Source: an uncultured Bordetella sp. (GTDB taxonomy: Bacteria > Pseudomonadota > Gammaproteobacteria > Burkholderiales > SG8-41). From it: a DNA stretch of 64,000 bases. The stretch is from the NCBI GenBank assembly GCA_964606765.1, contig CAZSIR010000001.1:5988-69987 (forward strand), in the 5' to 3' direction. Shown piece by piece: positions 1 through 64,000 of this stretch (within the stretch, counting starts at the first letter, position 1; the number at the start of each line of letters is the position of its first letter). Below the pieces are notes generated by a model, which was given only the letters and a program-made list of their open reading frames with translations, was not told where the DNA came from and ran no database searches. The position numbers and the translations under genes are program-made.

Positions 1-254
1 AAGACACGGTCGGCGTGGCCGTGATCGAGGGCATCAAGGCCGGCCAGGAAATGATCGGCTGGGTCATGGAGGACGATTCCACGATCAAGGTGAAGGCCAT
101 CAACGACATTCCCATCGGCCACAAGGCGGCGCTGCGCGAAATCAAGAAGGGCGACACCATCATCAAATACGGTTTCGACATCGGCAAGGCCGTTGCTGAC
201 ATCAAGGTCGGCGAGCACGCCCACGTGCACAACATCAAGACAAAACGCTGGTAA
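1..254 (+). CDS. SAF-domain small subunit of a two-component UxaA-type dehydratase (altronate dehydratase N-terminal / SuyA-like); 5' end cut by window edge
   Basis: The frame of ORF 15..254 stays open to position 1. The pattern [31 protein letters not shown]...GEHAHVHN fits a SAF/UxaA N-terminal domain. The large subunit gene follows 65 nt downstream. Confidence 0.75.
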
Positions 255-318
255 AAAGCGGCTGGTAAACAAGCGGCCGGCAATCCCGGTCGATACCGCC
301 CCAACCCGGAGACTGAAA

Positions 319-1488
319 ATGATCAACAGCAAAACCACATTCATGGGCTATCGCCGCGAGAACGGCCGCGTCGGTGTCCGCAATCACGTCATCATCCTGC
401 CCGTCGATGATCTGTCGAATGCCGCAGCCGAAGCGGTGGCCAACAACGTCAAGGGCGCGATCGCCATTCCGCATCCCTACGGCCGGCTGCAGTTCGGCGC
501 CGACCTCGATCTGCATTTCCGCACCATCATCGGCGCGGGCGCCAATCCCAACGTCGCCGCCGTGGTGGTGATCTGCATCGAAGAGGGCTGGGCGAAAAAA
601 GTCGTCGACGGCATCGCCAAGACCGGCAAACCGGTCACCGGGTTCGGCATCGAACTGCATGGCGACCACGACACCATCATGCGTGCGTCCAAGGTTGCAA
701 AGGAATATGTGCAGTGGGCCTCCGAACTGCAGCGCGAAGCCTGCCCGATCAGCGACCTGTGGGTATCGACCAAGTGCGGTGAGTCCGACACCACCTCCGG
801 CTGCGGCTCCAACCCGACCGTCGGCAGCGCCTTCGACAAGCTCGAGCCGCTGGGTGTGACCATGTGTTTTGGTGAAACCACCGAAATCACCGGCGGCGAA
901 AACATCGTCGCCGACCGCTGCGCGACACCCGAGGTGCGCAAGGAATTCATGCGCATGTTCGACCGCTACCAGGCCATCGTCGAAAAGCACAAGACCAGCG
1001 ACCTTTCCGATTCGCAGCCGACCAAGGGCAACATCGCCGGCGGCCTGACCACGATCGAGGAAAAGGCGCTCGGCAACATCCAGAAAATCGGCAAGAAGTG
1101 CAAGGTCATCGGTGTGCTCGACAAGGCCGAGGAGCCGACCAAGCCCGGCCTGTGGTTCATGGATTCGTCCTCGGCCGCGGCGGAAATGGTCACGCTGTGC
1201 GCAGCCTCCGGTTATGTCGTGCATCTGTTCCCGACCGGGCAGGGCAATGTCATCGGCAATCCGATCGTGCCGGTGGTGAAACTCACCGCCAATCCGCGCA
1301 CCGTGCGCACCATGAGCGAACACGTCGATTACGACTGCTCGGGCCTGCTGCAAAGGGAAAAGAACCTCGACCAGACCGGCGAGGAACTGATCGACGTCAT
1401 GCTGCGCACCTGCAATGGCCGGCTGACCGCTGCCGAAGCCCTGGGCCATCGCGAGTTCGTGCTGACCCGGCTTTACGAGAGCGCGTAA
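319..1488 (+). CDS. UxaA family dehydratase large subunit (altronate/galactarate dehydratase C-terminal type; SuyB-like)
   Basis: ATG at 319 lies inside ORF 193..1488. Family-typical stretches: [38 protein letters not shown] and [24 protein letters not shown]. Confidence 0.85.
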
Positions 1489-1597
1489 TCCGGCGCCTGT
1501 CACCCCTGCGGCAGGGCGCGGTGTTTGCGTCCTGCCCGCAGTTCCAGTAATTGCAGATGGCTGAAATTTTGCAATCGATGCGGAAGCACAATCACTG

Positions 1598-3250
1598 ATG
1601 ACCCCACTCCGCGGCGCAGACATTCTCGCGCGTACCCTGGCACAGGTCGGTTTGAAGCGGATTTTTTCGCTGTCCGGCAATCACATCATGCCGGTGTATG
1701 ACGCGGCGATCGAAGCGAAACTGCAGATCACCCATGTGCGGTACGAAGGCGCGGCGGTGCATATGGCGGATGCCTGGGCGCGGCTGACCGGCGAGGCGGG
1801 CATCGCGATGCTGACCGGCGGTCCGGGCCATGCCAACGGCGTGGGCGCCCTCTATACCGCGCTCGCCTCCGATTCGCCGCTGGTGCTGTTGTCGGGCCAT
1901 GCACCGCTGAACGAGCTGGGTACGGGTTCTTTCCAGGAAATGCGCCAGGCGGATGTCGCGGCGCCGCTGGTCAAGGCCGCGTGGACTGCGGCCAGTGCCG
2001 AAACACTGGGTGCTGACATTGCCAAAGCCTGCCGCCTTGCGCGTTCAGGACGACCGGGGCCGGTGCACCTGAGCCTGCCCTTTGATGTACTGGAAGCCAA
2101 AGTCGCGGACGGAGAAAAGCGGCTGGCGTCCCCGGCTGATTTTTCGCCGGTGGAAAATCCCCCGGATGCAAAAACAGTCGCCGGGCTGCTGTCACTGCTC
2201 AAAACCGGCGCGCGTCCCTTGATTCTGCTCGGGCCGGTGATGGCGCATGCGCCGGTGGCGGACCTGGTGAACAAACTGGCCGCCAAAACCGGAGTGCCGG
2301 CGGTGTGCATGGAAAGTCCGCGCGGGGTCAACGATCCGGGACTTGGCGCCTTTGCCGGCGTACTGGCTAGGGCGGACCTGGTGGTGCTGATCGGCAAGCA
2401 GCCGGACTTCACGCTGCGTTTCGGCAAATCACCGGCGCTGGCTGCGGATTGCCGTTTTGCGGTGATTGACCCCGAAGCCGAAGCCCTGCAGCGCGCGATC
2501 AAAAATCTCGGTGCGGCGCGCGTGGTGCTTTCGGCGCAGGCCGACAGTGTGGCCACGGTGCGGGCATTGATCGCGGCGGCGCAGGGTCATCCCGGCGCGG
2601 CGTGGCTGAAGGAAGTCGACGATGCGGTCATTTTCCGGCCTGCCGCCTGGGCGGGCATCAACAGCGGCGATGGCCCGGTGCATCCCGTGGAACTGGGGCG
2701 CGCAGTACAGGAAGCCCTGCGTTCGGCGCCGGACGCGGTGTTCATTGCCGACGGCGGCGAGATCGGACAGTGGGCGCAGGCCTGCATCAGCGCGCCGGCA
2801 CGCATCATCAACGGCGCCGGCGGTTCCATCGGCAGCGCGGTGCCTTTCGCTTTCGCTGCGCGCATGGCGCGACCCAAGTCGCCGGTGATTGCGGTGATGG
2901 GTGACGGTGCATTCGGTTTTCATCTGATGGAGTTCGACACCGCCGTGCGTGACGGAGTGCCGATGATCGTGGTGGTCGGCAATGATTCCTGCTGGAATGC
3001 CGAACACCAGATCCAGTTGCGCACTTACGGCAGGGAACGTGCACATGGCTGCGAACTGCGCGAAGGCACGCGTTATGATCTGGCAGTGGCGGCACTGGGC
3101 GGCCATGGTGAGCTGGTGACCCGCGCGGCAGAACTGAAGCCGGCGCTGGCACGCGCGATCGCCAGCGGCAAACCGGCGTGCATCAATGTGATGATCCAGC
3201 GTCTTGCGGCGCCGACGGTGACGGCAGGCTTGCCGGCTGCGGCGCACTGA
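1598..3250 (+). CDS. Thiamine-pyrophosphate-dependent enzyme (acetolactate synthase / oxalyl-CoA decarboxylase-like family)
   Basis: 550 aa. The N-terminal TPP-pyrimidine domain shows HVRYEGAAVHMADAWARLTG...GGPGHANGVGALYTA. The C-terminal TPP motif is MGDGAFGFHLMEFDTAVRDGVPMIVVVGNDSCWN. Confidence 0.85.
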   Translation: MTPLRGADILARTLAQVGLKRIFSLSGNHIMPVYDAAIEAKLQITHVRYEGAAVHMADAWARLTGEAGIAMLTGGPGHANGVGALYTALASDSPLVLLSGHAPLNELGTGSFQEMRQADVAAPLVKAAWTAASAETLGADIAKACRLARSGRPGPVHLSLPFDVLEAKVADGEKRLASPADFSPVENPPDAKTVAGLLSLLKTGARPLILLGPVMAHAPVADLVNKLAAKTGVPAVCMESPRGVNDPGLGAFAGVLARADLVVLIGKQPDFTLRFGKSPALAADCRFAVIDPEAEALQRAIKNLGAARVVLSAQADSVATVRALIAAAQGHPGAAWLKEVDDAVIFRPAAWAGINSGDGPVHPVELGRAVQEALRSAPDAVFIADGGEIGQWAQACISAPARIINGAGGSIGSAVPFAFAARMARPKSPVIAVMGDGAFGFHLMEFDTAVRDGVPMIVVVGNDSCWNAEHQIQLRTYGRERAHGCELREGTRYDLAVAALGGHGELVTRAAELKPALARAIASGKPACINVMIQRLAAPTVTAGLPAAAH

Positions 3251-3286
3251 GGAAGCAAACCGGGAAGCACGATAAGGAATCAGCGG

Positions 3287-4000
3287 ATGGACAAGCTGCA
3301 GGTCAGGATCTGGCGCGGTACCGAGCAGGGCGACTTCCAGGATTTCGAAGTGCCGCGGCAGGAAAGCCAGACGGTGCTCGATGTGGTGACCTATGTGCAG
3401 CGCAAATGCGATCCGACGCTGGCCTACCGTTTTGCCTGCCGCGTCGGCGTCTGCGGTTCCTGTGCGATGTCGGTCAACGGGCAGTCGCGCTGGACCTGCC
3501 GCACGCATGTGTCCAAGGTCGCTGCCGACAACAAACTTGAAATAGCCCCTTTGCGCAACCTGCCGGTGGTCAAGGACCTGGTCACCGACATGCGCGAATT
3601 TTTCGACAAGTGGGCGCGCGCCCGCGGCCGTTTCAGCGGCGCCGCTACACGCAAGGACGCGTTTGCCAGCGTCAAGCCGGAGTCGAAGGAACGCAAGCGC
3701 GTCGATGCCGGCATCGAGTGCATCGGCTGCGGGGTGTGTTACAGCGCCTGTGACGTCGTGAGCTGGAACAAGGATTACCTCGGGCCCGCCGCACTGAACC
3801 GCGCCTGGACCCTGATCAACGATGTGCGCGATACCGCGCGCGCCGAGCGCCTGGCCGCGGTGGCGGGGGATGCCGGCTGCCATGCCTGCCATACCCATCT
3901 CAGCTGCACCGAACGCTGCCCCAAAGGGCTGTCGCCGACGGCGGGGATTGCCGGCCTGAAGCGCGCGGTGCTCGCCGCGACGCTCAGCGGCGATATATAA
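3287..4000 (+). CDS. Succinate dehydrogenase/fumarate reductase-type iron-sulfur subunit
   Basis: Three Cys clusters are present: CRVGVCGSCAMSVNG...C (2Fe-2S), CIGCGVCYSAC, and CHACHTHLSCTERCP. At 237 aa the size is typical of SdhB/FrdB. Confidence 0.85.
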   Translation: MDKLQVRIWRGTEQGDFQDFEVPRQESQTVLDVVTYVQRKCDPTLAYRFACRVGVCGSCAMSVNGQSRWTCRTHVSKVAADNKLEIAPLRNLPVVKDLVTDMREFFDKWARARGRFSGAATRKDAFASVKPESKERKRVDAGIECIGCGVCYSACDVVSWNKDYLGPAALNRAWTLINDVRDTARAERLAAVAGDAGCHACHTHLSCTERCPKGLSPTAGIAGLKRAVLAATLSGDI

Positions 4001-4034
4001 AATAATGTTTAAAATCATATATTTACATGTTTTC
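3993..4034 (+). repeat. AT-rich dispersed element, copy A (core AATCATATATTTA at 4013..4025)
   Basis: atatataaaataatgtttaaaatcatatatttacatgttttc in a GC-rich context. It overlaps the TAA stop of the Fe-S subunit gene and is similar to copies at 12971, 26139, 34799, 44634, 52764 and 62733. Confidence 0.8.
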
Positions 4035-4045
4035 GAGGGTTTGAA

Positions 4046-4396
4046 GTGAGTCAGCGCAGCCAAGTCCTGCTGTGGGGAGCGCAGCGCGTCAGCGCGATGG
4101 TGCTGGCGCTGTGCGTGCTGGTGCATCTGCTGACCATGATTTACGCGGTGCGCAGCGGTTTGAGCGCCGCAGAAATTCTCGGCCGCACCCAGGGCAGCGT
4201 CGCCTGGCTTGCGTTCTACACCCTGTTTGTATTTGCGGTCGCGGTGCATGCGCCGATCGGCCTGCGCACCATCATCAGTGAAACCTTCGACTGGCGCGGC
4301 CGCGGTCTGGATGTGCTGACCGGCGTCATCGGCCTGAGCCTGGCGATGTGGGGCATGCGCGCAGTGTTTGGCGTGTTCGGCGGCGGGGCGGCATGA
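4046..4396 (+). CDS. Small hydrophobic membrane-anchor subunit of SDH/FRD-type complex (C-like)
   Basis: 116 aa with a GTG start, three hydrophobic segments and His residues inside helices (VLVHLLTMIY, AVAVHAPIG). It lies directly after the Fe-S subunit gene. Confidence 0.6.
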   Translation: MSQRSQVLLWGAQRVSAMVLALCVLVHLLTMIYAVRSGLSAAEILGRTQGSVAWLAFYTLFVFAVAVHAPIGLRTIISETFDWRGRGLDVLTGVIGLSLAMWGMRAVFGVFGGGAA

Positions 4397-4740
4397 AAAA
4401 CGATTTTCGCGCGCGCAACCATCCGGCGTACTGGGCGTTCATCGTGCATCGCGGCTCCGGCGTGCTGCTGGCGCTGTTCCTGCCGCTGCATTTCTGGGCC
4501 CTGGGCCAAGCGCTGCATGGCGCGGCGGCGCTCGACGGGTTCCTGCGCTGGACCGAACAGCCGCTGGTCAAGTTCGCCGAAACCGGCCTCGTGCTGCTGC
4601 TGGCCGCGCACATGGCCGGCGGCCTGCGCCTGCTGGCGCTGGAATTCCTCGACTGGCGTGAATGGCAGAAAACGCTGCTGGCTGCCGCCGCCGGCGTGTC
4701 GCTGGTGGCCGGCCTCGCGTTCCTGCTGAACCTGGTATGA
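4393..4740 (+). CDS. Small hydrophobic membrane-anchor subunit of SDH/FRD-type complex (D-like)
   Basis: ATG at 4393 overlaps the upstream stop (ATGA). 115 aa with three hydrophobic segments and His residues (FIVHRGSG, LPLHFWAL, LLAAHMAGG). Confidence 0.6.
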   Translation: MKNDFRARNHPAYWAFIVHRGSGVLLALFLPLHFWALGQALHGAAALDGFLRWTEQPLVKFAETGLVLLLAAHMAGGLRLLALEFLDWREWQKTLLAAAAGVSLVAGLAFLLNLV

Positions 4741-4769
4741 GCTTTGCGAAATCACGAAAAGGGGTGGCC

Positions 4770-6176
4770 ATGAAAAAAACAGCCAAACGCAAAAAACCGA
4801 ATCTGCTGCTGATACTGGTGGACGATCTGCGCTACGACGAGTTCGGCGCTGGCGGCCATCCCTACATGAAAACGCCGCATATCGACCGCATCGCCCACGA
4901 AGGCATGCTGTTCGAGCGCGCTTTCCACACCACGCCGATCTGCTCGCCGAACCGCGCCTCCATCCTGTCCGGCCAGTACGCCAGCCGCCACGGCATCATC
5001 GACAATGTGGCCCGCGATCTGGCCAGCCATCGCCTGCCGAATTACCACCTCGAACTGCAGAAGCTCGGTTACGAAACCGCGCACATCGGCAAATGGCACA
5101 TGGGCAACGACGGCAAGCCGCGGCCCGGTTATGACTTCTGGGTGGCCTACGACGGCCACGGCAATCTGTACGATCCGAAGCTGAACGAAAATGGCAGGTA
5201 TGTGCAGCACAAGGGCTATGTCACCGACATCATGAACAGCATGGCGGTGGACTGGATCAAGGGCCGCAGCAAGCGAAAAAACAAAAAACCGTGGTCGCTG
5301 TGGTTCGCACACAAGGCCGTGCATCCGGATGCCGAACAGGCGGCCGACGGCTCCTTCCGCATGGACGGTTACCGTCCGGCAAAGCGCCACGAGAATCTCT
5401 ACAAGGGCTGCGTGTTTCCGAAAAAACCGAACATGCAGAAGCCCGCCGAGTTCCTCAAGCACAAGCCGGCCTGGGCGGAAGCCGTGGCGCTGCGCAAGAC
5501 CGAAGCCTCGAAAATCATGCATGACGCGATCCATTCCGGGAAACAGGAGGAAATCCGCCTGCGCGCCGCGATGATGGCCGCGGTCGACGAGGGCGTGGGC
5601 ATGATCTTCAAAACGCTGGAGGAAACCGGCGAGCTCGACAACACGGTGATCCTGTTTCTCGGCGACAACGGCTATTTCTTCGGCGAACACGGCATCGGCC
5701 CCGAGCGCCGCTTCGCCTATGAGGAAGGCATCCGTTCGCCCTTGACCGTGCGCTGGCCTGAATCCGTCAAAGCCGGATCACGCAATCGTGACCTGGTGAT
5801 CCTGCAGGATCTTGCGCCGACGCTGATCGAAATCGCCGGCGGCAAGCCCGGCAAACAGATCCAGGGCCGTTCATTGCTGTCACTGCTGAAGGGCAAACGC
5901 GATCCGGGTTGGCGCAAATCCCTGTTCATCGAGTACTGGGCGGAGAACGCCTATCCGTGGCTGGTGAACATGACCTACAAGGCCGTGCGCACCGAGCGCT
6001 ACAAATTCATCCACTGGGTCAACCGCGCGCGCAACGGCGAACTCGACGAGCTTTACGATCTTGAAAAAGATCCGTACGAGATGGTCAATGTCGCCGGCAA
6101 GCCGGCCTATCGTGCGCTGCGCGGGAAGCTGACCCGGGAACTGCGCAAGCTGACGGCGGACGCGCTGGGCATGTGA
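4770..6176 (+). CDS. Sulfatase family protein (arylsulfatase-like), no obvious signal peptide
   Basis: LLLILVDDLRYD plus the signature CSPNRASILSGQYASRHG (C-x-P-x-R formylglycine motif) and GKWHMG. ATG at 4770 is preceded by aaaagggg. The N-terminus MKKTAKRKKPN runs directly into the catalytic domain. Confidence 0.85.
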   Translation: MKKTAKRKKPNLLLILVDDLRYDEFGAGGHPYMKTPHIDRIAHEGMLFERAFHTTPICSPNRASILSGQYASRHGIIDNVARDLASHRLPNYHLELQKLGYETAHIGKWHMGNDGKPRPGYDFWVAYDGHGNLYDPKLNENGRYVQHKGYVTDIMNSMAVDWIKGRSKRKNKKPWSLWFAHKAVHPDAEQAADGSFRMDGYRPAKRHENLYKGCVFPKKPNMQKPAEFLKHKPAWAEAVALRKTEASKIMHDAIHSGKQEEIRLRAAMMAAVDEGVGMIFKTLEETGELDNTVILFLGDNGYFFGEHGIGPERRFAYEEGIRSPLTVRWPESVKAGSRNRDLVILQDLAPTLIEIAGGKPGKQIQGRSLLSLLKGKRDPGWRKSLFIEYWAENAYPWLVNMTYKAVRTERYKFIHWVNRARNGELDELYDLEKDPYEMVNVAGKPAYRALRGKLTRELRKLTADALGM

Positions 6177-6308
6177 AGGGCCGCGGCCTTGCTGCACCAC
6201 CAGGCATCGGGTATCGTCAATCGGGCAACATGACGCACAGCAGGCAAAAGCGCAGTCAGCCGGATTGGTTCGCAGGCTGTTAATGACATTGCACCGGAGG
6301 AGAAAAAA

Positions 6309-7283
6309 ATGCATCAGATAAAACATCAGGCAAAACGGGTTTTGATGGCTGGGGTGCTGCTTGCATCCACCGCGGTTGCGGCGCAGGGTTTTCCCAGCAA
6401 GCCCGTGCGCATCGTCGTGCCGTTCTCGGCCGGCGGCGCCACGGACATCGTGACCCGCGTGGTGTCGCAGAAACTCACGGAAATCTGGGGCCAGACCATC
6501 GTGGTGGACAACCGCGCCGGCGCCGGCGGCAATATCGGCGCCGAAATTGTCGCCAAGTCGGTGGCGGACGGCTATACCGTATTCATGACTTCCGGCTCCA
6601 TCGTGACCGCCAATCCGCACATGTACAAGACCCTGCCCTACAACGCGGAAAAGGATCTGGTGGCAGTGACCAACGTCGCCAGCGGACCGCAGGCCATCGT
6701 CGTCAATCCGAGTTTTCCGGCCAAAACCGTCAAAGACCTGATTGCCATGGCCAAGGCAAAACCGAGGGGCATCACCTTTGGCTCCGCCGGCATTGGCACA
6801 CAGACTCATCTGGCAGGCGAGAATTTCATCTATAGCGCCGGTATCGACGTCATACACATCCCGTACAAGGGGGAGGCGCCGGCGGTCAGCGATCTGATCG
6901 GCGGCCAGATCCAGTTCGTGACGCCGAATCTGTCCGCCGCCATCAGTTTTGTGCGCTCGGGCAAGCTGCGCGCCCTGGCGGTGACCAGCAAGGAACGTTC
7001 GAAGCAGCTGCCGGAGGTTCCGGCGGTGGCGGAAACGCTGCCGGGATTTGAAAACCTCGGCTGGTTCGGTTTCATGGTGCCGACCGGCACGCCCAGGGCG
7101 GTGGTGACGAAGATTCACGACGATACCGTTACAGCCCTGAAAGACGCCACGATCGCCAAGCGTTTTGAAGATCTGGGCATGGTTCCGGTGGGCAACACCT
7201 CGGCGCAGTTTGCCAGGGACATCAAGGAAGAAAGCGGCCGCTGGGTGAAGATCATCCAGGAGCGCAAACTGCAGGTGAACTGA
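6309..7283 (+). CDS. Bug/TctC family tripartite tricarboxylate transporter substrate-binding protein
   Basis: A signal peptide is followed by FPSKPVRIVVPFSAGGATD, VDNRAGAGGNIGAE, DGYT and HIPYKGEAPAVSDLIGGQI. RBS ggagga lies upstream. Confidence 0.9.
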   Translation: MHQIKHQAKRVLMAGVLLASTAVAAQGFPSKPVRIVVPFSAGGATDIVTRVVSQKLTEIWGQTIVVDNRAGAGGNIGAEIVAKSVADGYTVFMTSGSIVTANPHMYKTLPYNAEKDLVAVTNVASGPQAIVVNPSFPAKTVKDLIAMAKAKPRGITFGSAGIGTQTHLAGENFIYSAGIDVIHIPYKGEAPAVSDLIGGQIQFVTPNLSAAISFVRSGKLRALAVTSKERSKQLPEVPAVAETLPGFENLGWFGFMVPTGTPRAVVTKIHDDTVTALKDATIAKRFEDLGMVPVGNTSAQFARDIKEESGRWVKIIQERKLQVN

Positions 7284-7292
7284 TCGCAGGGC

Positions 7293-7325
7293 CACTGCCG
7301 GGCCCCGTGTCCCGGCAGTGTTTTT
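7293..7325 (+). terminator. Rho-independent terminator-like hairpin
   Basis: 10-bp stem cactgccggg/cccggcagtg, 8-nt loop, followed by TTTTT. Confidence 0.7.
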
Positions 7326-7356
7326 AGGGGTCTCCAATCCGCATCAAGGTGGTTCA

Positions 7357-8232
7357 GTGAACGTCGATCTCAAGCAGGTGGAAGAAGCGTGCAAGGAACT
7401 CTACATCCGCGCGCTGAAAATGCTGCCCCCGGACATCAAGCAGGGCTTTCAGCGGCTGGACCGCGCCGAGACCAATGCCACCGGCAAGGCCATCCTTGGC
7501 ACCATGATCCGCAACATCACGGTCGCCGAGGACAACACCAATCTGCTGTGCCAGGACACCGGCATCCCGATCTACAACGTCGTGATCGGCGCCAATGTCG
7601 CGGTGGACGGGCATGCACTGAAGCAGGCGATCATCAGCGGCTGCACCCGCGCCACCAGGGAGCATCCGCTGCGTTCCTCGGTGGTGCATCCGACCACGCG
7701 CAAGAATGAGCACAGCTCCGGCGGCCGCCACGTGCCGGTGATCAACATCGATTTCGCGCCCGACGCCGACACGCTGTCGATCGAGATGATTCCCAAGGGC
7801 TCGGGGTCGGAAAACAATTCCTGGCTCAAAATGGCGATTCCCGCCGATGGCGTCGATGCGATCAAGACCTTTGTCATCGACTGTGTATTGGAGGCTGGTG
7901 GCAAAAGCTGTCCGCCGGTGATTGTCGGCGTCGGTGTCGGCGGCACGGCGGATCTATGCGTGCACCTGTCGAAAATCGCGGCGACGCGGCCGCTGGGCAG
8001 CAGTTGTGCTGATCCCGAGGGTGCGAAGCTGGAGGCGGAACTGAGCGCCGTGGTCAACAAGCTCGGCGTCGGTGCGCAGGGGCTGGGCGGGGACTCCACG
8101 GCCTTCGCGGTGCATGTCGAAACCGCGGCCACCCACATCACGATGAACCCCGTCGCGGTCAACATGCAGTGCCATTCGGCGCGGCGTGCGCGGGCGACGT
8201 TCACGCCGCAGGGCGTGAGTTACGGGTATTGA
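7357..8232 (+). CDS. Class I (Fe-S) fumarate hydratase / L(+)-tartrate dehydratase alpha-type subunit
   Basis: LLCQDTGIPIYNVVIG, IEMIPKGSGSENNS and CPPVIVGVGVGGTAD are typical of the FumA N-terminal/TtdA domain. GTG at 7357 is preceded by caaggtgg. Confidence 0.8.
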   Translation: MNVDLKQVEEACKELYIRALKMLPPDIKQGFQRLDRAETNATGKAILGTMIRNITVAEDNTNLLCQDTGIPIYNVVIGANVAVDGHALKQAIISGCTRATREHPLRSSVVHPTTRKNEHSSGGRHVPVINIDFAPDADTLSIEMIPKGSGSENNSWLKMAIPADGVDAIKTFVIDCVLEAGGKSCPPVIVGVGVGGTADLCVHLSKIAATRPLGSSCADPEGAKLEAELSAVVNKLGVGAQGLGGDSTAFAVHVETAATHITMNPVAVNMQCHSARRARATFTPQGVSYGY

Positions 8233-8251
8233 TTTGAACGGCAAAGTTTGT

Positions 8252-8380
8252 ACCGCCAAGACGCCAAGACCGCCAAGAGAAACCAGACGATGAGATCCCG
8301 TGGCCATGGATTTTTCCAGCCCGATGCAATTTCCGATAATTATTCAAGGCCTTTCTTGGCGGCCTTGGCGTCTTGGCGGT
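8252..8380. repeat. GC-rich inverted-repeat element with arms built of 3 tandem octamers (CGCCAAGA)
   Basis: Left arm 8252..8278 is accgccaagacgccaagaccgccaaga. Right arm 8354..8380 is tcttggcggccttggcgtcttggcggt. They are reverse complements at 26 of 27 positions, separated by a 75-bp spacer. Confidence 0.85.
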
Positions 8381-8396
8381 AAAAAAAGGATTTCCC

Positions 8397-9008
8397 GTGG
8401 CTCATTATGAATTCCACATGCCGGTCAGCGAAGAGCAGGTGCGCAAGCTGCGCATCAACGACACCGTCACGCTGCACCAGACCCTGTACGGCATCCGCGA
8501 TGCGACGCAAATCCACATGTTTGACCACGGCCGCAAGACGCGTTTCGACATGCGCGGCCATGCGGTGGTGCATACTGCGCCCAACGTCAAATGGGTCGGC
8601 GAAACCGAGGCGCATCCCTCGGGTTATGCCCCGATCTGCATCGGCACCACCACCAGCGCGCGCATGGAACGTTTCACGCAGCCGTTGATGGCGCAGTACG
8701 GCGTGCGCATCATCATCGGCAAGGGCGGGTTGTTTGCGTCCTCCGCGAAGGCTTTCAGCGAGCTCGGTGGCGTCTATCTCGCGATCATCGGCGGCACCGC
8801 GGCGCTGGAGACCACCTGGATCGAGCAGATCGAGGAAGTCGATCTCGACGACCTCAATCCGGAATCGCTGTGGAAATTCCGCATCAAGGGCTTTGGTCCG
8901 CTGCTGGTGGCGATGGATTCCCACGGCGGCAGCCTGTACACGGCAGTGAATGCCGCCGCGAAGGATCAACGTGCCGGCGTGCTGGCGGCGCTGGGCGTTA
9001 AATCCTGA
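8397..9008 (+). CDS. Class I fumarate hydratase / L(+)-tartrate dehydratase beta-type subunit
   Basis: GIRDATQIHMF, IIGKGGL and LAIIGGTAALE match the Fumerase_C/TtdB-type domain. GTG at 8397 has aaagga 8 nt upstream; the alternative TTG at 8373 is less likely. Confidence 0.8.
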   Translation: MAHYEFHMPVSEEQVRKLRINDTVTLHQTLYGIRDATQIHMFDHGRKTRFDMRGHAVVHTAPNVKWVGETEAHPSGYAPICIGTTTSARMERFTQPLMAQYGVRIIIGKGGLFASSAKAFSELGGVYLAIIGGTAALETTWIEQIEEVDLDDLNPESLWKFRIKGFGPLLVAMDSHGGSLYTAVNAAAKDQRAGVLAALGVKS

Positions 9009-9026
9009 ACCCATCAACCCCTTTCA

Positions 9027-9098
9027 GCCACAGAGGACACAGAGAGCACAGAGAAAACCCCGGAAACCGGTTTTGCCGTTCTCTGTGAACTCTGTGGC
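9027..9098. repeat. GC-rich inverted-repeat element with arms built of tandem CACAGAG units
   Basis: Left arm gccacagaggacacagagagcacagagaa (9027..9055). Right arm ttctctgtgaactctgtggc (9079..9098). The two arm ends pair, leaving an internal bulge, and the centre contains ccggaaaccgg. Confidence 0.75.
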
Positions 9099-9119
9099 CA
9101 GGTTTTTGATTTTGACCTT

Positions 9120-10835
9120 ATGCAAACCATTAAAACCGACATCCTGATCCTCGGCTCCGGCGGCGCCGGCCTGTTCGCCGCGCTGCATGCGCACCAGCAT
9201 GATCCCGCATTGAAAATCACGGTCGCCGTGAAGGGGCTGCTGGGCAAAAGCGGCTGCACACGCATGGTGCAGGGCGGCTACAACGTGGCACTTGCGGAAG
9301 GCGACTCGGTGGAGCGCCATTTCATGGACACCATCGAGGGCGGCAAATGGCTGCCTGACCAGGATCTGGCGTGGACGCTGGTGGAAACCGCCGTCGAGCG
9401 CATACACGAACTGGAGAACGAACTCGGCTGCTTTTTCGACCGTAATCCCGACGGCAGCATCCACCAGAAAGCATTCGCCGGGCAGACCTTTGACCGTACC
9501 GTGCACAAAGGCGACCTGACCGGCATTGAAATCATCAATCGCCTGGCTGAGCAGGTCTGGGCGCGCGGCATTGACCGCCTCGAAGAACATCGCGCGGTCG
9601 AATTCATCAAGAACAAGGCCGGTGATGCGATTTCCGGCGTGCTGATGATCGACATGCGCAGCGGCGATTTCGTGTTCGTGCAGGCGCAGGCGGTGCTGCT
9701 GGCGACCGGCGGCGGGCCCACCATGTACAAGTTCCACACGCCTTCCGGCGACAAGAGCTGTGACGGCATGGCGATGGCGCTGCGCAGCGGCCTCATGTTG
9801 CGCGACATGGAAATGGTGCAGTTTCACCCGACAGGCCTGATTGCAGGTTCGGATACGCGCATCACCGGCACCATCATCGAGGAGGGTCTGCGCGGCGCCG
9901 GCGGCTATCTGCTGAACGGTGCGGAAGAGCGCTTCATGCACAACTATGACAAGCGCAATGAGCGCGCGACACGGGACATCGTCAGCCGCGGCATGTATGA
10001 AGAGATGCGTGCGGGGCGCGTCAACAAACACGGCGGGCTGTACATCACCATGGGCCACCTCGATCCGGTGATGGTGCGCAGGGAATTCAAGGGCATGGTC
10101 GAACGCTGCGCCGATTGCGGCTTTGACCTGGTCGGCGGGCTGGTGGACGTGGTGCCCACCGCCCATTACATGATGGGCGGCGTGGCGTTCAAGACCGACT
10201 GCACGACCGACCTGCCGGGACTGTTTGTCGCCGGCGAGGATTCCGGCGGTGTGCATGGCGCCAACCGGCTTGGCGGCAACGGCGTGGCCAATTCCACGGT
10301 GTTCGGCGGCATTGCCGGTGATGTGATGCCGGGCTGGGTCAAGGCGAACGGCGAGTTCCGCGCGCCGGACCAGGAGGCAATTGCCGCCGCGGTGGCGCGC
10401 TGCCGCGCGCCGCTGACGCGCAAGGGCGGTGACATCAATGCGATCCGTGAACAACTCTACAGCGTGATGTGGGACGACGTCGGCATCATCCGCGATGCCG
10501 CTTCGCTCACGCGCGCGGCAGGCCTGCTGGATGAACTCGATGCCCGGCTTGATGCCGCCGGTGTGGACGGTTCAACGCTGGCCTTCAACCTGACCTGGCA
10601 TGACTGGATGAACCTGAAAAACCTTGTGCTGGTGTCGCAATCGATCCGTTTTGCCGCGATGGCGCGCGAGGATTCACGCGGCGCGCATTACCGCGAGGAT
10701 CATCCGGTGGTGCGCGATCTCGAAAATTCGCGTTTCACCTGCGTCAGCTGGCGCGACGGCCGTTTTGCCAGCGAGACCCGGCCCGTGCAGTTCACCCGCG
10801 TGAAACCCGGGCAATCGCTGCTCGTCACGGCCTGA
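9120..10835 (+). CDS. FAD-dependent SDH/FRD/L-aspartate-oxidase family flavoprotein
   Basis: DILILGSGGAGLFAA dinucleotide fold, MVQFHPTG, AHYMMGG, GEDSGGVHGANRLGGNG. The position equivalent to the SdhA/FrdA flavinylated His (RSHT) reads SGCT, with Cys46 at 9255..9257. Confidence 0.85.
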   Translation: MQTIKTDILILGSGGAGLFAALHAHQHDPALKITVAVKGLLGKSGCTRMVQGGYNVALAEGDSVERHFMDTIEGGKWLPDQDLAWTLVETAVERIHELENELGCFFDRNPDGSIHQKAFAGQTFDRTVHKGDLTGIEIINRLAEQVWARGIDRLEEHRAVEFIKNKAGDAISGVLMIDMRSGDFVFVQAQAVLLATGGGPTMYKFHTPSGDKSCDGMAMALRSGLMLRDMEMVQFHPTGLIAGSDTRITGTIIEEGLRGAGGYLLNGAEERFMHNYDKRNERATRDIVSRGMYEEMRAGRVNKHGGLYITMGHLDPVMVRREFKGMVERCADCGFDLVGGLVDVVPTAHYMMGGVAFKTDCTTDLPGLFVAGEDSGGVHGANRLGGNGVANSTVFGGIAGDVMPGWVKANGEFRAPDQEAIAAAVARCRAPLTRKGGDINAIREQLYSVMWDDVGIIRDAASLTRAAGLLDELDARLDAAGVDGSTLAFNLTWHDWMNLKNLVLVSQSIRFAAMAREDSRGAHYREDHPVVRDLENSRFTCVSWRDGRFASETRPVQFTRVKPGQSLLVTA

Positions 10836-10953
10836 ATCGACGACGGCCGGATTTGATTTTTGGCGGCCGGCAGTCCAGACTCGCTGTCCGCAACAACTCA
10901 GTGCAGTGCCTCAGTGCAGTCCTTTTGCATCATCCAATAACAAAGGAGGAGTC

Positions 10954-11934
10954 ATGGTCCGTTTTTTCGCTTTCACAGCCAGCCTGGCGGCAGCACTGGC
11001 CGGCATGTCCGCCGCAACAGTGCCGGCGATCGCCCAGGAATTCCCCACGCGTTCGATCCGCATGGTGCTGCCTTTCCCGGCCGGCGGCGGCAGTGACCTG
11101 GTGGCGCGCATCATCGCGCAGAAATATGCCCAGCAGCTCGGCCAGCAGGTGGTGGTCGACAATCGCGCGGGTGCCAGCGGCAACATCGCCGCAGAAATCG
11201 TGGCCAAGGCGCCGGGAGACGGCTACACGGTGTTTTTCGCCAACTCCTCAATATCGATCAGCCCGGCGATCTACAAAAAACTGTCCTACGATCCGATCCG
11301 GGATTTCACCGCGATATCGATGGCCTCCTCTTATCCTTTTACCCTGGTGGCGCATCCGGCGCTGCCGGTGAAAAGCGTCAAGGACCTGGTGGCGCTGGCC
11401 AAGGGCAAGCCCAACTCGCTGGATTATTCCTCAGCCGGCACCGGCACCATGTCGCACATGGCGATGGAAATGCTGCGTGTGCAGACGGGCACCCGCATCA
11501 CCCATCTGCCGTACAAGGGCGCCGCGCCCGCCACGGTCGCCCTGCTGACCGGTGAATCACAGGTCGCTTTCATCGTGATGCCGGTGGCTGCGCCGCATAT
11601 CCGTGCCAATCGCCTGCGCGGACTGGGCGTCGCCGACAAGGTGCGTTCATCGGTGGTGCCTGAAGTGCCGACGATGGAGGAGGCCGGGGTCAAGGGGCAC
11701 CTCGCCGTGCAATGGAACGGCCTGCTGGTTCCGTCCAAAACACCGCAGGCCGTGCAGGACAAGCTCTACAAGGAATGGGTCAGCGCGGTGAAATCACCCG
11801 AAGTGGTGCAACGCATACGCGCCGAGGGCGCCGAGCCCAGCGGCAACACGCCGGCGGAGTTTTCCGCATTCTTCAAGGCGGAAACCGCGAAATGGGCCGA
11901 TGTCGCGAAAAAATCCGGCACCACCGTGGACTGA
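10954..11934 (+). CDS. Bug/TctC family substrate-binding protein
   Basis: ATG at 10954 follows aggagg. Signal peptide, then FPTRSIRMVLPFPAGGGSD, VDNRAGASGNIAAE and HLPYKGAAPA. Confidence 0.9.
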   Translation: MVRFFAFTASLAAALAGMSAATVPAIAQEFPTRSIRMVLPFPAGGGSDLVARIIAQKYAQQLGQQVVVDNRAGASGNIAAEIVAKAPGDGYTVFFANSSISISPAIYKKLSYDPIRDFTAISMASSYPFTLVAHPALPVKSVKDLVALAKGKPNSLDYSSAGTGTMSHMAMEMLRVQTGTRITHLPYKGAAPATVALLTGESQVAFIVMPVAAPHIRANRLRGLGVADKVRSSVVPEVPTMEEAGVKGHLAVQWNGLLVPSKTPQAVQDKLYKEWVSAVKSPEVVQRIRAEGAEPSGNTPAEFSAFFKAETAKWADVAKKSGTTVD

Positions 11935-11948
11935 GCGGCGCCATTTCC

Positions 11949-12962
11949 ATGTCCAATCTTTCCGCGGCTGAACTGACCGATCTCGCCGTGCGTGCCCTGA
12001 AACGCGCCGGCGCATCAAAAAACATGGCGATGGCGACGGCCCGGGCACTGGTTGCGGCCGAGGCCGAAGGTTTGTCGGGGCACGGCCTGTCGCGCGTGGC
12101 CCTGTATGCGCAGCATCTGCGCGAAGGCCGCGCCGACGGCAAAGCCAAACCGAAGCTGGTGCGCAAAACCGGCGCGACCTGCCTGATCGATGCCGGCGGC
12201 GGACTGGCTTTCCCGGCAGCGGCTCTGGCGGTGAAAGAGGCGGTCAAACGTGCGCAGCGATACGGCATTGCCTTTGCCGGCGTCACCAACAGCCACCACT
12301 TCGGCGCCGCGGCCTATCACCTTGCACCCGTTGCGGCAGCGGGCATGGCGGGCATTGCGCTGACCAATTCCCCGGCGGCGATCAATGCCTGGGGCGGCAA
12401 AAAAGCATTCTTCGGCACCAATCCCGTTGCGGCGATTTTTCCGCGCAAAAACGCCGCTCCCATCGTGGTTGATCTGTCGCTGACCGAAGTGACCCGCGGC
12501 AAGATCATGCTGATGGCGAAGGAGGGCAGGCCGATACCGCCGGGCTGGGCCGTGGACCGCGACGGGAATCCGACCACGGATGCACAAGCCGCGCTGACCG
12601 GCAGCCTCACCGCCATCGGCGGCGTCAAGGGCACGGCGCTGGCATTGATGGTCGAAGCCCTGTGCGTGGCGCTGACCGGTGCGGCACTGAGCCATGAAAA
12701 TGATTCGTACTTCGAGCCCGGCAACAAGCCGCGTATCGGCCATGCGCTGATTGCGATCAATCCGCAGGCGCTGGCCGGCGCGGAAACCTATTACGCACGG
12801 ATTGAGGACATGGTCGGCCACATGCTCGTCGATGAAGGCGTGCGTCTTCCCGGCGCGCGGCGGCAGCTCGCCAGCATCAGGGCCCAGGCCGAGGGCATCA
12901 CCATCAACGATGCCCTGCACCAGGAGTTGCGTAAACTTGCCGGACGCAGCCGCAGCCGCTGA
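11949..12962 (+). CDS. Ldh family (LDH2/MDH2 type) oxidoreductase
   Basis: GLSGHGLSR, VTNSHHFGAAAYH, FGTNPVA and GGVKGTALALMVE are hallmarks of the type-2 malate/L-lactate/sulfolactate dehydrogenase family. Confidence 0.85.
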   Translation: MSNLSAAELTDLAVRALKRAGASKNMAMATARALVAAEAEGLSGHGLSRVALYAQHLREGRADGKAKPKLVRKTGATCLIDAGGGLAFPAAALAVKEAVKRAQRYGIAFAGVTNSHHFGAAAYHLAPVAAAGMAGIALTNSPAAINAWGGKKAFFGTNPVAAIFPRKNAAPIVVDLSLTEVTRGKIMLMAKEGRPIPPGWAVDRDGNPTTDAQAALTGSLTAIGGVKGTALALMVEALCVALTGAALSHENDSYFEPGNKPRIGHALIAINPQALAGAETYYARIEDMVGHMLVDEGVRLPGARRQLASIRAQAEGITINDALHQELRKLAGRSRSR

Positions 12963-12970
12963 TCGGTCAC

Positions 12971-13012
12971 GTATATTTTTAAGTATTTGATTATAAACAG
13001 AATTTTTAAATA
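12971..13012 (-). repeat. AT-rich dispersed element, copy B (inverted orientation; core AATCAAATACTTA on minus strand, 12980..12992)
   Basis: The reverse complement reads ...aaaaattctgtttataatcaaatacttaaaaatatac, close to copy F. It lies 8 nt after the LDH2 stop. Confidence 0.8.
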
Positions 13013-13021
13013 CCGGCACAG

Positions 13022-14902
<1,881 letters not shown>

Positions 14903-14912
14903 ATGGCAGGGT

Positions 14913-15209
14913 TCAGCCCAGGCCCTCGATAATGCGCAGGTCACGCTCGACTGCGCCGCCAGACAGCTCCTTCAAGGCCGCCTGATATTCCGGCGTGTCG
15001 TGTGCGGCCAGCGCTTTTGCCAGGCTTTCAAATTCAATGACCACCACGCGCTGCAGGATGCCGGCTTCGTAGACCCTGGCGGCCATGCCGCGTACGAGGA
15101 AACGGCCGCCGTGGGCCTGAACGACAGCCGGCGCCACGCTGGCGTAACGCTTGAATGCCTCCGTGTCGTGAATTGCCCGGTAACACACCACCCAGTAGGC
15201 CTTGGCCAT
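14913..15209 (-). CDS. DUF1330 domain protein
   Basis: 98 aa. The pattern MAKAYWVVCYRAIHD...FKRY...GGRFLVRG...VVIEFESLAKA..Y matches DUF1330. Confidence 0.75.
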   Translation of the reverse strand: MAKAYWVVCYRAIHDTEAFKRYASVAPAVVQAHGGRFLVRGMAARVYEAGILQRVVVIEFESLAKALAAHDTPEYQAALKELSGGAVERDLRIIEGLG

Positions 15210-15220
15210 GATTGCTCTCC

Positions 15221-16060
15221 TCAGAAAAACACCAGTGCACGCGCTTCGATGCTCTGCCGCGGCGGCGCACCGGGCGGCGTCGTCGGATCCTCGAAGGAAG
15301 TGTGCGCGGTGAAACGTGCGCGGCCATCCGTCGCCGAATCGAACACCTTGAACACCAGCGCCTCGTCACGTTTCATCAGCGGAAAATAAAACCAGCGGTG
15401 TCCCGCGCCGTGGCGCAGGCGGTAAGTCTGGCCGACCCGCGTCGGATAGCGCCGCTCGGCGATCATCATGTCGGAGAAGGGCACGCTGGCGGCATCGGCG
15501 ATGGCCAGCGGATTGGACTGGATCGGCTGGTGGGTGGCGCGCCAGACCTGGATGATCGCGAAACGGCCCTTGAGCAGCGTTTCGGCCTCGTCGGGCAGCA
15601 GGTCGCGCACGCGCTGCGGTCCCGACCATTCGGTATAGTCGTTGTGCGCCCAGAGCACGGGTTCGCGCAGCAGTTTGGCTTCGCGCTCGGTTTCATCGCC
15701 CGAACGCAATGTGTGGTCAAAAACCACGATGCGCTTTCCGCCGGAATGTTTTTTGATCAGGGCCGCGACCTCGGCGTAATACACGGATTTCAGTTCTTCG
15801 GCATCCATGAAGTTGTTCATCGCGGTGTGATGGGTCGTGAACATGAAGCCGTTGCGATCCAGCGTGAAGTGGTCCTGCTGCGGGCGCCCGTTGCTGATGT
15901 CCACCGGGCGCCAGTCGAGGGTGCCGCTGGAGCGGCGATGAATGTTGTTGGGGCCAAAGGTCTCGTTGGCGAGTTTCTCGCCGGTATCGAGGGTGTAGGG
16001 GATGGATACCTTCAGCGTATCTTGCACTGCAGCAGCGGTTGCTGGGGTTGAATGCATCAT
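15221..16060 (-). CDS. CmcJ/NvfI-like oxidoreductase family protein
   Basis: VFDHTLR, WAHNDYTE, IIQVWR and RWFYFPLMKRDEALVFK resemble the CmcJ/AsaB-type hydroxylase family. The start is chosen at MMHSTP; the ORF extends to 16096. Confidence 0.6.
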   Translation of the reverse strand: MMHSTPATAAAVQDTLKVSIPYTLDTGEKLANETFGPNNIHRRSSGTLDWRPVDISNGRPQQDHFTLDRNGFMFTTHHTAMNNFMDAEELKSVYYAEVAALIKKHSGGKRIVVFDHTLRSGDETEREAKLLREPVLWAHNDYTEWSGPQRVRDLLPDEAETLLKGRFAIIQVWRATHQPIQSNPLAIADAASVPFSDMMIAERRYPTRVGQTYRLRHGAGHRWFYFPLMKRDEALVFKVFDSATDGRARFTAHTSFEDPTTPPGAPPRQSIEARALVFF

Positions 16061-16173
16061 CGGTCTCCGTGCGATGCTGCGACCGTGGTCCAGCATCTGA
16101 ATTTTGCGGCTTGAATTTGCCGCGTGGCGATTGATAATACTCCGGTCATGTCACCGCCGCCGGAGGCCAAGCA

Positions 16174-17070
16174 ATGAGCATCACCCTGTTTCCGATCACC
16201 CCTGATTTTGCCGCCGAGATCGGCGACGTCGATTTGTCCAAGCCACTGGCCAGCGGGGATCTTGCCGAGATCAAGGCGGCGTTCTGGAAATATGCCGTGC
16301 TGATTTTTCCGCAGCAGCAGCTGACCCAGGACCAGCAGCTGGCTTTCGCCGAGCATTTCGGGCCGATCGAGCGCGACCGCACGCTGGATCCGAAAGCGAC
16401 ACCTTCGCGCTTCAGCGGCGCGTTTGCCGATATTTCCAACCTGTCGTCTGAAGGCAAAATCTGGGGAGAAACCAGCCGGCAGCGCATGTACAAGGCGGGC
16501 AACAAGTTGTGGCATACCGACAGTTCCTTCAAACGGCTGCCGAGCATCTGTTCACTGCTGTATGCGGAAACCGTGGCGCCTGTCGGCGGGCACACCGAAT
16601 TTGCCGACCAGCGCGCCGCCTATGACGCCCTGCCGGCGGCCGTCAAAGAAAAACTGCAGGGCCTGGTGGTCGAACACTGGATTGCGACTTCGCGCAAGCG
16701 CAGCGGATTTTCGGAGTTCACCGAAGAGGAGCAGAAGCGCCTGCCGCCGGTGCCGCAGGTGCTGGTGCGCACGATTCCGCAAAACGGCCGCAAATCGCTT
16801 TATGTCGCCTCGCACGCCGGGCGCATCTGGGGCATGCCCGACGCGGAAGGGCGCGCACTGATTGATGAGCTGATTGCCCATGTCATCCAGCGCCAGTTTG
16901 TTTATACCCACCGCTGGCGGCCCAACGAACTGGTGATGTGGGACAACCGCTGCACCATGCATCGCGGCACCGACTTCGAGGATCTGCGCTGGGTGCGCGA
17001 CATGCGTCGCGTGACGGTCAGCGACGTGGCGAATTCCTGCGAACAGGAGGGGCTTGCCGTCCCGGCCTGA
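16174..17070 (+). CDS. TauD/TfdA family Fe(II)/2-oxoglutarate dioxygenase
   Basis: WHTDSSF (H-x-D), GGHTEFAD and WDNRCTMHRG are classic TfdA/TauD motifs. Confidence 0.85.
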   Translation: MSITLFPITPDFAAEIGDVDLSKPLASGDLAEIKAAFWKYAVLIFPQQQLTQDQQLAFAEHFGPIERDRTLDPKATPSRFSGAFADISNLSSEGKIWGETSRQRMYKAGNKLWHTDSSFKRLPSICSLLYAETVAPVGGHTEFADQRAAYDALPAAVKEKLQGLVVEHWIATSRKRSGFSEFTEEEQKRLPPVPQVLVRTIPQNGRKSLYVASHAGRIWGMPDAEGRALIDELIAHVIQRQFVYTHRWRPNELVMWDNRCTMHRGTDFEDLRWVRDMRRVTVSDVANSCEQEGLAVPA

Positions 17071-17092
17071 TGCCGGCAGCTGCGCGCAGCAC

Positions 17093-17119
17093 AAAAAAAC
17101 ACCCCGCCGCAGCGGGGTG
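17093..17119 (-). terminator. Rho-independent terminator for the OmpA-like gene
   Basis: Stem caccccgc/gcggggtg with a 4-nt loop. On the minus strand it is followed by TTTTTTT. Confidence 0.75.
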
Positions 17120-17139
17120 CACGCTCCTCCAGCGGTTTT

Positions 17140-17640
17140 TCAGTCAGCGCAGAATTTGGTGACGGCCATCGGTTCTTTTGCGTCCTTGCCCTCCCAGAAC
17201 ATCAGTTTCGGGTCGAGCCCCTTGTCGGCAAGATAGGTTTTTACGGCCTGGGCGCGTTGTTCATCCAGATTGGCATGGTCTTCGGCTTCAAGGCGGTCCG
17301 TGTGGCCGGTGATGATGATCGAGCCGATGTTGACCGGGCGCGGATCGCGCTTGGTGCCTTTGTTGACCAGAACCACCAGTTTGTCCAGCTCGGATTTGCC
17401 GCCTGCCTTGAGCACGGCGCCGTCTTCATCCCAGGCCCCATCCCCTTGCGCCATGGTTTTCAGCAGCACGTTGTCGCGGCCGGGTTTGGCGCCCGGTTTG
17501 GCCGGCGGTTTGACCTTGATGCCGGATATTTCAACTGCAACCCGACGGTTCGGTTGCAGGCAACTGACCAGCTCGGGGCTGGCGGCGCAGCCGGCAATCA
17601 GCGCAGCCATCGCGGCGGCACTCAAAGGCAACATTTTCAT
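17140..17640 (-). CDS. OmpA-family lipoprotein (peptidoglycan-associated domain)
   Basis: Lipobox LIAGC, the C-terminal OmpA_C pattern IIITGHTDRLEAE...RAQAVKTYL, and RBS ggagga before the ATG at 17640. Confidence 0.8.
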   Translation of the reverse strand: MKMLPLSAAAMAALIAGCAASPELVSCLQPNRRVAVEISGIKVKPPAKPGAKPGRDNVLLKTMAQGDGAWDEDGAVLKAGGKSELDKLVVLVNKGTKRDPRPVNIGSIIITGHTDRLEAEDHANLDEQRAQAVKTYLADKGLDPKLMFWEGKDAKEPMAVTKFCAD

Positions 17641-17865
17641 CTGGATTCCTCCGTTGGTTTTATTGGTCCGGGCGGCGCGGAATGGAGCAACTGGCCACTC
17701 GTCAGCGGATTTTAGGACGCTAGGCATGACGATGGCAATATTAATTGACAATAGTCTCAATTAAATTCCAGAAAATGGAATATCGGGGTCTTATGACCGA
17801 TTGGGGCCTGAATGGGCCCGCAAAAAAGGGAATCCGTATGCCGGCGGCCGTCACCGGCAGCAGCT

Positions 17866-19119
17866 TCAGCCTAATCCGTAGGCGTCCATGCCGCGGGCGG
17901 CCATCAGCATGTCGCGCTTTACCTCGGCCAGCGAATTGGCGCCGAGCATGGCCATGTCACGGTCGATTTCATCGTGCAGCAGCCGGATGGCATGGCGCAC
18001 CCCGGCTTCGCCGGCCACGGCGGCTGCGTAGAGCATCGGCCTGCCGACAAAGACGAACTTTGCGCCCAGCGCCAGCGCTTTCAGCACGTCGGTGCCGCGG
18101 CGTACGCCGCTGTCCATCATCACCGTCATGTCGCCGGCCGCAGCGACGATGCCGGGCAGTACGCGCAGAGGCGATGTGGCGGAGTCAAGCTGGCGGCCGC
18201 CGTGGTTGGATACGATGATGCCGTCCGCGCCGTGCTCACGCGCAATCACGGCATCGCGCCTGTCGAGGATGCCCTTGATCACCAGCCTGCCTTTCCACAG
18301 CCGGCGCATCAACGCGACATGTTCCCAGTTCAGGTGGTCGCGATTGGCGCGTTCGCGCACGGCGGTGCGGGACACCAGCGGCGTGCGGTACTTGCCCATG
18401 TTTTCAAAATGCGGCATGCCGTGGGTGAAGCAGGTGCGCAGCGCCGTGCCGAACAGCCAGCGCGGATGCGCCATGCACTGCAGCGCGAGCCGGAGGCTGG
18501 GACGCAGCGGCGCGTTGTAGCCGTTACGCACATTGTTTTCGCGGTTGGATCCGACGGGGATGTCCACCGTCAGCACCAGCGTGTCATAACCCGCTTTCGC
18601 CACGCGCTCGACCAGCTGCGTGATGGCCTGTTCCTCGCCGGGCAGATAGGCCTGAAACCAAGTGTGGTTCGGGCTTGCTGAGCGCACCTTCTCCAGCGGG
18701 GTGAGCGATGCGCCGCTCAGGATCATCGGCAGATTGGAGGCTGCAGCGGCGCAGGCCAGTGACAGGTCGCCGTTGTAACCGGCAAGCGAGGTGCCGCCCA
18801 TCGGTGCGATGCCGAACGGCGCATCATAAGTGCGTCCGAACAGTTCCGTTTTCTGCGTGCGCTGCGCCACGCCCACCAGCTGGCGCGGTACCAGTGCGAT
18901 CTCGTCAAACACCGAGCGGTTCCAGTTCAGCGTCACATTGCGCTCGACGCCGCCGGAAACATAGCCATAGATCGGCCGCGGGATGTAGCGCCTTGCAGGC
19001 GCCTCGAAATCCTCCAGCGCGAGCATCATGCGCAGTGCGGGCGGGGCCGCGGCGCTGATCAGGTGTGGCGCGGAACGGTCTGCAGAGGACGGCGCAGGGG
19101 TGTTCGCGGTGTTGGGCAT
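17866..19119 (-). CDS. FMN-dependent alpha-hydroxy-acid dehydrogenase/oxidase (LldD/mandelate dehydrogenase family)
   Basis: APFGIAPMGG, LVLTVD, ADGIIVSNHGGRQLD and DSGVRRGTDVLKALALGA. Confidence 0.85.
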   Translation of the reverse strand: MPNTANTPAPSSADRSAPHLISAAAPPALRMMLALEDFEAPARRYIPRPIYGYVSGGVERNVTLNWNRSVFDEIALVPRQLVGVAQRTQKTELFGRTYDAPFGIAPMGGTSLAGYNGDLSLACAAAASNLPMILSGASLTPLEKVRSASPNHTWFQAYLPGEEQAITQLVERVAKAGYDTLVLTVDIPVGSNRENNVRNGYNAPLRPSLRLALQCMAHPRWLFGTALRTCFTHGMPHFENMGKYRTPLVSRTAVRERANRDHLNWEHVALMRRLWKGRLVIKGILDRRDAVIAREHGADGIIVSNHGGRQLDSATSPLRVLPGIVAAAGDMTVMMDSGVRRGTDVLKALALGAKFVFVGRPMLYAAAVAGEAGVRHAIRLLHDEIDRDMAMLGANSLAEVKRDMLMAARGMDAYGLG

Positions 19120-19281
19120 GGCGATTCTCGCAAGGTCATATATTGAACGGGCGAGGGTAGATGAAGGCGCTTCCCCGAGTCAATTTGGATGCATGGAGTG
19201 TGGACTTTGCCTCGGGTTGCCACGGATTTGCGTGGTGTATTCTGTGCGTATCCTGTTTTACAGCCGACAACGAGGGCGAAG

Positions 19282-19827
19282 ATGCGCATGTTGATCCGGC
19301 CTGCGGCTGCAGGCGACATGGTGCGGGTGCAGGCGATTTACGCCCACCACGTGCTGCACGGCACGGCTTCTTTCGAGGAAGTGCCGCCGGATCTTGCCGA
19401 GATGCAGCGCCGCCGTGACACCGTGCTGGCCGCCGGGTTGCCGTATCTGGTGGCGGAGGACGCTGGAGTGATCATCGGTTATGCCTATGCCGGGCTTTAT
19501 CGTTCACGCACCGCCTACCGGCATACCGCAGAAGACTCGGTTTACCTGGATCCGCAAATGACCGGCCGTGGTGCCGGCCGCCTGCTGCTGGCGCAGGTGA
19601 TGGCGCAATCCGCTGCTGCGGGGTATCGCGAACTGGTGGCTGTCATTGGCGACAGCGCCAACACCGCGTCGATCGGGCTGCATCGCGCGCTCGGATTCCG
19701 TGATGTCGGAACGCTGCGCAATGTCGGATTGAAATTCGGCCGCTGGCTAGACACGGTCATCATGCAACGCTCGATGGCTGCTGCAGAAGCGGCTGCCGCC
19801 GAAACGCGCGGCGGTGTTGCGGTCTAG
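19282..19827 (+). CDS. GNAT family N-acetyltransferase (phosphinothricin acetyltransferase-like)
   Basis: IRPAAAGDM..V..IYAHHVLHGTASFEE.PP, TGRGAGRLLL and NTASIGLHRALGF. Confidence 0.8.
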   Translation: MRMLIRPAAAGDMVRVQAIYAHHVLHGTASFEEVPPDLAEMQRRRDTVLAAGLPYLVAEDAGVIIGYAYAGLYRSRTAYRHTAEDSVYLDPQMTGRGAGRLLLAQVMAQSAAAGYRELVAVIGDSANTASIGLHRALGFRDVGTLRNVGLKFGRWLDTVIMQRSMAAAEAAAAETRGGVAV

Positions 19828-20096
19828 CGTTTTTCCGCGGTCACCCGGCCCTGCGCGTTGACATAGACCCGGTAGCGGTTTTTGTCGCTGCAGGTGGCGA
19901 GGTAGTCACGGTCAGCCTGGGTGACCACGCTGACGACCTGGCCGCAGGGCAGCCCCAGCACGGAAATGGTCGCCGTCAGGTCCTTGGCGAGGGAGGCATT
20001 TTCGGCTGCTGCAGCGGGCATGCAGGCCGCAGCCAGCAGCACTGCCAGTCCGAGGCTTTGCAGCAAGGCGGGAGAACTTCGCGGTGAAATTTTCAT
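19824..20096 (-). CDS. Small secreted hypothetical protein
   Basis: The signal peptide LGLAVLLAAACMPAAAAEN precedes a mature part of about 65 aa with two Cys. The start is uncertain (20096 or 20105). Confidence 0.5.
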   Translation of the reverse strand: MKISPRSSPALLQSLGLAVLLAAACMPAAAAENASLAKDLTATISVLGLPCGQVVSVVTQADRDYLATCSDKNRYRVYVNAQGRVTAEKR

Positions 20097-20117
20097 GTCG
20101 TCCATTATCCTGCGCAA

Positions 20118-20834
20118 TCAGATTTTTGCAAATTTGACCGGGTCGGTCAGCACGTTCCACAAGGCCTCGCGCGAACCCATGATGGCATTGGCCAGCGCCG
20201 GATCGCCGTCCTTCAGCAGGCCGTGAACCTTCGACAGCAGCTGGTCATAACTCTGGCGCAGTTGCGTCACAGTGACGTTGCCGCCGCCCTGGTGCAGCGC
20301 TTTGGCGCGGTTCAGCAGATCATCGACCTGGTTTTTCAGGGCGAGCTTGGTGAAGACGCCGATCGCGTCGGTATCCTTCAAGCGCTGTTCCAGCGTGGCC
20401 AGCGCCATCGGCGGCACTGCGGCCGGAGCCGGGTTGGCGACCGGGGTTTTCGGCTCGGGGCTGGCCGGTGCCGGCTTGGGCGAAACCGCTGCTGCCGTTT
20501 TGACCGGCGGCTGGACTGCGGCCCTGGTTTTGCCCGTGGTGGAAGCGGCTGGCACTGCAGTTGGTGGCGCGGTCGCCGGCGTTTTGGGTGTTGGCGCAGG
20601 CGGTTCGGCGGACGCTGCAGAACTTGCCGGGGCCGCAACGGAAGCCTGCGGCGGCGGCTCTGCAGCCGCTTGCGGTGGCGTGGCGGGCGCTGACCGCTGC
20701 GGTCCGGTCGCAGCTTGTCCGGTTGTGAGCGGGCTGATCGGTGGCGGCTCCGCCTTTTCTGTGTCAGGCAGCGCGCAGCCGCTCAACTGTGCCAGCAGCA
20801 GCGTCGCGATGACGTGGTTTGAATGTGAATGCAT
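20118..20834 (-). CDS. Lipoprotein with long Pro/Ala-rich linker, hypothetical
   Basis: Lipobox LAQLSGC, then about 120 aa of P/A/T low-complexity sequence, then a helical C-terminal domain. Confidence 0.6.
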   Translation of the reverse strand: MHSHSNHVIATLLLAQLSGCALPDTEKAEPPPISPLTTGQAATGPQRSAPATPPQAAAEPPPQASVAAPASSAASAEPPAPTPKTPATAPPTAVPAASTTGKTRAAVQPPVKTAAAVSPKPAPASPEPKTPVANPAPAAVPPMALATLEQRLKDTDAIGVFTKLALKNQVDDLLNRAKALHQGGGNVTVTQLRQSYDQLLSKVHGLLKDGDPALANAIMGSREALWNVLTDPVKFAKI

Positions 20835-21000
20835 CAGTAGTATTCAGTTTTTGTCGCCAGAGTGATGGACAGGGTTTGCCTGTTTCCTGAAGATAATTTG
20901 AGCGGTATTTGTGGCCGTGGTTCCCCCAACAACGCCGCTGACGCAGTTCCGTTATCATGCCGTGGTCGCTGGATGACGACAGCCTGACAACAGGAATACC

Positions 21001-21219
21001 GTGGAAACGCGCCAATTTCAACTCAATGATGAACATGTCCGGCTTTGCGATCTGCTGAAGCTCGCCGGCATTGCCGACAGCGGCGGACGCGGCAAGCAGC
21101 TGGTGGCCGAGGGCAAAGTCACTGTCGACGGCCAGCCGGAAAGCCGCAAAACCGCAAAAATCCGCGCCGGACAGACCGTGCTCTGTCACGGCATCCAGAT
21201 TCAAGTGCTGGCGAAATAA
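21001..21219 (+). CDS. S4-domain RNA-binding protein (YbcJ-like)
   Basis: 72 aa with a GTG start. The pattern LCDLLKLAGIADSGGRGKQLVAEGKVTVDG..E.RK..KI..G matches YbcJ-like S4 proteins. Confidence 0.75.
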   Translation: METRQFQLNDEHVRLCDLLKLAGIADSGGRGKQLVAEGKVTVDGQPESRKTAKIRAGQTVLCHGIQIQVLAK

Positions 21220-21230
21220 GAAATACGGCC

Positions 21231-21431
21231 ATGGATGCACGGCTTTCTGAAATTGAAATCAAGCTGAGCTTCAGCGAAGACCTGCTGGAGGAACTGAACC
21301 GCATCGTGGCGCGTCAGCAGCAGCAGATCGCGGCACTGGAACAGCAGCTGCGTGAACTGCGTTTGCAGATGCAGCGCAGCCAGCCTGCGGATGAGGGGGG
21401 TTCCGGCCACGAAATCCCGCCGCATTATTGA
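21231..21431 (+). CDS. slyX: SlyX family protein
   Basis: RLSEIEIKLSFSEDLLEELNRIVARQQQQIAALEQQLRELR is the SlyX coiled-coil pattern. Confidence 0.8.
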   Translation: MDARLSEIEIKLSFSEDLLEELNRIVARQQQQIAALEQQLRELRLQMQRSQPADEGGSGHEIPPHY

Positions 21432-21442
21432 CTGACTGAGAC

Positions 21443-22669
21443 ATGAACAAGCCGGAAAAACTGTCCCATCCACCGCTGCCGGTCGTCGAAGCGCAGGCCC
21501 TGGGCTTTGCGCCGGATCGCCTGCTGCGCATCGCCGCCGCGCTGAATGCGGAAATCGCGCGCAACGCGCTGCCCGGCGCAGTGCTGATGATTGCCCGGCG
21601 CGGCAGGCTGGCCTATTGCGAAACCTTCGGCCACCTTGATCCGGCTGCGCGAACGGCAATGCCTGCCGATGCGCTGTTCAGCATTGCCTCGATGACCAAG
21701 CCGCTGGTGACGGTCGGCGCGCTGATGCTGGCGGAGGCGGGACGGATCGGCATCAATGAACCCGTCGGAAAATATCTGCCGCAGCTCGCGCAGATGCAGG
21801 TCAATCCACCGCAATGCGACGGCAGCGCCGGTTCGCCGACGGTGCCTGTGAACCGGCAGATGACCGTTGAAGACCTGATGCGCCACACCGCAGGCCTGAG
21901 TTACGGCCGAGGCGACAAGGCCTTGTACGCGCGATACCCGTTTTCTTCGGATGTGGCGTCGACAAAATGGACGGGCGGGGAGTTTCTCGGCCAGCTCGCG
22001 GCGCTGCCGCTGCATTACCAGCCGGGTTCGATGTGGGAGTACAGCCTGGGCCTTGACGTGCTGGGCCTGCTGATCGAAGCCGTCACCGACATGCCGCTGG
22101 CGCAGTACCTGGACGAAAATCTGTTCCAGCCGCTGCGGATGCGCGATACCGCATTCACGGTGCCTAAGGGTGAGGTGGCGCGTTACGCCAGGGCGCTGCC
22201 GCTGGATCCGCTGACACAACAGCCGCAGACTTTGCGCGACGGCACCACGCCGCATAAATTCGATTGCGGCGGCGGCTGCGCGGTGTCGACCGCGGCTGAT
22301 TACCTGCGTTTTGCGCAGATGCTGCTGAACGGCGGCGAGCTTGATGGCGTGCGCGTGCTGTCGCGCAAGACCGTCGAGTACATGACCACCGACCATCTCG
22401 GGCCCGAAGTCGATCTGTCCAGGCTGAATGACTATCCCAACATCCGCGGTTATGGTTTCGGCCTGGGTGTTGCGGTACGGCGCAGTGCGGGCCGCGGCGG
22501 CATGCCCAGTTCCGCCGGCGAATTCCACTGGGCGGGTTCAACCGGCACTTATTTCTGGGTCGATCCGGCCGAGGCGCTGGTGACCGTGTTCATGGCCCAT
22601 GCCCCGGGCGCCATCCGTTATTACCATCGCCAGTTGCTGCACGCGCTGGTGCTCCAGGCCCTGGACTAG
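21443..22669 (+). CDS. Serine hydrolase, beta-lactamase/esterase (class C-like) family
   Basis: S-x-x-K motif in FSIASMTKPLV; YS.G...LG and W.GS.GT.FW C-terminal patterns. Confidence 0.85.
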   Translation: MNKPEKLSHPPLPVVEAQALGFAPDRLLRIAAALNAEIARNALPGAVLMIARRGRLAYCETFGHLDPAARTAMPADALFSIASMTKPLVTVGALMLAEAGRIGINEPVGKYLPQLAQMQVNPPQCDGSAGSPTVPVNRQMTVEDLMRHTAGLSYGRGDKALYARYPFSSDVASTKWTGGEFLGQLAALPLHYQPGSMWEYSLGLDVLGLLIEAVTDMPLAQYLDENLFQPLRMRDTAFTVPKGEVARYARALPLDPLTQQPQTLRDGTTPHKFDCGGGCAVSTAADYLRFAQMLLNGGELDGVRVLSRKTVEYMTTDHLGPEVDLSRLNDYPNIRGYGFGLGVAVRRSAGRGGMPSSAGEFHWAGSTGTYFWVDPAEALVTVFMAHAPGAIRYYHRQLLHALVLQALD

Positions 22670-22762
22670 GCAAAGGGAGGGGGGAGAAACCCCTTGCTGG
22701 TTCCGTCCGGCTAAGCCGTTGTTTTCATTGAAGGATGATCTGTACAGTGAGATAATGGCGCG

Positions 22763-23131
22763 ATGAATGATTCACAACCCCCATCCCAATCCCCGCGGGC
22801 GCGCATGCAGGAACTGCTGGCGATCCCGGACCGTAACCGTACCGATGCCGAGTGGGACGAGCTCAACGAGCTCGAAATCGCGCTGGCCTCCGGCAACCGT
22901 CCCGGCGCACCCGATCCGCAATCCCGTTCCATTCACCAGCGGCCGAACAATGGCGGTTCCGGACGCATGCAACAGGCCGGCGGCGGTAACCGCCCGCAAG
23001 GCCAGAACAAGGGGCCGGGCGGTGGCGGCGGTAAAAAATTCCACAAGCGGCCCGGCAAGCGTCGCGGCGGTGGTGGTGGCAGCGGTGGCGGCAACAACGG
23101 CGGCAATGCCGGCGGCGGTCCGGCGCAATAA
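22763..23131 (+). CDS. Hypothetical protein with Gly/Arg-rich C-terminal tail
   Basis: An acidic helical N-terminal part (TDAEWDELNELEIAL) is followed by a GGGN/RRGGGGGSGGG tail of about 55 aa. The coding call rests on the N-terminal part and the frame. Confidence 0.5.
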   Translation: MNDSQPPSQSPRARMQELLAIPDRNRTDAEWDELNELEIALASGNRPGAPDPQSRSIHQRPNNGGSGRMQQAGGGNRPQGQNKGPGGGGGKKFHKRPGKRRGGGGGSGGGNNGGNAGGGPAQ

Positions 23132-23195
23132 GCCCGGTTGCGCGGCGCGCAGCATCCAATTCCGTTCCCTGTCTTGAATTCCGGAATCAGCAGCC

Positions 23196-23471
23196 ATGGC
23201 CATGAAGCCCGCTGAACTGCAAAAGTTCAATGCGATGAAACTGGTGAACCGGATGAAAAACACCCCCGGCATCCGCGCCCTTCCCGGCGCGGACTCCGCG
23301 CCGGTGGATCGCCGTGAACAGCGTCGCCTCGATCAGGCCGCGGGCCTGGTGCCGTTTGCCGTCAAACTCAATGGCGACCTGATCCGGCAAATCCACGCCC
23401 TGGCCAGCCAGCGCAAAACCGCGGTCAATGAACTCGTTGCCGAACTGCTGCAAAAAGCGCTGAAAAAGTAA
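23196..23471 (+). CDS. Hypothetical small protein with ribbon-helix-helix-like C-terminus
   Basis: PFAVKLNGDLIRQIHALASQRKTAVNELVAELLQKALKK resembles a CopG/RHH fold (beta strand plus two helices). Confidence 0.5.
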   Translation: MAMKPAELQKFNAMKLVNRMKNTPGIRALPGADSAPVDRREQRRLDQAAGLVPFAVKLNGDLIRQIHALASQRKTAVNELVAELLQKALKK

Positions 23472-23489
23472 TTTAATCCCGTGCCGGAT

Positions 23490-23909
23490 TCAGGCGTGGT
23501 GCGCGCCGCCTGCCGGCAATTCCGCCAGTTCAATCAGACAGTTCTCCGTCGCCGACGGGTCAAGAAAGGCGATGCGGCAGCCGGCATGGCCGATGCGCGG
23601 CACCGGGTCCAGCAGCGGTATGCCCTTGGCCTTCAGTTCCGCCAGGGCTTCGTCGATGTTCTCGACTTCAAGGCAGACGTGATTCAGTCCGCCCTTGCCT
23701 TCGGCAATCAGCTTCGCCTGCTTGCTGTCCGGGGTCAGCCCCGCGATCAGCTCGACCATCGAATCACCGACCGGATACAGTGCGAGCCGGCGGGTCGCAT
23801 TGTCTTCAGTGCCTTCCAGCTTGATGCCGAAACAGCCTTCCCATAATTTGCGGCTGGCTTCCACATCGCGAACAACAATGCCGACGTGTTCTATGCGTTT
23901 GACTTTCAT
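23490..23909 (-). CDS. VOC family protein (glyoxalase / methylmalonyl-CoA epimerase-like)
   Basis: IEHVGIVVRDVEAS, LNHVCLEVENIDEA and RIAFLDP. RBS gggagga lies before the ATG at 23909. Confidence 0.8.
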   Translation of the reverse strand: MKVKRIEHVGIVVRDVEASRKLWEGCFGIKLEGTEDNATRRLALYPVGDSMVELIAGLTPDSKQAKLIAEGKGGLNHVCLEVENIDEALAELKAKGIPLLDPVPRIGHAGCRIAFLDPSATENCLIELAELPAGGAHHA

Positions 23910-24050
23910 GGTCCTCCCCCGTATTTGTCCGTCCTGATGACTGCGGCATGATGCGCCGGGAAATCCGCGCATTCAAGTGCGCGAGTCGTGGCGCCCAACA
24001 ACGGATGTCCTCGGTGTAACATGCGGGCACACCCGCAACACCGAGCACCC

Positions 24051-24479
24051 ATGACTGCCGATATCCAGCCCGCGCCTGCGCAATGGCGTTCCACAGTGCC
24101 GCTGTACATCCACCTCGGTTTCGAGCTTGATGCGCTGGGTGACGGACACGCCCAGGTCAGCCTGCGTTTTCAGCCGCATCTCGGCAATTCGCGCGGTGAT
24201 GTGCATGGCGGCACGGTGGCGGCGATCATTGATGCCGCGATGTCGCAGGCCGTGCGTTCGCTGGTGGACATGGAAATGGGCGTGGCAACCATGACCATGA
24301 ATCTCAGTTACCTTGCGCCGGCCCGGGGCCGTGTCGTCTGCAAGGGCGTGGTCATCAAACGCGGGCGCAGTATCATGTTCACCGAGGCTGAAGTGTTCGG
24401 CGAGGACGGCGTGCTCGCCTGCAGGGCCAGTGCCAGTTACCGTGTGCTGCCGAAAACGGTTTATCAGCAAAAGCCGTGA
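24051..24479 (+). CDS. PaaI family (hotdog-fold) thioesterase
   Basis: N.RGDVHGGTVAAIIDAAMS and the length of about 140 aa are typical of PaaI/YbgC-type thioesterases. Confidence 0.8.
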   Translation: MTADIQPAPAQWRSTVPLYIHLGFELDALGDGHAQVSLRFQPHLGNSRGDVHGGTVAAIIDAAMSQAVRSLVDMEMGVATMTMNLSYLAPARGRVVCKGVVIKRGRSIMFTEAEVFGEDGVLACRASASYRVLPKTVYQQKP

Positions 24480-24540
24480 CGGAGGCAAAACAGTTTTTGA
24501 CCAAACGCGGCGACATGCCGCGACAACCGGAGGAGGCGCC

Positions 24541-25107
24541 ATGAACAAGCCGCTGGGCAATGAAGATCTTTCCGAGAAACCGGGTGAACGCATCATCGAC
24601 CGGCCCGAGCTGCCGGCCGGCGGCGTGACCAACGAGAACGATGTGCACACCGAGGTGATTGCCGGTGAAATGCATCTTAAGCGCGGCATCATGGGCAAAT
24701 TCGAGGTATTCACCGACGAGGCGCCGCGCCTCGGCGGCACCGACAAATTTCCTTCGCCAATGACCTATCTGGCGATGGCGGTGGGCTTTTGACTGCTGAC
24801 CCAGGTTGCGCGGTACGCGCACATGATGAAAATGAAAGTCAGCGGCGCCAGCTGCCGCGTGCTGTTCCGCAAGCACCTTGGCGGCTCGGTGCTCAAGGGC
24901 ACGGTGTTCAACAAGTGGGAAAGCGTGGACACTTTTCTCAAGCTTGACAGCGACGAGCCCGAAGACAAACTGGCCCACCTGATCAAAAACGCCAAGGCGG
25001 GCTGTTTTGCCGAAGGCCTGATTGTCCAGCCGGTGCCGCTGAACAGCCATGTCGAGGTCAACGGCCGGCCGTTTCACATCGAGGGTGTGACGGCGGGTCG
25101 ACAATAA
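24541..25107 (+). CDS. OsmC/Ohr family peroxiredoxin-like protein interrupted by a single in-frame TGA (24790..24792) at the conserved Cys position; candidate selenoprotein or recent pseudogene
   Basis: ORFs 24541..24792 and 24823..25107 share one frame. The joined product reads ...GGTDKFPSPMTYLAMAVGF[TGA]LLTQVA...NAKAGCFAEG.... RBS aggagg lies before 24541 and a hairpin follows the TGA. Confidence 0.6.
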
Positions 25108-25145
25108 ATCCGCGACAGCGGATGGTTCATTTCACAGGAGTTTGC

Positions 25146-26138
25146 ATGCAGCACGCAAGGCATCACGGTTTCATCGCCGCCGCGGCATGGCTGGCCGCCA
25201 CGCTTCCCGCATTTGCCGCCCAGCCCGTTGCGGATCCCGCTCCCGGTTTCCCCAGCCGTCCCCTGCGCCTGATCGTGCCGTTCACGCCCAGCGGCCCGAA
25301 TGACCAGCTGGCGCGCATGGTCGGTGCGAAGCTGACGGAATCCTGGGGGCAGCAGGTGGTTGTCGACAACCGCCCCGGCGCCGGCACCGTCATCGGCACC
25401 GAACTCGCGGTGCGCTCACCGGCAGATGGACACACGCTGCTGATGATTTCACTCAGCACGGCGGTGAATCCTGTGCTGCAGAAAAAACTGCCGTTCGACA
25501 CGGAAAAGGATCTGGTGCCGCTGATCAACCTGGCGCTGTCGCCGAACGTGCTGGTGGTGCATCCGGGCGTGGCGGCGAGCAATGTCGCCGGCTTGCTGGC
25601 GCTGGCAAAGGCCAAGCCCGGGGACATCATCTATGCCTCCGGCGGTGCGGGCTCGACCACCCATCTGGCGGGCGAACTGCTGGCCAGCATGGGCGGCGTG
25701 AAGATGACCCATGTGCCGTACAAGGGCGCAAGTCCGGCAACCATTGACCTGCTTGGCGGGCGGGTTTCCTGCATGTTCGGCACCATTCTGCCGACCCTGC
25801 CGCACATCAAGTCCGGCAAGCTGCGCGCCATCGGCACCAGTTCGCTGCAACGCTCCCCCGTGTTGCCGGATGTGCCGGCGATTGCCGAAACCCTCAAGGG
25901 ATTTGAAGCGGTATCGTTCTACGGCGTTGCGGTGCCCGCGGGTGTGCCCAGGCCGGTGATGAACAAACTCAATTTCGAAATGGCACGCATCATTACGGCG
26001 GCTGATACCCGGGAGCAGCTGCGCCAGCAGGGCGCCGAAGCCGTGGGCAATTCGCAGGCGGAATTCACTGCATTTTTCCGCAGGCAGATGAGCAAGTGGG
26101 CGGGCGTCATCAAGGCCGCAGGCCTGCAGGCGCAATAG
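25146..26138 (+). CDS. Bug/TctC family substrate-binding protein
   Basis: ATG at 25146 follows aggag. FPSRPLRLIVPFTPSGPND, VDNRPGAGTVIGTE and HVPYKGASPA. Confidence 0.9.
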   Translation: MQHARHHGFIAAAAWLAATLPAFAAQPVADPAPGFPSRPLRLIVPFTPSGPNDQLARMVGAKLTESWGQQVVVDNRPGAGTVIGTELAVRSPADGHTLLMISLSTAVNPVLQKKLPFDTEKDLVPLINLALSPNVLVVHPGVAASNVAGLLALAKAKPGDIIYASGGAGSTTHLAGELLASMGGVKMTHVPYKGASPATIDLLGGRVSCMFGTILPTLPHIKSGKLRAIGTSSLQRSPVLPDVPAIAETLKGFEAVSFYGVAVPAGVPRPVMNKLNFEMARIITAADTREQLRQQGAEAVGNSQAEFTAFFRRQMSKWAGVIKAAGLQAQ

Positions 26139-26174
26139 CATAAAATAATCAATTAAATCAAATATTTAAAATAC
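26139..26174 (+). repeat. AT-rich dispersed element, copy C (core AATCAAATATTTA at 26156..26168)
   Basis: cataaaataatcaattaaatcaaatatttaaaatac lies directly after the TAG stop at 26136..26138. Confidence 0.8.
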
Positions 26175-26227
26175 CCCGCGAAGTTTGCAAGCAAAATACG
26201 GCTTCGCTTTACCGTTTGAGAGAGACC

Positions 26228-27232
26228 ATGATCCAGCCATTCAAAATGCGTATCCACGGTGCCGCACTCGCCTGCAGTGTGGTTCTGGCACTGTGTTTTG
26301 TTGCAAGCGCAGAGGCCGCAGAAGATGCCGCGAAGTATCCGTCCAAGGCGATCCGTTTCATCGTGCCGTTCCCGCCCGGCGGCGGCAATGACACCATCGC
26401 GCGCCTGGTCGGCCAGCAGATGGCATCAACGATGGGGCAGCAGATCATGGTGGATAACCGGCCCGGCGCGGCCGGCGCGCTGGGTGCGCAGATTGCGGCA
26501 ACGTCTCCGGCCGACGGCTACACCATTTTCCTCGCCGGCGTCGGCAGCCACGGACTGAATCCGAACCTGCGCAAGAAACTGCCGTACGACGCCGTCAAGG
26601 ATTTCGATGCGGTGAGCCTGATTGCCTCCGCACCGCTGCTGGTGGTGGTGCATCCGTCGCTGCCGGTGAAATCCGTGAAGGAACTGGTTGCTCTGGCCAA
26701 ATCCAAACCCGGCGCCATCAATTACGCATCCAATGGCACCGGCGGGTCCTCGCACATGGCGGTGGAACTCTTCGACATGATGAGCGGCACGAAAATGCTG
26801 CATGTGCCATACAAGGGACTGACCCCGGCGCTGACCGATCTGCTCTCGGGCGAAGTGCAGGTGATGTTTTCCAGCGCGGTGGCCATGCTGCCGCAGGTGA
26901 AGGCGGGGCGGCTGCGTGCGATAGCAATGACCGGCAGCAAACGTTCCGAAGCCATCCCGGATATTCCCACCGTGGCCGAAGCCGGCGTCAAAGGCTATGA
27001 AACCGGTTCCTGGTACGGCGTGGTTGCGCCGGCCGGCACGCCCAGGTACGCGATTGACAGGCTGAGCAGCGAAATCATCCGCATCACCAAATCACCGCAG
27101 GTCACCAACAAGCTGGTGGAGGAGGCGGTGATACCCGTGGGCAGCACGCCGGTCGAGTTCTCGGCCTATATCAAGTCGGAAATTGCGCGCTGGGGCAAGG
27201 TCATCAAGGCGGGACAGATCAAGATCGAGTGA
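26228..27232 (+). CDS. Bug/TctC family substrate-binding protein
   Basis: YPSKAIRFIVPFPPGGGND, VDNRPGAAGALGAQ and HVPYKGLTPA. The start is uncertain (26228, or 26246 at MRIHG). Confidence 0.9.
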   Translation: MIQPFKMRIHGAALACSVVLALCFVASAEAAEDAAKYPSKAIRFIVPFPPGGGNDTIARLVGQQMASTMGQQIMVDNRPGAAGALGAQIAATSPADGYTIFLAGVGSHGLNPNLRKKLPYDAVKDFDAVSLIASAPLLVVVHPSLPVKSVKELVALAKSKPGAINYASNGTGGSSHMAVELFDMMSGTKMLHVPYKGLTPALTDLLSGEVQVMFSSAVAMLPQVKAGRLRAIAMTGSKRSEAIPDIPTVAEAGVKGYETGSWYGVVAPAGTPRYAIDRLSSEIIRITKSPQVTNKLVEEAVIPVGSTPVEFSAYIKSEIARWGKVIKAGQIKIE

Positions 27233-27287
27233 TCGCGTTCGGGGGCACGGCTCCGGCGGATTCGCAGAGTGCGGGCCCTGCAGCGGC

Positions 27288-28121
27288 TCAGGCCGGTGAC
27301 TGGTACAGATGCACATCCCGCTGCGGAAACGGGATCGAGCAGCCGCCTCTTTCCAGCGCTTCCTTGCAGCGTTGAACCAGATCCAGTTTGGTCACCCACC
27401 AGTCCGCACGCGCAGTCCAGACGCGGAACAGGATATTGACCGAACTGTCGCCCAGGGTTTCCACCTTGATCAGCGGCGCCGGATCATCCAGCACGCGGGG
27501 CTCTTCGGCGGCGATCCGCTGCAGGATGGCCAGCGCCGCATCAATGTCATCGTCGTAGGCGATGCCGTAGGTTTCGTCGATGCGGCGGATGTACTTGTCG
27601 GTGACGGACAGGTTGATGATGGTCTGGCCCCAGATTTCGGAGTTGGGCAGGTGAACGGTGGGTCCGTCGGGCAGGTGGCCGCGGCACAGGAAGAAGCCGA
27701 GGCCGTCGATGATGTACACCTCGCCGTTCAGGCGGATGGAATCGCCGACCTTGAAGGGCCTGAAGAACAGCAGCATGACGCCTGCGGCCACGTTGCTGAG
27801 GGTGCCCTGCAGTGCAAGGCCCACTGCGAGGCCTGCCGCGCCGAGCAGCGCGATCAGGCTGGTGGTTTCCACGCCGAAACGGTTGAGCACCGCGATCAGG
27901 GTCAGGACCAGCACGGCAATGCGCACCATTTGCCCCGGGATCAGGTGAAAAACCGGATCAATCCGCTCGGTCTTGCGCACGGCGCGATCCGTGATCCGTG
28001 ACAGCCAGCCGGCGAGCAGATAACCGGCGATCAGTGTGACGATTGCACCGAGCACATTGATGCCATAGCTGGTCATGTACTGCAGCAGCAGATCGGGAAT
28101 ATGTGTGATTTTTTCGTTCAT
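27288..28121 (-). CDS. Small-conductance mechanosensitive channel (MscS family)
   Basis: Three TM helices, GAAGLAVGLALQGTLSNVAAGVMLLFFRPFKVGD, then a beta-domain. The start is taken at MNEKITH. Confidence 0.85.
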   Translation of the reverse strand: MNEKITHIPDLLLQYMTSYGINVLGAIVTLIAGYLLAGWLSRITDRAVRKTERIDPVFHLIPGQMVRIAVLVLTLIAVLNRFGVETTSLIALLGAAGLAVGLALQGTLSNVAAGVMLLFFRPFKVGDSIRLNGEVYIIDGLGFFLCRGHLPDGPTVHLPNSEIWGQTIINLSVTDKYIRRIDETYGIAYDDDIDAALAILQRIAAEEPRVLDDPAPLIKVETLGDSSVNILFRVWTARADWWVTKLDLVQRCKEALERGGCSIPFPQRDVHLYQSPA

Positions 28122-28452
28122 GGTCCTGGTCCTGTCGGGATTTTTCCGGCCTTGTATGCCGGCAGATTCATGCTGTGCAACACAGCCCCACATATTGATG
28201 GACAGCAGCATCTCGCCATAGGTTCACCCTGCTGCCGGATCCGCGGGCATCGGTTCAGCAGCGGCTGTGGCGCCATCGCGGCATGTCGGTACAAATTTAT
28301 TGCCGGCTGATTCACGGAGTCCTGTATTGACACCACCACCATCAGGCGCGGATAGTGGGCACATGTCACTAATGTGACAAGTCGCGCGGCGCGGTGCCGC
28401 GCGGGTCCTCGCGGCAAGGGGGTGTGCCACGAAACACCTGTTATTCGCCCTG

Positions 28453-29190
28453 ATGATCGCTGCGCCCGGGCTGGCGGGAGCCCAGGCCTTGCTTGATTTC
28501 CGCAATGATCTTGCCTTTGAGGCCACGACGGTCGAGGCCGTCGCCGAGCGGGCGTACCGGGCGCGCCTCGCCAATCTGGCCGCTGACGGGCGGCTCGATG
28601 CTGATCAGGGATTGCTGCGTCGCCTGCGCGACCTCATGGCCAGGCTGCAACCGGCCGTGCTGGTCGAGCGTCCGGATGCAGCAATGATCCAGTGGGAACT
28701 CCATACCTGCAGACGCTGCGGCGAAAATGCTTCGGCCATGGCCGGCGGCAAACTCATGGTCGGCGAGGAATTCATCGCCGAATCGGCTTTTACCGATGAT
28801 GAACTGGGCTACATGCTGGCCCACGAGATGGCGCATGTGCTGGCGGAACATACCCGCGAGTTCGCGACTTATGCGCGGTTTTTTGTCGGCAACGGCCGCA
28901 ACCGCTACTACGAGGACATCCAGAAGGAACTCGACGAGAGTTTCATCGTAAACCGGCGCATGGCCCCGGTTTATATCGAGCAGGAGCTTGAAGCCGACTT
29001 CATGGGCTTCATATTGGGTGCACGAAGCGGCTTTGATCCGGAGGCCATGCCAGGCATGTTGCGCAAGCTGCATGCCGACGGCGCGACGGATTTTTCACTG
29101 CATCCAGACGCGCAGGAACGCATGGTGCGGGCGCTGGCGATGCTGTCCATGGCCCGCCGCATCCGCGAGATGGGCGTGTCAGCGCGCTAG
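28453..29190 (+). CDS. M48-like zinc metallopeptidase
   Basis: HEMAHV (HExxH) with a downstream EQELEAD. The N-terminal MIAAPGLAGAQA resembles the end of a signal peptide. Confidence 0.65.
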   Translation: MIAAPGLAGAQALLDFRNDLAFEATTVEAVAERAYRARLANLAADGRLDADQGLLRRLRDLMARLQPAVLVERPDAAMIQWELHTCRRCGENASAMAGGKLMVGEEFIAESAFTDDELGYMLAHEMAHVLAEHTREFATYARFFVGNGRNRYYEDIQKELDESFIVNRRMAPVYIEQELEADFMGFILGARSGFDPEAMPGMLRKLHADGATDFSLHPDAQERMVRALAMLSMARRIREMGVSAR

Positions 29191-29196
29191 GTCCGG

Positions 29197-29820
29197 CTAT
29201 TTCAGCGGTGGCAGCGGCAGGGGCATGCCATCCGGCACCGGCGTACCGTCCACGTTCAGGCACATCGACACCAGCACGTAAAATCCGTTGACCGAAATCA
29301 GGTCGACGACGCCGCGTTCGCCAAAACGGTCCAGTGCGGTTTTGTAAGTGGCATCGCTGACGCCCTGGGTTTCGTGCAGCTCGCGCGAGAAGCTGTAGAC
29401 GATGGTTTCATCGGCGTCCATGTTCGCCGGTTGCCGGCCCTGCGCGATGTCTTCCGCAATCGCCGGATTCAGGCCGCCCTCCAGCGCCAGCTTGTGATGG
29501 GCGACCCACTCATACTGCGATGTCCAGTGACGTGCCGTGACGAGGATGGCCAGTTCGTTGAGCTTGCCCGCGAGAGAACTGCGGAAACGGATTTCCTCGC
29601 CGAGCTGCTGCACCAGATTGCCGATGCCGGGGCTGCGCAGCCAGACGTTGAAGGGTCCTCCGAGCGGGCCCGGTTTCGAAGCGCCGGAACTGGCAAGCCT
29701 GGCCCGCGGCCCGGATTTGATGGCATCAGTCAGCGTACGCTGCTCGGGGGTCAGCTTTTCCGCCGGGATCAGCTTGAAGCGACGGGAGTCGGTTGCCGCG
29801 GTATTTTTCGCATCACTCAT
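29197..29820 (-). CDS. Carboxymuconolactone decarboxylase (CMD/AhpD-like) family protein
   Basis: ELAILVTARHWTSQYEWVAHHKLALEGG is the CMD-domain pattern. Confidence 0.75.
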   Translation of the reverse strand: MSDAKNTAATDSRRFKLIPAEKLTPEQRTLTDAIKSGPRARLASSGASKPGPLGGPFNVWLRSPGIGNLVQQLGEEIRFRSSLAGKLNELAILVTARHWTSQYEWVAHHKLALEGGLNPAIAEDIAQGRQPANMDADETIVYSFSRELHETQGVSDATYKTALDRFGERGVVDLISVNGFYVLVSMCLNVDGTPVPDGMPLPLPPLK

Positions 29821-29938
29821 GGTCGGGCCCGTTTTCGAAATCAGGAACTTAACATGAACGCAAGAATTTGATGCTAGGATTCGGCCGCGAAATCAGGGTA
29901 AGCGCCAGCACACGATCAACCATCTTATGGACCAAGCC

Positions 29939-30952
29939 ATGACGAAAAAAATATTCACGACCTCAGCCGCAAACCTTCGCCCGTCCCGCCCGTTTCTGCG
30001 CCACTGCCTGCCGCTGTTTGTACTGCTGGCTGCCGTGTCCAGCCAGGCCGCGCTGGCCCAGGCTTTCCCTTCCAAGCCGATCCGTCTCGTGGTGCCCGCT
30101 GCGCCGGGCGGCGGCACGGATGTGCTGGCGCGACTGCTCAGCCCGGAGCTGAACAAGCAGTTCGGCCAGCAGATCGTCATTGAAAACCGCGCCGGCGGCG
30201 CGACCATGATCGGCACCGAGTTCGTCGCGCGCTCGGCCCCCGACGGCCACACCCTGGTCATCGCCACCACGCCGCACGCGATCAATCCGACGCTGTATAA
30301 AAAAATTCCCTATGACCCGGTCAAGGATTTCACGATGATCAGCCAGCTCGGCCTGACCACGACCGTGTTGATCGTACATCCGTCGCTGCCGGTCAAAAAC
30401 GTCAGGGAGTTCATCGCGCTTGCCAAATCAAAGCCGGGACAGCTGACCGCCGGCACCGCCGCCGGAAACTCGGCCTACCTCGCGGTCGAGATGCTGAAGA
30501 CCATGGCGAAGATCGATGCGCTGAACATCCCGTACAAGGGCGCAGGGCAGGCGCTGTCCGACCTGGTCGCCGGTCATATCCAGTTCCAGGTCAACACGCT
30601 GCTGGCTTCGAAGCCGTTCATCGACGCCGGACGTCTGCGCGCGATTGGCGTTTGCAGCGCCAAGCGTTCGGATTCCCTGCCCGGTGTCCAGGCCATCGGT
30701 GAAACCCTGCCGGGATTCAATACCAGCGGCTGGTACGCACTGCTCGGCCCGGCCAACATTCCGCGCGACACCACGCTGCGCATCCACGAAGGGTTTGCCA
30801 AGGCGCTGCGCCTGCCGGAAATCACCAAGCGCCTTGCCGACCAGGGCGTGGAGGTGCTTGCCGGAACGCCGGATGAACTGGCGAAGGTGATGCCGCTGGA
30901 AATCAGGAAGTGGGGTGAGGTCGTCAAATCTTCCGGCGCAACCCCGGGCTGA
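29939..30952 (+). CDS. Bug/TctC family substrate-binding protein
   Basis: FPSKPIRLVVPAAPGGGTD, IENRAGGATMIGTE and NIPYKGAGQA. An alternative start lies at 29927. Confidence 0.9.
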   Translation: MTKKIFTTSAANLRPSRPFLRHCLPLFVLLAAVSSQAALAQAFPSKPIRLVVPAAPGGGTDVLARLLSPELNKQFGQQIVIENRAGGATMIGTEFVARSAPDGHTLVIATTPHAINPTLYKKIPYDPVKDFTMISQLGLTTTVLIVHPSLPVKNVREFIALAKSKPGQLTAGTAAGNSAYLAVEMLKTMAKIDALNIPYKGAGQALSDLVAGHIQFQVNTLLASKPFIDAGRLRAIGVCSAKRSDSLPGVQAIGETLPGFNTSGWYALLGPANIPRDTTLRIHEGFAKALRLPEITKRLADQGVEVLAGTPDELAKVMPLEIRKWGEVVKSSGATPG

Positions 30953-30988
30953 ACGGCGCTGCGGAGGCCCGGGCCCCCGCTTGCGGCA

Positions 30989-31441
30989 TCAGAATCCGCG
31001 GTATTTGTCCGTCGCCAGCAGGCGGATGATTTCCGCGCGCAACTCGGCGATATCGTCTTCACGCAGGGGCTCAAGCTTGCCCATTTCCCTGCGGAAAGCT
31101 TCGCGCGTCGGCGGGAACGCCAGCGCATGGCCCCAGGGTTGCAGGCTTGCGCCGAGCGCGCGGCCGTACAGGTGCACATGCAGCTCTGCGCGCCAGTTGC
31201 CGTTGTCCTGGTAATTGATGCGGCCGATGGTGATGCCTTTGCGCGTGAGCACCGTTTTCAGCGCTTCGCCGCCGACCATGGTCAGCTTCACCAGTTCGAT
31301 CGCCTGCTCGGCCGAGAGCTGCGTGCGGTCTTCCACCGCGACCTTCGGATCAATCACCACATGCCCGCCGTCGCTGCGGGAGACATGCGGCTGGTCCAGC
31401 GTTTTCAGGATGAAGTGCCGGGCTTCATAAATGAGCGCCAT
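30989..31441 (-). CDS. HIT-like family protein with variant histidine triad (HVHLY)
   Basis: 150 aa. GGHVVIDPK...INYQDNGNW.AELHVHLYGR resembles a HIT fold but has Tyr at the third His position. It lies 2 nt downstream of the enolase-superfamily gene. Confidence 0.5.
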   Translation of the reverse strand: MALIYEARHFILKTLDQPHVSRSDGGHVVIDPKVAVEDRTQLSAEQAIELVKLTMVGGEALKTVLTRKGITIGRINYQDNGNWRAELHVHLYGRALGASLQPWGHALAFPPTREAFRREMGKLEPLREDDIAELRAEIIRLLATDKYRGF

Positions 31442-31443
31442 GT

Positions 31444-32502
31444 TCAGTCTTTCAGCGTAAAGCCCAGTCCCGACGCGGCAGGCACATGCAATTTTCCGTC
31501 CCTGAACTCGGGTTCCGTCGCGAAGCGCGCACGCAGCGCGGCATGCGCGCCGTGCACTTCGAGCATGCCGCCATGCGCATGGCCGGCCATCGCGGGCAGG
31601 TTCGCGGCTTCAAAACCGCCGGCGCCGGTGACCGGTACGCCGTGTGCTTCGGCCATTGACAGGATGCGCAGCATGGCGCTGATGCCGCCGCAGAACGCGG
31701 CATTGGGCTGGAGGATGTCGAGCGCGCCGGCATTCAGCACGTCGCGGAACCAGGCCATCGACTGGATCATCTGGCCCGAGGCCAGCGGAATGGCGGTGGC
31801 GCGGCGCAACTCAACAAGTGACGGAATGTCATTGCCGCGCAGCGGCTCTTCGAAAAACGCGATGTCGCAGTCGGCCACCAGACGGGCGAGCCGTTTGGCC
31901 TCGGCAAGCGTAAACGCACAGTTGGCGTCGAGCATCAGCGGTGCGTCGCCGATGGCGCGGCGCACGGCGCGGATGCGTTGTGCATCTTCGGCCAGGCTGC
32001 GTCCGGCGCCGACCAGCATCTTCGCGCCCTGGAAGCCCGCCGCCAGCGCGGCCTTGCAGGCGCCGACCAGTTCCTCCTCACTGAAGGCGGGCAGGCCGGC
32101 CGTGGCATAGGCCTGAACCGCGCTGCGCGCGCCGCCGATCAGGCGCGCGACAGGCTGTCCCAGCCGCTGTCCCTTGATGTCCCACAGCGCCAGATCCAGC
32201 GCCGACATCGCAGACACGAACACGCCGGTGGACTGGCGCGGGTTGAATTTTTTGGCGAGCTGTACGGTGACCGCTTCGATGTCGAGGGGATCCAGGCCCT
32301 TCGCCGCGGCACTGATGCCGCCATTGAGCAGATGCGCCACCTGGTCGGCAAGAAAGCGTCCGGTGACCCCCGTGCCGGACAGGCCCTCGTCGGTGGTCAC
32401 CCGGCAATGCAGGAAAGTCAGGCTTTCCTGTCCGGCATAGGCGTCGGCGGAGCGGGCGGGCTTGATGTGTTCTACCGCGGCGGTGATGCGTTCAATGTGC
32501 AT
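31444..32502 (-). CDS. Enolase superfamily protein (mandelate racemase/muconate lactonizing enzyme family)
   Basis: SALDLALWDIKGQRLGQPVARLIGG, LMLDANCAF and FFEEPL (metal ligands D, E and others). The start is chosen at MHIERI. Confidence 0.85.
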   Translation of the reverse strand: MHIERITAAVEHIKPARSADAYAGQESLTFLHCRVTTDEGLSGTGVTGRFLADQVAHLLNGGISAAAKGLDPLDIEAVTVQLAKKFNPRQSTGVFVSAMSALDLALWDIKGQRLGQPVARLIGGARSAVQAYATAGLPAFSEEELVGACKAALAAGFQGAKMLVGAGRSLAEDAQRIRAVRRAIGDAPLMLDANCAFTLAEAKRLARLVADCDIAFFEEPLRGNDIPSLVELRRATAIPLASGQMIQSMAWFRDVLNAGALDILQPNAAFCGGISAMLRILSMAEAHGVPVTGAGGFEAANLPAMAGHAHGGMLEVHGAHAALRARFATEPEFRDGKLHVPAASGLGFTLKD

Positions 32503-32683
32503 GGCAGTGGCCGGATTCAGTGTCCAGGACAGTCGGTTTGCGGGAACGGCGAGTTTACTGCCCTTGGGCCGGATCGGCATCATGGCATGCGGCGGCGCAT
32601 TCCGTGATTGCTGGCCGTGGTGGCGACGGATAAACTGGCATCCACCTTAAAAAACGCAGGACAGGCGCCCGGGAGATTGCTTG

Positions 32684-33637
32684 ATGAAACGCATCATCGT
32701 GTTTTTGCTGGCGGGTTTTTCTCTGACTGCCTTTGCCCAGTCCTATCCGACCAAACAGGTGCGCATCGTCGTCACCGCCGCGCCCGGCGGTTCGGATGAT
32801 TTCATGGGCCGCATTCTCGCCAAGCAGCTGGGCGATGCGACCGGCAAACAGTTTCTGGTCGAGAATCGTCCCGGCGGCGGCGCGGTGATCGGCCGCCAGT
32901 ATGTCGCCCGTTCCGCGCCTGACGGCTATACGCTGCTGATCGCCGGCAGCGCGATGGCGGCACTGCCCACGCTGTATCCCGCGGTCAAGCTTGACCTGCT
33001 GCGCGATTTCACGCCGATCTCGCTGTTCGCGACCTATCCGCTGATGCTGGTGACACACCCGACCGTGCCGGCGAAATCGGCGAAGGACATCATTGCCATC
33101 GCAAAAAAGAGTCCCGGCAAGCTGAGTTTTGGTTCCTCCGGCATCGGGCAGGGCCCGCATCTCGCAGCCGAGCTGTTCAAGTCCATGGCCGGGATCGACA
33201 TGCTGCATGTGGCGTACAAGGGCAGCGGTCCGGGTTATGTGGATCTGATGGCGGGTCGCATCGACCTGTCGTTCGGCGTGATCGCGGCCGCCATGCAGCA
33301 TGTCAAGACCGGCAAGCTGCGCGCGCTGGGCGTGACCAGCGCCAAGCGCACGGCAGCCGCCATGTCGATACCGACCATCGCCGAAACCGGATTGCCGGGT
33401 TACGATTTTCCGTCGTGGATGGGTTTTTATGGTCCGGCCGGCCTGCCCGACAACATCGTCAAACTGCTCAATGGCGAGGTCAAAAAAATGATCACGCTGA
33501 AGGAAGTGCGTGAACCGATGCTGGAAACCGGGTTGGATCCGACGGCGAGCTCGCCGGAGGAGCTGCGCGAGATGCTGCGCGCCAATATTGACAAGCTCGG
33601 CCGCATCATCACCTCGCAGAACATCAAGATCGAATAA
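32684..33637 (+). CDS. Bug/TctC family substrate-binding protein
   Basis: YPTKQVRIVVTAAPGGSDD, VENRPGGGAVIG and HVAYKGSGPG. ATG at 32684 lies 8 nt after gggag. Confidence 0.9.
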   Translation: MKRIIVFLLAGFSLTAFAQSYPTKQVRIVVTAAPGGSDDFMGRILAKQLGDATGKQFLVENRPGGGAVIGRQYVARSAPDGYTLLIAGSAMAALPTLYPAVKLDLLRDFTPISLFATYPLMLVTHPTVPAKSAKDIIAIAKKSPGKLSFGSSGIGQGPHLAAELFKSMAGIDMLHVAYKGSGPGYVDLMAGRIDLSFGVIAAAMQHVKTGKLRALGVTSAKRTAAAMSIPTIAETGLPGYDFPSWMGFYGPAGLPDNIVKLLNGEVKKMITLKEVREPMLETGLDPTASSPEELREMLRANIDKLGRIITSQNIKIE

Positions 33638-33668
33638 GCCGCAGGGGTTGAATCCCCGAAAGGGCGCC

Positions 33669-34784
33669 ATGTACAAACCTTTCCCTGTCTGCAGTATCGA
33701 GGGTGATGCCCGCGAGTGCGGCATCCAGCACGGCGAGCTGGCGGCCGACCGGGTCGCGAAAACCATCGCCTTCTATCTTGGCGTGTTCGGCCGTCATTCG
33801 AAGCTGTCGCTGGAGCAGGTGCGGGAGCGCGCGCGGGCCTTTGCCGCACAGATTGAAAGCCTGGACGCCGCGATCATGGATGAGATTCGCGGCATTGCCG
33901 AAGGGTCGCGCCAGCAGCTCGAGGACATTGTCGCCGTCAACTGCCGCACCGAACTGATGTACGGCGCCTCCGGCGGCAGCCGTGCCGCCACCGAGTGCAC
34001 CACCATCGTCGCATTGCCCGAGGCTACGCAAGGCCGCGGCGTCATCGTCGGCAAGAACTGGGACTGGCGCAGTCCGGCGCTGGACAGCGTGGTGCTGCTG
34101 CGCATCCGCCAGAACGGCAAACCCGCGCTGTCGCTGATCGTCGAGGCCGGCATGGTGGGCCGCGACGGTTTCAACGAACACGGCATCGTGGTTTGCGGCA
34201 ACATGCTGACCTCCAGCGAGGACAAGGGCAAGGTCGGTGTGCCGATTCCGATCCTGCGCCGGCGCATCCTCAATTCACGGCATTTTTACGAGGCCATAGA
34301 CATACTGACGCGTTCGCCGCGCGGCGCCTCCGGCAACTATGTTCTTGCCCATCGCGACGGGGTCGCGATTGATTTTGAAACCACGCCGGACAATGTGTAC
34401 CCGGTGTATCCGGAGCGCGGACTGCTGACCCACGCCAATCATTTCCAGCACCTGGCGGCGCAGACGCATGGCGTCGCCCGCTCCTACAACGGTGACAGCC
34501 TGTACCGTGATTTCCGCGCGCGCCAGCTGCTCGAGCCGAAAATCGGCGCCATCACCGTCGACGACGTCAAAGCCGTGCTGCGTGATGAGTTCGGCGCACC
34601 GCGGGCGATCTGCCGCGCGCCGCACGAGTACGCGGGGCAGGGTTCCAGCATGACCATCGCCTCGACCATTTTTGACCTGGGCAACATGGTCATGCATGTC
34701 GCTGCGGGCCAGCCCAATCAGTCGGAATACCAGCCGGTCTATCTGCCGGGAGATGGCGGGCGGCAGGCGATCAGGGCGGTATGA
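33669..34784 (+). CDS. C45 family autoproteolytic acyltransferase/hydrolase (acyl-CoA:6-APA acyltransferase-like)
   Basis: G.QHGE at the N-terminus, ECTTIVAL (Cys nucleophile context), GKNWDW and GNYVLA. Confidence 0.75.
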   Translation: MYKPFPVCSIEGDARECGIQHGELAADRVAKTIAFYLGVFGRHSKLSLEQVRERARAFAAQIESLDAAIMDEIRGIAEGSRQQLEDIVAVNCRTELMYGASGGSRAATECTTIVALPEATQGRGVIVGKNWDWRSPALDSVVLLRIRQNGKPALSLIVEAGMVGRDGFNEHGIVVCGNMLTSSEDKGKVGVPIPILRRRILNSRHFYEAIDILTRSPRGASGNYVLAHRDGVAIDFETTPDNVYPVYPERGLLTHANHFQHLAAQTHGVARSYNGDSLYRDFRARQLLEPKIGAITVDDVKAVLRDEFGAPRAICRAPHEYAGQGSSMTIASTIFDLGNMVMHVAAGQPNQSEYQPVYLPGDGGRQAIRAV

Positions 34785-34798
34785 TGCCAGCGGCTCCA

Positions 34799-34832
34799 CA
34801 ATAAATTATTGAATAAAATCAAATAGTTAAGA
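34799..34832 (+). repeat. AT-rich dispersed element, copy D (core AATCAAATAGTTA at 34817..34829)
   Basis: caataaattattgaataaaatcaaatagttaaga lies between convergent genes, 15 nt after the stop at 34784. Confidence 0.8.
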
Positions 34833-34861
34833 CCTTACGTCGATAGTATCCGCTCTGCCAC

Positions 34862-35524
34862 TCAGGCCTTGAGCATGACCCGCAGTTTGGCCACGGCCGC
34901 GCCCGGTGAATTGAAGATCGGAATGCTGCTGACCGCTGCGACCGCCGGCACCGCGCGCGACAGCGTGAACTGCGCGAGCACGATCACATCACAGTCCCTG
35001 ATTTCGCGCGCCCTGGCGGCGACCAGCGCATCGTGTTTTGCCGCATCGCCGCCGGCCAGCGCATCAAAGGCGCCGTCGACGACGTAAGGCTTCAGCTGAA
35101 CCTGCTGCCCGCGTGCCGCGGCCATTTCAAGGATCTCCGCTGAAATGGACGGGATGGTCGGGCCCACCGTTGCCATCACCGCGATGCGCGAGCCCGCAGC
35201 CAGCGCCTGCTCGATCATCGCGTCGTTGGGTTTCAGGATGGGCAGCGGGAATTCGGCGATGCAGGCATCGATGACCTCGCGGAACGCCGAACAGGTGAAG
35301 AGGATGCCGTCGGCGCCGCGCCCGACCATGTGCCGCGTCAGCCCGCGGAACACCTCATACATTTCCGGCACCACGCCGCCGGTCTCGCGCACCCAGGCGA
35401 ACAGCCCGTCATCCAGCAGGTTGCTGATGCGTGCGCCGGGCCAGTCGGTCGCAAATGCCCGCACGGCGGCATCCATCGCGTCCTTGTGTACGCTGAACAG
35501 CACGATATTGGGTTGATGCGCCAT
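34862..35524 (-). CDS. Asp/Glu/hydantoin racemase family protein (arylmalonate decarboxylase-like)
   Basis: DGILFTCSAF and IVLAQFTLS are the two half-site motifs of this fold. 220 aa. Confidence 0.7.
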   Translation of the reverse strand: MAHQPNIVLFSVHKDAMDAAVRAFATDWPGARISNLLDDGLFAWVRETGGVVPEMYEVFRGLTRHMVGRGADGILFTCSAFREVIDACIAEFPLPILKPNDAMIEQALAAGSRIAVMATVGPTIPSISAEILEMAAARGQQVQLKPYVVDGAFDALAGGDAAKHDALVAARAREIRDCDVIVLAQFTLSRAVPAVAAVSSIPIFNSPGAAVAKLRVMLKA

Positions 35525-35677
35525 CGGTCGGGTCCTCTTTCAAAGCATACGGGCCGGGTTCTCCGCGACTCCAGGACATCCGGAATAGTTGTTCCGGCTA
35601 TTTTGACAGGCCGGGGGCACTGTCGCGAATCTGCCATAAATACTTAACACAATGAGCGGCTCCCATCCCGCCAACCA

Positions 35678-36616
35678 ATGGAAGCCATCATGACCGATGC
35701 CTTTTCTGCTGATTCAGACCCGATGTTCCACCGCGCCTATGGCGAAATGCTCGACAGTGTTGATGAAACGCTGGAAATGGAGATGGATGAGGACCGGCTC
35801 GACGCGGTTGCGGCGGCTGCGGCCGGGTCCGCCGGCGGGCCCGGGCTCGACCGCAGGATTTATTTCCGCGAGCTTTTCCGCCTGCAGGGCGAGCTGGTCA
35901 GGCTGCAGGACTGGGTGGTCCACAAAAAACTCAAGGTGGTGATCCTGTTCGAGGGGCGCGATGCGGCAGGCAAGGGCGGGGTGATCAAGCGCATCACGCA
36001 AAGGCTCAACCCGCGGATCTGCCGCGTGGTGGCCCTGCCGGCGCCCAACGACCGCGAGCGCACACAATGGTATTTCCAGCGTTATGTCCCGCATCTGCCG
36101 GCCGCCGGCGAAATCGTGCTGTTCGACCGCAGCTGGTACAACCGCGCGGGAGTCGAGAAGGTCATGGGATTCTGCAGCGAAGAGGAATACGAGGAGTTTT
36201 TCCGCACGGTCCCCGAATTCGAACGCATGCTGCTGCGCTCGGGCATCATCCTGCTCAAATACTGGTTCTCGATCACCGACGAAGAGCAGCACCTGCGCTT
36301 CAGGATGCGCATCCATGATCCGCTGAAGCAGTGGAAACTGAGCCCGATGGACCTCGAGTCGCGCCGGCGCTGGGAGATGTACACCAAGGCCAAGGAAATC
36401 ATGCTGGCGCGCACCAACTTTCCCGACGTGCGCTGGTGGCTGGTCGAGGCCGTGGACAAAAAGCGGGCGCGGCTCAACTGCATGCAGCATATTCTTTCGC
36501 AGATACCCTGCGGCGAAGTGCCGAGGCATGAGATTGCGCTGCCCGAGCGCCAGCGCAATCCGGATTATTCGCGCATGGCCATGCCGCAGGAACTTTACGT
36601 GCCCGAAGTGTATTGA
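35678..36616 (+). CDS. ppk2: Polyphosphate kinase 2
   Basis: ILFEGRDAAGKGG (Walker A), RYVPHLPAAGEIVLFDRSWYNR and WKLSPMD. An alternative start lies at 35690. Confidence 0.9.
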   Translation: MEAIMTDAFSADSDPMFHRAYGEMLDSVDETLEMEMDEDRLDAVAAAAAGSAGGPGLDRRIYFRELFRLQGELVRLQDWVVHKKLKVVILFEGRDAAGKGGVIKRITQRLNPRICRVVALPAPNDRERTQWYFQRYVPHLPAAGEIVLFDRSWYNRAGVEKVMGFCSEEEYEEFFRTVPEFERMLLRSGIILLKYWFSITDEEQHLRFRMRIHDPLKQWKLSPMDLESRRRWEMYTKAKEIMLARTNFPDVRWWLVEAVDKKRARLNCMQHILSQIPCGEVPRHEIALPERQRNPDYSRMAMPQELYVPEVY

Positions 36617-36737
36617 TTGCGGCTTGTCCGGCCCGCGGCCGTGTCTGCGCCGCGTCGTGATGCCGGGGCATTACGCATGGACTGCGGCCGACGTAAAATA
36701 GGGCCGCCTGTCCAACCCACCGACCCTGCGGAACCCG

Positions 36738-37154
36738 ATGACCCGATCCTTTGCCCTGCGCATTGCCGCGATGAACGCGATGTACAAACTGCCCGCCAGC
36801 GACAAACCCGCCCTGCCCGAAGACCCGGCGGGACGCCTGACCAAATTCAAGGCGACGCTGATGGACGAGGTGCACGAAATCGACCAGATCGTCGAAATGG
36901 TGCAGCGGGGTGCGCCGCAAACGGAGATACTGACGGCCATGGCCGACCTGCTGGGCGACGTGATTGTCTACTGCCGTTCCGAAGCGCTGAAATACGGCCT
37001 GCCGCTGGAGGCGGTGCTGGACATCATCATGGACAGCAATGAAAGCAAACTCGGCGCCGACGGCAAGCCGATCTACGATGCCAACGGCAAATTCCTCAAA
37101 GGCCCCAATTACTGGAAGCCGGAGCCGAAGATCAAGGCCCTGCTCGAGGGCTGA
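36738..37154 (+). CDS. MazG-like nucleotide pyrophosphohydrolase family protein
   Basis: An all-alpha 138-aa protein with E..EV.E.. and DLLGDVIVY resembling the MazG/HisE fold. This is a tentative call. Confidence 0.5.
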   Translation: MTRSFALRIAAMNAMYKLPASDKPALPEDPAGRLTKFKATLMDEVHEIDQIVEMVQRGAPQTEILTAMADLLGDVIVYCRSEALKYGLPLEAVLDIIMDSNESKLGADGKPIYDANGKFLKGPNYWKPEPKIKALLEG

Positions 37155-37192
37155 ACATCCACCTGATGCAACGAATCCAGAAAGGAATCTCC

Positions 37193-37699
37193 ATGCCCAT
37201 CACCATGTATGCCGCCAGCGCGCCGCGTTTCGTGCACATGCTCAACAACCTTTCCGCCCTGCTCGACAAGGCGCAGGCCCATATCGACGCGAAGAAGCTG
37301 GATCCGGCGGCGCTGACCACGGCAAGGCTGTTTCCCGACATGTTTCATCTCGCGCGCCAGATCCAGGTGTGCTGCGACGTATCCAAGGGCGCAGTGGCGC
37401 GCCTGGGCGGTGTTGAGGTGCCGAAGCACGAAGACACCGAGCAGACCATCGCGGAACTCAAGGCGCGCATCGCCAAGACCATCGCTTTCATCAACACCGT
37501 GCCGCAGGCTGCCATAGACGCCAGCGCCGAGCGCGACATCACCCTGAAACTCGGCAAGCAGGACTACACCTTCAAGGGCATGCAGTACCTGCTCAATTTC
37601 GCGCTGCCGAATTTCCATTTTCATGCCGCGACGGCCTACAACATCCTGCGTCACAACGGGGTGGAACTGATCAAGAAGGATTTCATCGGCAATTTCTAG
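37193..37699 (+). CDS. DUF1993 domain protein
   Basis: FVHMLNNLSALLDKA...RLFPDMF.L..Q......NFHFHAATAYNILRHNGV.LGK.DF is the DUF1993 pattern. Confidence 0.75.
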   Translation: MPITMYAASAPRFVHMLNNLSALLDKAQAHIDAKKLDPAALTTARLFPDMFHLARQIQVCCDVSKGAVARLGGVEVPKHEDTEQTIAELKARIAKTIAFINTVPQAAIDASAERDITLKLGKQDYTFKGMQYLLNFALPNFHFHAATAYNILRHNGVELIKKDFIGNF

Positions 37700-37701
37700 A
37701 A

Positions 37702-39207
37702 ATGCCCGGCATGAGCGCGCCCGCCGTCCCGTACTACACCGAACTGACCCGGGTTTACGCCCGGCTTTACCGCTACAGCCACCTCTCGGCCATCGTCGGC
37801 TGGGACCGCAATGCGATGATGCCGGCCGGCGGCAACGAGGCGCGTGCAGCGGCGGAGGCGGAACTTTCAGCGCTGATCCATCGAACGCGCACCGATCCGC
37901 GGCTGGTGACCTGGCTGAAGGCTGCGCAAGCCGAGTCGCTGGATGACATCGCGCGCGCCAACCTGCGCGAAATCCGCCGCGACTGGCGCGATGCCAATGC
38001 GCTGCCGGAATCACTGGTTGAAGCCAAAACGCTGGCAGGCGCCCGTTGCGAGCACGCCTGGCGCAAACAGCGCGCCGCCAACGACTGGAAGGGTTTCCTC
38101 GAAAACTTCCGTGAAGTGGTGAAGCTGGCGCGGCAGGAAGCGCAGCTGCTGGCGGAGGACACGGGCCTGTCGCGTTACGACGCGCTGATGGACCGTTTTG
38201 AACCCGGCGTGCGCGCGGCTGACATCGATCATATCTTTGGCAATGTCAAACAGTGGCTGCCCGAGCTCATCAACCGCGTACTGGCGAAGCAGGCGGCCGA
38301 GCCGGTCGTCCTTCCCGCGGGGCCGTTTCCGGTGCCGGCGCAGCGCGCCCTTAACCGGGAGGTGATGACGCTGCTCGGTTTTGATTTCACCGCGGGGCGG
38401 CTTGATGAAAGCGCCCATCCCTTCAGCGGCGGCGTGCCGGAGGATGTGCGACTGACCACGCGTTACAGCGAAACTGATTTCACGCGCAGCCTGCTCGGCA
38501 CCATCCACGAAACCGGGCATGCGCGCTATGAGCAGAACCTGCCGCGCGCCTGGCTCGGGCAACCGGTGGGCACCGCGCGCTCCTATGGCCTGCATGAAAG
38601 CCAAAGCCTCTCTTTCGAAATGCAGCTCGCACGCGGCCGCGCTTTTGCCGGCCTGCTGGCGCCGCTGCTGAAAAAAAATTTTGGCGACCAGCCGGCATTT
38701 GAGCCCGGCAACCTGCATCTTCTGTGGACGCGCGTGAAACGCGGCTTCATCCGTGTCGATGCCGACGAGGCGACCTATCCCGCCCATGTCATCCTGCGCT
38801 ACGAAATCGAGCGCGCGCTGGTGGAGGGCGACATCGAGGCCGAAGACATTCCGGCGCTGTGGGACGAAAAAATGCAGGCCCTGCTCGGGCTGGATACCCG
38901 CGGCAACTACAGGGACGGCTGTTTGCAGGACGTGCACTGGACTGAAGGCGCATTCGGTTATTTTCCCAGCTACACCCTGGGCGCCATGTACGCCGCTCAG
39001 TGGTTTGCGACGATGCGGCAGAAGATGCCCGATCTGGATGCGCGCATCGCCGCGGGCGACCTCGGCGCCGTGTTCCGGTGGCTGGAAGACAACATCTGGT
39101 CACAGGCCAGCCTGTGGGAAACGCCGGAACTGGTGCGCCGCGCCAGCGGCGAAGCCCTGAATCCGCAGCATTTCCGCAAACATCTGGAAACGCGCTACCT
39201 CGGCTGA
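37702..39207 (+). CDS. M32 family carboxypeptidase (Taq-type)
   Basis: HETGHARYEQ (HExxH), HESQS, DEATYPAHVILRYEIE and VHW..G.FGYFP.Y.LG. Confidence 0.9.
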   Translation: MPGMSAPAVPYYTELTRVYARLYRYSHLSAIVGWDRNAMMPAGGNEARAAAEAELSALIHRTRTDPRLVTWLKAAQAESLDDIARANLREIRRDWRDANALPESLVEAKTLAGARCEHAWRKQRAANDWKGFLENFREVVKLARQEAQLLAEDTGLSRYDALMDRFEPGVRAADIDHIFGNVKQWLPELINRVLAKQAAEPVVLPAGPFPVPAQRALNREVMTLLGFDFTAGRLDESAHPFSGGVPEDVRLTTRYSETDFTRSLLGTIHETGHARYEQNLPRAWLGQPVGTARSYGLHESQSLSFEMQLARGRAFAGLLAPLLKKNFGDQPAFEPGNLHLLWTRVKRGFIRVDADEATYPAHVILRYEIERALVEGDIEAEDIPALWDEKMQALLGLDTRGNYRDGCLQDVHWTEGAFGYFPSYTLGAMYAAQWFATMRQKMPDLDARIAAGDLGAVFRWLEDNIWSQASLWETPELVRRASGEALNPQHFRKHLETRYLG

Positions 39208-39236
39208 TCCGGACCGGCCGGGCTTCAGCACCACGA

Positions 39237-39261
39237 AACGGGATCCTGTGATCCCGTTTTT
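39237..39261 (+). terminator. Rho-independent terminator
   Basis: aacgggatc-ctgt-gatcccgtt followed by TTTTT. Confidence 0.75.
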
Positions 39262-39406
39262 CATGGGCGCGCACGTTACCGCAGCTTACGTTTGTAACGA
39301 TTGTTTACACATCCATCCGGAACGGCAACTGCAATCACCCGCTCTCATGAACAGAGCCGCCCATGTCGGGCGGACAGAACATTGTTCAAACACTCTGGAG
39401 GTCCAA

Positions 39407-39934
39407 ATGAACAAGAGAATGATGACTGCATTGATTGCCGCCGGATTTGTCACAGCCGCACCGCTGAGCATGGCGCAAACCGCCAGCCCGGCCCCCGGGA
39501 CGCCCCATGGTCACCACGCGCAGCGCTTTCACCAGGGCAAGCAGGCATTCAGCCTGCCGAGCGAGCGCGCGGAAGCGCGTCTTGCGTACGTCAAGACGGC
39601 GCTGAAAATCACCGATGCACAGCAGGCGCAATGGGAGGCTTATGCCGGCGTGGTGCGCAAGCAGGCAAAGGAGGCTGATGCGCGGATGCAGGCGCATCGC
39701 GCAAAAATGACGGCCGGTGCCGAACGCAAACGCCCCAACGCCATTGAGCGGCTGGAGCGCCAGCAGGCCTTCATGGCCGCGGCTTCGGTGCGCATCGGTG
39801 AGCGCCTCGCCGTGCAGAAACCGCTTTACGCCGCGCTGTCGGCGGAACAGCAGCAGATTGCCGACAAGGTCCTGGCGAGCCGCGGCGGCAAACGCGGCGG
39901 TCATGGCCGGCATGGCGGTTTCGGCAGGGCGTAA
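39407..39934 (+). CDS. Periplasmic Spy/CpxP-like (LTXXQ-type) helical protein
   Basis: A signal peptide is followed by LKITDAQQAQWEAY and LSAEQQQIADKVL repeats and a basic GGKRGGHGRHGG tail. RBS ggagg. Confidence 0.65.
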   Translation: MNKRMMTALIAAGFVTAAPLSMAQTASPAPGTPHGHHAQRFHQGKQAFSLPSERAEARLAYVKTALKITDAQQAQWEAYAGVVRKQAKEADARMQAHRAKMTAGAERKRPNAIERLERQQAFMAAASVRIGERLAVQKPLYAALSAEQQQIADKVLASRGGKRGGHGRHGGFGRA

Positions 39935-39958
39935 ACACTGTCGCCGTGCGGCAACACA

Positions 39959-39989
39959 AACGGGGACAGCCCAGGCTGTCCCCGTTTTT
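39959..39989 (+). terminator. Rho-independent terminator
   Basis: aacggggacagc-ccag-gctgtccccgtt followed by TTTTT. Confidence 0.8.
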
Positions 39990-40131
39990 ATTGCAGATCT
40001 GCAGCCTTTACCCGGACTGTTAACAAACTCTTACAAAATCCTGCGCGACAGCGCCTGGCGCCGCAGGTCCAATAGGCACAAGAAACGAACATGGAATGAA
40101 CAAGGGCAACAACGGCAAGGAGGACATGCAG

Positions 40132-40374
40132 ATGAACGCTTCAATCAAAGTACTCGCTGCGGCAGGCACACTCGCTGCGCTGAGCGGTTGCGTGGCGGTT
40201 CCCGTCGTCGATGCCGGCTATTACGAGCCCGCACCCGCCGTGGTGCATGTGCCGCCGCCCCTGGTCTACGGGCCGCGGTTTTATTACGGCCCCCCGGCCT
40301 ATTACGGCCCCTCGGTCCGCTTCGGTGTTTACGGCGGCCGCGGCCATTACCACGGCGGGCGGCGTTGGCGCTGA
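40132..40374 (+). CDS. Small Tyr/Pro/Gly-rich lipoprotein, hypothetical
   Basis: Lipobox LAALSGC, then YYEPAP..PPPLVYGPRFYYGPPAYYGP. RBS aggagg lies 8 nt upstream. Confidence 0.6.
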   Translation: MNASIKVLAAAGTLAALSGCVAVPVVDAGYYEPAPAVVHVPPPLVYGPRFYYGPPAYYGPSVRFGVYGGRGHYHGGRRWR

Positions 40375-40414
40375 TGCGTCATCGCCCGGCCGTTGATTGC
40401 AGAGGAGGATAAAA

Positions 40415-41434
40415 ATGCGCAAGGCACTCATTGCATTGTCAGCACTGTCGCTGCTGGCGGGCTCGGCTGTACCGGCCATGGCCCAGGTCGGGGTCACCAT
40501 TTCGATTCCCGGCGTCAGCATCGGCATTCACCAGCCGGCCTATCCGGAACTCGTGCTGGTCCCCGGTTATCCGGTGTATTACGCGCCGCATGTGCCGGCC
40601 AACTACTTTTTTTATGACGGCCTGTACTGGGTGTACCAGAACGATCGCTGGTATGCGAGTTCCTGGTACAACGGCCCCTGGGATCTGATCGATCCCGATG
40701 ATGTGCCGCTGTTCGTGCTGCGGGTGCCGGTGGGTTACTACCTGCACCCCCCCGTGTATTTCAGCGGCTGGGTGGTTACTGCGCCGCCGCGCTGGGATCT
40801 GTATTGGGGGCCGCGCTGGGCGCAGCATCGCCACGGCTGGAATCACTGGGACCATCACGCGATTCCCGCGCCAGCGCCCCTGCCGGCCTACCAGCGCGAC
40901 TATGCCGGCGAGCGGTATCCGCGGCCCGATTACCAGCGTGTGATCCGCAGCGAACACTATCGCTACCAGTCACGGGACAACATGGTGCGCCGCCATGAGC
41001 CGGGACCGCAGCGCCAGCACGAGCGCGAGGAGCCGCGCCGTTCCGAGGCGATGCAGGTATTGCCGGCACAGCGCACAGCAGTGGCGCAGGAGCAGCGTCC
41101 CCAGCCGCGCCAGCAACCGGAATACCGGGCACAGCCTGAAGTCCGGCCGCAACGGGATGACCAGCACGCACAGACGCCGCGCCGCGAGCATCGCGAACGG
41201 GAGCAGGCGCCGCGTGCGGAAGGAATGCAGGTGCTGCCGCAGCAACGCGCCGAAATCCTGCAGCAGCGGCAACAGCAGCAGGAGCGGCAGCCGATGCAGC
41301 AGCGCCAGGAACAAACCCCGCGCGCGCAGCAGGCGCCAAGGCCGCAGCAGGCGGGCCGCGGCCCGTCGCCCCGCGCCGAAGCACAGCCGTTCCGCGGCAA
41401 CGGCGAACGGCGCGGGGGACAGGGCCGGCAGTAG
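40415..41434 (+). CDS. Secreted aromatic-rich protein with Gln/Arg-rich repetitive tail, hypothetical
   Basis: Signal peptide ...AVPAMAQ, then a W/Y-rich domain (YFFYDGLYWVYQNDRWYASSWYNGPW). The tail contains two related units (RSEAMQVLPAQR / RAEGMQVLPQQR). RBS gaggagg. Confidence 0.65.
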   Translation: MRKALIALSALSLLAGSAVPAMAQVGVTISIPGVSIGIHQPAYPELVLVPGYPVYYAPHVPANYFFYDGLYWVYQNDRWYASSWYNGPWDLIDPDDVPLFVLRVPVGYYLHPPVYFSGWVVTAPPRWDLYWGPRWAQHRHGWNHWDHHAIPAPAPLPAYQRDYAGERYPRPDYQRVIRSEHYRYQSRDNMVRRHEPGPQRQHEREEPRRSEAMQVLPAQRTAVAQEQRPQPRQQPEYRAQPEVRPQRDDQHAQTPRREHREREQAPRAEGMQVLPQQRAEILQQRQQQQERQPMQQRQEQTPRAQQAPRPQQAGRGPSPRAEAQPFRGNGERRGGQGRQ

Positions 41435-41515
41435 TCGGGCGGCGTTGGCCTTGAGGGCGAGGCGCGTTAAGATTCATGCCTCGTGCCGGACCACCCGGCA
41501 CCCTCAGGAGGCTGC

Positions 41516-41734
41516 ATGGAAACCCTCTACAAGTGGCGCGTGCAGGAAAAAGACCGGCTTGGCCGGCTGCGCTGGCGCATCGTCAAGTCACCGATGAGCG
41601 AAGACACGGCGCGTTTCTGGGCCGCGAACAACAACAGGATCATCGAGCGCGTTGATCTGCCGGTGACCGGACAGCAGGGATCGCCGGTGATGACGGAAGC
41701 CGCCGGCTGGTTGACGGCGACGCGGCGGAACTAG
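41516..41734 (+). CDS. Small hypothetical protein
   Basis: 72 aa with ATG preceded by aggagg. No recognisable family. Confidence 0.4.
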   Translation: METLYKWRVQEKDRLGRLRWRIVKSPMSEDTARFWAANNNRIIERVDLPVTGQQGSPVMTEAAGWLTATRRN

Positions 41735-41789
41735 CGTTGCATCAACGACGTTGCGGAAATGACCGCCCGGACTCAGGCGGCCGGACTCC

Positions 41790-42740
41790 ATGAGGGATGA
41801 TCTGCGGAGAATCCTGGTCGCAGGCGGGTTGCTGGCGGCGATTGCTGCCGTGGTTCCGGCCTTTGCACAGAACGCGCCCGTCAAGCCGGCGCCGGAACTG
41901 CCCGGCAGCCCGGCGCTGCGTGAAGAACTCACGGTACAGGGGAAAATCTATCAAAGCCGGGGCGAGGTGCTGCCTGTCGAATATGTCATCGATCGTTCGC
42001 TGATCTCGTACTCCATTTCACTGTTGCCCGGATTTGACCGTTCGCTGGCCGAACTCGGCCCCGGAGACCGTTGGCTGGATATCGGTGCCGGTGAAGGCCA
42101 GGCGGTGCTGGATTATTACGGCGCGCGATACGATGCCATGCACCGCGAAGGCCAGGACCGGCGTGGCAGCAAGGCGCAGGCCGTGGCTGTTTCCATCGAA
42201 GACCGGCGCACGGACGAATGGCATCAGACGGCGGGGGCCCTGGAGCCGGGAAAAATAAAATACCTGTTCGGCAAGCCGCTGCGCCGCTACACGGCGGAGG
42301 AATTGGGCAGATTCAATCTGGCAAGCGATGTTTACGGCGGGTTTTCGTACACCCCCAATCTTTCCGGATTCATGGAGAAGGTGCTCTCGAGCCTGCAGCT
42401 GAACGGCAGTTTTTACACGCTGCTGATAGACGTCCATCCGGAGAACTGGATCAACAACAAGCCGGCGAGCCCGCGCTCCGGATTCCAGACCGAAATCATC
42501 CATGCCGACGGTTCCGAAATGAAAGTCTGCGCCTGGCTCAGGCGCATCAGCTGCGTGCAGGTGACCTGCGAGCAGGAGGCGAAATGGGATACGCCGATCG
42601 AGCGTTACCAGATCCGCAAAACCTGTGACGAGGTCAGTGTGCCGGCGCTCACCCCGGTGTATTTCAGGGCCGGCACCCCGCCGGCGCGGCAATTCCGTAT
42701 CGGCGCATCTTCAGCCGGCCCGGGCAGCGCAGCGCGCTGA
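41790..42740 (+). CDS. Signal-peptide-bearing protein with class I SAM-methyltransferase-like motif, hypothetical
   Basis: The N-terminal ILVAGGLLAAIAAVVPAFAQ looks like a signal peptide. RWLDIGAGEGQAVLDY resembles methyltransferase motif I. Confidence 0.55.
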   Translation: MRDDLRRILVAGGLLAAIAAVVPAFAQNAPVKPAPELPGSPALREELTVQGKIYQSRGEVLPVEYVIDRSLISYSISLLPGFDRSLAELGPGDRWLDIGAGEGQAVLDYYGARYDAMHREGQDRRGSKAQAVAVSIEDRRTDEWHQTAGALEPGKIKYLFGKPLRRYTAEELGRFNLASDVYGGFSYTPNLSGFMEKVLSSLQLNGSFYTLLIDVHPENWINNKPASPRSGFQTEIIHADGSEMKVCAWLRRISCVQVTCEQEAKWDTPIERYQIRKTCDEVSVPALTPVYFRAGTPPARQFRIGASSAGPGSAAR

Positions 42741-42753
42741 GCGGGCGGCCATC

Positions 42754-43719
42754 TCATTTTTTCTGCGGGTCCACGAAGCGGCCCTGCGCGATGCCCTCTG
42801 CGTAGCTGGCCCAGGCGTAGTCGAGCTTTTGCGTCGCGGCCAGGCTGAAAGCGGCCGAGGTCAGGGCGCTGACAAAAGTCATCTGCAGCGCTTCACTGAC
42901 GTCCGGATCGACGCCGGCATTCTGCAGCGCGGTTTCCGAGGGGTACTGGGCGTCTTCATGCGTGGCGCCCTTGATCGAAATTTCCGCGGCATCGCTGCGC
43001 AGGTACTGAAAAAAATACTCGCGATAGCGCACCGGGGAAAGCTCCTCGTCGGCGGCCAGCAGCATCACGGGTTTGCGGATCTTCTGCAGGAAGTCGGGCG
43101 CGGCGTTGCCGAACAGCGCGGCATCAAGCAGTATGCCGCCCGCGACCGGGATGCCCTGCGCCATCGCCACGGTCACGGCATAGGCGCCGAAGGAGTGGCC
43201 GACGAGGATGATGCGGTTTGCGTCGATCCGGCTGTCGAGCACGGCCGGCGAGCGGTGGATGAAATTGACAATGCGTGCGAGCATTCTGCCGTTTGCATCC
43301 CAGGGTCCGGTTTTGGGCAGTTGCAATGCCATGGCATGCATGCCCCAGGACGCCACATGCAGCGCCTGCCTGGCATGGGCTTCCTTGGATACTTCATGAC
43401 CATGCAGGAAAATCACCAGCGGCGCTTTTTCCGCCGGTGATGCCAGATAGAGGTCCGCCCGGACGCGTTCCTTCACCGCCGGCCGCAGTTCGCGGTTCTT
43501 GCGCACGCTCACCTCGAACGGACCTTGCGCGCGGAGCTGCTCCAGACCGGGATTCTTCTCCAGCAGCCGTTGCTGCAGTTCACTGAAAGTCCGGGGCTCG
43601 GCTGCCGTCGCGGCCGCCAGCGGCAGCAAGGCGATGATGCAGGACAGCGTGCATCTGAAAAGAGTCGTGAACCGGGTCACAGATGACTTCCGTAAGGGTA
43701 ATAATGCATCAAGGCACAT
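42754..43719 (-). CDS. Alpha/beta hydrolase (secreted; dienelactone hydrolase/PAF-acetylhydrolase-like)
   Basis: PLVIFLHGH and the nucleophile elbow LVGHSFGA, plus an N-terminal signal-like segment. The start is uncertain (43719 ATG or 43680 GTG). Confidence 0.7.
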   Translation of the reverse strand: MCLDALLPLRKSSVTRFTTLFRCTLSCIIALLPLAAATAAEPRTFSELQQRLLEKNPGLEQLRAQGPFEVSVRKNRELRPAVKERVRADLYLASPAEKAPLVIFLHGHEVSKEAHARQALHVASWGMHAMALQLPKTGPWDANGRMLARIVNFIHRSPAVLDSRIDANRIILVGHSFGAYAVTVAMAQGIPVAGGILLDAALFGNAAPDFLQKIRKPVMLLAADEELSPVRYREYFFQYLRSDAAEISIKGATHEDAQYPSETALQNAGVDPDVSEALQMTFVSALTSAAFSLAATQKLDYAWASYAEGIAQGRFVDPQKK

Positions 43720-43910
43720 CCGGACGAAGCGATGTCTATACTAAACCACAGGCATGAGGGTTGTGGCCGGGAAAATCGGCGGGCATGGATGCAGGCAAAA
43801 TCATCCTGCCTGTGTCAGCGTCGATGCGTTGCGCGCCGGACCGGCGCCTCGCTTGTGAGCAGCATGAACCGGCATGAACCAATCCGTCTGTCCGTCATCG
43901 AGGATCGTGA

Positions 43911-44636
43911 ATGAAACCCGTCAAGTCCTACCGCAACCCGAAGTTCATGAACAGTCCGGATGCGCGCGCCTTGCGCATTCTTGCCGAATATCTTGAACCG
44001 AAAAGCCGGCTCGACGCCGAAGGCGTGGAGGACACCATCACCTTTTTCGGTTCGGCGCGCTTTGAACCGGGCTCGAAATGGTATGAAGCGGCGCGGGCGC
44101 TCGCGTTCCGCCTGACCGAGTGGTCGAAGGGGCTGGGCAGGGAGGGTCAGCGCCGCTTTGTGGTGTGCACCGGCGGCGGGCCGGGCATCATGGAAGCGGC
44201 CAATCGCGGCGCCTCGGATGCGCGCGGACGCAATGTCGGCCTGACGATTTCGCTGCCGCATGAGGAAGCGGTCAACAAGCATGTCACGCGCGAACTGGCG
44301 CTGCATTTCCACTATTTTTTCATGCGCAAATTCTGGCTCGCCTACATGGCCAAGGCCGTCATCGTGTTTCCCGGCGGTTACGGCACGCTGGACGAGCTGT
44401 TTGAACTGCTGACGCTGGTGCAGACGAAGCGCATGACCAAACGCATGCCGATTGTGCTGTTCGGCACTGAATACTGGCGGGAGATCATCAATTTCGAAGC
44501 CCTGGCGCGTCATGGCACCATAGATGCCGCGGACATCGATCTGATGTATCGCACGGATTCGGTGGACGATGCCTTTGAGTGGCTGGTGCGCCAGCTGACG
44601 GCCGAGGCGATCGGCAAACCGGGGCCGATGTTGTAA
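43911..44636 (+). CDS. LOG family / TIGR00730 Rossmann-fold nucleotide-binding protein
   Basis: GGGPGIMEAANRGA and FPGGYGTLDELFE (PGGxGTxxE) are LOG hallmarks. Confidence 0.85.
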   Translation: MKPVKSYRNPKFMNSPDARALRILAEYLEPKSRLDAEGVEDTITFFGSARFEPGSKWYEAARALAFRLTEWSKGLGREGQRRFVVCTGGGPGIMEAANRGASDARGRNVGLTISLPHEEAVNKHVTRELALHFHYFFMRKFWLAYMAKAVIVFPGGYGTLDELFELLTLVQTKRMTKRMPIVLFGTEYWREIINFEALARHGTIDAADIDLMYRTDSVDDAFEWLVRQLTAEAIGKPGPML

Positions 44637-44674
44637 TAAAATAAATCAATAAAATCATATTGTTACGAATAAAC
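44634..44674 (+). repeat. AT-rich dispersed element, copy E (core AATCATATTGTTA at 44653..44665)
   Basis: taataaaataaatcaataaaatcatattgttacgaataaac overlaps the TAA stop of the LOG gene. Confidence 0.8.
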
Positions 44675-44757
44675 CGGGGGAGAAAGGCCATGCTGTACCG
44701 TCTTGCCATAAGGTTCGCACCCTTTCGGTTTCGCGCTTTCAGGCAGGAAAATCCGTC

Positions 44758-45930
44758 ATGAAAATCCGCAGACCTGTCGTCCTGCTTGTTGGCGGAATGC
44801 TGCTGGCCGCCGTTGCCGCCGCAACCAGCGATGTGTTTCGTGCGCCGCTGAAATTGCGCGACGTCAGCGCCGATGGCTGGCGTACGCCATTCACCGGCGT
44901 CACCCGTGACGGCAAGGCGGTTCCGGACCTGTTCCGGGTGGCGCAGACCGGCGTCAGCACGGCGCCTGTGCAGCAGGCCGCCGCCGCATTTCTGGCCAGT
45001 CTCGATGCGGCCCAGCGCCGGAAGATCCTGTTTCCAGTCGATGACGAGGAATGGCGGCGCTGGGACAACCGTCACTTCGCCACCCGGCAGGGCATCGGTT
45101 TTTTCGAAATGAGCGCGGCGCAGCGCGCGCTGGCCCTGGAACTGATGCGCGCGAGCCTGAGCGCGAAAGGGCTCCAGCAGACCCGGGACGTGATGAATCT
45201 CAACGGCACGCTGGGTGAACTGACCGGCAACCTGGAGGAATACAGCGAGTGGTTTTACTGGATCAGCATCATGGGTGAACCCTCGGGCACTGCGCCCTGG
45301 GGCTGGCAGTTCGACGGCCACCACGCCATCATCAATTATTTTGTCCTCGGTGATCAGGTGGTGATGACGCCGGTGTTCATGGGATCGGAGCCGGTCAGGG
45401 CCGACAGCGGCCGCTTCAAGGGCACTGTGGTGCTGCAGGCCGAACAGGATCGGGGGCTTGCGCTGATGCATGCACTCGATGCCGGGCAGCAGGCACAGGC
45501 GCGCATCCGCAGGGACAAGGCCGGTGAAGACCTGCTCAGCGCGGCCTACAAGGACAACCTTGTGCTCGACTATGCCGGCCTGCGTGCAAATGCCATGAGC
45601 GATGCGCAGAAAACGCAGCTTCTGGCGGTGATTGCCGAATACGTCAACAACATGAAGGAAGGACATGCCAGGGTAAGGATGTCGGAAGTGCGCAGGCATC
45701 TCGACGACACCTACTTCGGCTGGATCGGCGAAACGGCGGCGGACGGGGTGTTCTATTACCGCATCCACAGCCCGGTGATCCTGATCGAATTCGACCACCA
45801 GCGGCCGATCGCGCTGGCCCGGTCGGACACGCCCACCCGCAATCACATCCACACCGTCGTGCGCACGCCCAATGGCAATGATTACGGCAAGGACCTGCTG
45901 CGGCAACATCACGCAAAGCACAAACACTGA
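44758..45930 (+). CDS. DUF3500 domain protein (secreted)
   Basis: Signal peptide, then W.W.FDGHH..IN.F and EFDHQ patterns typical of DUF3500. Confidence 0.75.
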
Positions 45931-45981
45931 GCGATACAGCAATCCGTCTACAATCCAGACCTGTCAAACAAGGAAAACCGC

Positions 45982-46722
45982 ATGGCCCTCATCGAACAAT
46001 ACGTCACCGTCACCACCAAACACGGCAAGTGCCCCGCCTTCGCCGCCTGCCCTGACGAACCGGGCCGGTTTCCCGGCATCATTTTTTACATGGACGCGCC
46101 GGGTTTCCGCGAAGAACTGTGCAACATGGCGCGTCGCATCGCCAAGCACGGCTATTTCTGCCTCTTGCCCGACATGTATTACCGGCTCGGCACCTGCCGC
46201 TTCGACGTTCCGCGGCGCAACGATGCGATGTCGGCGGTGATCAAGGCGGCGATGAACAGCCTTTCACTGGCCGACGTCAACGATGACACCGGCGCCTTCA
46301 TCGGCTGGCTCGATGCGCAGGACAAGGTTGCCGAGGGCGCGGTCGGATGCGTCGGGCACTGCATGAGCGGGCGTTACATCACCACCGCGGCGGCGCGGTA
46401 TCCGCGCATGAAGGCGGCGGCCTCGCTGTATGGCGTCGGCATCGTCACCGACAAGGAAGATTCCCCGCACCTGCTGCTCGACCAGATCAAGGGCGAGCTG
46501 TACTACGCCTTTGCCGAAACCGACGGCTCGGTGCCGGCGCAGGCGGTGACCGACCTTGCCGCCGCCCTGAAAAAGGCCGGCACCAAACACCAGATCGAGA
46601 CCCTGCCCGGCACGCAGCACGGTTTCTGTTTTGCCGAGCGCGCGGTGTACCACCCGGTCGCTTCGGAACACAGCTGGACCCGGATATTTGATCTCTGGGA
46701 CCGCAATCTGAAAAAGGGCTGA
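45982..46722 (+). CDS. Dienelactone hydrolase family protein
   Basis: PGIIFYMDAPG, the nucleophile context VGHCMSGRY and a C-terminal GTQHGF. Confidence 0.8.
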   Translation: MALIEQYVTVTTKHGKCPAFAACPDEPGRFPGIIFYMDAPGFREELCNMARRIAKHGYFCLLPDMYYRLGTCRFDVPRRNDAMSAVIKAAMNSLSLADVNDDTGAFIGWLDAQDKVAEGAVGCVGHCMSGRYITTAAARYPRMKAAASLYGVGIVTDKEDSPHLLLDQIKGELYYAFAETDGSVPAQAVTDLAAALKKAGTKHQIETLPGTQHGFCFAERAVYHPVASEHSWTRIFDLWDRNLKKG

Positions 46723-46751
46723 TCCGCGCCGGATCAGGCACTGCAACAAGA

Positions 46752-46786
46752 ACGGGGCGGCACGCCTGGTGTGCCGCCCCGTTTTT
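46752..46786 (+). terminator. Rho-independent terminator between convergent genes
   Basis: acggggcggcac ... gtgccgccccgt (12-bp stem) followed by TTTTT. Confidence 0.85.
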
Positions 46787-46821
46787 GTGCGGATTTTTCG
46801 ATCCTGCTTTCGCGCTGAACG

Positions 46822-47817
46822 CTACTGCCGGATTTTCAGCGCGGTGGCGAGGCCGTAGTACAGGTCGTACTGTTCCTTGACGAATTCGTAACTCTCTTTC
46901 GGCGGACGGATGGCCGGAATGCCGCCGATGCGCGCATTGCCGGCCTGCCAGTCGGGATCCTTGGCCAGTTGCGCGAAGACCTTGACCCAGGTTTCCACCA
47001 CCGGTTTCGGCAGTCCGGCCGGGCCCATCAGCGCGGTCCAGCCGACGATTTTTTCCATGTCGGGGAAACCGGCCTCCTTGGCGTTCGGCACGCCCGGCAG
47101 TTCATCCAGCCGCACCGGCGTCACCAGCAGCGCGCGCAGGCGGTTGGCCTTCACCTGCGGAATCACCGTCGGCGCATTGTTGCAGGCAAAATCGACCTGG
47201 CCGCCGAGCACCGCGACCGTGACATCCCCGCCGCCCTTGTAGTGGATGCCGACGGCGTGGTCCTTGCTCAGCTTGCCGAGGGTCATCCAGTACTGCGCCG
47301 CCATGTTCTGGCTGGTGGCGGGTCCGGAAGTCGCAAAATTGAGCTTGCCCGGCTGCTTGCGCATCGCCTCCATCAGATCGGCCGCCGTACGGTAGGCCGA
47401 TTCGCTCTTGACGAAGCAGATGAAGGGATTGAGTTCGATCAGTGACAGCATCGTGAACTCGTTCCATTTGTAGTTCAGTTTTGAATCCACGGCCGGCAGG
47501 ATGGCATGCGTCGCAATGCGCGCGACCAGCAGGGTGTAGCCGTCGGGTGCCGCACCCTTGACCACGTTCGCGCCGATCGCGCCCGAGGCGCCGACCCGGT
47601 TCACCGAAACGATGGGCACCTTGTTGGCCATGTATTTCGGCGCAACCTGCGCGACATTGCGTCCCGACAGGTCGGAGTCGCCGCCTGCGGAGAACGGAAT
47701 CACGAACTGGATCGGCTTGGTCGGATACCCGGCGGATTGCGCCCGGGCAATGCCGGGGTTTGCGGTGATGAATGCTGCGGAAAAGACTGCGAATGCGGCT
47801 GCTTTGAAGTATTGCAT
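46822..47817 (-). CDS. Bug/TctC family substrate-binding protein
   Basis: YPTKPIQFVIPFSAGGDSD, VNRVGASGAIGAN and HYKGGGD. RBS ggagggg. Confidence 0.9.
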   Translation of the reverse strand: MQYFKAAAFAVFSAAFITANPGIARAQSAGYPTKPIQFVIPFSAGGDSDLSGRNVAQVAPKYMANKVPIVSVNRVGASGAIGANVVKGAAPDGYTLLVARIATHAILPAVDSKLNYKWNEFTMLSLIELNPFICFVKSESAYRTAADLMEAMRKQPGKLNFATSGPATSQNMAAQYWMTLGKLSKDHAVGIHYKGGGDVTVAVLGGQVDFACNNAPTVIPQVKANRLRALLVTPVRLDELPGVPNAKEAGFPDMEKIVGWTALMGPAGLPKPVVETWVKVFAQLAKDPDWQAGNARIGGIPAIRPPKESYEFVKEQYDLYYGLATALKIRQ

Positions 47818-47943
47818 GCTCCCCTCCGGAACCGGTTGATCGGAAACCTGCTTGTTTTTGTTGGGTATGCCCGGGCATTGCGCCGGGCGAGAGTCGCCAC
47901 GGCGCTATTCTGCACCAATTTGCGGGTCGGGCAAGCGGCCGGG

Positions 47944-49509
47944 TCAGCGCCTGCGCCTGGACGCGCTGATGATTTCCTCGCGCACGTCGGTGATTTCCCG
48001 GGCGCGCGAGGGATGCACGCCATTGCAGTGTTCCGCGCGCGGGCAGTGGTTGCTGCGCGGACAGATCACCCGCGCCGGGCGCAACAGCGCATCCCCGATC
48101 CAGGCGATGTTCAGCACCCGCGCGATGGCACGGAGGGCCTCGGCCGCCACGGCCGGTATTTTTCCCTGGCCGCGGTGACGCACGCATTCCTCGGTGATGT
48201 CGGCAACCATGGCGTCGGCATCCGCGGTGTGCGAACGCAGCGCCGGCACCAGGTCGATGCCCACCGACAGCACATGCGGATTGCCCGCCATGTCCGTGGT
48301 GCGCCGTGAATGGCAGCAATACAGCATGGATTGATCGCCGTCGCGCAGCACGGAAATCTGCGAGCCGCGGTCGGGTCCGCTTTTGGCGTCGAGCATGCGG
48401 AACACCGCCCAGTTCGGACAGGGATCGCTGACCTGCGCCATGTTGCCCCAGGGCAAAGGGATGCCGTTGCCGCGGTAGACCGCGCGCAGATAGCCCGGCG
48501 GGTAGGCGTCGAAGAAATGCCAGTACGGATACGGCGACACCTTGGTCATGCGCCGCATCACCGCGGCCGGCGTGAGGTCGATTTTTTCGCCGGCTTCGAC
48601 GCGGTAGGACTCGCGTGTCAGGAAGCGCCGGAACGGCACCTTCGGACAGAGCAGGGCGCCGGCAAAAAAACTGCATTCGAAATCGCGCCAGGCATGAAGC
48701 ACGTCCTGCGGGCTCATGCCGCCGCCCGCGCCGCCACTGCCTTCGGGGCTGCCGCCCATTTCGCCGCCGGTGGCATGCGCCGCCTTCAGTCCGTCGCCGC
48801 CATGCAGAATCTTGTGGCCGAGATGCGACGCCAGGTCGAACTTCAGTCGTGCCGGATCCGACGCCAGTGAACGGTTGAGGTAGATCGTATCCGGTGCTTC
48901 GTAGAAGGAGCGTACCATGCTGCGCAGCTCGCGGTCATGGTCAAGTGCCAGCACCGGCTTGCGTTCGAACCACTTGAGCTTCAGTCCGTGGTGGCGGCAC
49001 AGTCCCGTCAGGTCGTCGACGCCCAGCGGGAATCTGCGCTGGCCGACCTGTTCCGCAGCGCGTTCGAGGTCGGGAAAATCGTTGCGCGACATTTCCTGGT
49101 GCGAGCGGATCAGCAGATGCGCGAACTGGCGCCCGGTGGTGCCGGTCTGTGTCAGCAGTTCGGGAATCGCCGCCTGCAGCAGTTCCTTGGAAAACAGGAA
49201 GGCCGGTTCCAGCGGCACGCCCGCCGCACCGCCGCTGCGTTGCGGCGCCACCGCGATCTCGGTTTCCGGGTTGTTGTCGAGGAACCAGGCCTTGTCGCGC
49301 TGGAACAGCTGCGACAGCAGTTCCAGCACCTCGGTTGAAGGCACGCGTTTGCCGCTTTCGATCATGCTGAGGTACGACACCGATGGCGCTTTTTCCGCGT
49401 CGTGCTGGCTGCAGCGCGCCGAAAGCTCTTCCAGCGTGAGGCCGTTTCTTTTGCGCAGCGCGCGCAGCTTGGTGCCGAGGAAATGGCTCTGGCGGGTGTG
49501 CAGGCTCAT
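47944..49509 (-). CDS. XRE-family HTH regulator fused to ImmA/IrrE (M78-like) and C-terminal Cys-rich domain (ScfR/RamB/PrpR-type short-chain acyl-CoA regulator-like)
   Basis: The N-terminal HTH reads LGTKLRALRKRNGLTLEELSARC...VSYLSMIESGKRVPS. The middle holds HLGHKILH. The C-terminal part carries several Cys (CPNW, CCHS, CPRSNHCPRAEHC). Confidence 0.75.
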   Translation of the reverse strand: MSLHTRQSHFLGTKLRALRKRNGLTLEELSARCSQHDAEKAPSVSYLSMIESGKRVPSTEVLELLSQLFQRDKAWFLDNNPETEIAVAPQRSGGAAGVPLEPAFLFSKELLQAAIPELLTQTGTTGRQFAHLLIRSHQEMSRNDFPDLERAAEQVGQRRFPLGVDDLTGLCRHHGLKLKWFERKPVLALDHDRELRSMVRSFYEAPDTIYLNRSLASDPARLKFDLASHLGHKILHGGDGLKAAHATGGEMGGSPEGSGGAGGGMSPQDVLHAWRDFECSFFAGALLCPKVPFRRFLTRESYRVEAGEKIDLTPAAVMRRMTKVSPYPYWHFFDAYPPGYLRAVYRGNGIPLPWGNMAQVSDPCPNWAVFRMLDAKSGPDRGSQISVLRDGDQSMLYCCHSRRTTDMAGNPHVLSVGIDLVPALRSHTADADAMVADITEECVRHRGQGKIPAVAAEALRAIARVLNIAWIGDALLRPARVICPRSNHCPRAEHCNGVHPSRAREITDVREEIISASRRRR

Positions 49510-49568
49510 GGTTTGCCTCCGGGTGGCTGGGGTGAAGTCAGAACGAGGGTCCGTTTTTGACCTTAACT

Positions 49569-49614
49569 TTGTGAAATTAACATTGTGAAATTTTTAATGT
49601 CAAATTTTTCACAA
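49569..49614. promoter_or_regulatory. Candidate operator: three TTGTGAAA(T/A) boxes (two direct, one inverted) in a divergent promoter region
   Basis: ttgtgaaat at 49569..49577 and 49583..49591. The inverted copy atttttcacaa lies at 49604..49614. All sit in an AT-rich 160-bp gap between the regulator gene and the oxidoreductase gene. Confidence 0.55.
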
Positions 49615-49685
49615 GTTGGCCCTATGATGCAGTGCAAGGCAGCATCAGCGCGTCCCAAACTGGCAGATGACAGATGGAGAAAATC

Positions 49686-50789
49686 ATGAAAATGAACATT
49701 TTGATCCTCGGCGCCTCGTACGGCTCACTGCTCGGCACCAAGCTGCTGATGGCGGGGCACCGGGTGACGCTGGTGTGCACGGCGCCCACCGCAACGCTGA
49801 TCAACCGGGAGGGCACCCGGGTGCGTTTCCCGCTGCGCGGCCGGCCCGATCCGGTGGAAATCGACTCGCGCCGGCTGCCCGGCCCACTGCATGCGGTGAC
49901 CCCGGACCAGGCCGATGTGCAGGGCTGCGACCTGATCGTGCTCGGCATGCAGGAAGCGCAGTACGGCGCGCCGGGCGTGCGCGAACTGATGCGGCGCATC
50001 GTGCGTTCACGCAAACCCTGCCTCGCGATCATGAACATGCCGCCGCTGCCCTATCTGCGGCGTTTGCCCGGACTGGCTGCCGATTTGCTGCGCGCCTGTT
50101 ATGCCGATCCCTCGGTATGGGACGGCTTTGATGCGGAGCTGATCACGCTGGCCAGCCCCGATCCCCAGGCATTTCGTCCGCCGGAGTCGCAGAAAAACGT
50201 GCTGCAGGTCGGACTGCCGACCAATTTCAAGGCGGCGCGTTTTGCCGACGAAGCGCACAACACGGTCCTGCGCAGCCTGGAAGCGGATATCGAAGCGGTG
50301 CGTTTCGAAGACGGTGGCGAAGCTCTGGAAATCCCGGTGAAACTCAAGGTGCATGATTCGCTGTTTGTGCCGCTGGCGAAATGGCCGATGCTGATCACCG
50401 GCAACTACCGCTGCGTGCGCGAGCAGGACATGATTCCCATCCGTGAAGCCGTGCACGGCGACATTGAAGAATCGCGCCGCATTTACCAGTGGGTGGTGGA
50501 TCTGTGCATCGGGCTCGGCGCCGATGCCGGCGACCTGGTGCCCTTTGAAAAATACGCCCAGGCCGCGGCCGGACTGGGCAAGCCGTCATCTGCGGCGCGC
50601 GCGCTGTCTGCCGGCGCAGTGCAGATCGAGCGCGTCGACAGCCTGGTGCGGCGCATCGCGCGCCAGCGCGGATCGGACTGCGATGCGCTGAACCGGATCG
50701 TGGCGCGAATCGATAGGCGCCTGGAAAGGAATCGTCCGCGGCAGGAAACGCCGGCATTCGGCTTCGAGGCGCTGCCGAGCATGGCCTGA
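49686..50789 (+). CDS. NAD(P)-binding Rossmann protein, ketopantoate reductase-like (ApbA/PanE N-terminal type), hypothetical oxidoreductase
   Basis: MKMNILILGASYGSLLGTKLLMAGH.V is a dinucleotide-binding motif. The rest has no motif I can name. Confidence 0.55.
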   Translation: MKMNILILGASYGSLLGTKLLMAGHRVTLVCTAPTATLINREGTRVRFPLRGRPDPVEIDSRRLPGPLHAVTPDQADVQGCDLIVLGMQEAQYGAPGVRELMRRIVRSRKPCLAIMNMPPLPYLRRLPGLAADLLRACYADPSVWDGFDAELITLASPDPQAFRPPESQKNVLQVGLPTNFKAARFADEAHNTVLRSLEADIEAVRFEDGGEALEIPVKLKVHDSLFVPLAKWPMLITGNYRCVREQDMIPIREAVHGDIEESRRIYQWVVDLCIGLGADAGDLVPFEKYAQAAAGLGKPSSAARALSAGAVQIERVDSLVRRIARQRGSDCDALNRIVARIDRRLERNRPRQETPAFGFEALPSMA

Positions 50790-50810
50790 ACGTTTTCAGG
50801 AGGGGGTTGA

Positions 50811-50838
50811 AACGGGGCCTGCGGGCCCCGTTGCTTTT
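50811..50838 (+). terminator. Terminator-like hairpin
   Basis: aacggggcc-tgcg-ggccccgtt followed by gcttttg (weak T tract). Confidence 0.55.
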
Positions 50839-50879
50839 GCGATAATCTCCAGTCACGCAAATCCACCGGAGGAACCACC

Positions 50880-51293
50880 ATGTCGCAACAAGCCATTGCC
50901 GGAAGCTGCCTGTGCGGATCGGTCAAATTCGAGATTACGCCGCCGTCCAGCGGATTCCGCTACTGCCATTGCACGCGCTGCCGCAAGGCCACCGGCGCCG
51001 CGCATGCCGCCAATGTGTTCCTGCCCGAGAGCCAGTTCAAGTGGCTGGCGGGGGAGTCCCAGGTGAAGCATTTCGACCTGCCGGGGGCCAAACGGTTTGC
51101 GGTGAATTTCTGCGGCACATGCGGCACCCGCGTACCGCACAAAATCACCGGCACCGAAAACATGCTGATTCCCGCCGGCATCCTTGATGCGAATCCCGAC
51201 GTCAGCCCGGAGTGCAGCATTTTCTGGGGATCCAAGGCCGGCTGGTTTGTCGAGACCACGGCATTGCCGAAGTTCGAGGAATACGGCAAATAG
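50880..51293 (+). CDS. GFA (glutathione-dependent formaldehyde-activating / CENP-V) family protein
   Basis: The zinc-binding Cys pattern GSCLCGSVKF...YCHCTRCRK...FCGTCG. Confidence 0.85.
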   Translation: MSQQAIAGSCLCGSVKFEITPPSSGFRYCHCTRCRKATGAAHAANVFLPESQFKWLAGESQVKHFDLPGAKRFAVNFCGTCGTRVPHKITGTENMLIPAGILDANPDVSPECSIFWGSKAGWFVETTALPKFEEYGK

Positions 51294-51396
51294 GAATCCG
51301 GCTGCAGCGGGCATGATTGCCAGCATATGGTCGCAGTCATCGGTTGAGCGGCAGCAGTCAGTACAATAGCCGCTCTTTTTTTCGCCCCCGATTTCC

Positions 51397-52767
51397 ATGA
51401 ATACCATTGCTGAGCAGCTCGGCGCCTATGCCGCCGGCCTGCAGTACGAAGACATCCCGCCTGCGGTCATCCACCAGGCGAAGCGCATGATCGTCGACAC
51501 CCTCGGCTGCGCGCTCGGCGGCTATGACAGCGAGCCGACGCGCATCGCGCTGGCGCAGGCGGCCACGATCAGCAGCACCGAGCCTGCCACCATTCTCTGC
51601 ACCGGGCGGCAGACCAGCCCCGAACTTGCCGCCTTCGCCAACGGCGTGATGATCCGCTACCTCGATTACAACGACGGCTACATCGGGCGCGAAGCCGGGC
51701 ATCCCAGCGACAGCATCGGCGCGCTGCTGTCGGCGGCGGAAATCGGCAGGGCCGACGGCCGCGAACTGATCGTCGCCACGGTGATTGCCTATGAAATGTT
51801 CTGCCGCATGTGCGACATCGTCAATTTCAAGCCGATGGGTTTCGACCACACCACCATCGGCGCCATGGCCAGCGTGCTGGGCGTGTCGCGGCTGCTCGGG
51901 CTCGACCGTGAACAGACGGCCACCGCGCTGAGCATCACCGTCGCCGCCAACGTCGCGCTGTACCAGACGCGCATCGGCAACGTGTCGATGTGGAAGGGCT
52001 GCGCCTATGCCAACACCAGCCGCAACGCGATATTTTTCGCGCAGATGGCCAAACGCGGCATGACCGGGCCCTCGCCGGTGTTCGAAGGACGCGGCGGCTA
52101 TTTTGTCGCGGTGACGCGCAAGCCCTTCGAGCTTGCGCCCTTCGGCGGCAGGGGCCAGCCTGAATTCAGGATCATGGACTGCCTGATCAAGCGCTACCCG
52201 CTGGGCCAGTATTCGCAGTCGGTGGTGCACGCTGCGCTTGAAGCCCGCGCCCGTGTGAAAAACATCGACGACATCGCCGAAATCCACGTGCGCACACTGC
52301 ACACGGCGATTGAAATGATGGCCGGGGATCCCGACAAGTGGAAACCCGCGAATCGTGAAACCGCCGACCACAGCATGCCTTACACCGCGGGGGTGGCGCT
52401 GAAATACGGCGTCATCGACATCCAGTACTTCGACGATCCTTACCTGCATGATCCCGCGCTGCTGGCGCTGGTCGCAAAAATCAAATGCACGGTGTCGGAG
52501 GAAGCCAACAGCCGCGAGCCCGAGGCCATGCTCTGCGACATGGATGTGGTGATGAAAAACGGCAAACGCGAGGCGATCCGCGTGGAATACCACCGCGGCC
52601 ATCCGAAGAACCCGATGTCGGATGCGGAGATCGAAGAAAAATTCCGCTCGCTTGCCGGCAGCCAGATGCCGGCATCGCAGGTCGATGCGCTGCTCGGTCA
52701 ACTGTGGCAACTCGACACGCTGAAGTCCATGGAACCGTTGTTTGCATTGACCCGAATCAGGAGTTAA
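51397..52767 (+). CDS. MmgE/PrpD family protein (2-methylcitrate dehydratase-like)
   Basis: 456 aa. DTLGCALGG, GHPSD and ADHSMPY are typical MmgE/PrpD motifs. Confidence 0.85.
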   Translation: MNTIAEQLGAYAAGLQYEDIPPAVIHQAKRMIVDTLGCALGGYDSEPTRIALAQAATISSTEPATILCTGRQTSPELAAFANGVMIRYLDYNDGYIGREAGHPSDSIGALLSAAEIGRADGRELIVATVIAYEMFCRMCDIVNFKPMGFDHTTIGAMASVLGVSRLLGLDREQTATALSITVAANVALYQTRIGNVSMWKGCAYANTSRNAIFFAQMAKRGMTGPSPVFEGRGGYFVAVTRKPFELAPFGGRGQPEFRIMDCLIKRYPLGQYSQSVVHAALEARARVKNIDDIAEIHVRTLHTAIEMMAGDPDKWKPANRETADHSMPYTAGVALKYGVIDIQYFDDPYLHDPALLALVAKIKCTVSEEANSREPEAMLCDMDVVMKNGKREAIRVEYHRGHPKNPMSDAEIEEKFRSLAGSQMPASQVDALLGQLWQLDTLKSMEPLFALTRIRS

Positions 52768-52799
52768 AAAATGTTTAAAATCAAATACTTATATAAATC
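52764..52799 (+). repeat. AT-rich dispersed element, copy F (core AATCAAATACTTA at 52779..52791)
   Basis: ttaaaaaatgtttaaaatcaaatacttatataaatc spans the PrpD-like stop (52765..52767) and the first 9 codons of the next Bug ORF. Confidence 0.8.
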
Positions 52800-53778
52800 T
52801 GTCCGCCCATGCGCCGTTCTCGCCGTATGGGCGCTGCCTTTTGCGCTGCTGGTTGCGCAGGCACAGGCCGCGGCTGCAGACGACTATCCCTCGCGACCGG
52901 TGCGCGTACTGGTGCCCAATCCGCCGGGTGGCGGCAGCGATGCCGTCGCGCGCATCCTCGCGCAGAAGCTCGGCGAGCGCATGGGCCAGCAGTTCGTCGT
53001 CGACAACCGCGCGGGCGGCGGCGGCATCATCGCCAATGAAACCGTGGCGCGCGCCAATCCCGACGGCTACACGCTGCTGCTCGCCTTCATCGGCCCGGTG
53101 GCCATCAGCCCGGCGCTGCAGAAGGTGCCCTACGATTCGGTGAAGGATTTCATGCCGGTCGCGCTGGTCGCTGCGGGCCAGTACATGCTGGTGCTGCATC
53201 CCTCGGTGCCGGCGAAGTCGCTGAAGGATTTTGTCGCTTACGCCAAGGCCAATCCCGGCAAGATCAATTATGCTTCCGCCGGCAACGGTTCGCCGCTGCA
53301 TCTGGCGGCGGAACTGTTCAAGGCGCGCGCCGGGGTGAACCTGGTGCATGTGCCGTACAAGGGCGGCGGTCCCGCCACTGCGGCCATCCTCGCCGGTGAA
53401 GTACAGGCCGTGTTCGGCAGCCTGACGTCGGTCGTGCCGCAGATCAAGGCCGGCAAACTGACGCCGATCGGCGTCACCGGCGCCAAACGCTCCGCGCTGG
53501 CGCCGGAATATCCGACCATCGCCGAACTCGGCTATCCCGGTTTCGAGATGACATCCTGGTACGGCATCCTGCTGCCGGCGCGTTCACCCGCGACCGTGGC
53601 GGCAAAACTGAATGCGGGCCTGAATGAAGCCCTGCGCGCGAAGGATGTGGTTGATGCGCTGAAGCGCCAGGGACTGGATGCCACCGGCGGCACGCCGGAA
53701 GCATTCGCCGCGCACATCAAGACTGAACTCGCGAAATGGGCGAAAGTGGTGAAAGACGCAGGCATCAAGGCGGATTAA
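52771..53778 (+). CDS. Bug/TctC family substrate-binding protein
   Basis: YPSRPVRVLVPNPPGGGSD, VDNRAGGGGIIANE and HVPYKGGGPA. The only in-frame start (ATG at 52771) lies inside the AT-rich element. Confidence 0.85.
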   Translation: MFKIKYLYKSVRPCAVLAVWALPFALLVAQAQAAAADDYPSRPVRVLVPNPPGGGSDAVARILAQKLGERMGQQFVVDNRAGGGGIIANETVARANPDGYTLLLAFIGPVAISPALQKVPYDSVKDFMPVALVAAGQYMLVLHPSVPAKSLKDFVAYAKANPGKINYASAGNGSPLHLAAELFKARAGVNLVHVPYKGGGPATAAILAGEVQAVFGSLTSVVPQIKAGKLTPIGVTGAKRSALAPEYPTIAELGYPGFEMTSWYGILLPARSPATVAAKLNAGLNEALRAKDVVDALKRQGLDATGGTPEAFAAHIKTELAKWAKVVKDAGIKAD

Positions 53779-53804
53779 ACGGTTGCGAACCGGCAGTTTG
53801 GACA

Positions 53805-53832
53805 ACGGGGCCGGCATGGCCCCGTTTTTTTA
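53805..53832 (+). terminator. Rho-independent terminator
   Basis: aacggggcc-ggcat-ggccccgtt followed by a 7-T run. Confidence 0.85.
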
Positions 53833-53944
53833 TTGCTTGATTTTATTGCTGGATGCCCGTGAATTTTCGCGGCTTGCGACGAGTGCCGCTTCCGTGGCAT
53901 GGTTGCCGCGTAGTCCATAAAAACGATACGACGGAGGAGGCCGC

Positions 53945-54934
53945 ATGAATACCATCACCGGCATCAGGGCGCCGGCCCTGATTTTTGTTTTGCTGACTGC
54001 CGTACAGGCCGTCATGGCGACAACAGCAGCCCAGGCGCAGAATTTCCCCAGCCGGCCGATGCGCGTCATCGTGCCGCTGGCGGCGGGCGGCGGCATGGAT
54101 ACGGTTGCCCGCAGCGTGGCGAACAGTTTTACCGAGGCGCTGGGGCAGAGCGTAGTCGTTGACAACCGGCCGGGTGCGGGCAGTCTGATCGCGCTCGAAA
54201 TCCTCTCCGAAGCGGCGGCGGACGGCCATACGCTGATGATGATCAGCGCCACCACGGTCATCTACCCGCTGCTCTACAAATCAAAACTGGATCCGGTGCG
54301 TGATTTCACGCCGGTATCGCAGGTCACGGCGCAGGGTTACGTGCTGGTCGTGCATCCCGCGCTGCCGGTCAAGTCGGCGCTGGACCTCGTCAAGTACGCC
54401 AAGGCCAACCCGGGCAAGCTGAACTACGCGTCCTCCGGCATCGGCAGCCCGATACACATGACGACCGAGCTGCTTGGCATCGCCACCGGCACCCGCATGA
54501 CCCATGTTCCGTACAAGGGCATGGGCGCCGCCTATGCCGACCTCGTGGGCGGCCGCATCAACATGTCGTTTGCGACCATCATCTCCGCCCAGACCCACAT
54601 CCGGAACGGCCGCCTGCGTGCGCTGGCGGTGTCGCAGGCGAAACGCGCGGCGGCCATGCCCGAGACCCCGACCCTCGCCGAAGCCGGCATACCCGGCGTG
54701 GTCGTGGTCAACTGGTACGGCCTGATTGCACCGAAGGCCACGCCGAAAGCGGTCATCAACCGCATCGCAGCCGAAACCGCGAAGGCGGTGCAGGCGCCGG
54801 AGATGCAGAAGCGGCTGACCGCCGACGGCGCTGAAGGCGTGGGCGGCACCCCGGCGGAGTTCACCACGCACATCCGTGCGGAAAGCGCGCAATGGCGCCG
54901 CGTGATCAAGGAAGGCGGGATCAAGGCGCAGTAA
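53945..54934 (+). CDS. Bug/TctC family substrate-binding protein
   Basis: FPSRPMRVIVPLAAGGGMD, VDNRPGAGSLIA and HVPYKGMGAA. RBS ggaggagg. Confidence 0.9.
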   Translation: MNTITGIRAPALIFVLLTAVQAVMATTAAQAQNFPSRPMRVIVPLAAGGGMDTVARSVANSFTEALGQSVVVDNRPGAGSLIALEILSEAAADGHTLMMISATTVIYPLLYKSKLDPVRDFTPVSQVTAQGYVLVVHPALPVKSALDLVKYAKANPGKLNYASSGIGSPIHMTTELLGIATGTRMTHVPYKGMGAAYADLVGGRINMSFATIISAQTHIRNGRLRALAVSQAKRAAAMPETPTLAEAGIPGVVVVNWYGLIAPKATPKAVINRIAAETAKAVQAPEMQKRLTADGAEGVGGTPAEFTTHIRAESAQWRRVIKEGGIKAQ

Positions 54935-54947
54935 GCCGCGCCGAGCT

Positions 54948-55580
54948 TCAACCGTTGCCGACTCGCCCGCCGCGTAAATCAGCGAGTGCTTTTTCCAGTT
55001 CGGCGATGCGGCGGTCGCGTGCTTCGAGCGCGCGCTCCACATCCGCCGCTTCATAACGCCGCGGAATGTGCTGCGGGCAGTTGGCGTCCCAGGTCGTGAC
55101 GCGGAACAGCAGGACCTGCTCGCCACGGGACGGATAGTCCGCGGGCATCAGCTGCGCCAGCCTTTCGGCGTCATCCTCGACCACACGCGCTTCACCCCAG
55201 AGCTTGATGCGCCGCTGCTCCGCGTAATCGATCAGGAACAGATGCGCCTTCGGGTTCTCGCTCAGGTTGCCCTGGGTGATGAACTGGCGGTTGCCGCGAA
55301 AATCGGCAAAGGCGATGGTCGACTCGTCCGGCACGTGCAGGAAACCCGGCGGACCGCCGCGGTGCTGGATGTACGGCTGGCCGGCGGCGTTGACCGTGCC
55401 GAGGAACACACTGGTTTGCACCTTGATGAAGGCGGCCAGGTCGGGCGTGATGGTCGTGCCCCAGCCCTTGCCGGTTTCCATCCGGGCATAGGCGTGGCGC
55501 GAGCCTTTGCGCGCCTGGATTGCCTTCACCGTCGGCGTAAAAGCCACATCACTGGCGAAGCGCAGGCGGTCACTCATCAT
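54948..55580 (-). CDS. Pyridoxamine 5'-phosphate oxidase-like (FMN-binding split barrel) family protein
   Basis: FLGTVNAAGQPYIQHRGGPPGFL...FADF.GNRQFIT.GNL is the PNPOx-like pattern. The C-terminus is a coiled tail. Confidence 0.7.
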   Translation of the reverse strand: MMSDRLRFASDVAFTPTVKAIQARKGSRHAYARMETGKGWGTTITPDLAAFIKVQTSVFLGTVNAAGQPYIQHRGGPPGFLHVPDESTIAFADFRGNRQFITQGNLSENPKAHLFLIDYAEQRRIKLWGEARVVEDDAERLAQLMPADYPSRGEQVLLFRVTTWDANCPQHIPRRYEAADVERALEARDRRIAELEKALADLRGGRVGNG

Positions 55581-55665
55581 GGATGCTCCTTTCAGGCGGT
55601 GCAGTCAGACAACACCATCAAGCGGGGACACCACGCGCACGATGCCGCGCGCGTGGCGTGGCAGC

Positions 55666-56412
55666 TCAGGCCGCCATTGCGGCAACCTGGCGCTCGATTT
55701 CCTTGGGGTTGGCGAGATAGGCGGCGCCCATGCCCTGGCTCATCGGATCCGGGAAGATTTCTTCGGTCCCGGCTTCGATGCCGGCAATGATGGCGCGGGC
55801 CGCATCGGCAGGCGAGGTCTTGTCAAAGGGGATGTCTTCCGCCATGCGCGTATCGATCGGTCCGGGGTAGACGCCGAACACCTGCGTGCCCTGACCCTTG
55901 AGCATCAGGCGCGTGGCCTGGGTCAGGGAATGCACGGCGGCCTTGGACGCGCTGTACGATGCGAGCAGCGCAAAATTCACCAGCGAGGCCACGGAAGCGA
56001 TATTGCCGACTGCGCCGCCGCCGTTTTTCGCCAGCACCGGCGCAAAAGCCTGGGTCACGGCAAAGGTGCCGAAGAAGTTGACGGCCATTTCCTTCTGCCC
56101 GGAACTGATCCACTGCGGATCGGTGAAAGCGCCGCCGACATGGCCGGCGTACCCGGCGTTGTTGACCAGCAGCTGCACGTCGGGCGCTGCTGCGGCAGCG
56201 GCCTTGATCTGCGCCGCATCGGTGACATCGAGCTGCAGCGCGACAACCCGTTTGCCATGCTGCGCGGTCAGCGGCGCGAGGTCGCCCACGTTGCGCGCGG
56301 CGGCATAGACCCTGGCCGCGCCGGCGGCCACCAGCGCATCAACGATGGCCTTGCCGATGCCGCGATTGGCGCCGGTGACCAGCGCTGTTTTGCCCTTGAT
56401 TGAGAAACCCAT
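55666..56412 (-). CDS. SDR family oxidoreductase
   Basis: TALVTGANRGIGKA (TGxxxGIG), NNAG and YSASKAA (YxxxK). Confidence 0.9.
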   Translation of the reverse strand: MGFSIKGKTALVTGANRGIGKAIVDALVAAGAARVYAAARNVGDLAPLTAQHGKRVVALQLDVTDAAQIKAAAAAAPDVQLLVNNAGYAGHVGGAFTDPQWISSGQKEMAVNFFGTFAVTQAFAPVLAKNGGGAVGNIASVASLVNFALLASYSASKAAVHSLTQATRLMLKGQGTQVFGVYPGPIDTRMAEDIPFDKTSPADAARAIIAGIEAGTEEIFPDPMSQGMGAAYLANPKEIERQVAAMAA

Positions 56413-56457
56413 GATGGTGAACTCCTTTATTCCTGAATGTGTTTGATCGTTTAAAAC

Positions 56458-56503
56458 AGACAGACCTGTCTATTCGCGGAGTTGACTGTAGACAGATCTG
56501 TCT
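56458..56503. promoter_or_regulatory. Candidate TetR operators: two AGACAG-NN-CTGTCT palindromes
   Basis: agacagacctgtct at 56458..56471 and agacagatctgtct at 56490..56503, centres 32 bp apart, in the 104-bp gap between the divergent SDR and TetR genes. Confidence 0.65.
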
Positions 56504-56516
56504 GTATTGTCAAGCC

Positions 56517-57104
56517 ATGCCTGCAAAAAAAGATTCCGCAGCCCAAAAGCCCGCTGTCCAGTCCAGCGTGCGGGAGCGCCTGCTCGACACCGCCGACCGC
56601 CTGTTTTACCGGGAAGGGGTGCGCGCGGTCGGCATCGACCGCGTATTGGCCGAAGCGGGTGCGGCCAAGGCCTCGCTGTATGCGCACTTCGGCTGCAAGG
56701 ACGACCTGGTGGCCGCGCATATCCAGCGCCGCGTGACCAGTGCCCGCGCCGAGATCGAGGCCTATGTCGCCGATACGGCCCCGGCGAAACGCGCGCTGCG
56801 CTTTTTCGACTGGGTGGTGGAGATGACGAAATCACGGGATTTCCGCGGCTGCCCGCTGCAGCATGTGGTGGCCGAGCTGAGCGATCCCAAGCATCCGGCC
56901 CGCATCGTTGCCGCCGAACAGCGCGCATGGCTGCATGCGAAATTTGTCGAATGGACGAAGGCGGCCGGCGCCGCCAATCCGGCGGCGACCGCCAATGCGC
57001 TGGTCGTGCTGTTTGACGGCGCGGTGGTGGCGTCGGAACACGACGGCCCGCAGCGGGCGCGGGATGCGCGCTGGATGGCGGGGCAGCTGCTGCAGCAGGG
57101 CTGA
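56517..57104 (+). CDS. TetR/AcrR family transcriptional regulator
   Basis: RERLLDTADRLFYREGVRAVGIDRVLAEAGAAKASLYAHFGCKDDLV is a TetR N-terminal HTH. Confidence 0.9.
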   Translation: MPAKKDSAAQKPAVQSSVRERLLDTADRLFYREGVRAVGIDRVLAEAGAAKASLYAHFGCKDDLVAAHIQRRVTSARAEIEAYVADTAPAKRALRFFDWVVEMTKSRDFRGCPLQHVVAELSDPKHPARIVAAEQRAWLHAKFVEWTKAAGAANPAATANALVVLFDGAVVASEHDGPQRARDARWMAGQLLQQG

Positions 57105-57234
57105 GCGCCCTGGTCCGGGGCATTCGCGGCCGGCGCCGCTTTCGGTTAAATCAGCAGCCCCTGGTCGCGGATTTTTATTATCATCACCGGTATTCCGCGA
57201 TGTAAAAAAATTCCGGCTCCGCCGCAGGGTTCCC

Positions 57235-57738
57235 ATGCGCCGCAAAAAAACTCCGATCATCATCGACGTAGAAGCTTCCGGCTTCGGCAACGGCAGCTAT
57301 CCCATCGAAATCGGCGTGGCGATGGATGATGACAACAAGTACTGTGCGCTGATCCTGCCCGCAGCCGGCTGGGAGCACTGGGATGAGGACGCGGAAAAAG
57401 TCCACCGCATCGCCCGCGACATCCTCGAAACCCACGGCCAGCCGATCCGCGAGGTCGCCGAAAACATGAACCGGCTGTTCGAGGGCAAAACGCTGTATAC
57501 CGACGCCTGGGGCGTGGACAAAACCTGGATCACCAAGCTCTTCTACAAGGCGGGCATCGACATGAAATTCAGCGTCAGCCCGCTCGAACTCATACTCAGC
57601 GAGGAACAGATGGCGCGCTGGCACGCGACCAAGGACAAAATCCTCTCTGAAGTACAGAAGCACCGCCATCGCGCCAGTTTTGACGCCTGGATCATCCAGG
57701 AAACCTACAAGCGGACACTGGCCGAAACACCCGGCTGA
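57235..57738 (+). CDS. DEDD-type 3'-5' exonuclease domain protein
   Basis: IIIDVEASGF (Exo I D-x-E), YTDAWGVD and H...SFDAW (Exo III-like). The start is chosen at MRRKKTP; the longer ORF from 56908 overlaps the TetR gene. Confidence 0.65.
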   Translation: MRRKKTPIIIDVEASGFGNGSYPIEIGVAMDDDNKYCALILPAAGWEHWDEDAEKVHRIARDILETHGQPIREVAENMNRLFEGKTLYTDAWGVDKTWITKLFYKAGIDMKFSVSPLELILSEEQMARWHATKDKILSEVQKHRHRASFDAWIIQETYKRTLAETPG

Positions 57739-57862
57739 CCGGATCCTGTTCGTATCGTGAACTGCACAGCGGCGGGCGGCAGGCCGGCCTTTATGATGTG
57801 CAGTCAGGAAGCCCCATCCGGGCCGCGCCGCAAGCCGCAACCGCCACAGGAAGAGACCGACC

Positions 57863-59275
57863 ATGAGCAAGGCAGCACTGCGCACAATTTTGCCGATTGC
57901 GGGCTGGCCCGAATCGCTGGCCGACAAGGTTGAAATCAGCGGCGGCAGCGATCCGGTGCTGCCCACGCCGTTCCGCATCAGCGAAACCGCGGCGGCCACG
58001 CTGGCTGCGGTCGGGCTCGCAGCCTCTGACCTGTGGCAGTTGCGCACCGGACGCGAACAGCGCGTCGCAGTGGACCTGCGGCGCGCGACGGCATCGCTGC
58101 GCAGCGGGCATTACCTGACCATCGACAACACCTATGTTTCACCGGCGCCGAACGCGGTGATGGGCACCTATCCGGCAAAAAACGGCCGCTGGAGTTATCT
58201 GCACTGCAATTTTCCCAATCACCGCGCCGCCGCGCTGAAGGTGCTCGGCGTGGCGGAGGATCGCGAAGCCGTGCGCAAGGCCGTTGCGCAGTGGGACGCG
58301 CTCGAACTCGAAGAAGCCATCATCGCCGCCAAGGGCGCGGGCGGCATGGTGCGTTCGATGGAGGAGTGGGCCAAACATCCGCAGGGCATCGCGGTGGCGA
58401 CGCTGCCGCTGATGGAAATCACCAGGATCGGCGACAGTCCGGCAGAACCGCTGCCGGCCGGCGACCGGCCGCTGTCGGGCATCCGCGTACTGGACCTGAC
58501 GCGCGTCATCGCCGGGCCGACCTGCGGCCGTACCTTGGCCGAGCACGGCGCCGATGTGCTGAAGATCAGCGCCGAACACCTGCCCAGCCTCGGCCGCCAG
58601 GAATACGACACCGGCCACGGCAAACTCTCGGCGCATCTTGATCTGCGCGACGACAAACAGAAGGAAATCCTGCGCCACCTTGCACGCGAAGCCGATGTGT
58701 TTTCGCAGGGCTATCGCCCGGGCACACTGGCCGGACGCGGGTTCTCGCCCGAGGCGCTGGCTGAAATCCGTCCCGGCATGGTCGTGGTTTCGCTGTCGGC
58801 CTTCAGTCATGTCGGGCCCTGGGCCTCACGCCGCGGCTTTGATACGGTGATCCAGACGGTCAGTGGCATCACCACGCGCCAGGGCGAAGTATTTCCCGGC
58901 GCCGCACCCGGACCGCAGTTTTATCCGGTGTCCGCGATCGATTTTCTCACCGGTTACCTGATGGCCTTCGGCACCATGGTGGCGCTGGGCCGCCGCGCGC
59001 GCGAAGGCGGCAGCTGGCATGTGCGGATTTCGCTGGCGCAGGTCGGACGCTGGCTGGTCAGCCGCGGCCAGGTGCCGGAAGCAGAACTGAAAAACATTGC
59101 GAAGGATTTCACCCCGGAAGAACTGCAGCGCTGGTCGATGATCAGTGAAACTCCGGTGGGACGGCTGCAGCACCTTGCACCGGTGCTGCAGATGTCAGAG
59201 ACCCCGACCCGCTGGGCGCGCACCATGGTGCCGCTGGGCCACAGCCAGCCGGTGTGGCCGCCGCGCAGCGGCTGA
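57863..59275 (+). CDS. Family III CoA-transferase (CaiB/BaiF)
   Basis: PLSGIRVLDLTRVIAGPTCGRTLAEHGADVLKI and GFDTVIQ (Asp nucleophile context). Confidence 0.85.
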   Translation: MSKAALRTILPIAGWPESLADKVEISGGSDPVLPTPFRISETAAATLAAVGLAASDLWQLRTGREQRVAVDLRRATASLRSGHYLTIDNTYVSPAPNAVMGTYPAKNGRWSYLHCNFPNHRAAALKVLGVAEDREAVRKAVAQWDALELEEAIIAAKGAGGMVRSMEEWAKHPQGIAVATLPLMEITRIGDSPAEPLPAGDRPLSGIRVLDLTRVIAGPTCGRTLAEHGADVLKISAEHLPSLGRQEYDTGHGKLSAHLDLRDDKQKEILRHLAREADVFSQGYRPGTLAGRGFSPEALAEIRPGMVVVSLSAFSHVGPWASRRGFDTVIQTVSGITTRQGEVFPGAAPGPQFYPVSAIDFLTGYLMAFGTMVALGRRAREGGSWHVRISLAQVGRWLVSRGQVPEAELKNIAKDFTPEELQRWSMISETPVGRLQHLAPVLQMSETPTRWARTMVPLGHSQPVWPPRSG

Positions 59276-59300
59276 TTTTCCGGGGCGGCAATCCGCGCGC

Positions 59301-60290
59301 TCAGTCGATGTGCGCGCCGGTGACCTTGACCACTTTTTCCCATTTGCGGATGTCGTCCGCAATCAGCCTGCTCATGTCCTGCGGCGTGCTGGTCTGCGTC
59401 TCTACGCCCTGAACCGAGAGTTTTTCGCGGATATCCGGCTGGTTCAGCACCTGGCCCACTTCGCGGTTCAGGCGGTTGATGATGTCGGCGGGGGTGTTCG
59501 CCGGCGCGAACATCGCGTACCACAGCTCGGCTGAAAAACCGGGCACGGTTTCGGCAATCGCCGGAATCTGCGGCAGCGCCGGCGAACGTTTCGGTCCCGT
59601 CACCGCGATGGCGCGCAGACGTCCCGAGCGGATGTGCGGCATCACCGTGATCGCCGAAGCGAAGGACAGCACAATCTGGCCGCCCAGCAGTTCCGTCACC
59701 GCCAGCGCCGTGCCCTTGTACGGCACATGCACCAGCTTCGTGCCCGCCGTGATGTCCATCAATGCGCCCACCAGGTGTCCGAGCGAGCCGCTGCCGGAGG
59801 AGCCGTTGGTGATTTCATTGGGACGCGCGCGCGCCACGGCGAGCAGTTCCTTGGTGTTGCGGGCCGGGAACGACGGATGCACGACCAGGATCAGCGGGCT
59901 GGTGCCGATCTGCGTGACCGGCGCGAGGTCCTTGCTGACGTCAAACGGCAGCTTGCGGTAGAGGTGGGGATTGATGGTGATCGCATTCGGCAGCACGATC
60001 AGGGTGTAGCCGTCGGGCGGTGATTTCACCACATACTCGGTGCCGAGGATGGTGTTGGCCCCCGGCCGGTTTTCGACGATCACCTGCTGGCCGAGGCGCG
60101 TCGGGGCGCTGAGTGAAGCGGCGATCAGCCGCGACAGCGTGTCGTTGCCGCCGCCGGGTGCGAACGGCGAAATGATGCGCAGGGTCTTGGCCGGCCAGGT
60201 CTGTGCATGCAGCGGTGCAGTGGCGGCCAATGCCGGCAACAGCAGCAGGGACATGCGCAGGATGGATGCGGTGCGTTGCAGAATGCTCAA
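59301..60290 (-). CDS. Bug/TctC family substrate-binding protein
   Basis: WPAKTLRIISPFAPGGGND, VENRPGANTILGTE and HVPYKGTALA. Confidence 0.9.
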   Translation of the reverse strand: MSILQRTASILRMSLLLLPALAATAPLHAQTWPAKTLRIISPFAPGGGNDTLSRLIAASLSAPTRLGQQVIVENRPGANTILGTEYVVKSPPDGYTLIVLPNAITINPHLYRKLPFDVSKDLAPVTQIGTSPLILVVHPSFPARNTKELLAVARARPNEITNGSSGSGSLGHLVGALMDITAGTKLVHVPYKGTALAVTELLGGQIVLSFASAITVMPHIRSGRLRAIAVTGPKRSPALPQIPAIAETVPGFSAELWYAMFAPANTPADIINRLNREVGQVLNQPDIREKLSVQGVETQTSTPQDMSRLIADDIRKWEKVVKVTGAHID

Positions 60291-60337
60291 AATGTTCTCC
60301 TCTCGTTGGCTTTGGCCAGACTGGCATTGTTGCCGGC

Positions 60338-61270
60338 TCAGCGTTGCGCCGCTGCACGGTCCGGGAAAAATTCATTCATCATGAAGGCTTCCAGCCCGGA
60401 ATTGTCGCGCGCGCGCGCCGAAAGCGTAATGTAACGCCCCAGGCGCTGTGATTCCCAGAGAAAATCCTCGTTTTCGAATTCGCGGATGATGGAAATCATC
60501 TTGCGCACCACCGCTATGCGGATGTCGCTGTTGTTGCCCCTGCGCACCTCGATCAGCTGCTTGGTGTTGCGGTTGACGTTCTTGTTCCAGCCGTAGAACA
60601 GGAATTCCGCGTAATCCAGGCTTATGCTCTGGATGTCGAACACGCCGCCGCTCTTGTTCGGATCGTAGCCGAAGGTGCGCTGGTTCGCCGAGCCGAGGTT
60701 GCCGGCGATGATGCGCTGCCTGCGCGCTTCGGCCTCATCCACCTGCGTCACCTGCGGCTGCGCGTTCACCGCGGTTTCGCCGCGCGCGCGGCGCCGCGCT
60801 TCGATATACGAGGCCATGTCGCCGACGACGGGTGCGGACTTGGGTGCTGGCGCCACCGGCGGCGCCTCGGGTTTCGGTTCCTTCAGCGCAATGACCGGCG
60901 GCGTGGGCGGCGGACGCGGTACGGCCTTGGCGCGCGGCGCGCGCGGCGCCGGCTCAGGCGCCGGTCGCGGCTGGGCGGGCGCCGCAGGCTGTGAAGGCAG
61001 CAGGGGCGGTCCCGGCGGGGCCAGCCGCAGGGACAGTGTCGGAGGCGTATCCAGATCGCCGCTGGTCTTGGGCAACTGTACCGAAATCGGCGGCAGCTCC
61101 CACAGGGCGGCGAGATGCAGCAGTATCGACAGCGCGACGGCCACCCAGATCCGGGGGATCACCACGCCATCGCGCCTGCTGCGGAACTCGTCGATCCGGT
61201 CGTTTATCAATGCACTGCTGCCTTGCCGCCATGGGGTTGCCCGGACGACGGCCTGAAAGGCCGGCTTCAA
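60338..61270 (-). CDS. Membrane-anchored protein with Pro-rich spacer (TonB-like architecture), hypothetical
   Basis: One TM helix (IWVAVALSILLHLAALW), about 90 aa of P/A-rich spacer, and a C-terminal domain of about 150 aa that I cannot match to the TonB C-terminal pattern. Confidence 0.55.
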   Translation of the reverse strand: MKPAFQAVVRATPWRQGSSALINDRIDEFRSRRDGVVIPRIWVAVALSILLHLAALWELPPISVQLPKTSGDLDTPPTLSLRLAPPGPPLLPSQPAAPAQPRPAPEPAPRAPRAKAVPRPPPTPPVIALKEPKPEAPPVAPAPKSAPVVGDMASYIEARRRARGETAVNAQPQVTQVDEAEARRQRIIAGNLGSANQRTFGYDPNKSGGVFDIQSISLDYAEFLFYGWNKNVNRNTKQLIEVRRGNNSDIRIAVVRKMISIIREFENEDFLWESQRLGRYITLSARARDNSGLEAFMMNEFFPDRAAAQR

Positions 61271-61366
61271 TCAGGGCTCGGGTCGGGGAATATAGCCTGT
61301 CAGACCCGCTTTGATGGGCCGGATTCATATTAATTCTCGGGAATTCTCCCGCCGACCGGGTTTCCG

Positions 61367-61633
61367 TCAGCGAAAGCGGATCTTCGCCACCAGGATCGAT
61401 CCGGCCAGCAGCAGTGTCACGGCATTGGCGAGGATCAGCGGCAGGTCGTCAATCAGGATGCCGTAGGCCAGCCACAGCGTGATGCCCGACACCATCAGGG
61501 CGAACATCGCGAGCGAGACATCACGCGTCGAACGCGAGCGCCAGGCCTTGATCGCCTGCGGCGCGAAAGCCGCGGTCGTCAGCACCGCAGCGGCCATGCC
61601 GATCCAGGTGGCGGAAAAAGCGGGGTCAGTCAT
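61367..61633 (-). CDS. SemiSWEET / PQ-loop family small transporter
   Basis: About 88 aa with three TM helices and the PQ motif in TTAAFAPQAIKAWRSRS. The start is chosen at MTDPAF. Confidence 0.7.
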   Translation of the reverse strand: MTDPAFSATWIGMAAAVLTTAAFAPQAIKAWRSRSTRDVSLAMFALMVSGITLWLAYGILIDDLPLILANAVTLLLAGSILVAKIRFR

Positions 61634-61655
61634 CGTGCCGCCAGTGTACTGCACG

Positions 61656-62639
61656 TTACTGTACGCGGATATCGGCTTCCCTGATCACGCGCGCCCATTT
61701 CTCCAGGTCGGCGCGCAGGAAGGCGCCAAACTCGGCCGGGGAGCTGGTGGCGACATCGAGCCCGGATTTGGCGAGTTGGCCCTTCACTTCCGGGCTCTGC
61801 ATGAACTTCACCACTTCAGTATTGACGCGCTGGATGATCTCCGGCTTCACGCCTGCCGGCGCAAACAGACCGTACCAGGTGTTGATGACCAGTTCCGGCA
61901 TGCCGGCCTCGGCGGTGGTCGGCACCTTGGGAATGGTCGGCACCCGTTCCGGCACCAGCACCGCCAGCCCGCGCAGGCGGCCGCTGTTGATGAAGGGGAT
62001 GGTCGCGGGCACCGTCACCATCACCATCTCGGCCTCGCCGCCGAGGATGTGGGTGAGCGCGATGCTCGCGCCCTTGTACGGTACATGCAGGATGTTGACC
62101 TTGGCCAGCGACTTGAACAGTTCGCCCGCGAGGTGGTTCGAAGAACCCACGCCGCCGGAACCGAAACTCAGCTTGCCCGGATGCGCCTTCGCCAGCCGCA
62201 CCAGTTCGCCAATGTTTTTTGCCGGCACCGATGGATGCAGCACAAACACATTGGGCACGGTCGACAGCTGCGTGATGGCGCTGAAATCGCGCAGCGTGTC
62301 GTAGTTGAGTTTTTTGTACAGGCTGGGGCTGATCGCCAGCGAAGGACTGGTCAGCAGAAAGGTGTGGCCGTCGGGCGGCGATTTGGCCGCGAGTTCAGCC
62401 GCGAGGTTGCCGCCCGCGCCGGGGCGGAAATCGGCGATCACCGTATGTCCGAGCGCCGCAGTGAGTTTTTCCGCCACCAGCAGCCCGAGGATCTGCGAAG
62501 CGCCGGTGGGGAAGGCCACGATCACGCGCACATTGCGTTCGGGATATTTCTGCGCAGCAGCCGGCGTCGCGAAAAAGGCAGCGAAGGATACAGCGCAAGC
62601 CAGCAAAGCCAGACGCAACGGGTCAGGGGCAGCAGTCAT
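61656..62639 (-). CDS. Bug/TctC family substrate-binding protein (divergent ligand-loop motif)
   Basis: YPERNVRVIVAFPTGASQI (instead of PF.AGG..D), FRPGAGGNLAAE and HVPYKGASIA. RBS gggaggag lies before the ATG at 62639. Confidence 0.85.
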   Translation of the reverse strand: MTAAPDPLRLALLACAVSFAAFFATPAAAQKYPERNVRVIVAFPTGASQILGLLVAEKLTAALGHTVIADFRPGAGGNLAAELAAKSPPDGHTFLLTSPSLAISPSLYKKLNYDTLRDFSAITQLSTVPNVFVLHPSVPAKNIGELVRLAKAHPGKLSFGSGGVGSSNHLAGELFKSLAKVNILHVPYKGASIALTHILGGEAEMVMVTVPATIPFINSGRLRGLAVLVPERVPTIPKVPTTAEAGMPELVINTWYGLFAPAGVKPEIIQRVNTEVVKFMQSPEVKGQLAKSGLDVATSSPAEFGAFLRADLEKWARVIREADIRVQ

Positions 62640-62732
62640 CGTGGTTCTCCTCCCACAGCATGCGACGCAAAAAACAAGGGGCCGGGTTTTTGTTCTCCGG
62701 CCCCTCAACAATAGCGCGACTCCCGCTTTTGC

Positions 62733-62770
62733 AAAAAATATCAATTAAATCATATAGTTACGATATTTTC
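62733..62770 (+). repeat. AT-rich dispersed element, copy G (core AATCATATAGTTA at 62748..62760)
   Basis: aaaaaatatcaattaaatcatatagttacgatattttc lies between two minus-strand Bug genes, 9 nt beyond the stop at 62779. Confidence 0.8.
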
Positions 62771-62778
62771 GCGGGCTT

Positions 62779-63756
62779 TTAATTGGTCTGGATGCCGGCC
62801 TTGGTCACGACCTCGGTGTATTTCGCGATCTCGCTTTTCAGCAGCTTGGTCAGATCCTCGGGGCTGCTGACGATGGGATCCAGCGCCTGCTGTTCGTAAA
62901 ACTCGCGCACTTCCTTGGTGTCCAGCGCTTTCTTGATCTGCGCATGCAGCGTGGTCACCACGTTCTGCGGCGATTTCGCCGGCAGGAATACGGCATACCA
63001 CTGGTCCGTGACAAAACCGGGATACACCGAATTCATCGTCGGCAGTTTCGGATCCCAGGCCGTCGGTTTTTCGGTGGTGACTGCGAGCGCGCGGATGCGT
63101 TTTGCGTTGAGGTGCGTCAGCAGGGAAGTGGGCGTGTTGAAAATCATGTCGGCTTCACCGGTGGCCAGTCCCAGCGCCGACGGTCCGCCGCCCTTGTACT
63201 GCACGATCACGCTTTTGGCCTTGGTGAACTGCTTGAACATCTCGGCCGACAGGTGGCTGGTCGTGCCCGCGCCGTTGGCCGCGATGTTGAGTCCCTGCGG
63301 CGCCTGCTTCGAAAGGGCGACCAGTTCCTTGATCGACCGCGCGGGAACGCTGCTGTGTACCGCGAGCACCAGCGCCGTGTTGCTGACCCAGGTCACCGGA
63401 ACCAGATCCTTCAGCAGGTCGAAGCGGATGCTTTTTTTCTGCAGCACCGCGTTCAGTGAAATCGATGCCGTGGTCATCAGCACCGTGTAGCCGTCGGGCG
63501 CGGCCTTGACGACTGCTTCTGCGCCGATCAGGCCGCCGGCACCTGTGCGGTTCTCAACGATGAAGGGCTGGCCCAGTCCCTGGCGCAGCTTGTCGGCGAT
63601 CAGGCGACCCTGCAGGTCGGTGCCGCCGCCGGTGGCGAAGGGCACGATGAACCGGACCGGTTTGTCGGGGTATTGCTGTGCGAAGGCGGTGCTGATGGCG
63701 CCAAAAACAATGGCGGCTGAAGCCAGAAGGCAGTTGCCCAGTGTGTTGCGGTTCAT
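62779..63756 (-). CDS. Bug/TctC family substrate-binding protein
   Basis: YPDKPVRFIVPFATGGGTD, VENRTGAGGLIGAE and QYKGGGPS. RBS gaggag. Confidence 0.9.
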   Translation of the reverse strand: MNRNTLGNCLLASAAIVFGAISTAFAQQYPDKPVRFIVPFATGGGTDLQGRLIADKLRQGLGQPFIVENRTGAGGLIGAEAVVKAAPDGYTVLMTTASISLNAVLQKKSIRFDLLKDLVPVTWVSNTALVLAVHSSVPARSIKELVALSKQAPQGLNIAANGAGTTSHLSAEMFKQFTKAKSVIVQYKGGGPSALGLATGEADMIFNTPTSLLTHLNAKRIRALAVTTEKPTAWDPKLPTMNSVYPGFVTDQWYAVFLPAKSPQNVVTTLHAQIKKALDTKEVREFYEQQALDPIVSSPEDLTKLLKSEIAKYTEVVTKAGIQTN

Positions 63757-63871
63757 TATTTCTCCTCGTTATGGGCACGGCGTGATGAAAGCGCAGGGTC
63801 TGATGCCCCATGGGGTTTGCCGTGCTTGAGGAATAGTAGACCTTTTTCCGGGTGGATGGTTCTGCCTCGCT

Positions 63872-63911
63872 GCAAACCGCCGCCGCACTCAAACAGGCGG
63901 CGGCGGTTTGC
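63872..63911 (-). terminator. Strong GC hairpin downstream of the truncated minus-strand gene (possible terminator, no T tract)
   Basis: 14-bp stem gcaaaccgccgccg / cggcggcggtttgc with a 12-nt loop. Confidence 0.4.
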
Positions 63912-63925
63912 GGCCCGCAATCCCG

Positions 63926-64000
63926 CTAGCGCGCAGCGGCGGGAAACGCCGGCAGCTTGCCCACGTCGCGCGCATCGTGCTGGATGATGACGGTCGCCTT
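63926..64000 (-). CDS. 3' end of an unidentified minus-strand gene (cut by window edge)
   Basis: An open frame runs to the window edge, ending ...KATVIIQHDARDVGKLPAFPAAAR-stop. GC3-rich codon pattern; function unknown. Confidence 0.3.
   Translation of the reverse strand, partial: KATVIIQHDARDVGKLPAFPAAAR

Follow-up and report, generated by a model that had tools for sequence, protein, structure and literature searches.

Comparison of the gene at 24541..25107 (forward strand) with its relatives indicates that it is very probably a true selenoprotein gene, whose product belongs to the OsmC-related (seleno)protein family NF041052, with the UGA of codon 84 in the place of the catalytic cysteine. 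The gene lies in a 64,000-nucleotide stretch of DNA (64 kb), the whole of which was analyzed and is referred to here as the window. The original prediction had leaned towards a selenoprotein rather than a pseudogene, and this leaning is borne out: the TGA is fixed among relatives, the half of the gene downstream of it is under selection, and the hairpin that follows it is specific to the selenocysteine (Sec) forms. The features that define the reading frame are as follows.

24541..25107, forward strand: coding sequence of the putative OsmC-related selenoprotein, 188 codons including Sec84, with the stop codon TAA at 25105..25107
24529..24536, forward strand: Shine-Dalgarno-like element GGAGGAGG, read from the sequence, 4 nt upstream of the ATG at 24541
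24790..24792, forward strand: UGA, the putative Sec codon 84, aligned with the first (peroxidatic) OsmC-family Cys; motif U-L-L-T, that is, UxxT
25003..25005, forward strand: TGT codon of Cys155 in NAKAGCFAEG; this second family Cys is presumably the resolving one

Translation of the forward strand from the ATG at 24541 to the TAA at 25105..25107 reveals a single in-frame stop, the TGA at 24790..24792 (codon 84), with neither a frameshift nor any further internal stop; the residues around it read ...MAVGF[TGA]LLTQVARYAHMMK. The reading of this locus as a 188-codon read-through product with one TGA at codon 84, no frameshift and no second stop was thus confirmed on the sequence, as was the presence of an intact second family Cys, which is C155, encoded by TGT at 25003..25005 in NAKAGCFAEG. 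The start at ATG 24541 is backed by GGAGGAGG and by the N-termini of homologues, which begin MNKPLG, MADKPLG and MAKPLG. The window uses the standard genetic code, since TGA is the stop codon of 37 of its 54 confidently called genes. For annotation, the open reading frames 24541..24792 and 24823..25107 would become one selenoprotein coding sequence with a translation exception at 24790..24792.

A search for proteins related to the read-through sequence returned full-length, collinear homologues of the 188-codon product. The homologues are of three kinds: full-length Cys forms, which carry GFCLLTQ in the column at 52-58% identity; N-terminal fragments, which stop exactly at ...GF; and C-terminal fragments, which begin at MMKM ten codons later and are 71-75% identical. 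The fragments are split at the TGA because gene callers stop at this conserved codon. DNA fetched for six independent metagenome lineages likewise has TGA in this column, and the next 33 nt are almost identical. A genome scan limited to one genome per species gave 194 loci, none of them identical to the window; the best 80 (65-91% amino-acid identity) were examined, and nearly all of these are from uncultured Burkholderiales or Betaproteobacteria metagenome-assembled genomes (MAGs). The comparison of orthologues that the original prediction had called for was made on this set, and all 81 gene copies at the best 80 of the 194 loci, in 80 species-representative genomes, have TGA. Overall, TGA occupies this column at 92 loci and TGC is found solely in distant Cys forms; among the close relatives examined neither TGC nor TGT occurs in this column, and identity to the Cys forms does not exceed 58%. 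A metagenome scan for TGH followed by the intact hairpin found TGA in 121 of 121 among the matches listed, in 115 distinct contexts, and neither TGC nor TGT preceded an intact hairpin among the at least 121 metagenome matches listed.

The sequence beyond the TGA behaves as protein-coding DNA. Over codons +11 to +97 of 89 distinct Sec-form sequences the amino acids are kept while synonymous codons turn over, with an entropy of about 1 bit for each degenerate codon; Cys155 is conserved in 99% of the 89 Sec forms, encoded by TGC in 48 and by TGT in 40. This is the pattern of purifying selection acting on a translated protein. A single mutation turns TGC or TGT into TGA, and a lone in-frame stop in place of a Cys codon would also be expected of a pseudogene that has died in this genome alone; the window, too, contains no Sec machinery. 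Against this reading stand the selection on the downstream half, the fixation of TGA in 81 of 81 copies at the best 80 of the 194 loci and in 121 of 121 of the metagenome matches listed, the presence of multiple paralogues per genome, and the distance of the Cys forms (no more than 58% identity), with close relatives having neither TGC nor TGT. We consider the pseudogene reading vanishingly improbable and reject it, as TGA is present in every copy examined, and in MAGs with 2-3 paralogues each of these has both TGA and the hairpin.

Two or three paralogous Sec genes occur in several MAGs and on one metagenome contig, and every copy has the TGA and an intact hairpin. The paralogue loci are L058 (TGA at 3529 and at 10499), L060, L053/L062, L072/L087, L063/L096, L079/L084 and L167, where the copies are 774 nt apart. 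Three database proteins illustrate the misannotation of OsmC-related selenoproteins in public protein sets: in P0006 the Sec column is occupied by Trp (GFWLLTQ) and the tail is frameshifted, pointing to a gene call made under a code in which TGA is Trp, and P0004 and P0009 have GFSRLTQ and degraded sequence and look like assembly or frameshift errors.

We also considered that the TGA could be a genuine stop, giving a truncated peptide of 83 residues and perhaps a separate C-terminal half from the ATG at 24823, with the hairpin serving attenuation or restart. Gene callers annotate exactly these two pieces, and the ATG ATG at 24823..24828 is invariant. However, MMK (ATG ATG AAR) is just as invariant in the unsplit Cys forms, so the conservation of this motif reflects a constraint on the protein. 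The peptide LLTQVARYAH, which lies between the TGA and the ATG, is itself conserved as protein, the split would remove the catalytic residue from an otherwise intact two-Cys active site, and the hairpin copies the geometry of the fdhF selenocysteine insertion sequence (SECIS). A functional stop at this position is therefore very improbable, and the hairpin is considered below as a candidate SECIS of a selenoprotein gene.

The core of this element, in which bases are numbered from the U of the UGA as 1, is the following.

24802..24825, forward strand: predicted SECIS core hairpin, minimum free energy (MFE) -9.1 kcal/mol, beginning with GGUUGC 11 nt after the UGA

In the predicted fold, the core pairs are C13-G36, A14-U35, G16-C33 and U18-A32, with U17 bulged, followed by GCGCG/CGCGC. 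The apical loop consists of G24, U25 and A26 (24813..24815), which places G24 and U25 21-22 nt past the UGA. The coordinates that the original prediction gave for the apical hairpin, UGCGCG-GUA-CGCGCA at 24807..24821 and a loop lying 21-23 nt past the UGA, are exact. Across 84 distinct sequences, 99.3% of the cells of the core helix are paired. The codons that spell the hairpin in the Sec-form sequences are almost without variation.

codon +4, CAG: 86 of 89 sequences
codon +5, GTT: 85 of 87 sequences
codon +6, GCG: 89 of 89 sequences
codon +7, CGG: 89 of 89 sequences
codon +8, TAC: 88 of 89 sequences
codon +9, GCG: 89 of 89 sequences
codon +10, CAC: 88 of 88 sequences

Synonymous codon entropy in the 89 Sec-form sequences is close to 0 at codons +4 to +10, versus about 1 bit elsewhere, and the only degenerate codons with zero diversity among the 160 codons analyzed are GCG +6, CGG +7, GCG +9 and CAC +10. 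GTT and CGG are minority codons in the rest of the gene. Cys forms that encode the same QVARYA peptide spell the corresponding stretch in other ways (GTC GCC CGG TAC GCC, GTC GCA CGT TAT GCG and ATC GCC CGA TAC GCC), and these equivalents fold differently and weakly, at 0 to -6.3 kcal/mol versus -9.1 kcal/mol for the Sec forms. The proposal that the apical hairpin is a SECIS thus gains from its synonymous sites being frozen in the Sec forms and degraded in the Cys forms. As judged by these comparisons, the hairpin is under constraint as RNA, and solely where the codon is TGA; it makes a clean comparative case of a coding hairpin frozen at all six synonymous sites only behind TGA.

The apical stem displays no compensatory covariation across the 84 sequences, in which it is invariant. 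This is because each apical pair has at least one partner fixed by the amino acid; with that partner fixed, pairing freezes the free partner at the third position. The loop G falls on the third position of the Arg codon, which is CGG in 89 of 89 sequences, and its invariance points to a sequence-specific requirement like that for the SelB-contacting G of fdhF, in whose SECIS the loop G contacts SelB. Folding, a check that had been proposed along with the original prediction, gave the hairpin as the MFE structure of the 28-nt core, yet its energy lies within the range of shuffled sequences: z is +0.5 for the 76-nt segment and -0.76 for the 28-nt core, neither beyond chance. These scores are uninformative because the segment is short, GC-rich and coding, and since the energy is no better than that of the shuffles, the support for the hairpin comes from the comparison of related sequences and not from thermodynamics. 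A search of Rfam gave no match at gathering thresholds.

To place the hairpin among known elements we compared it with the SECIS of E. coli fdhF, using an fdhF sequence that matches fdhF in the listed genomes at 100% and is at least 99% identical in 5,413 of 5,420 matching records. The fdhF element reads UGA, 11 nt, GGUUGCA-GGUC-UGCACC; that of the window reads UGA, 11 nt (CUGCUGACCCA), GGUUGCGCG-GUA-CGCGCAC. In sequence and predicted fold both have the 11-nt spacer, GGUUGC...GCAC and one bulged U, and both have a G followed by a U in the apical loop. They differ in that the upper stem of the window hairpin is two G-C pairs longer (GCGCG/CGCGC versus GCA/UGC), its loop is GUA (GGUAC if the top pair opens) versus GGUC, and its lower helix is conserved only in part. 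The window hairpin therefore has the E. coli-type, fdhF-like SECIS layout and is a putative SelB element.

Below the core, a further helix can form between two arms.

24793..24800, forward strand: 5' arm of the optional lower stem, CUGCUGAC; all 8 of 8 pairs form in the window
24838..24845, forward strand: 3' arm of the optional lower stem, GUCAGCGG, the partner of 24793..24800

Over the 84 sequences, 80.4% of the lower-stem cells are paired and the stem is broken in many lineages. The one lower-stem pair made of two synonymous sites, pair 9-51, covaries (CG in 36, GC in 15, UA in 3 and unpaired in 28; Fisher p = 1e-4, phylogeny ignored). The pairing of GCUGAC (24795..24800) with GUCAGC (24838..24843), which the original prediction had included in the structure, does form in the window, but it is conserved only partly (80%) among relatives. 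We rejected the lower stem as an essential part of the SECIS on these grounds, although one of its pairs covaries; it is probably an accessory helix.

Taken together, these comparisons strongly support SECIS-directed, SelB-dependent insertion of Sec at UGA84. We propose that the UGA at 24790..24792 would be read as selenocysteine during translation, with the hairpin at 24802..24825 acting as a bacterial SECIS that brings SelB, loaded with GTP and Sec-tRNA(Sec), to the ribosome. The gene would imply a Sec-decoding host, and we infer both the actual insertion of Sec and the presence of selABCD in that host. The 64-kb window and about 1.7 Mb of flanking sequence from related loci contain no selA, selB, selD, tRNA-Sec or second selenoprotein. 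Searches of the window and these flanks by tblastn with E. coli SelD, SelA, SelB and FdhF gave only a generic GTPase-domain match, at L076; neither the window nor 60 related loci contained a tRNA-Sec, and no formate dehydrogenase was found in the window or the about 1.7 Mb of related flanks. A scan of the window for other TGA-interrupted genes found none, only adjacent genes that chance to share a frame.

The lack of Sec machinery from the window and the about 1.7 Mb of related flanks would also be expected if near-cognate suppression or local recoding put a standard amino acid (Cys, Trp or Gly) at the UGA instead of Sec; the W in the column of P0006, presumably the product of an alternative-code gene call, might be taken to favor the same reading. 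Several observations argue against it: 37 of 54 window genes end in TGA as an ordinary stop codon, the hairpin has the layout of a SelB-type SECIS with a conserved loop G, and the family is curated as a selenoprotein family (NF041052; PMC1088965). Decoding as a standard amino acid is accordingly highly unlikely, and Sec is the preferred residue at this position.

The assignment of the protein to its family is clear. The read-through product matches Pfam OsmC (PF02566) with 42.5 bits against a cutoff of 27.5 (E = 9e-11) and NCBIfam NF041052 (OsmC_like_Se, 'OsmC-related (seleno)protein') with 159.6 bits (cutoff 95), the match spanning model positions 3-144 of 144. Cys homologues fall in the same NF041052 model at 152-157 bits. 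The window protein matches neither TIGR03562 (OsmC) nor TIGR03561 (Ohr), and NF041052 was the only one of these models reported at E <= 0.01; E. coli OsmC scores 204 bits against TIGR03562 and does not match NF041052. As a proxy for the window protein we used a model of the Cys homologue P0001 (pLDDT 70.8), which retrieved only OsmC/Ohr structures, the best being 3cje (E = 6e-7).

The identity of the TGA column, which the original prediction had proposed to check by alignment with Cys-containing homologues, was settled by profile alignments: the TGA stands opposite the first Cys of 3cje, 2opl, 2onf and 1vla, and C155 is aligned with the second Cys of 3cje and 2onf. Alignment to E. coli OsmC by hhalign covered the second-Cys region only, at low probability, and put C155 opposite Cys125 in KAKAGC; the first-Cys column was for this reason taken from the closer solved OsmC-like proteins. 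The window protein shares with Cys-based OsmC and Ohr proteins (E. coli OsmC, Xylella and Pseudomonas Ohr) the OsmC fold and two redox residues in the same columns, the first at the N-terminus of a helix and the second in A-K-A-G-C. Unlike them, it belongs to a separate subfamily with a conserved N-terminal extension of about 50 residues and has Sec in place of the peroxidatic Cys.

An 'OsmC-like protein' (COG1765, UxxT) has been a predicted selenoprotein family since the 2005 Sargasso Sea study (PMC1088965, PMC9312934, PMC13188914), and the window protein shares with it both the UxxT motif (U-L-L-T) and membership of NF041052. The OsmC-like examples of that selenoproteome (Zhang, Fomenko and Gladyshev) are marine metagenome reads, three sequences in all (PMC1088965). 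The original prediction was right that OsmC-like Sec forms had come from metagenomic surveys alone (PMC1088965), but the family is more firmly catalogued than it implied, with a curated model, NF041052. Novelty is low because the family is known from the 2005 surveys and is curated in this way; the window gene is a sound, ordinary example of a catalogued family and does not change what is known. It differs from the published examples in its setting: these are marine, whereas the window gene belongs to a large clade of Burkholderiales-type MAGs from soil, freshwater and groundwater, in which the Sec form is apparently fixed. Sec and Cys forms both occur within the one OsmC-like selenoprotein family. 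The same logic, with Sec for a nucleophilic Cys and Cys orthologues in existence, is seen in Sec-peroxiredoxin, Sec-GPx and AhpD-like selenoproteins (PMC1088965), whose folds (thioredoxin or AhpD) are unrelated to the OsmC fold of the window protein. Our literature search found no experimental characterization of the OsmC-related selenoprotein subfamily and no hydroperoxide reductase assay for it. The family is nevertheless a tractable candidate for comparing Sec with Cys in OsmC-type peroxide chemistry.

On the model of OsmC and Ohr, attack of Sec84 on a hydroperoxide would yield a selenenic acid, which Cys155 would resolve to a selenenylsulfide; a thiol or dithiol donor would then reduce the latter. 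We infer both the peroxidase chemistry and the type of reductant from this analogy. Reversion to Cys was never seen in more than 200 sequences of the Burkholderiales-type clade, Sec is kept in 2-3 paralogues, and the SECIS is a near-exact structural copy of that of fdhF, which together might suggest that the Sec form is obligatory in this clade and serves a catalytic need for selenium that Cys cannot meet in the subfamily. This is a tentative idea, and one that we regard as rather doubtful. If it were true, the gene would provide a natural selenoprotein directly expressible in E. coli, in which the preference for Sec over Cys in a two-residue peroxidase could be tested.

The genes on either side of the selenoprotein gene in the window are listed below.

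21443-22669, forward strand: gene for a beta-lactamase-fold protein (serine hydrolase), upstream of the selenoprotein gene
23988..24479, forward strand: gene for a hotdog-fold thioesterase, upstream of the selenoprotein gene
25122..26138, forward strand: gene for a TctC/Bug-family periplasmic solute-binding protein, directly downstream of the selenoprotein gene
26216..27232, forward strand: second, tandem TctC/Bug-family gene, after the gene at 25122..26138

The serine hydrolase and thioesterase neighbors recur in about 8-12 related loci, which are the closest syntenic relatives of the window. A TctC gene lies directly downstream in many related Sec loci, in a loose association; this neighbor is consistent with a Burkholderiales origin and says nothing on function. 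No redox partner was seen among the conserved neighbors of the Sec loci. A small inverted repeat, ATCCGC-gaca-GCGGAT, is present in the short gap at the selenoprotein gene and the TctC/Bug genes. Some 55 nt upstream of one Sec-OsmC copy, at L058 3154-3225, there is a tRNA-Cys(GCA) gene, which is probably a coincidence.

The Cys forms have a different neighborhood. At L011 968-1968, L012-L014 and L017 745-1669 a GcvH gene (NF002270, 145.8 bits) overlaps the stop codon of the OsmC gene by 4 nt, with an ABC-transporter permease gene upstream in some of these loci, whereas GcvH is rare near the Sec-form loci, occurring within about 5 kb in only 6 of about 200. The Cys forms, unlike the Sec forms, are in this way translationally coupled to the GcvH lipoyl carrier. 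Ohr enzymes use lipoylated proteins as reductants, and in combination with the GcvH coupling this raises the possibility that the Sec and Cys forms differ in their electron donor.

Several of the MAGs with Sec-form loci bear unexpected taxonomic labels: 'Bordetella parapertussis' on L026, L053, L062, L066, L069, L074 and L094, 'Chitinophaga pinensis' on L072 and L087, 'Streptomycetaceae' on L078 and L091, and 'Pyrinomonadaceae' on L057. These labels look implausible for contigs with a Burkholderiales-type gene at 66-84% identity and probably reflect placeholder or mis-binned taxonomy.

Follow-up and report, generated by a model that had tools for sequence, protein, structure and literature searches.

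Short AT-rich interspersed repeats of uncultured Burkholderiales as putative dispersed sites for an IHF-type DNA-bending protein

Introduction

Interspersed bacterial repeats that bind IHF are known, an example being the inter-REP sequence of BIME-1 (PMC2817692, citing Boccard & Prentki 1993). The RIB/RIP (BIME-1) elements of enterobacteria are described there as interspersed, extragenic sequences of tens to hundreds of copies, each with a consensus IHF site and placed where a gene or transcription unit has its 3' end. The family reported here resembles them in its dispersal, its copy number and its IHF-type site; most of its copies abut a stop codon, and several are found within operons or at gene starts. 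In RIB/RIP, however, the IHF site links two inverted REP palindromes, whereas the present family consists of an IHF-type site alone, without palindromes. The hosts also differ: RIB/RIP belongs to enterobacteria, whereas our family occurs in uncultured Burkholderiales, where many copies lie inside operons or overlap start or stop codons.

The Correia (NEMIS) elements of Neisseria, in their 155-bp form, are likewise small, non-autonomous and mainly intergenic, contain stop codons in many frames, are found as filled and empty sites between relatives, and possess an IHF site to which IHF was seen to bind in vitro (PMC2229807). They measure 100-155 bp and possess 26-bp terminal inverted repeats (TIRs), a TA duplication and RNA hairpins processed by RNase III, whereas the present family is ~37 bp long and has none of these features (for target site duplications, TSDs, this applies to those of at least 3 bp). 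A further parallel is offered by the REP/REPIN sequences with RAYT, which are also short, abundant, vertically inherited intergenic sequences with lineage-specific master sequences and long-fixed positions (PMC8049555, PMC2817692). REPs, however, are GC-rich imperfect palindromes that are recognised as hairpins, while the present family is AT-rich and non-palindromic, with no transposase seen alongside. Without the palindromes that define RIB/RIP, and without the TIR, TSD and size that mark Correia elements, the family belongs to neither group.

Single IHF sites, among them lambda attP H', those of sigma-54 promoter regions and those at the ends of IS1 and IS10, have in common with our family the core WATCAANNNNTTR, an upstream A/T tract and a footprint of ~35 bp, an architecture exemplified by H'. 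This footprint is close to the ~37 bp of the present element, and the A-tract of the lambda H' site is reportedly spaced from its core much as the A5 tract of the element is, i.e. by 9 bp. Single IHF sites evolved in place for a local function, whereas the present sequence has been copied to many loci in both orientations and, unlike them, has no constant partner, be it a promoter, a recombination site or the end of a transposon.

Seven copies in the window

The window, by which we mean the whole 64,000-nucleotide stretch of DNA analysed, has a GC content of ~60-68% (in 1-kb steps) and contains numerous genes for TctC/Bug periplasmic binding proteins, the abundance of which is a trait of Burkholderiales. 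An earlier note on this DNA had reported seven copies of a short AT-rich sequence, which are given below with their surroundings and nhmmer E-values.

Copy A (ATGTTT variant), 3991..4034, + strand: junction of frdB (Fer2_3/Fer4) and frdC (Sdh_cyt), within the operon, with the frdB stop TAA (3998-4000) in the left arm of the element; E 4e-5
Copy B, inverted, 12970..13012, - strand: between the stop of an Ldh_2 gene (12960-12962) and the start of recQ (13022); E 0.64
Copy C, 26139..26174, + strand: between co-directional TctC/Bug genes, starting right after a TAG stop (26136-26138); E 2.7e-5
Copy D (TTGAAT variant), 34799..34833, + strand: between convergent genes, of the AAT family (33510-34784, +) and for an Asp/Glu racemase (34862-35524, -); E 0.005
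Copy E, 44634..44676, + strand: overlapping the TAA stop of a LOG/Lysine_decarbox gene (44634-44636), upstream of a DUF3500 gene; E 4.7e-5
Copy F (ATGTTT variant), 52764..52800, + strand: containing the stop of a PrpD-like gene (52765-52767) and the start of a TctC/Bug gene, whose start codon is the copy's own ATG (52771; MFKIKYLYKS...), with an SD-like caggag upstream
Copy G, 62729..62771, + strand: antisense to the TctC gene on either side, with 8 nt separating it from the stop of 62779-63756 (-); it lies ~95 nt upstream of 62639, where the next minus-strand gene is called to start; E 4e-7, 29.4 bits

The relaxed IHF pattern WATCAWNNNNTTR matches exactly these seven sites, with core starts at 4013+, 12980-, 26156+, 34817+, 44653+, 52779+ and 62748+. 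Shuffles lead one to expect 1.27 exact matches, the maximum being four, and none of 100 shuffles attained seven. The 28-nt family pattern WWAAWWWATSWWTWAAATCAWATWNTTA, which includes the upstream arm, matches five of the seven copies where 0.00 are expected, and the repeat family supplies seven of the window's 11 AT-rich islands (20 or more A/T among 25 bases). Together, the shuffle, island and 28-nt pattern counts rule out chance AT-rich DNA as the source of the seven islands. A profile search (nhmmer) based on copies from elsewhere also recovers all seven, with E-values of 4e-7 to 5e-5 for G, F, C, A and E, of 0.005 for D and a weak 0.64 for B. Copy G is nearest to the family consensus and copy B is the most degenerate, its membership being confirmed via better-preserved orthologues.

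The placement proposed in the earlier note was also borne out: a stop codon lies inside A, E and F; C begins directly (0 nt), B 8 nt and D 14 nt after one; and G ends 8 nt before a minus-strand stop, with B inverted, G antisense to both neighbours and D between convergent genes, just as had been described. Comparison with the IHF consensus WATCAANNNNTTR, given in Table 2 of PMC6907758 (where the IHF and H-NS rows look swapped), agreed likewise: four of the seven copies (B, C, D and F) are perfect matches and the other three (A, E and G) have one mismatch, a T at position 6.

Anatomy and distribution of the family

The family consensus is ~37 bp long, TAAAAATATCAATAAAATCAAATACTTATAAAWW (90 exact copies, 99 profile hits). 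When profile hits are aligned, its edges are sharp and the flanks are without conservation; the conserved block covers model positions 8-45 (~37 bp), with conservation of the consensus spanning ~28 positions. The core starts at position 24, and the upstream A/T tract that had been noticed in the window copies is an A5 tract (positions 10-14) ending ~9 bp before it.

The predicted fold of the consensus is 0 kcal/mol whichever strand is taken, and neither it nor the window copies fold any better than shuffled sequences, which eliminates a hairpin-based element of the REP, PATE or attC-like kind. Rfam gave no match at its gathering threshold in the whole window, and a known RNA family was discarded accordingly. 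No terminal inverted repeats are present, the ends of the consensus being non-complementary, and 86 copies displayed no excess of target duplications of 3-9 bp, whatever boundaries were chosen, a range that leaves a 2-bp TA duplication beneath resolution in such AT-rich edges. A classical MITE is rejected on the same two grounds (no TIR, no TSD of 3-9 bp). Solo left or right half-elements were absent from 658 kb of related DNA, which rules out the fused ends of a larger IS. Pfam scans detected neither a transposase nor a RAYT gene in the window, and no IHF/HU gene was found among the small ORFs scanned there. The lack of hairpin, transposase and target duplication (of at least 3 bp) remarked upon in the earlier note is thereby upheld.

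Between 25500 and 45400, a scan returned no promoter-like or terminator-like site at copies D and E and no promoter-like site at C, the sole nearby hit of which was a weak minus-strand hairpin with a T run formed by the edge of C. A sigma-70 promoter or intrinsic terminator thus has no match at the copies scanned (C, D and E). A GC-rich or SD-like 3' module was also considered as a constant part and discarded, CCGG and CGGRG being weakly enriched (21 vs 10).

A scan of species-representative genomes with the 28-nt pattern produced at least 112 stretches, of which ~85 of those listed fall in genomes with a GC content of at least 55%. By chance alone, matches would be expected chiefly in AT-rich genomes. 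The family is repeated within at least 20 genomes of uncultured Burkholderiales/Betaproteobacteria, all GC-rich MAGs; nearly all listed high-GC hosts are MAGs of these groups, each with numerous hits, and their sources are lakes, streams, soil and reactors. Among the matches listed, VGIF01 has at least 19 loci, JAHCLD01 at least 12, JAYUAH01 at least 10 and JAIETP01 at least 9, and the type-1 28-nt pattern gathered 90 copies in 85 loci. Single matches also occur beside unrelated genes in Pseudomonas, Aliidiomarina, a MAG labelled Myxococcota and others (GC ~50-60%). The 14 matches in IMG/VR, by contrast, are confined to AT-rich contigs (25-46% GC) and appear to be due to chance, so that a phage origin was set aside. 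String searches of the literature yielded no description of the family, the core sequence matching unrelated primers only. The family is apparently undescribed, as the earlier note had suspected, and probably represents interspersed protein-binding sites.

Insertion into gene junctions and its consequences

The frdB-frdC junction (site A) was compared in 80 metagenomic relatives by means of FrdB. It is filled in every relative with an FrdB identity of 87-92%, orthologous site-A copies being present in 11 other genomes, while at an identity of 83% or less the junction either has no spacer (stop/start overlap GTGA or TGATG) or contains unrelated repeats. The PrpD-Bug junction (site F) is empty in L212 and L214, with a gap of 5-17 nt between stop and ATG, and L220 and L222 have a copy at the 3' end of a Peptidase_M32 gene, a position that is empty in L221. 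These empty orthologous sites identify the copies as derived insertions, which are old and have since been inherited in place; comparing junctions in relatives has in this way borne out an origin by insertion, which had been put forward as one option. All five syntenic 21-kb loci (the window and L216-L219; Ldh_2 identity 82-90%) have copies at sites A and B, with orientation unchanged, and no other copies were gained across them. Site E has an orthologous copy after the same LOG-family gene in L221 (12807-12830), in a neighbourhood that differs. In several lineages the site-A copies have strayed from the consensus.

With the element read as +, the flanking genes of 86 copies in related genomes are arranged +/+ in 40 cases, -/- in 22, convergently in 15 and divergently in nine, so that its orientation is independent of the flanking genes; the search for an orientation bias relative to them accordingly came out negative. 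Six of the seven window copies read along the strand of positive GC skew. A replication-oriented polarity was nevertheless rejected, as the split across 93 copies elsewhere is 35 vs 58, with no consistent tie to GC skew. Nor is the family tied to one gene family: its neighbours are diverse, and TctC genes are simply very numerous here.

The element often occupies the entire intergenic spacer. Several copies are found within operons (site A) or at gene starts, and the element often stands immediately before a start codon, in some cases without an SD sequence. Where a same-strand gene lies upstream (55 cases), its stop falls close to the element's left edge, at a distance of a few nt, in 37, and in 13 of these 37 the stop is the TAA that the element carries at positions 9-12. 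Of 37 convergent genes, 11 terminate within its right edge. The consensus provides stop codons in two of three forward and two of three reverse frames, which accounts for upstream ORFs ending inside the element. The link to stop codons asserted in the earlier note therefore holds beyond the window (37/55), and the motif, in excess over chance in the window (7 vs 1.27), occurs repeatedly in at least 20 MAGs. Placement after a stop codon is best explained as a consequence of insertion into very short junctions, and not as a termination function.

At site A the host seems to have adapted to the insertion by means of a short bridging ORF:

Mini-ORF MFKIIYLHVFEGLK (followed by its stop), 4005..4049, + strand: opens with the ATG of the element and closes with a TGA that overlaps the start codon of frdC, GTG (4046)

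Such a mini-ORF is kept in all eight orthologous frdB-frdC junctions compared by script, with 14-17 codons and a reading frame maintained across four different lengths, and in each of them it ends on the frdC start (ATGA, GTGA or TGATG). Its peptides are not conserved, and L115 uses a different register. The ancestral empty site had a direct stop/start overlap, and the mini-ORF looks like the outcome of selection restoring frdB-frdC translational coupling. As judged from the mini-ORF, the element is transcribed and translated through at this junction and so is not a terminator.

Start codons have been affected as well. The element's ATG opens twelve long ORFs, which read M(F/N/I/L)K(I/N)(K/N)(Y/V/C)L at the N-terminus and continue with a signal peptide; they represent at least five different genes, mostly for secreted TctC/Bug proteins. 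For the gene at 52771 (copy F), more than 40 orthologue clusters begin with MFKNKYLY or MFKIKYLY, while others of similar identity have ordinary N-termini. The ATG and lysine-rich codons of the element were, it appears from these N-termini, repeatedly recruited as the start and n-region of TctC/Bug signal peptides.

Conservation at site A follows the IHF pattern

Conservation was measured as mean pairwise identity at site A in 11 genomes, this site having been picked by protein homology and not by motif. The nine core positions specified by IHF have an identity of 0.88 and the four N positions one of 0.44. In the flanking frdB and frdC genes, third codon positions reach 0.58 and first and second positions together 0.94. 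The R position alternates only between A and G at site A, and likewise at site E and at the Peptidase_M32 site, and the four N columns form the most variable four-column window of the core at both A and B. The five orthologues of the inverted site B display the same trend in weaker form (specified positions ~0.91, N positions ~0.70), L219 being mainly responsible. We conclude that individual site-A copies appear to be under purifying selection, with the core at 88% vs 58% for synonymous positions and 44% for N positions. As the inverted site B keeps the trend and the mini-ORF peptides are unconserved, the constraint most likely acts on DNA and not on RNA or peptide.

The family consensus, AATCAAATACTTA, is a perfect match to the IHF core. 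About half of the site-A orthologues have A in place of the T of WATCAA, and the type-2 lineages described below have a single mismatch to the IHF core, also T to A.

We tentatively interpret these AT-rich repeats as sequences that were inserted and then kept by selection as putative dispersed sites for an IHF-type bending protein, a reading to which we give a little less than an even chance. The sequence would have been copied into many gene junctions in the ancestor of a clade of uncultured Burkholderiales, landing at stop codons or within a few bases of them; copies would survive solely in the very short spacers of tightly packed genes and would thereafter be inherited at fixed positions. 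Selection would retain the bases of the IHF pattern, i.e. the A-tract, ~9 bp, then WATCAA-N4-TTR. The copies would act on double-stranded DNA, as high-affinity sites for IHF or a protein reading the same pattern, and would serve as architectural sites in the nucleoid. Action at the DNA level is suggested by the four gene contexts, the pattern retained at inverted site B, the fold of 0 kcal/mol and the lack of an Rfam hit. In this respect the earlier note, which had preferred a DNA-level element to an RNA signal, agrees with the free orientation of 86 copies and with conservation at site A that follows the IHF consensus. From sequence comparison we infer the protein binding, the identity of the protein and the effect that binding may have (bending, looping, supercoil-domain or promoter effects); the copying would have proceeded in a way that leaves neither a TIR nor a TSD of at least 3 bp.

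Several points stand against the IHF reading. The copies share ancestry, and so they effectively amount to one match, for which we estimate the chance in a random AT-rich 37-mer of the same composition at ~1%; the T to A replacement appears in about half of the site-A orthologues and in the type-2 lineages; the ~28 conserved positions exceed the requirement of IHF; and the usefulness of an IHF site within the frd operon is not evident. Furthermore, the conservation statistic comes chiefly from one locus, which is overlapped by the mini-ORF, although the peptide of the latter is unconserved and one orthologue is in another frame.

Subfamilies and alternative readings

Positions 18-20 of the element are CAA in ~76% of copies, GTT in ~13% and GAA in ~7%, and these variants recur at non-orthologous loci in many genomes. 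Since GTT differs from CAA by three bases, they represent subfamilies spread by copying and not parallel mutation. Diagnostic variants specific to a genome were sought among the type-1 genomes and dismissed, the same variants recurring everywhere. A different core, AAACAAYGAGTTR and its relatives (type 2), is present at every copy found in L219 and L222 (six copies), including at sites orthologous to type-1 copies such as A and B, whereas the window and the 85 loci collected by means of the type-1 pattern yielded none of type 2. This distribution suggests concerted evolution, by gene conversion, by replacement or by co-evolution with a lineage-specific protein. Cores of this kind fit better with a lineage-specific cognate protein or gene conversion than with the highly conserved IHF.

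It may be, then, that the copies are cognate sites of a lineage-specific protein other than IHF, e.g. a domesticated transposase or nuclease or a nucleoid paralogue, which spread and homogenises them, their likeness to IHF sites being incidental. We regard this as unlikely, if well worth weighing. It would accommodate the ~28 conserved consensus positions, the discrete subfamilies common to several genomes, the tracking of lineage by core type (1 vs 2), even at orthologous sites A and B, and the single copies in a Pseudomonas, an Aliidiomarina and other genomes of ~50-54% GC, where chance matches are unexpected; REP-like populations that co-evolve with a dedicated protein show such lineage-specific sequences (PMC8049555, PMC2817692). 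However, no candidate gene came to light in the window or beside copies, there is no hairpin of the kind required by Y1/RAYT-type enzymes, and neither solo halves nor an IS-like context were found. No copy was gained across the five syntenic genomes, so that ongoing activity is not seen, and the type-2 sample is small (six copies). Above all, the conserved and free positions at site A are exactly those of the IHF pattern.

Alternatively, the element could be a selfish, non-autonomous miniature insertion without host function, which persists since its deletion is difficult and which decays slowly. Filled and empty orthologous sites are compatible with this, as are the subfamilies, which point to copy-and-paste spread, the drift of site-A copies from the consensus in several lineages, and the host compensations (bridging mini-ORF, new start codons). 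We nevertheless consider it quite unlikely. The element has no TIR, hairpin or TSD of at least 3 bp, and at 37 bp it is, to our knowledge, below the size of any described MITE. Both copies A and B are kept in 5/5 syntenic genomes, and the contrast between core (88%), synonymous (58%) and N positions (44%) points to purifying selection, which pure selfishness does not predict.

A more ambitious form of the bending-site reading, which we consider a long shot, is that the copies make up a maintained chromosome-organising system, in which bending sites at roughly even intervals (~10 kb in this window) would be loop anchors or supercoil-domain barriers at gene boundaries, their sequence co-evolving with their binder (types 1 and 2). 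If true, a clade of uncultured Burkholderiales would possess a counterpart of BIMEs that lacks palindromes.

A role at the RNA level appears very doubtful. The element would then be an unstructured AU-rich stretch of mRNA (an S1-dependent translation enhancer, an RNase E entry site or an A-rich Hfq site) that tunes the downstream gene, as might be expected from its complete lack of structure, its frequent location immediately upstream of start codons, sometimes without SD, its transcription within the operon at site A and its translation in the mini-ORF and Bug genes. An RNA factor, however, cannot read the complement, and the 40 sense copies face 22 antisense co-directional ones and a further 15 between convergent genes, where sites such as D have no downstream start codon. 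Inverted site B also retains the same DNA core, and conservation is base-specific (CA...TTR), beyond AU-richness.

In GC-rich DNA, promoters and H-NS targets typically stand out as AT-rich islands. That the copies are promoter or UP-element modules, or sites at which an H-NS-like silencer nucleates (TCAATAAAAT resembles TCGATAAATT), is nonetheless hardly credible here, despite a 3' part that reads TATAAA and a main subfamily that matches the high-affinity H-NS motif (PMC6907758 Table 2) at 8/10 positions: copies C, D and E have no sigma-70-type match, no -35 lies at the proper distance, just 30% of copies have T as the sixth base of the putative -10, the downstream gene is co-oriented in 49/86, the retained GTT and GAA subfamilies break the H-NS-like decamer while the conserved block is the IHF core, and silencing within the frd operon is implausible.

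Significance

If the copies bind an IHF-like protein, as in our preferred reading of them as dispersed IHF-type sites, the family would constitute a minimal dispersed architectural site, a bare ~37 bp that was multiplied and then long kept by selection. It would then offer a natural system in which to address the purpose of IHF sites at gene ends, which is still a question for the RIB/RIP elements of E. coli. The family also shows how a host adapts to insertions in tightly packed operons, through a bridging mini-ORF and recruited start codons. Finally, it could serve to mark a clade of uncultured freshwater and soil Burkholderiales.

Element-derived coding sequence

A mini-ORF of 14-17 codons bridges the frdB-frdC junction at 8 of the 8 orthologous sites that are filled by the ~37-bp AT-rich element, as established by a scripted check (L-numbers here denote loci gathered from other genomes, with coordinates within each locus):

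Window 4005-4049, bridging mini-ORF at the frdB-frdC junction (copy A)
L092 and L115-L120, bridging mini-ORF at the orthologous junction

The mini-ORF begins at the element's ATG, while its terminal TGA overlaps the frdC start. Its frame is maintained despite indels, and this retention suggests that frdB-frdC translational coupling has been restored via the mini-ORF. In more distant relatives, the junction is occupied by repeats unrelated to the element, which lie directly after the FrdB match (L123, L124, L125, L129, L131, L133 and L137). These are tandem heptamers, e.g. GGATGAG/GGATGAA, GTGATAC/GTGATAG, AGTGCAA and GAGTGAC, with an inverted copy downstream in some loci. The frdB-frdC junction is an apparent hotspot for intergenic repeats of different families.

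The element's ATG is also the start codon of 12 long ORFs, mostly of the TctC/Bug periplasmic binding-protein family with signal peptides. The element therefore encodes the N-terminal ~7 residues of these ORFs, M(F/N/I/L)K(I/N)(K/N)(Y/V/C)L; orthologues at empty sites possess ordinary N-termini.

Window 52771, ORF starting at the ATG of copy F
L069, L088 (two genes), L091, L102, L215 and L220-L222, ORFs starting at the element's ATG

The window is extremely dense in TctC/Bug genes, nine of which are Pfam-confirmed (e.g. 6309, 25122, 26216, 46822, 52771, 53945, 59301, 61656 and 62779), and the same contig carries further members.

AT-rich islands outside the family

AT-rich islands in the window that do not belong to the family include:

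49568-49617, in the divergent region 47944-49509 (minus strand) / 49674-50789 (plus strand), with repeated TGTGAAAT...TTTCACA motifs resembling CRP/FNR-type palindromes, e.g. TGTCAAATTTTTCACA
17737-17783, AATATTAATTGACAATAGTCTCAATTAAATTCCAGAAAATGGAATAT, with short inverted repeats (ATTCCA...TGGAAT); L216 holds a similar island, TTCCATAAAATGGAAT, at 16978-17002

Distribution and evolution of the copies

The cores of the seven copies lie at window positions 4013, 12980, 26156, 34817, 44653, 52779 and 62748, with gaps of 8.1-13.2 kb (CV 0.18), a spacing that is unusually even when compared with random points or random gene junctions (P ~3-5e-4). Neither the 6.7 kb upstream of the window nor the 9.7 kb that follow it contain a further copy. 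Since some copies in other genomes lie within 2-7 kb of each other, this regularity may not be general.

In two related genomes, every copy carries the core AAACAAYGAGTTR ('type 2'), including at sites whose orthologues elsewhere hold copies with the usual, type-1 core:

L219, type-2 copies at 2195-2225 and 11038-11081
L222, type-2 copies at 1414-1461, 10998-11040 and 18816-18856

This distribution suggests that a dispersed repeat has undergone concerted evolution. The 28-nt family pattern is also present in unrelated genomes of 50-60% GC (Pseudomonas sp., Aliidiomarina maris and others), in single copies that form sharp AT islands and adjoin unrelated genes (subtilase, P-II, alpha-2-macroglobulin and histidine kinase):

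L009 491-518, L106 5623-5650, L105 6458-6485 and L061 4152-4179, single copies of the pattern

These may reflect either horizontal spread of the element or convergent, putative IHF-type sites.
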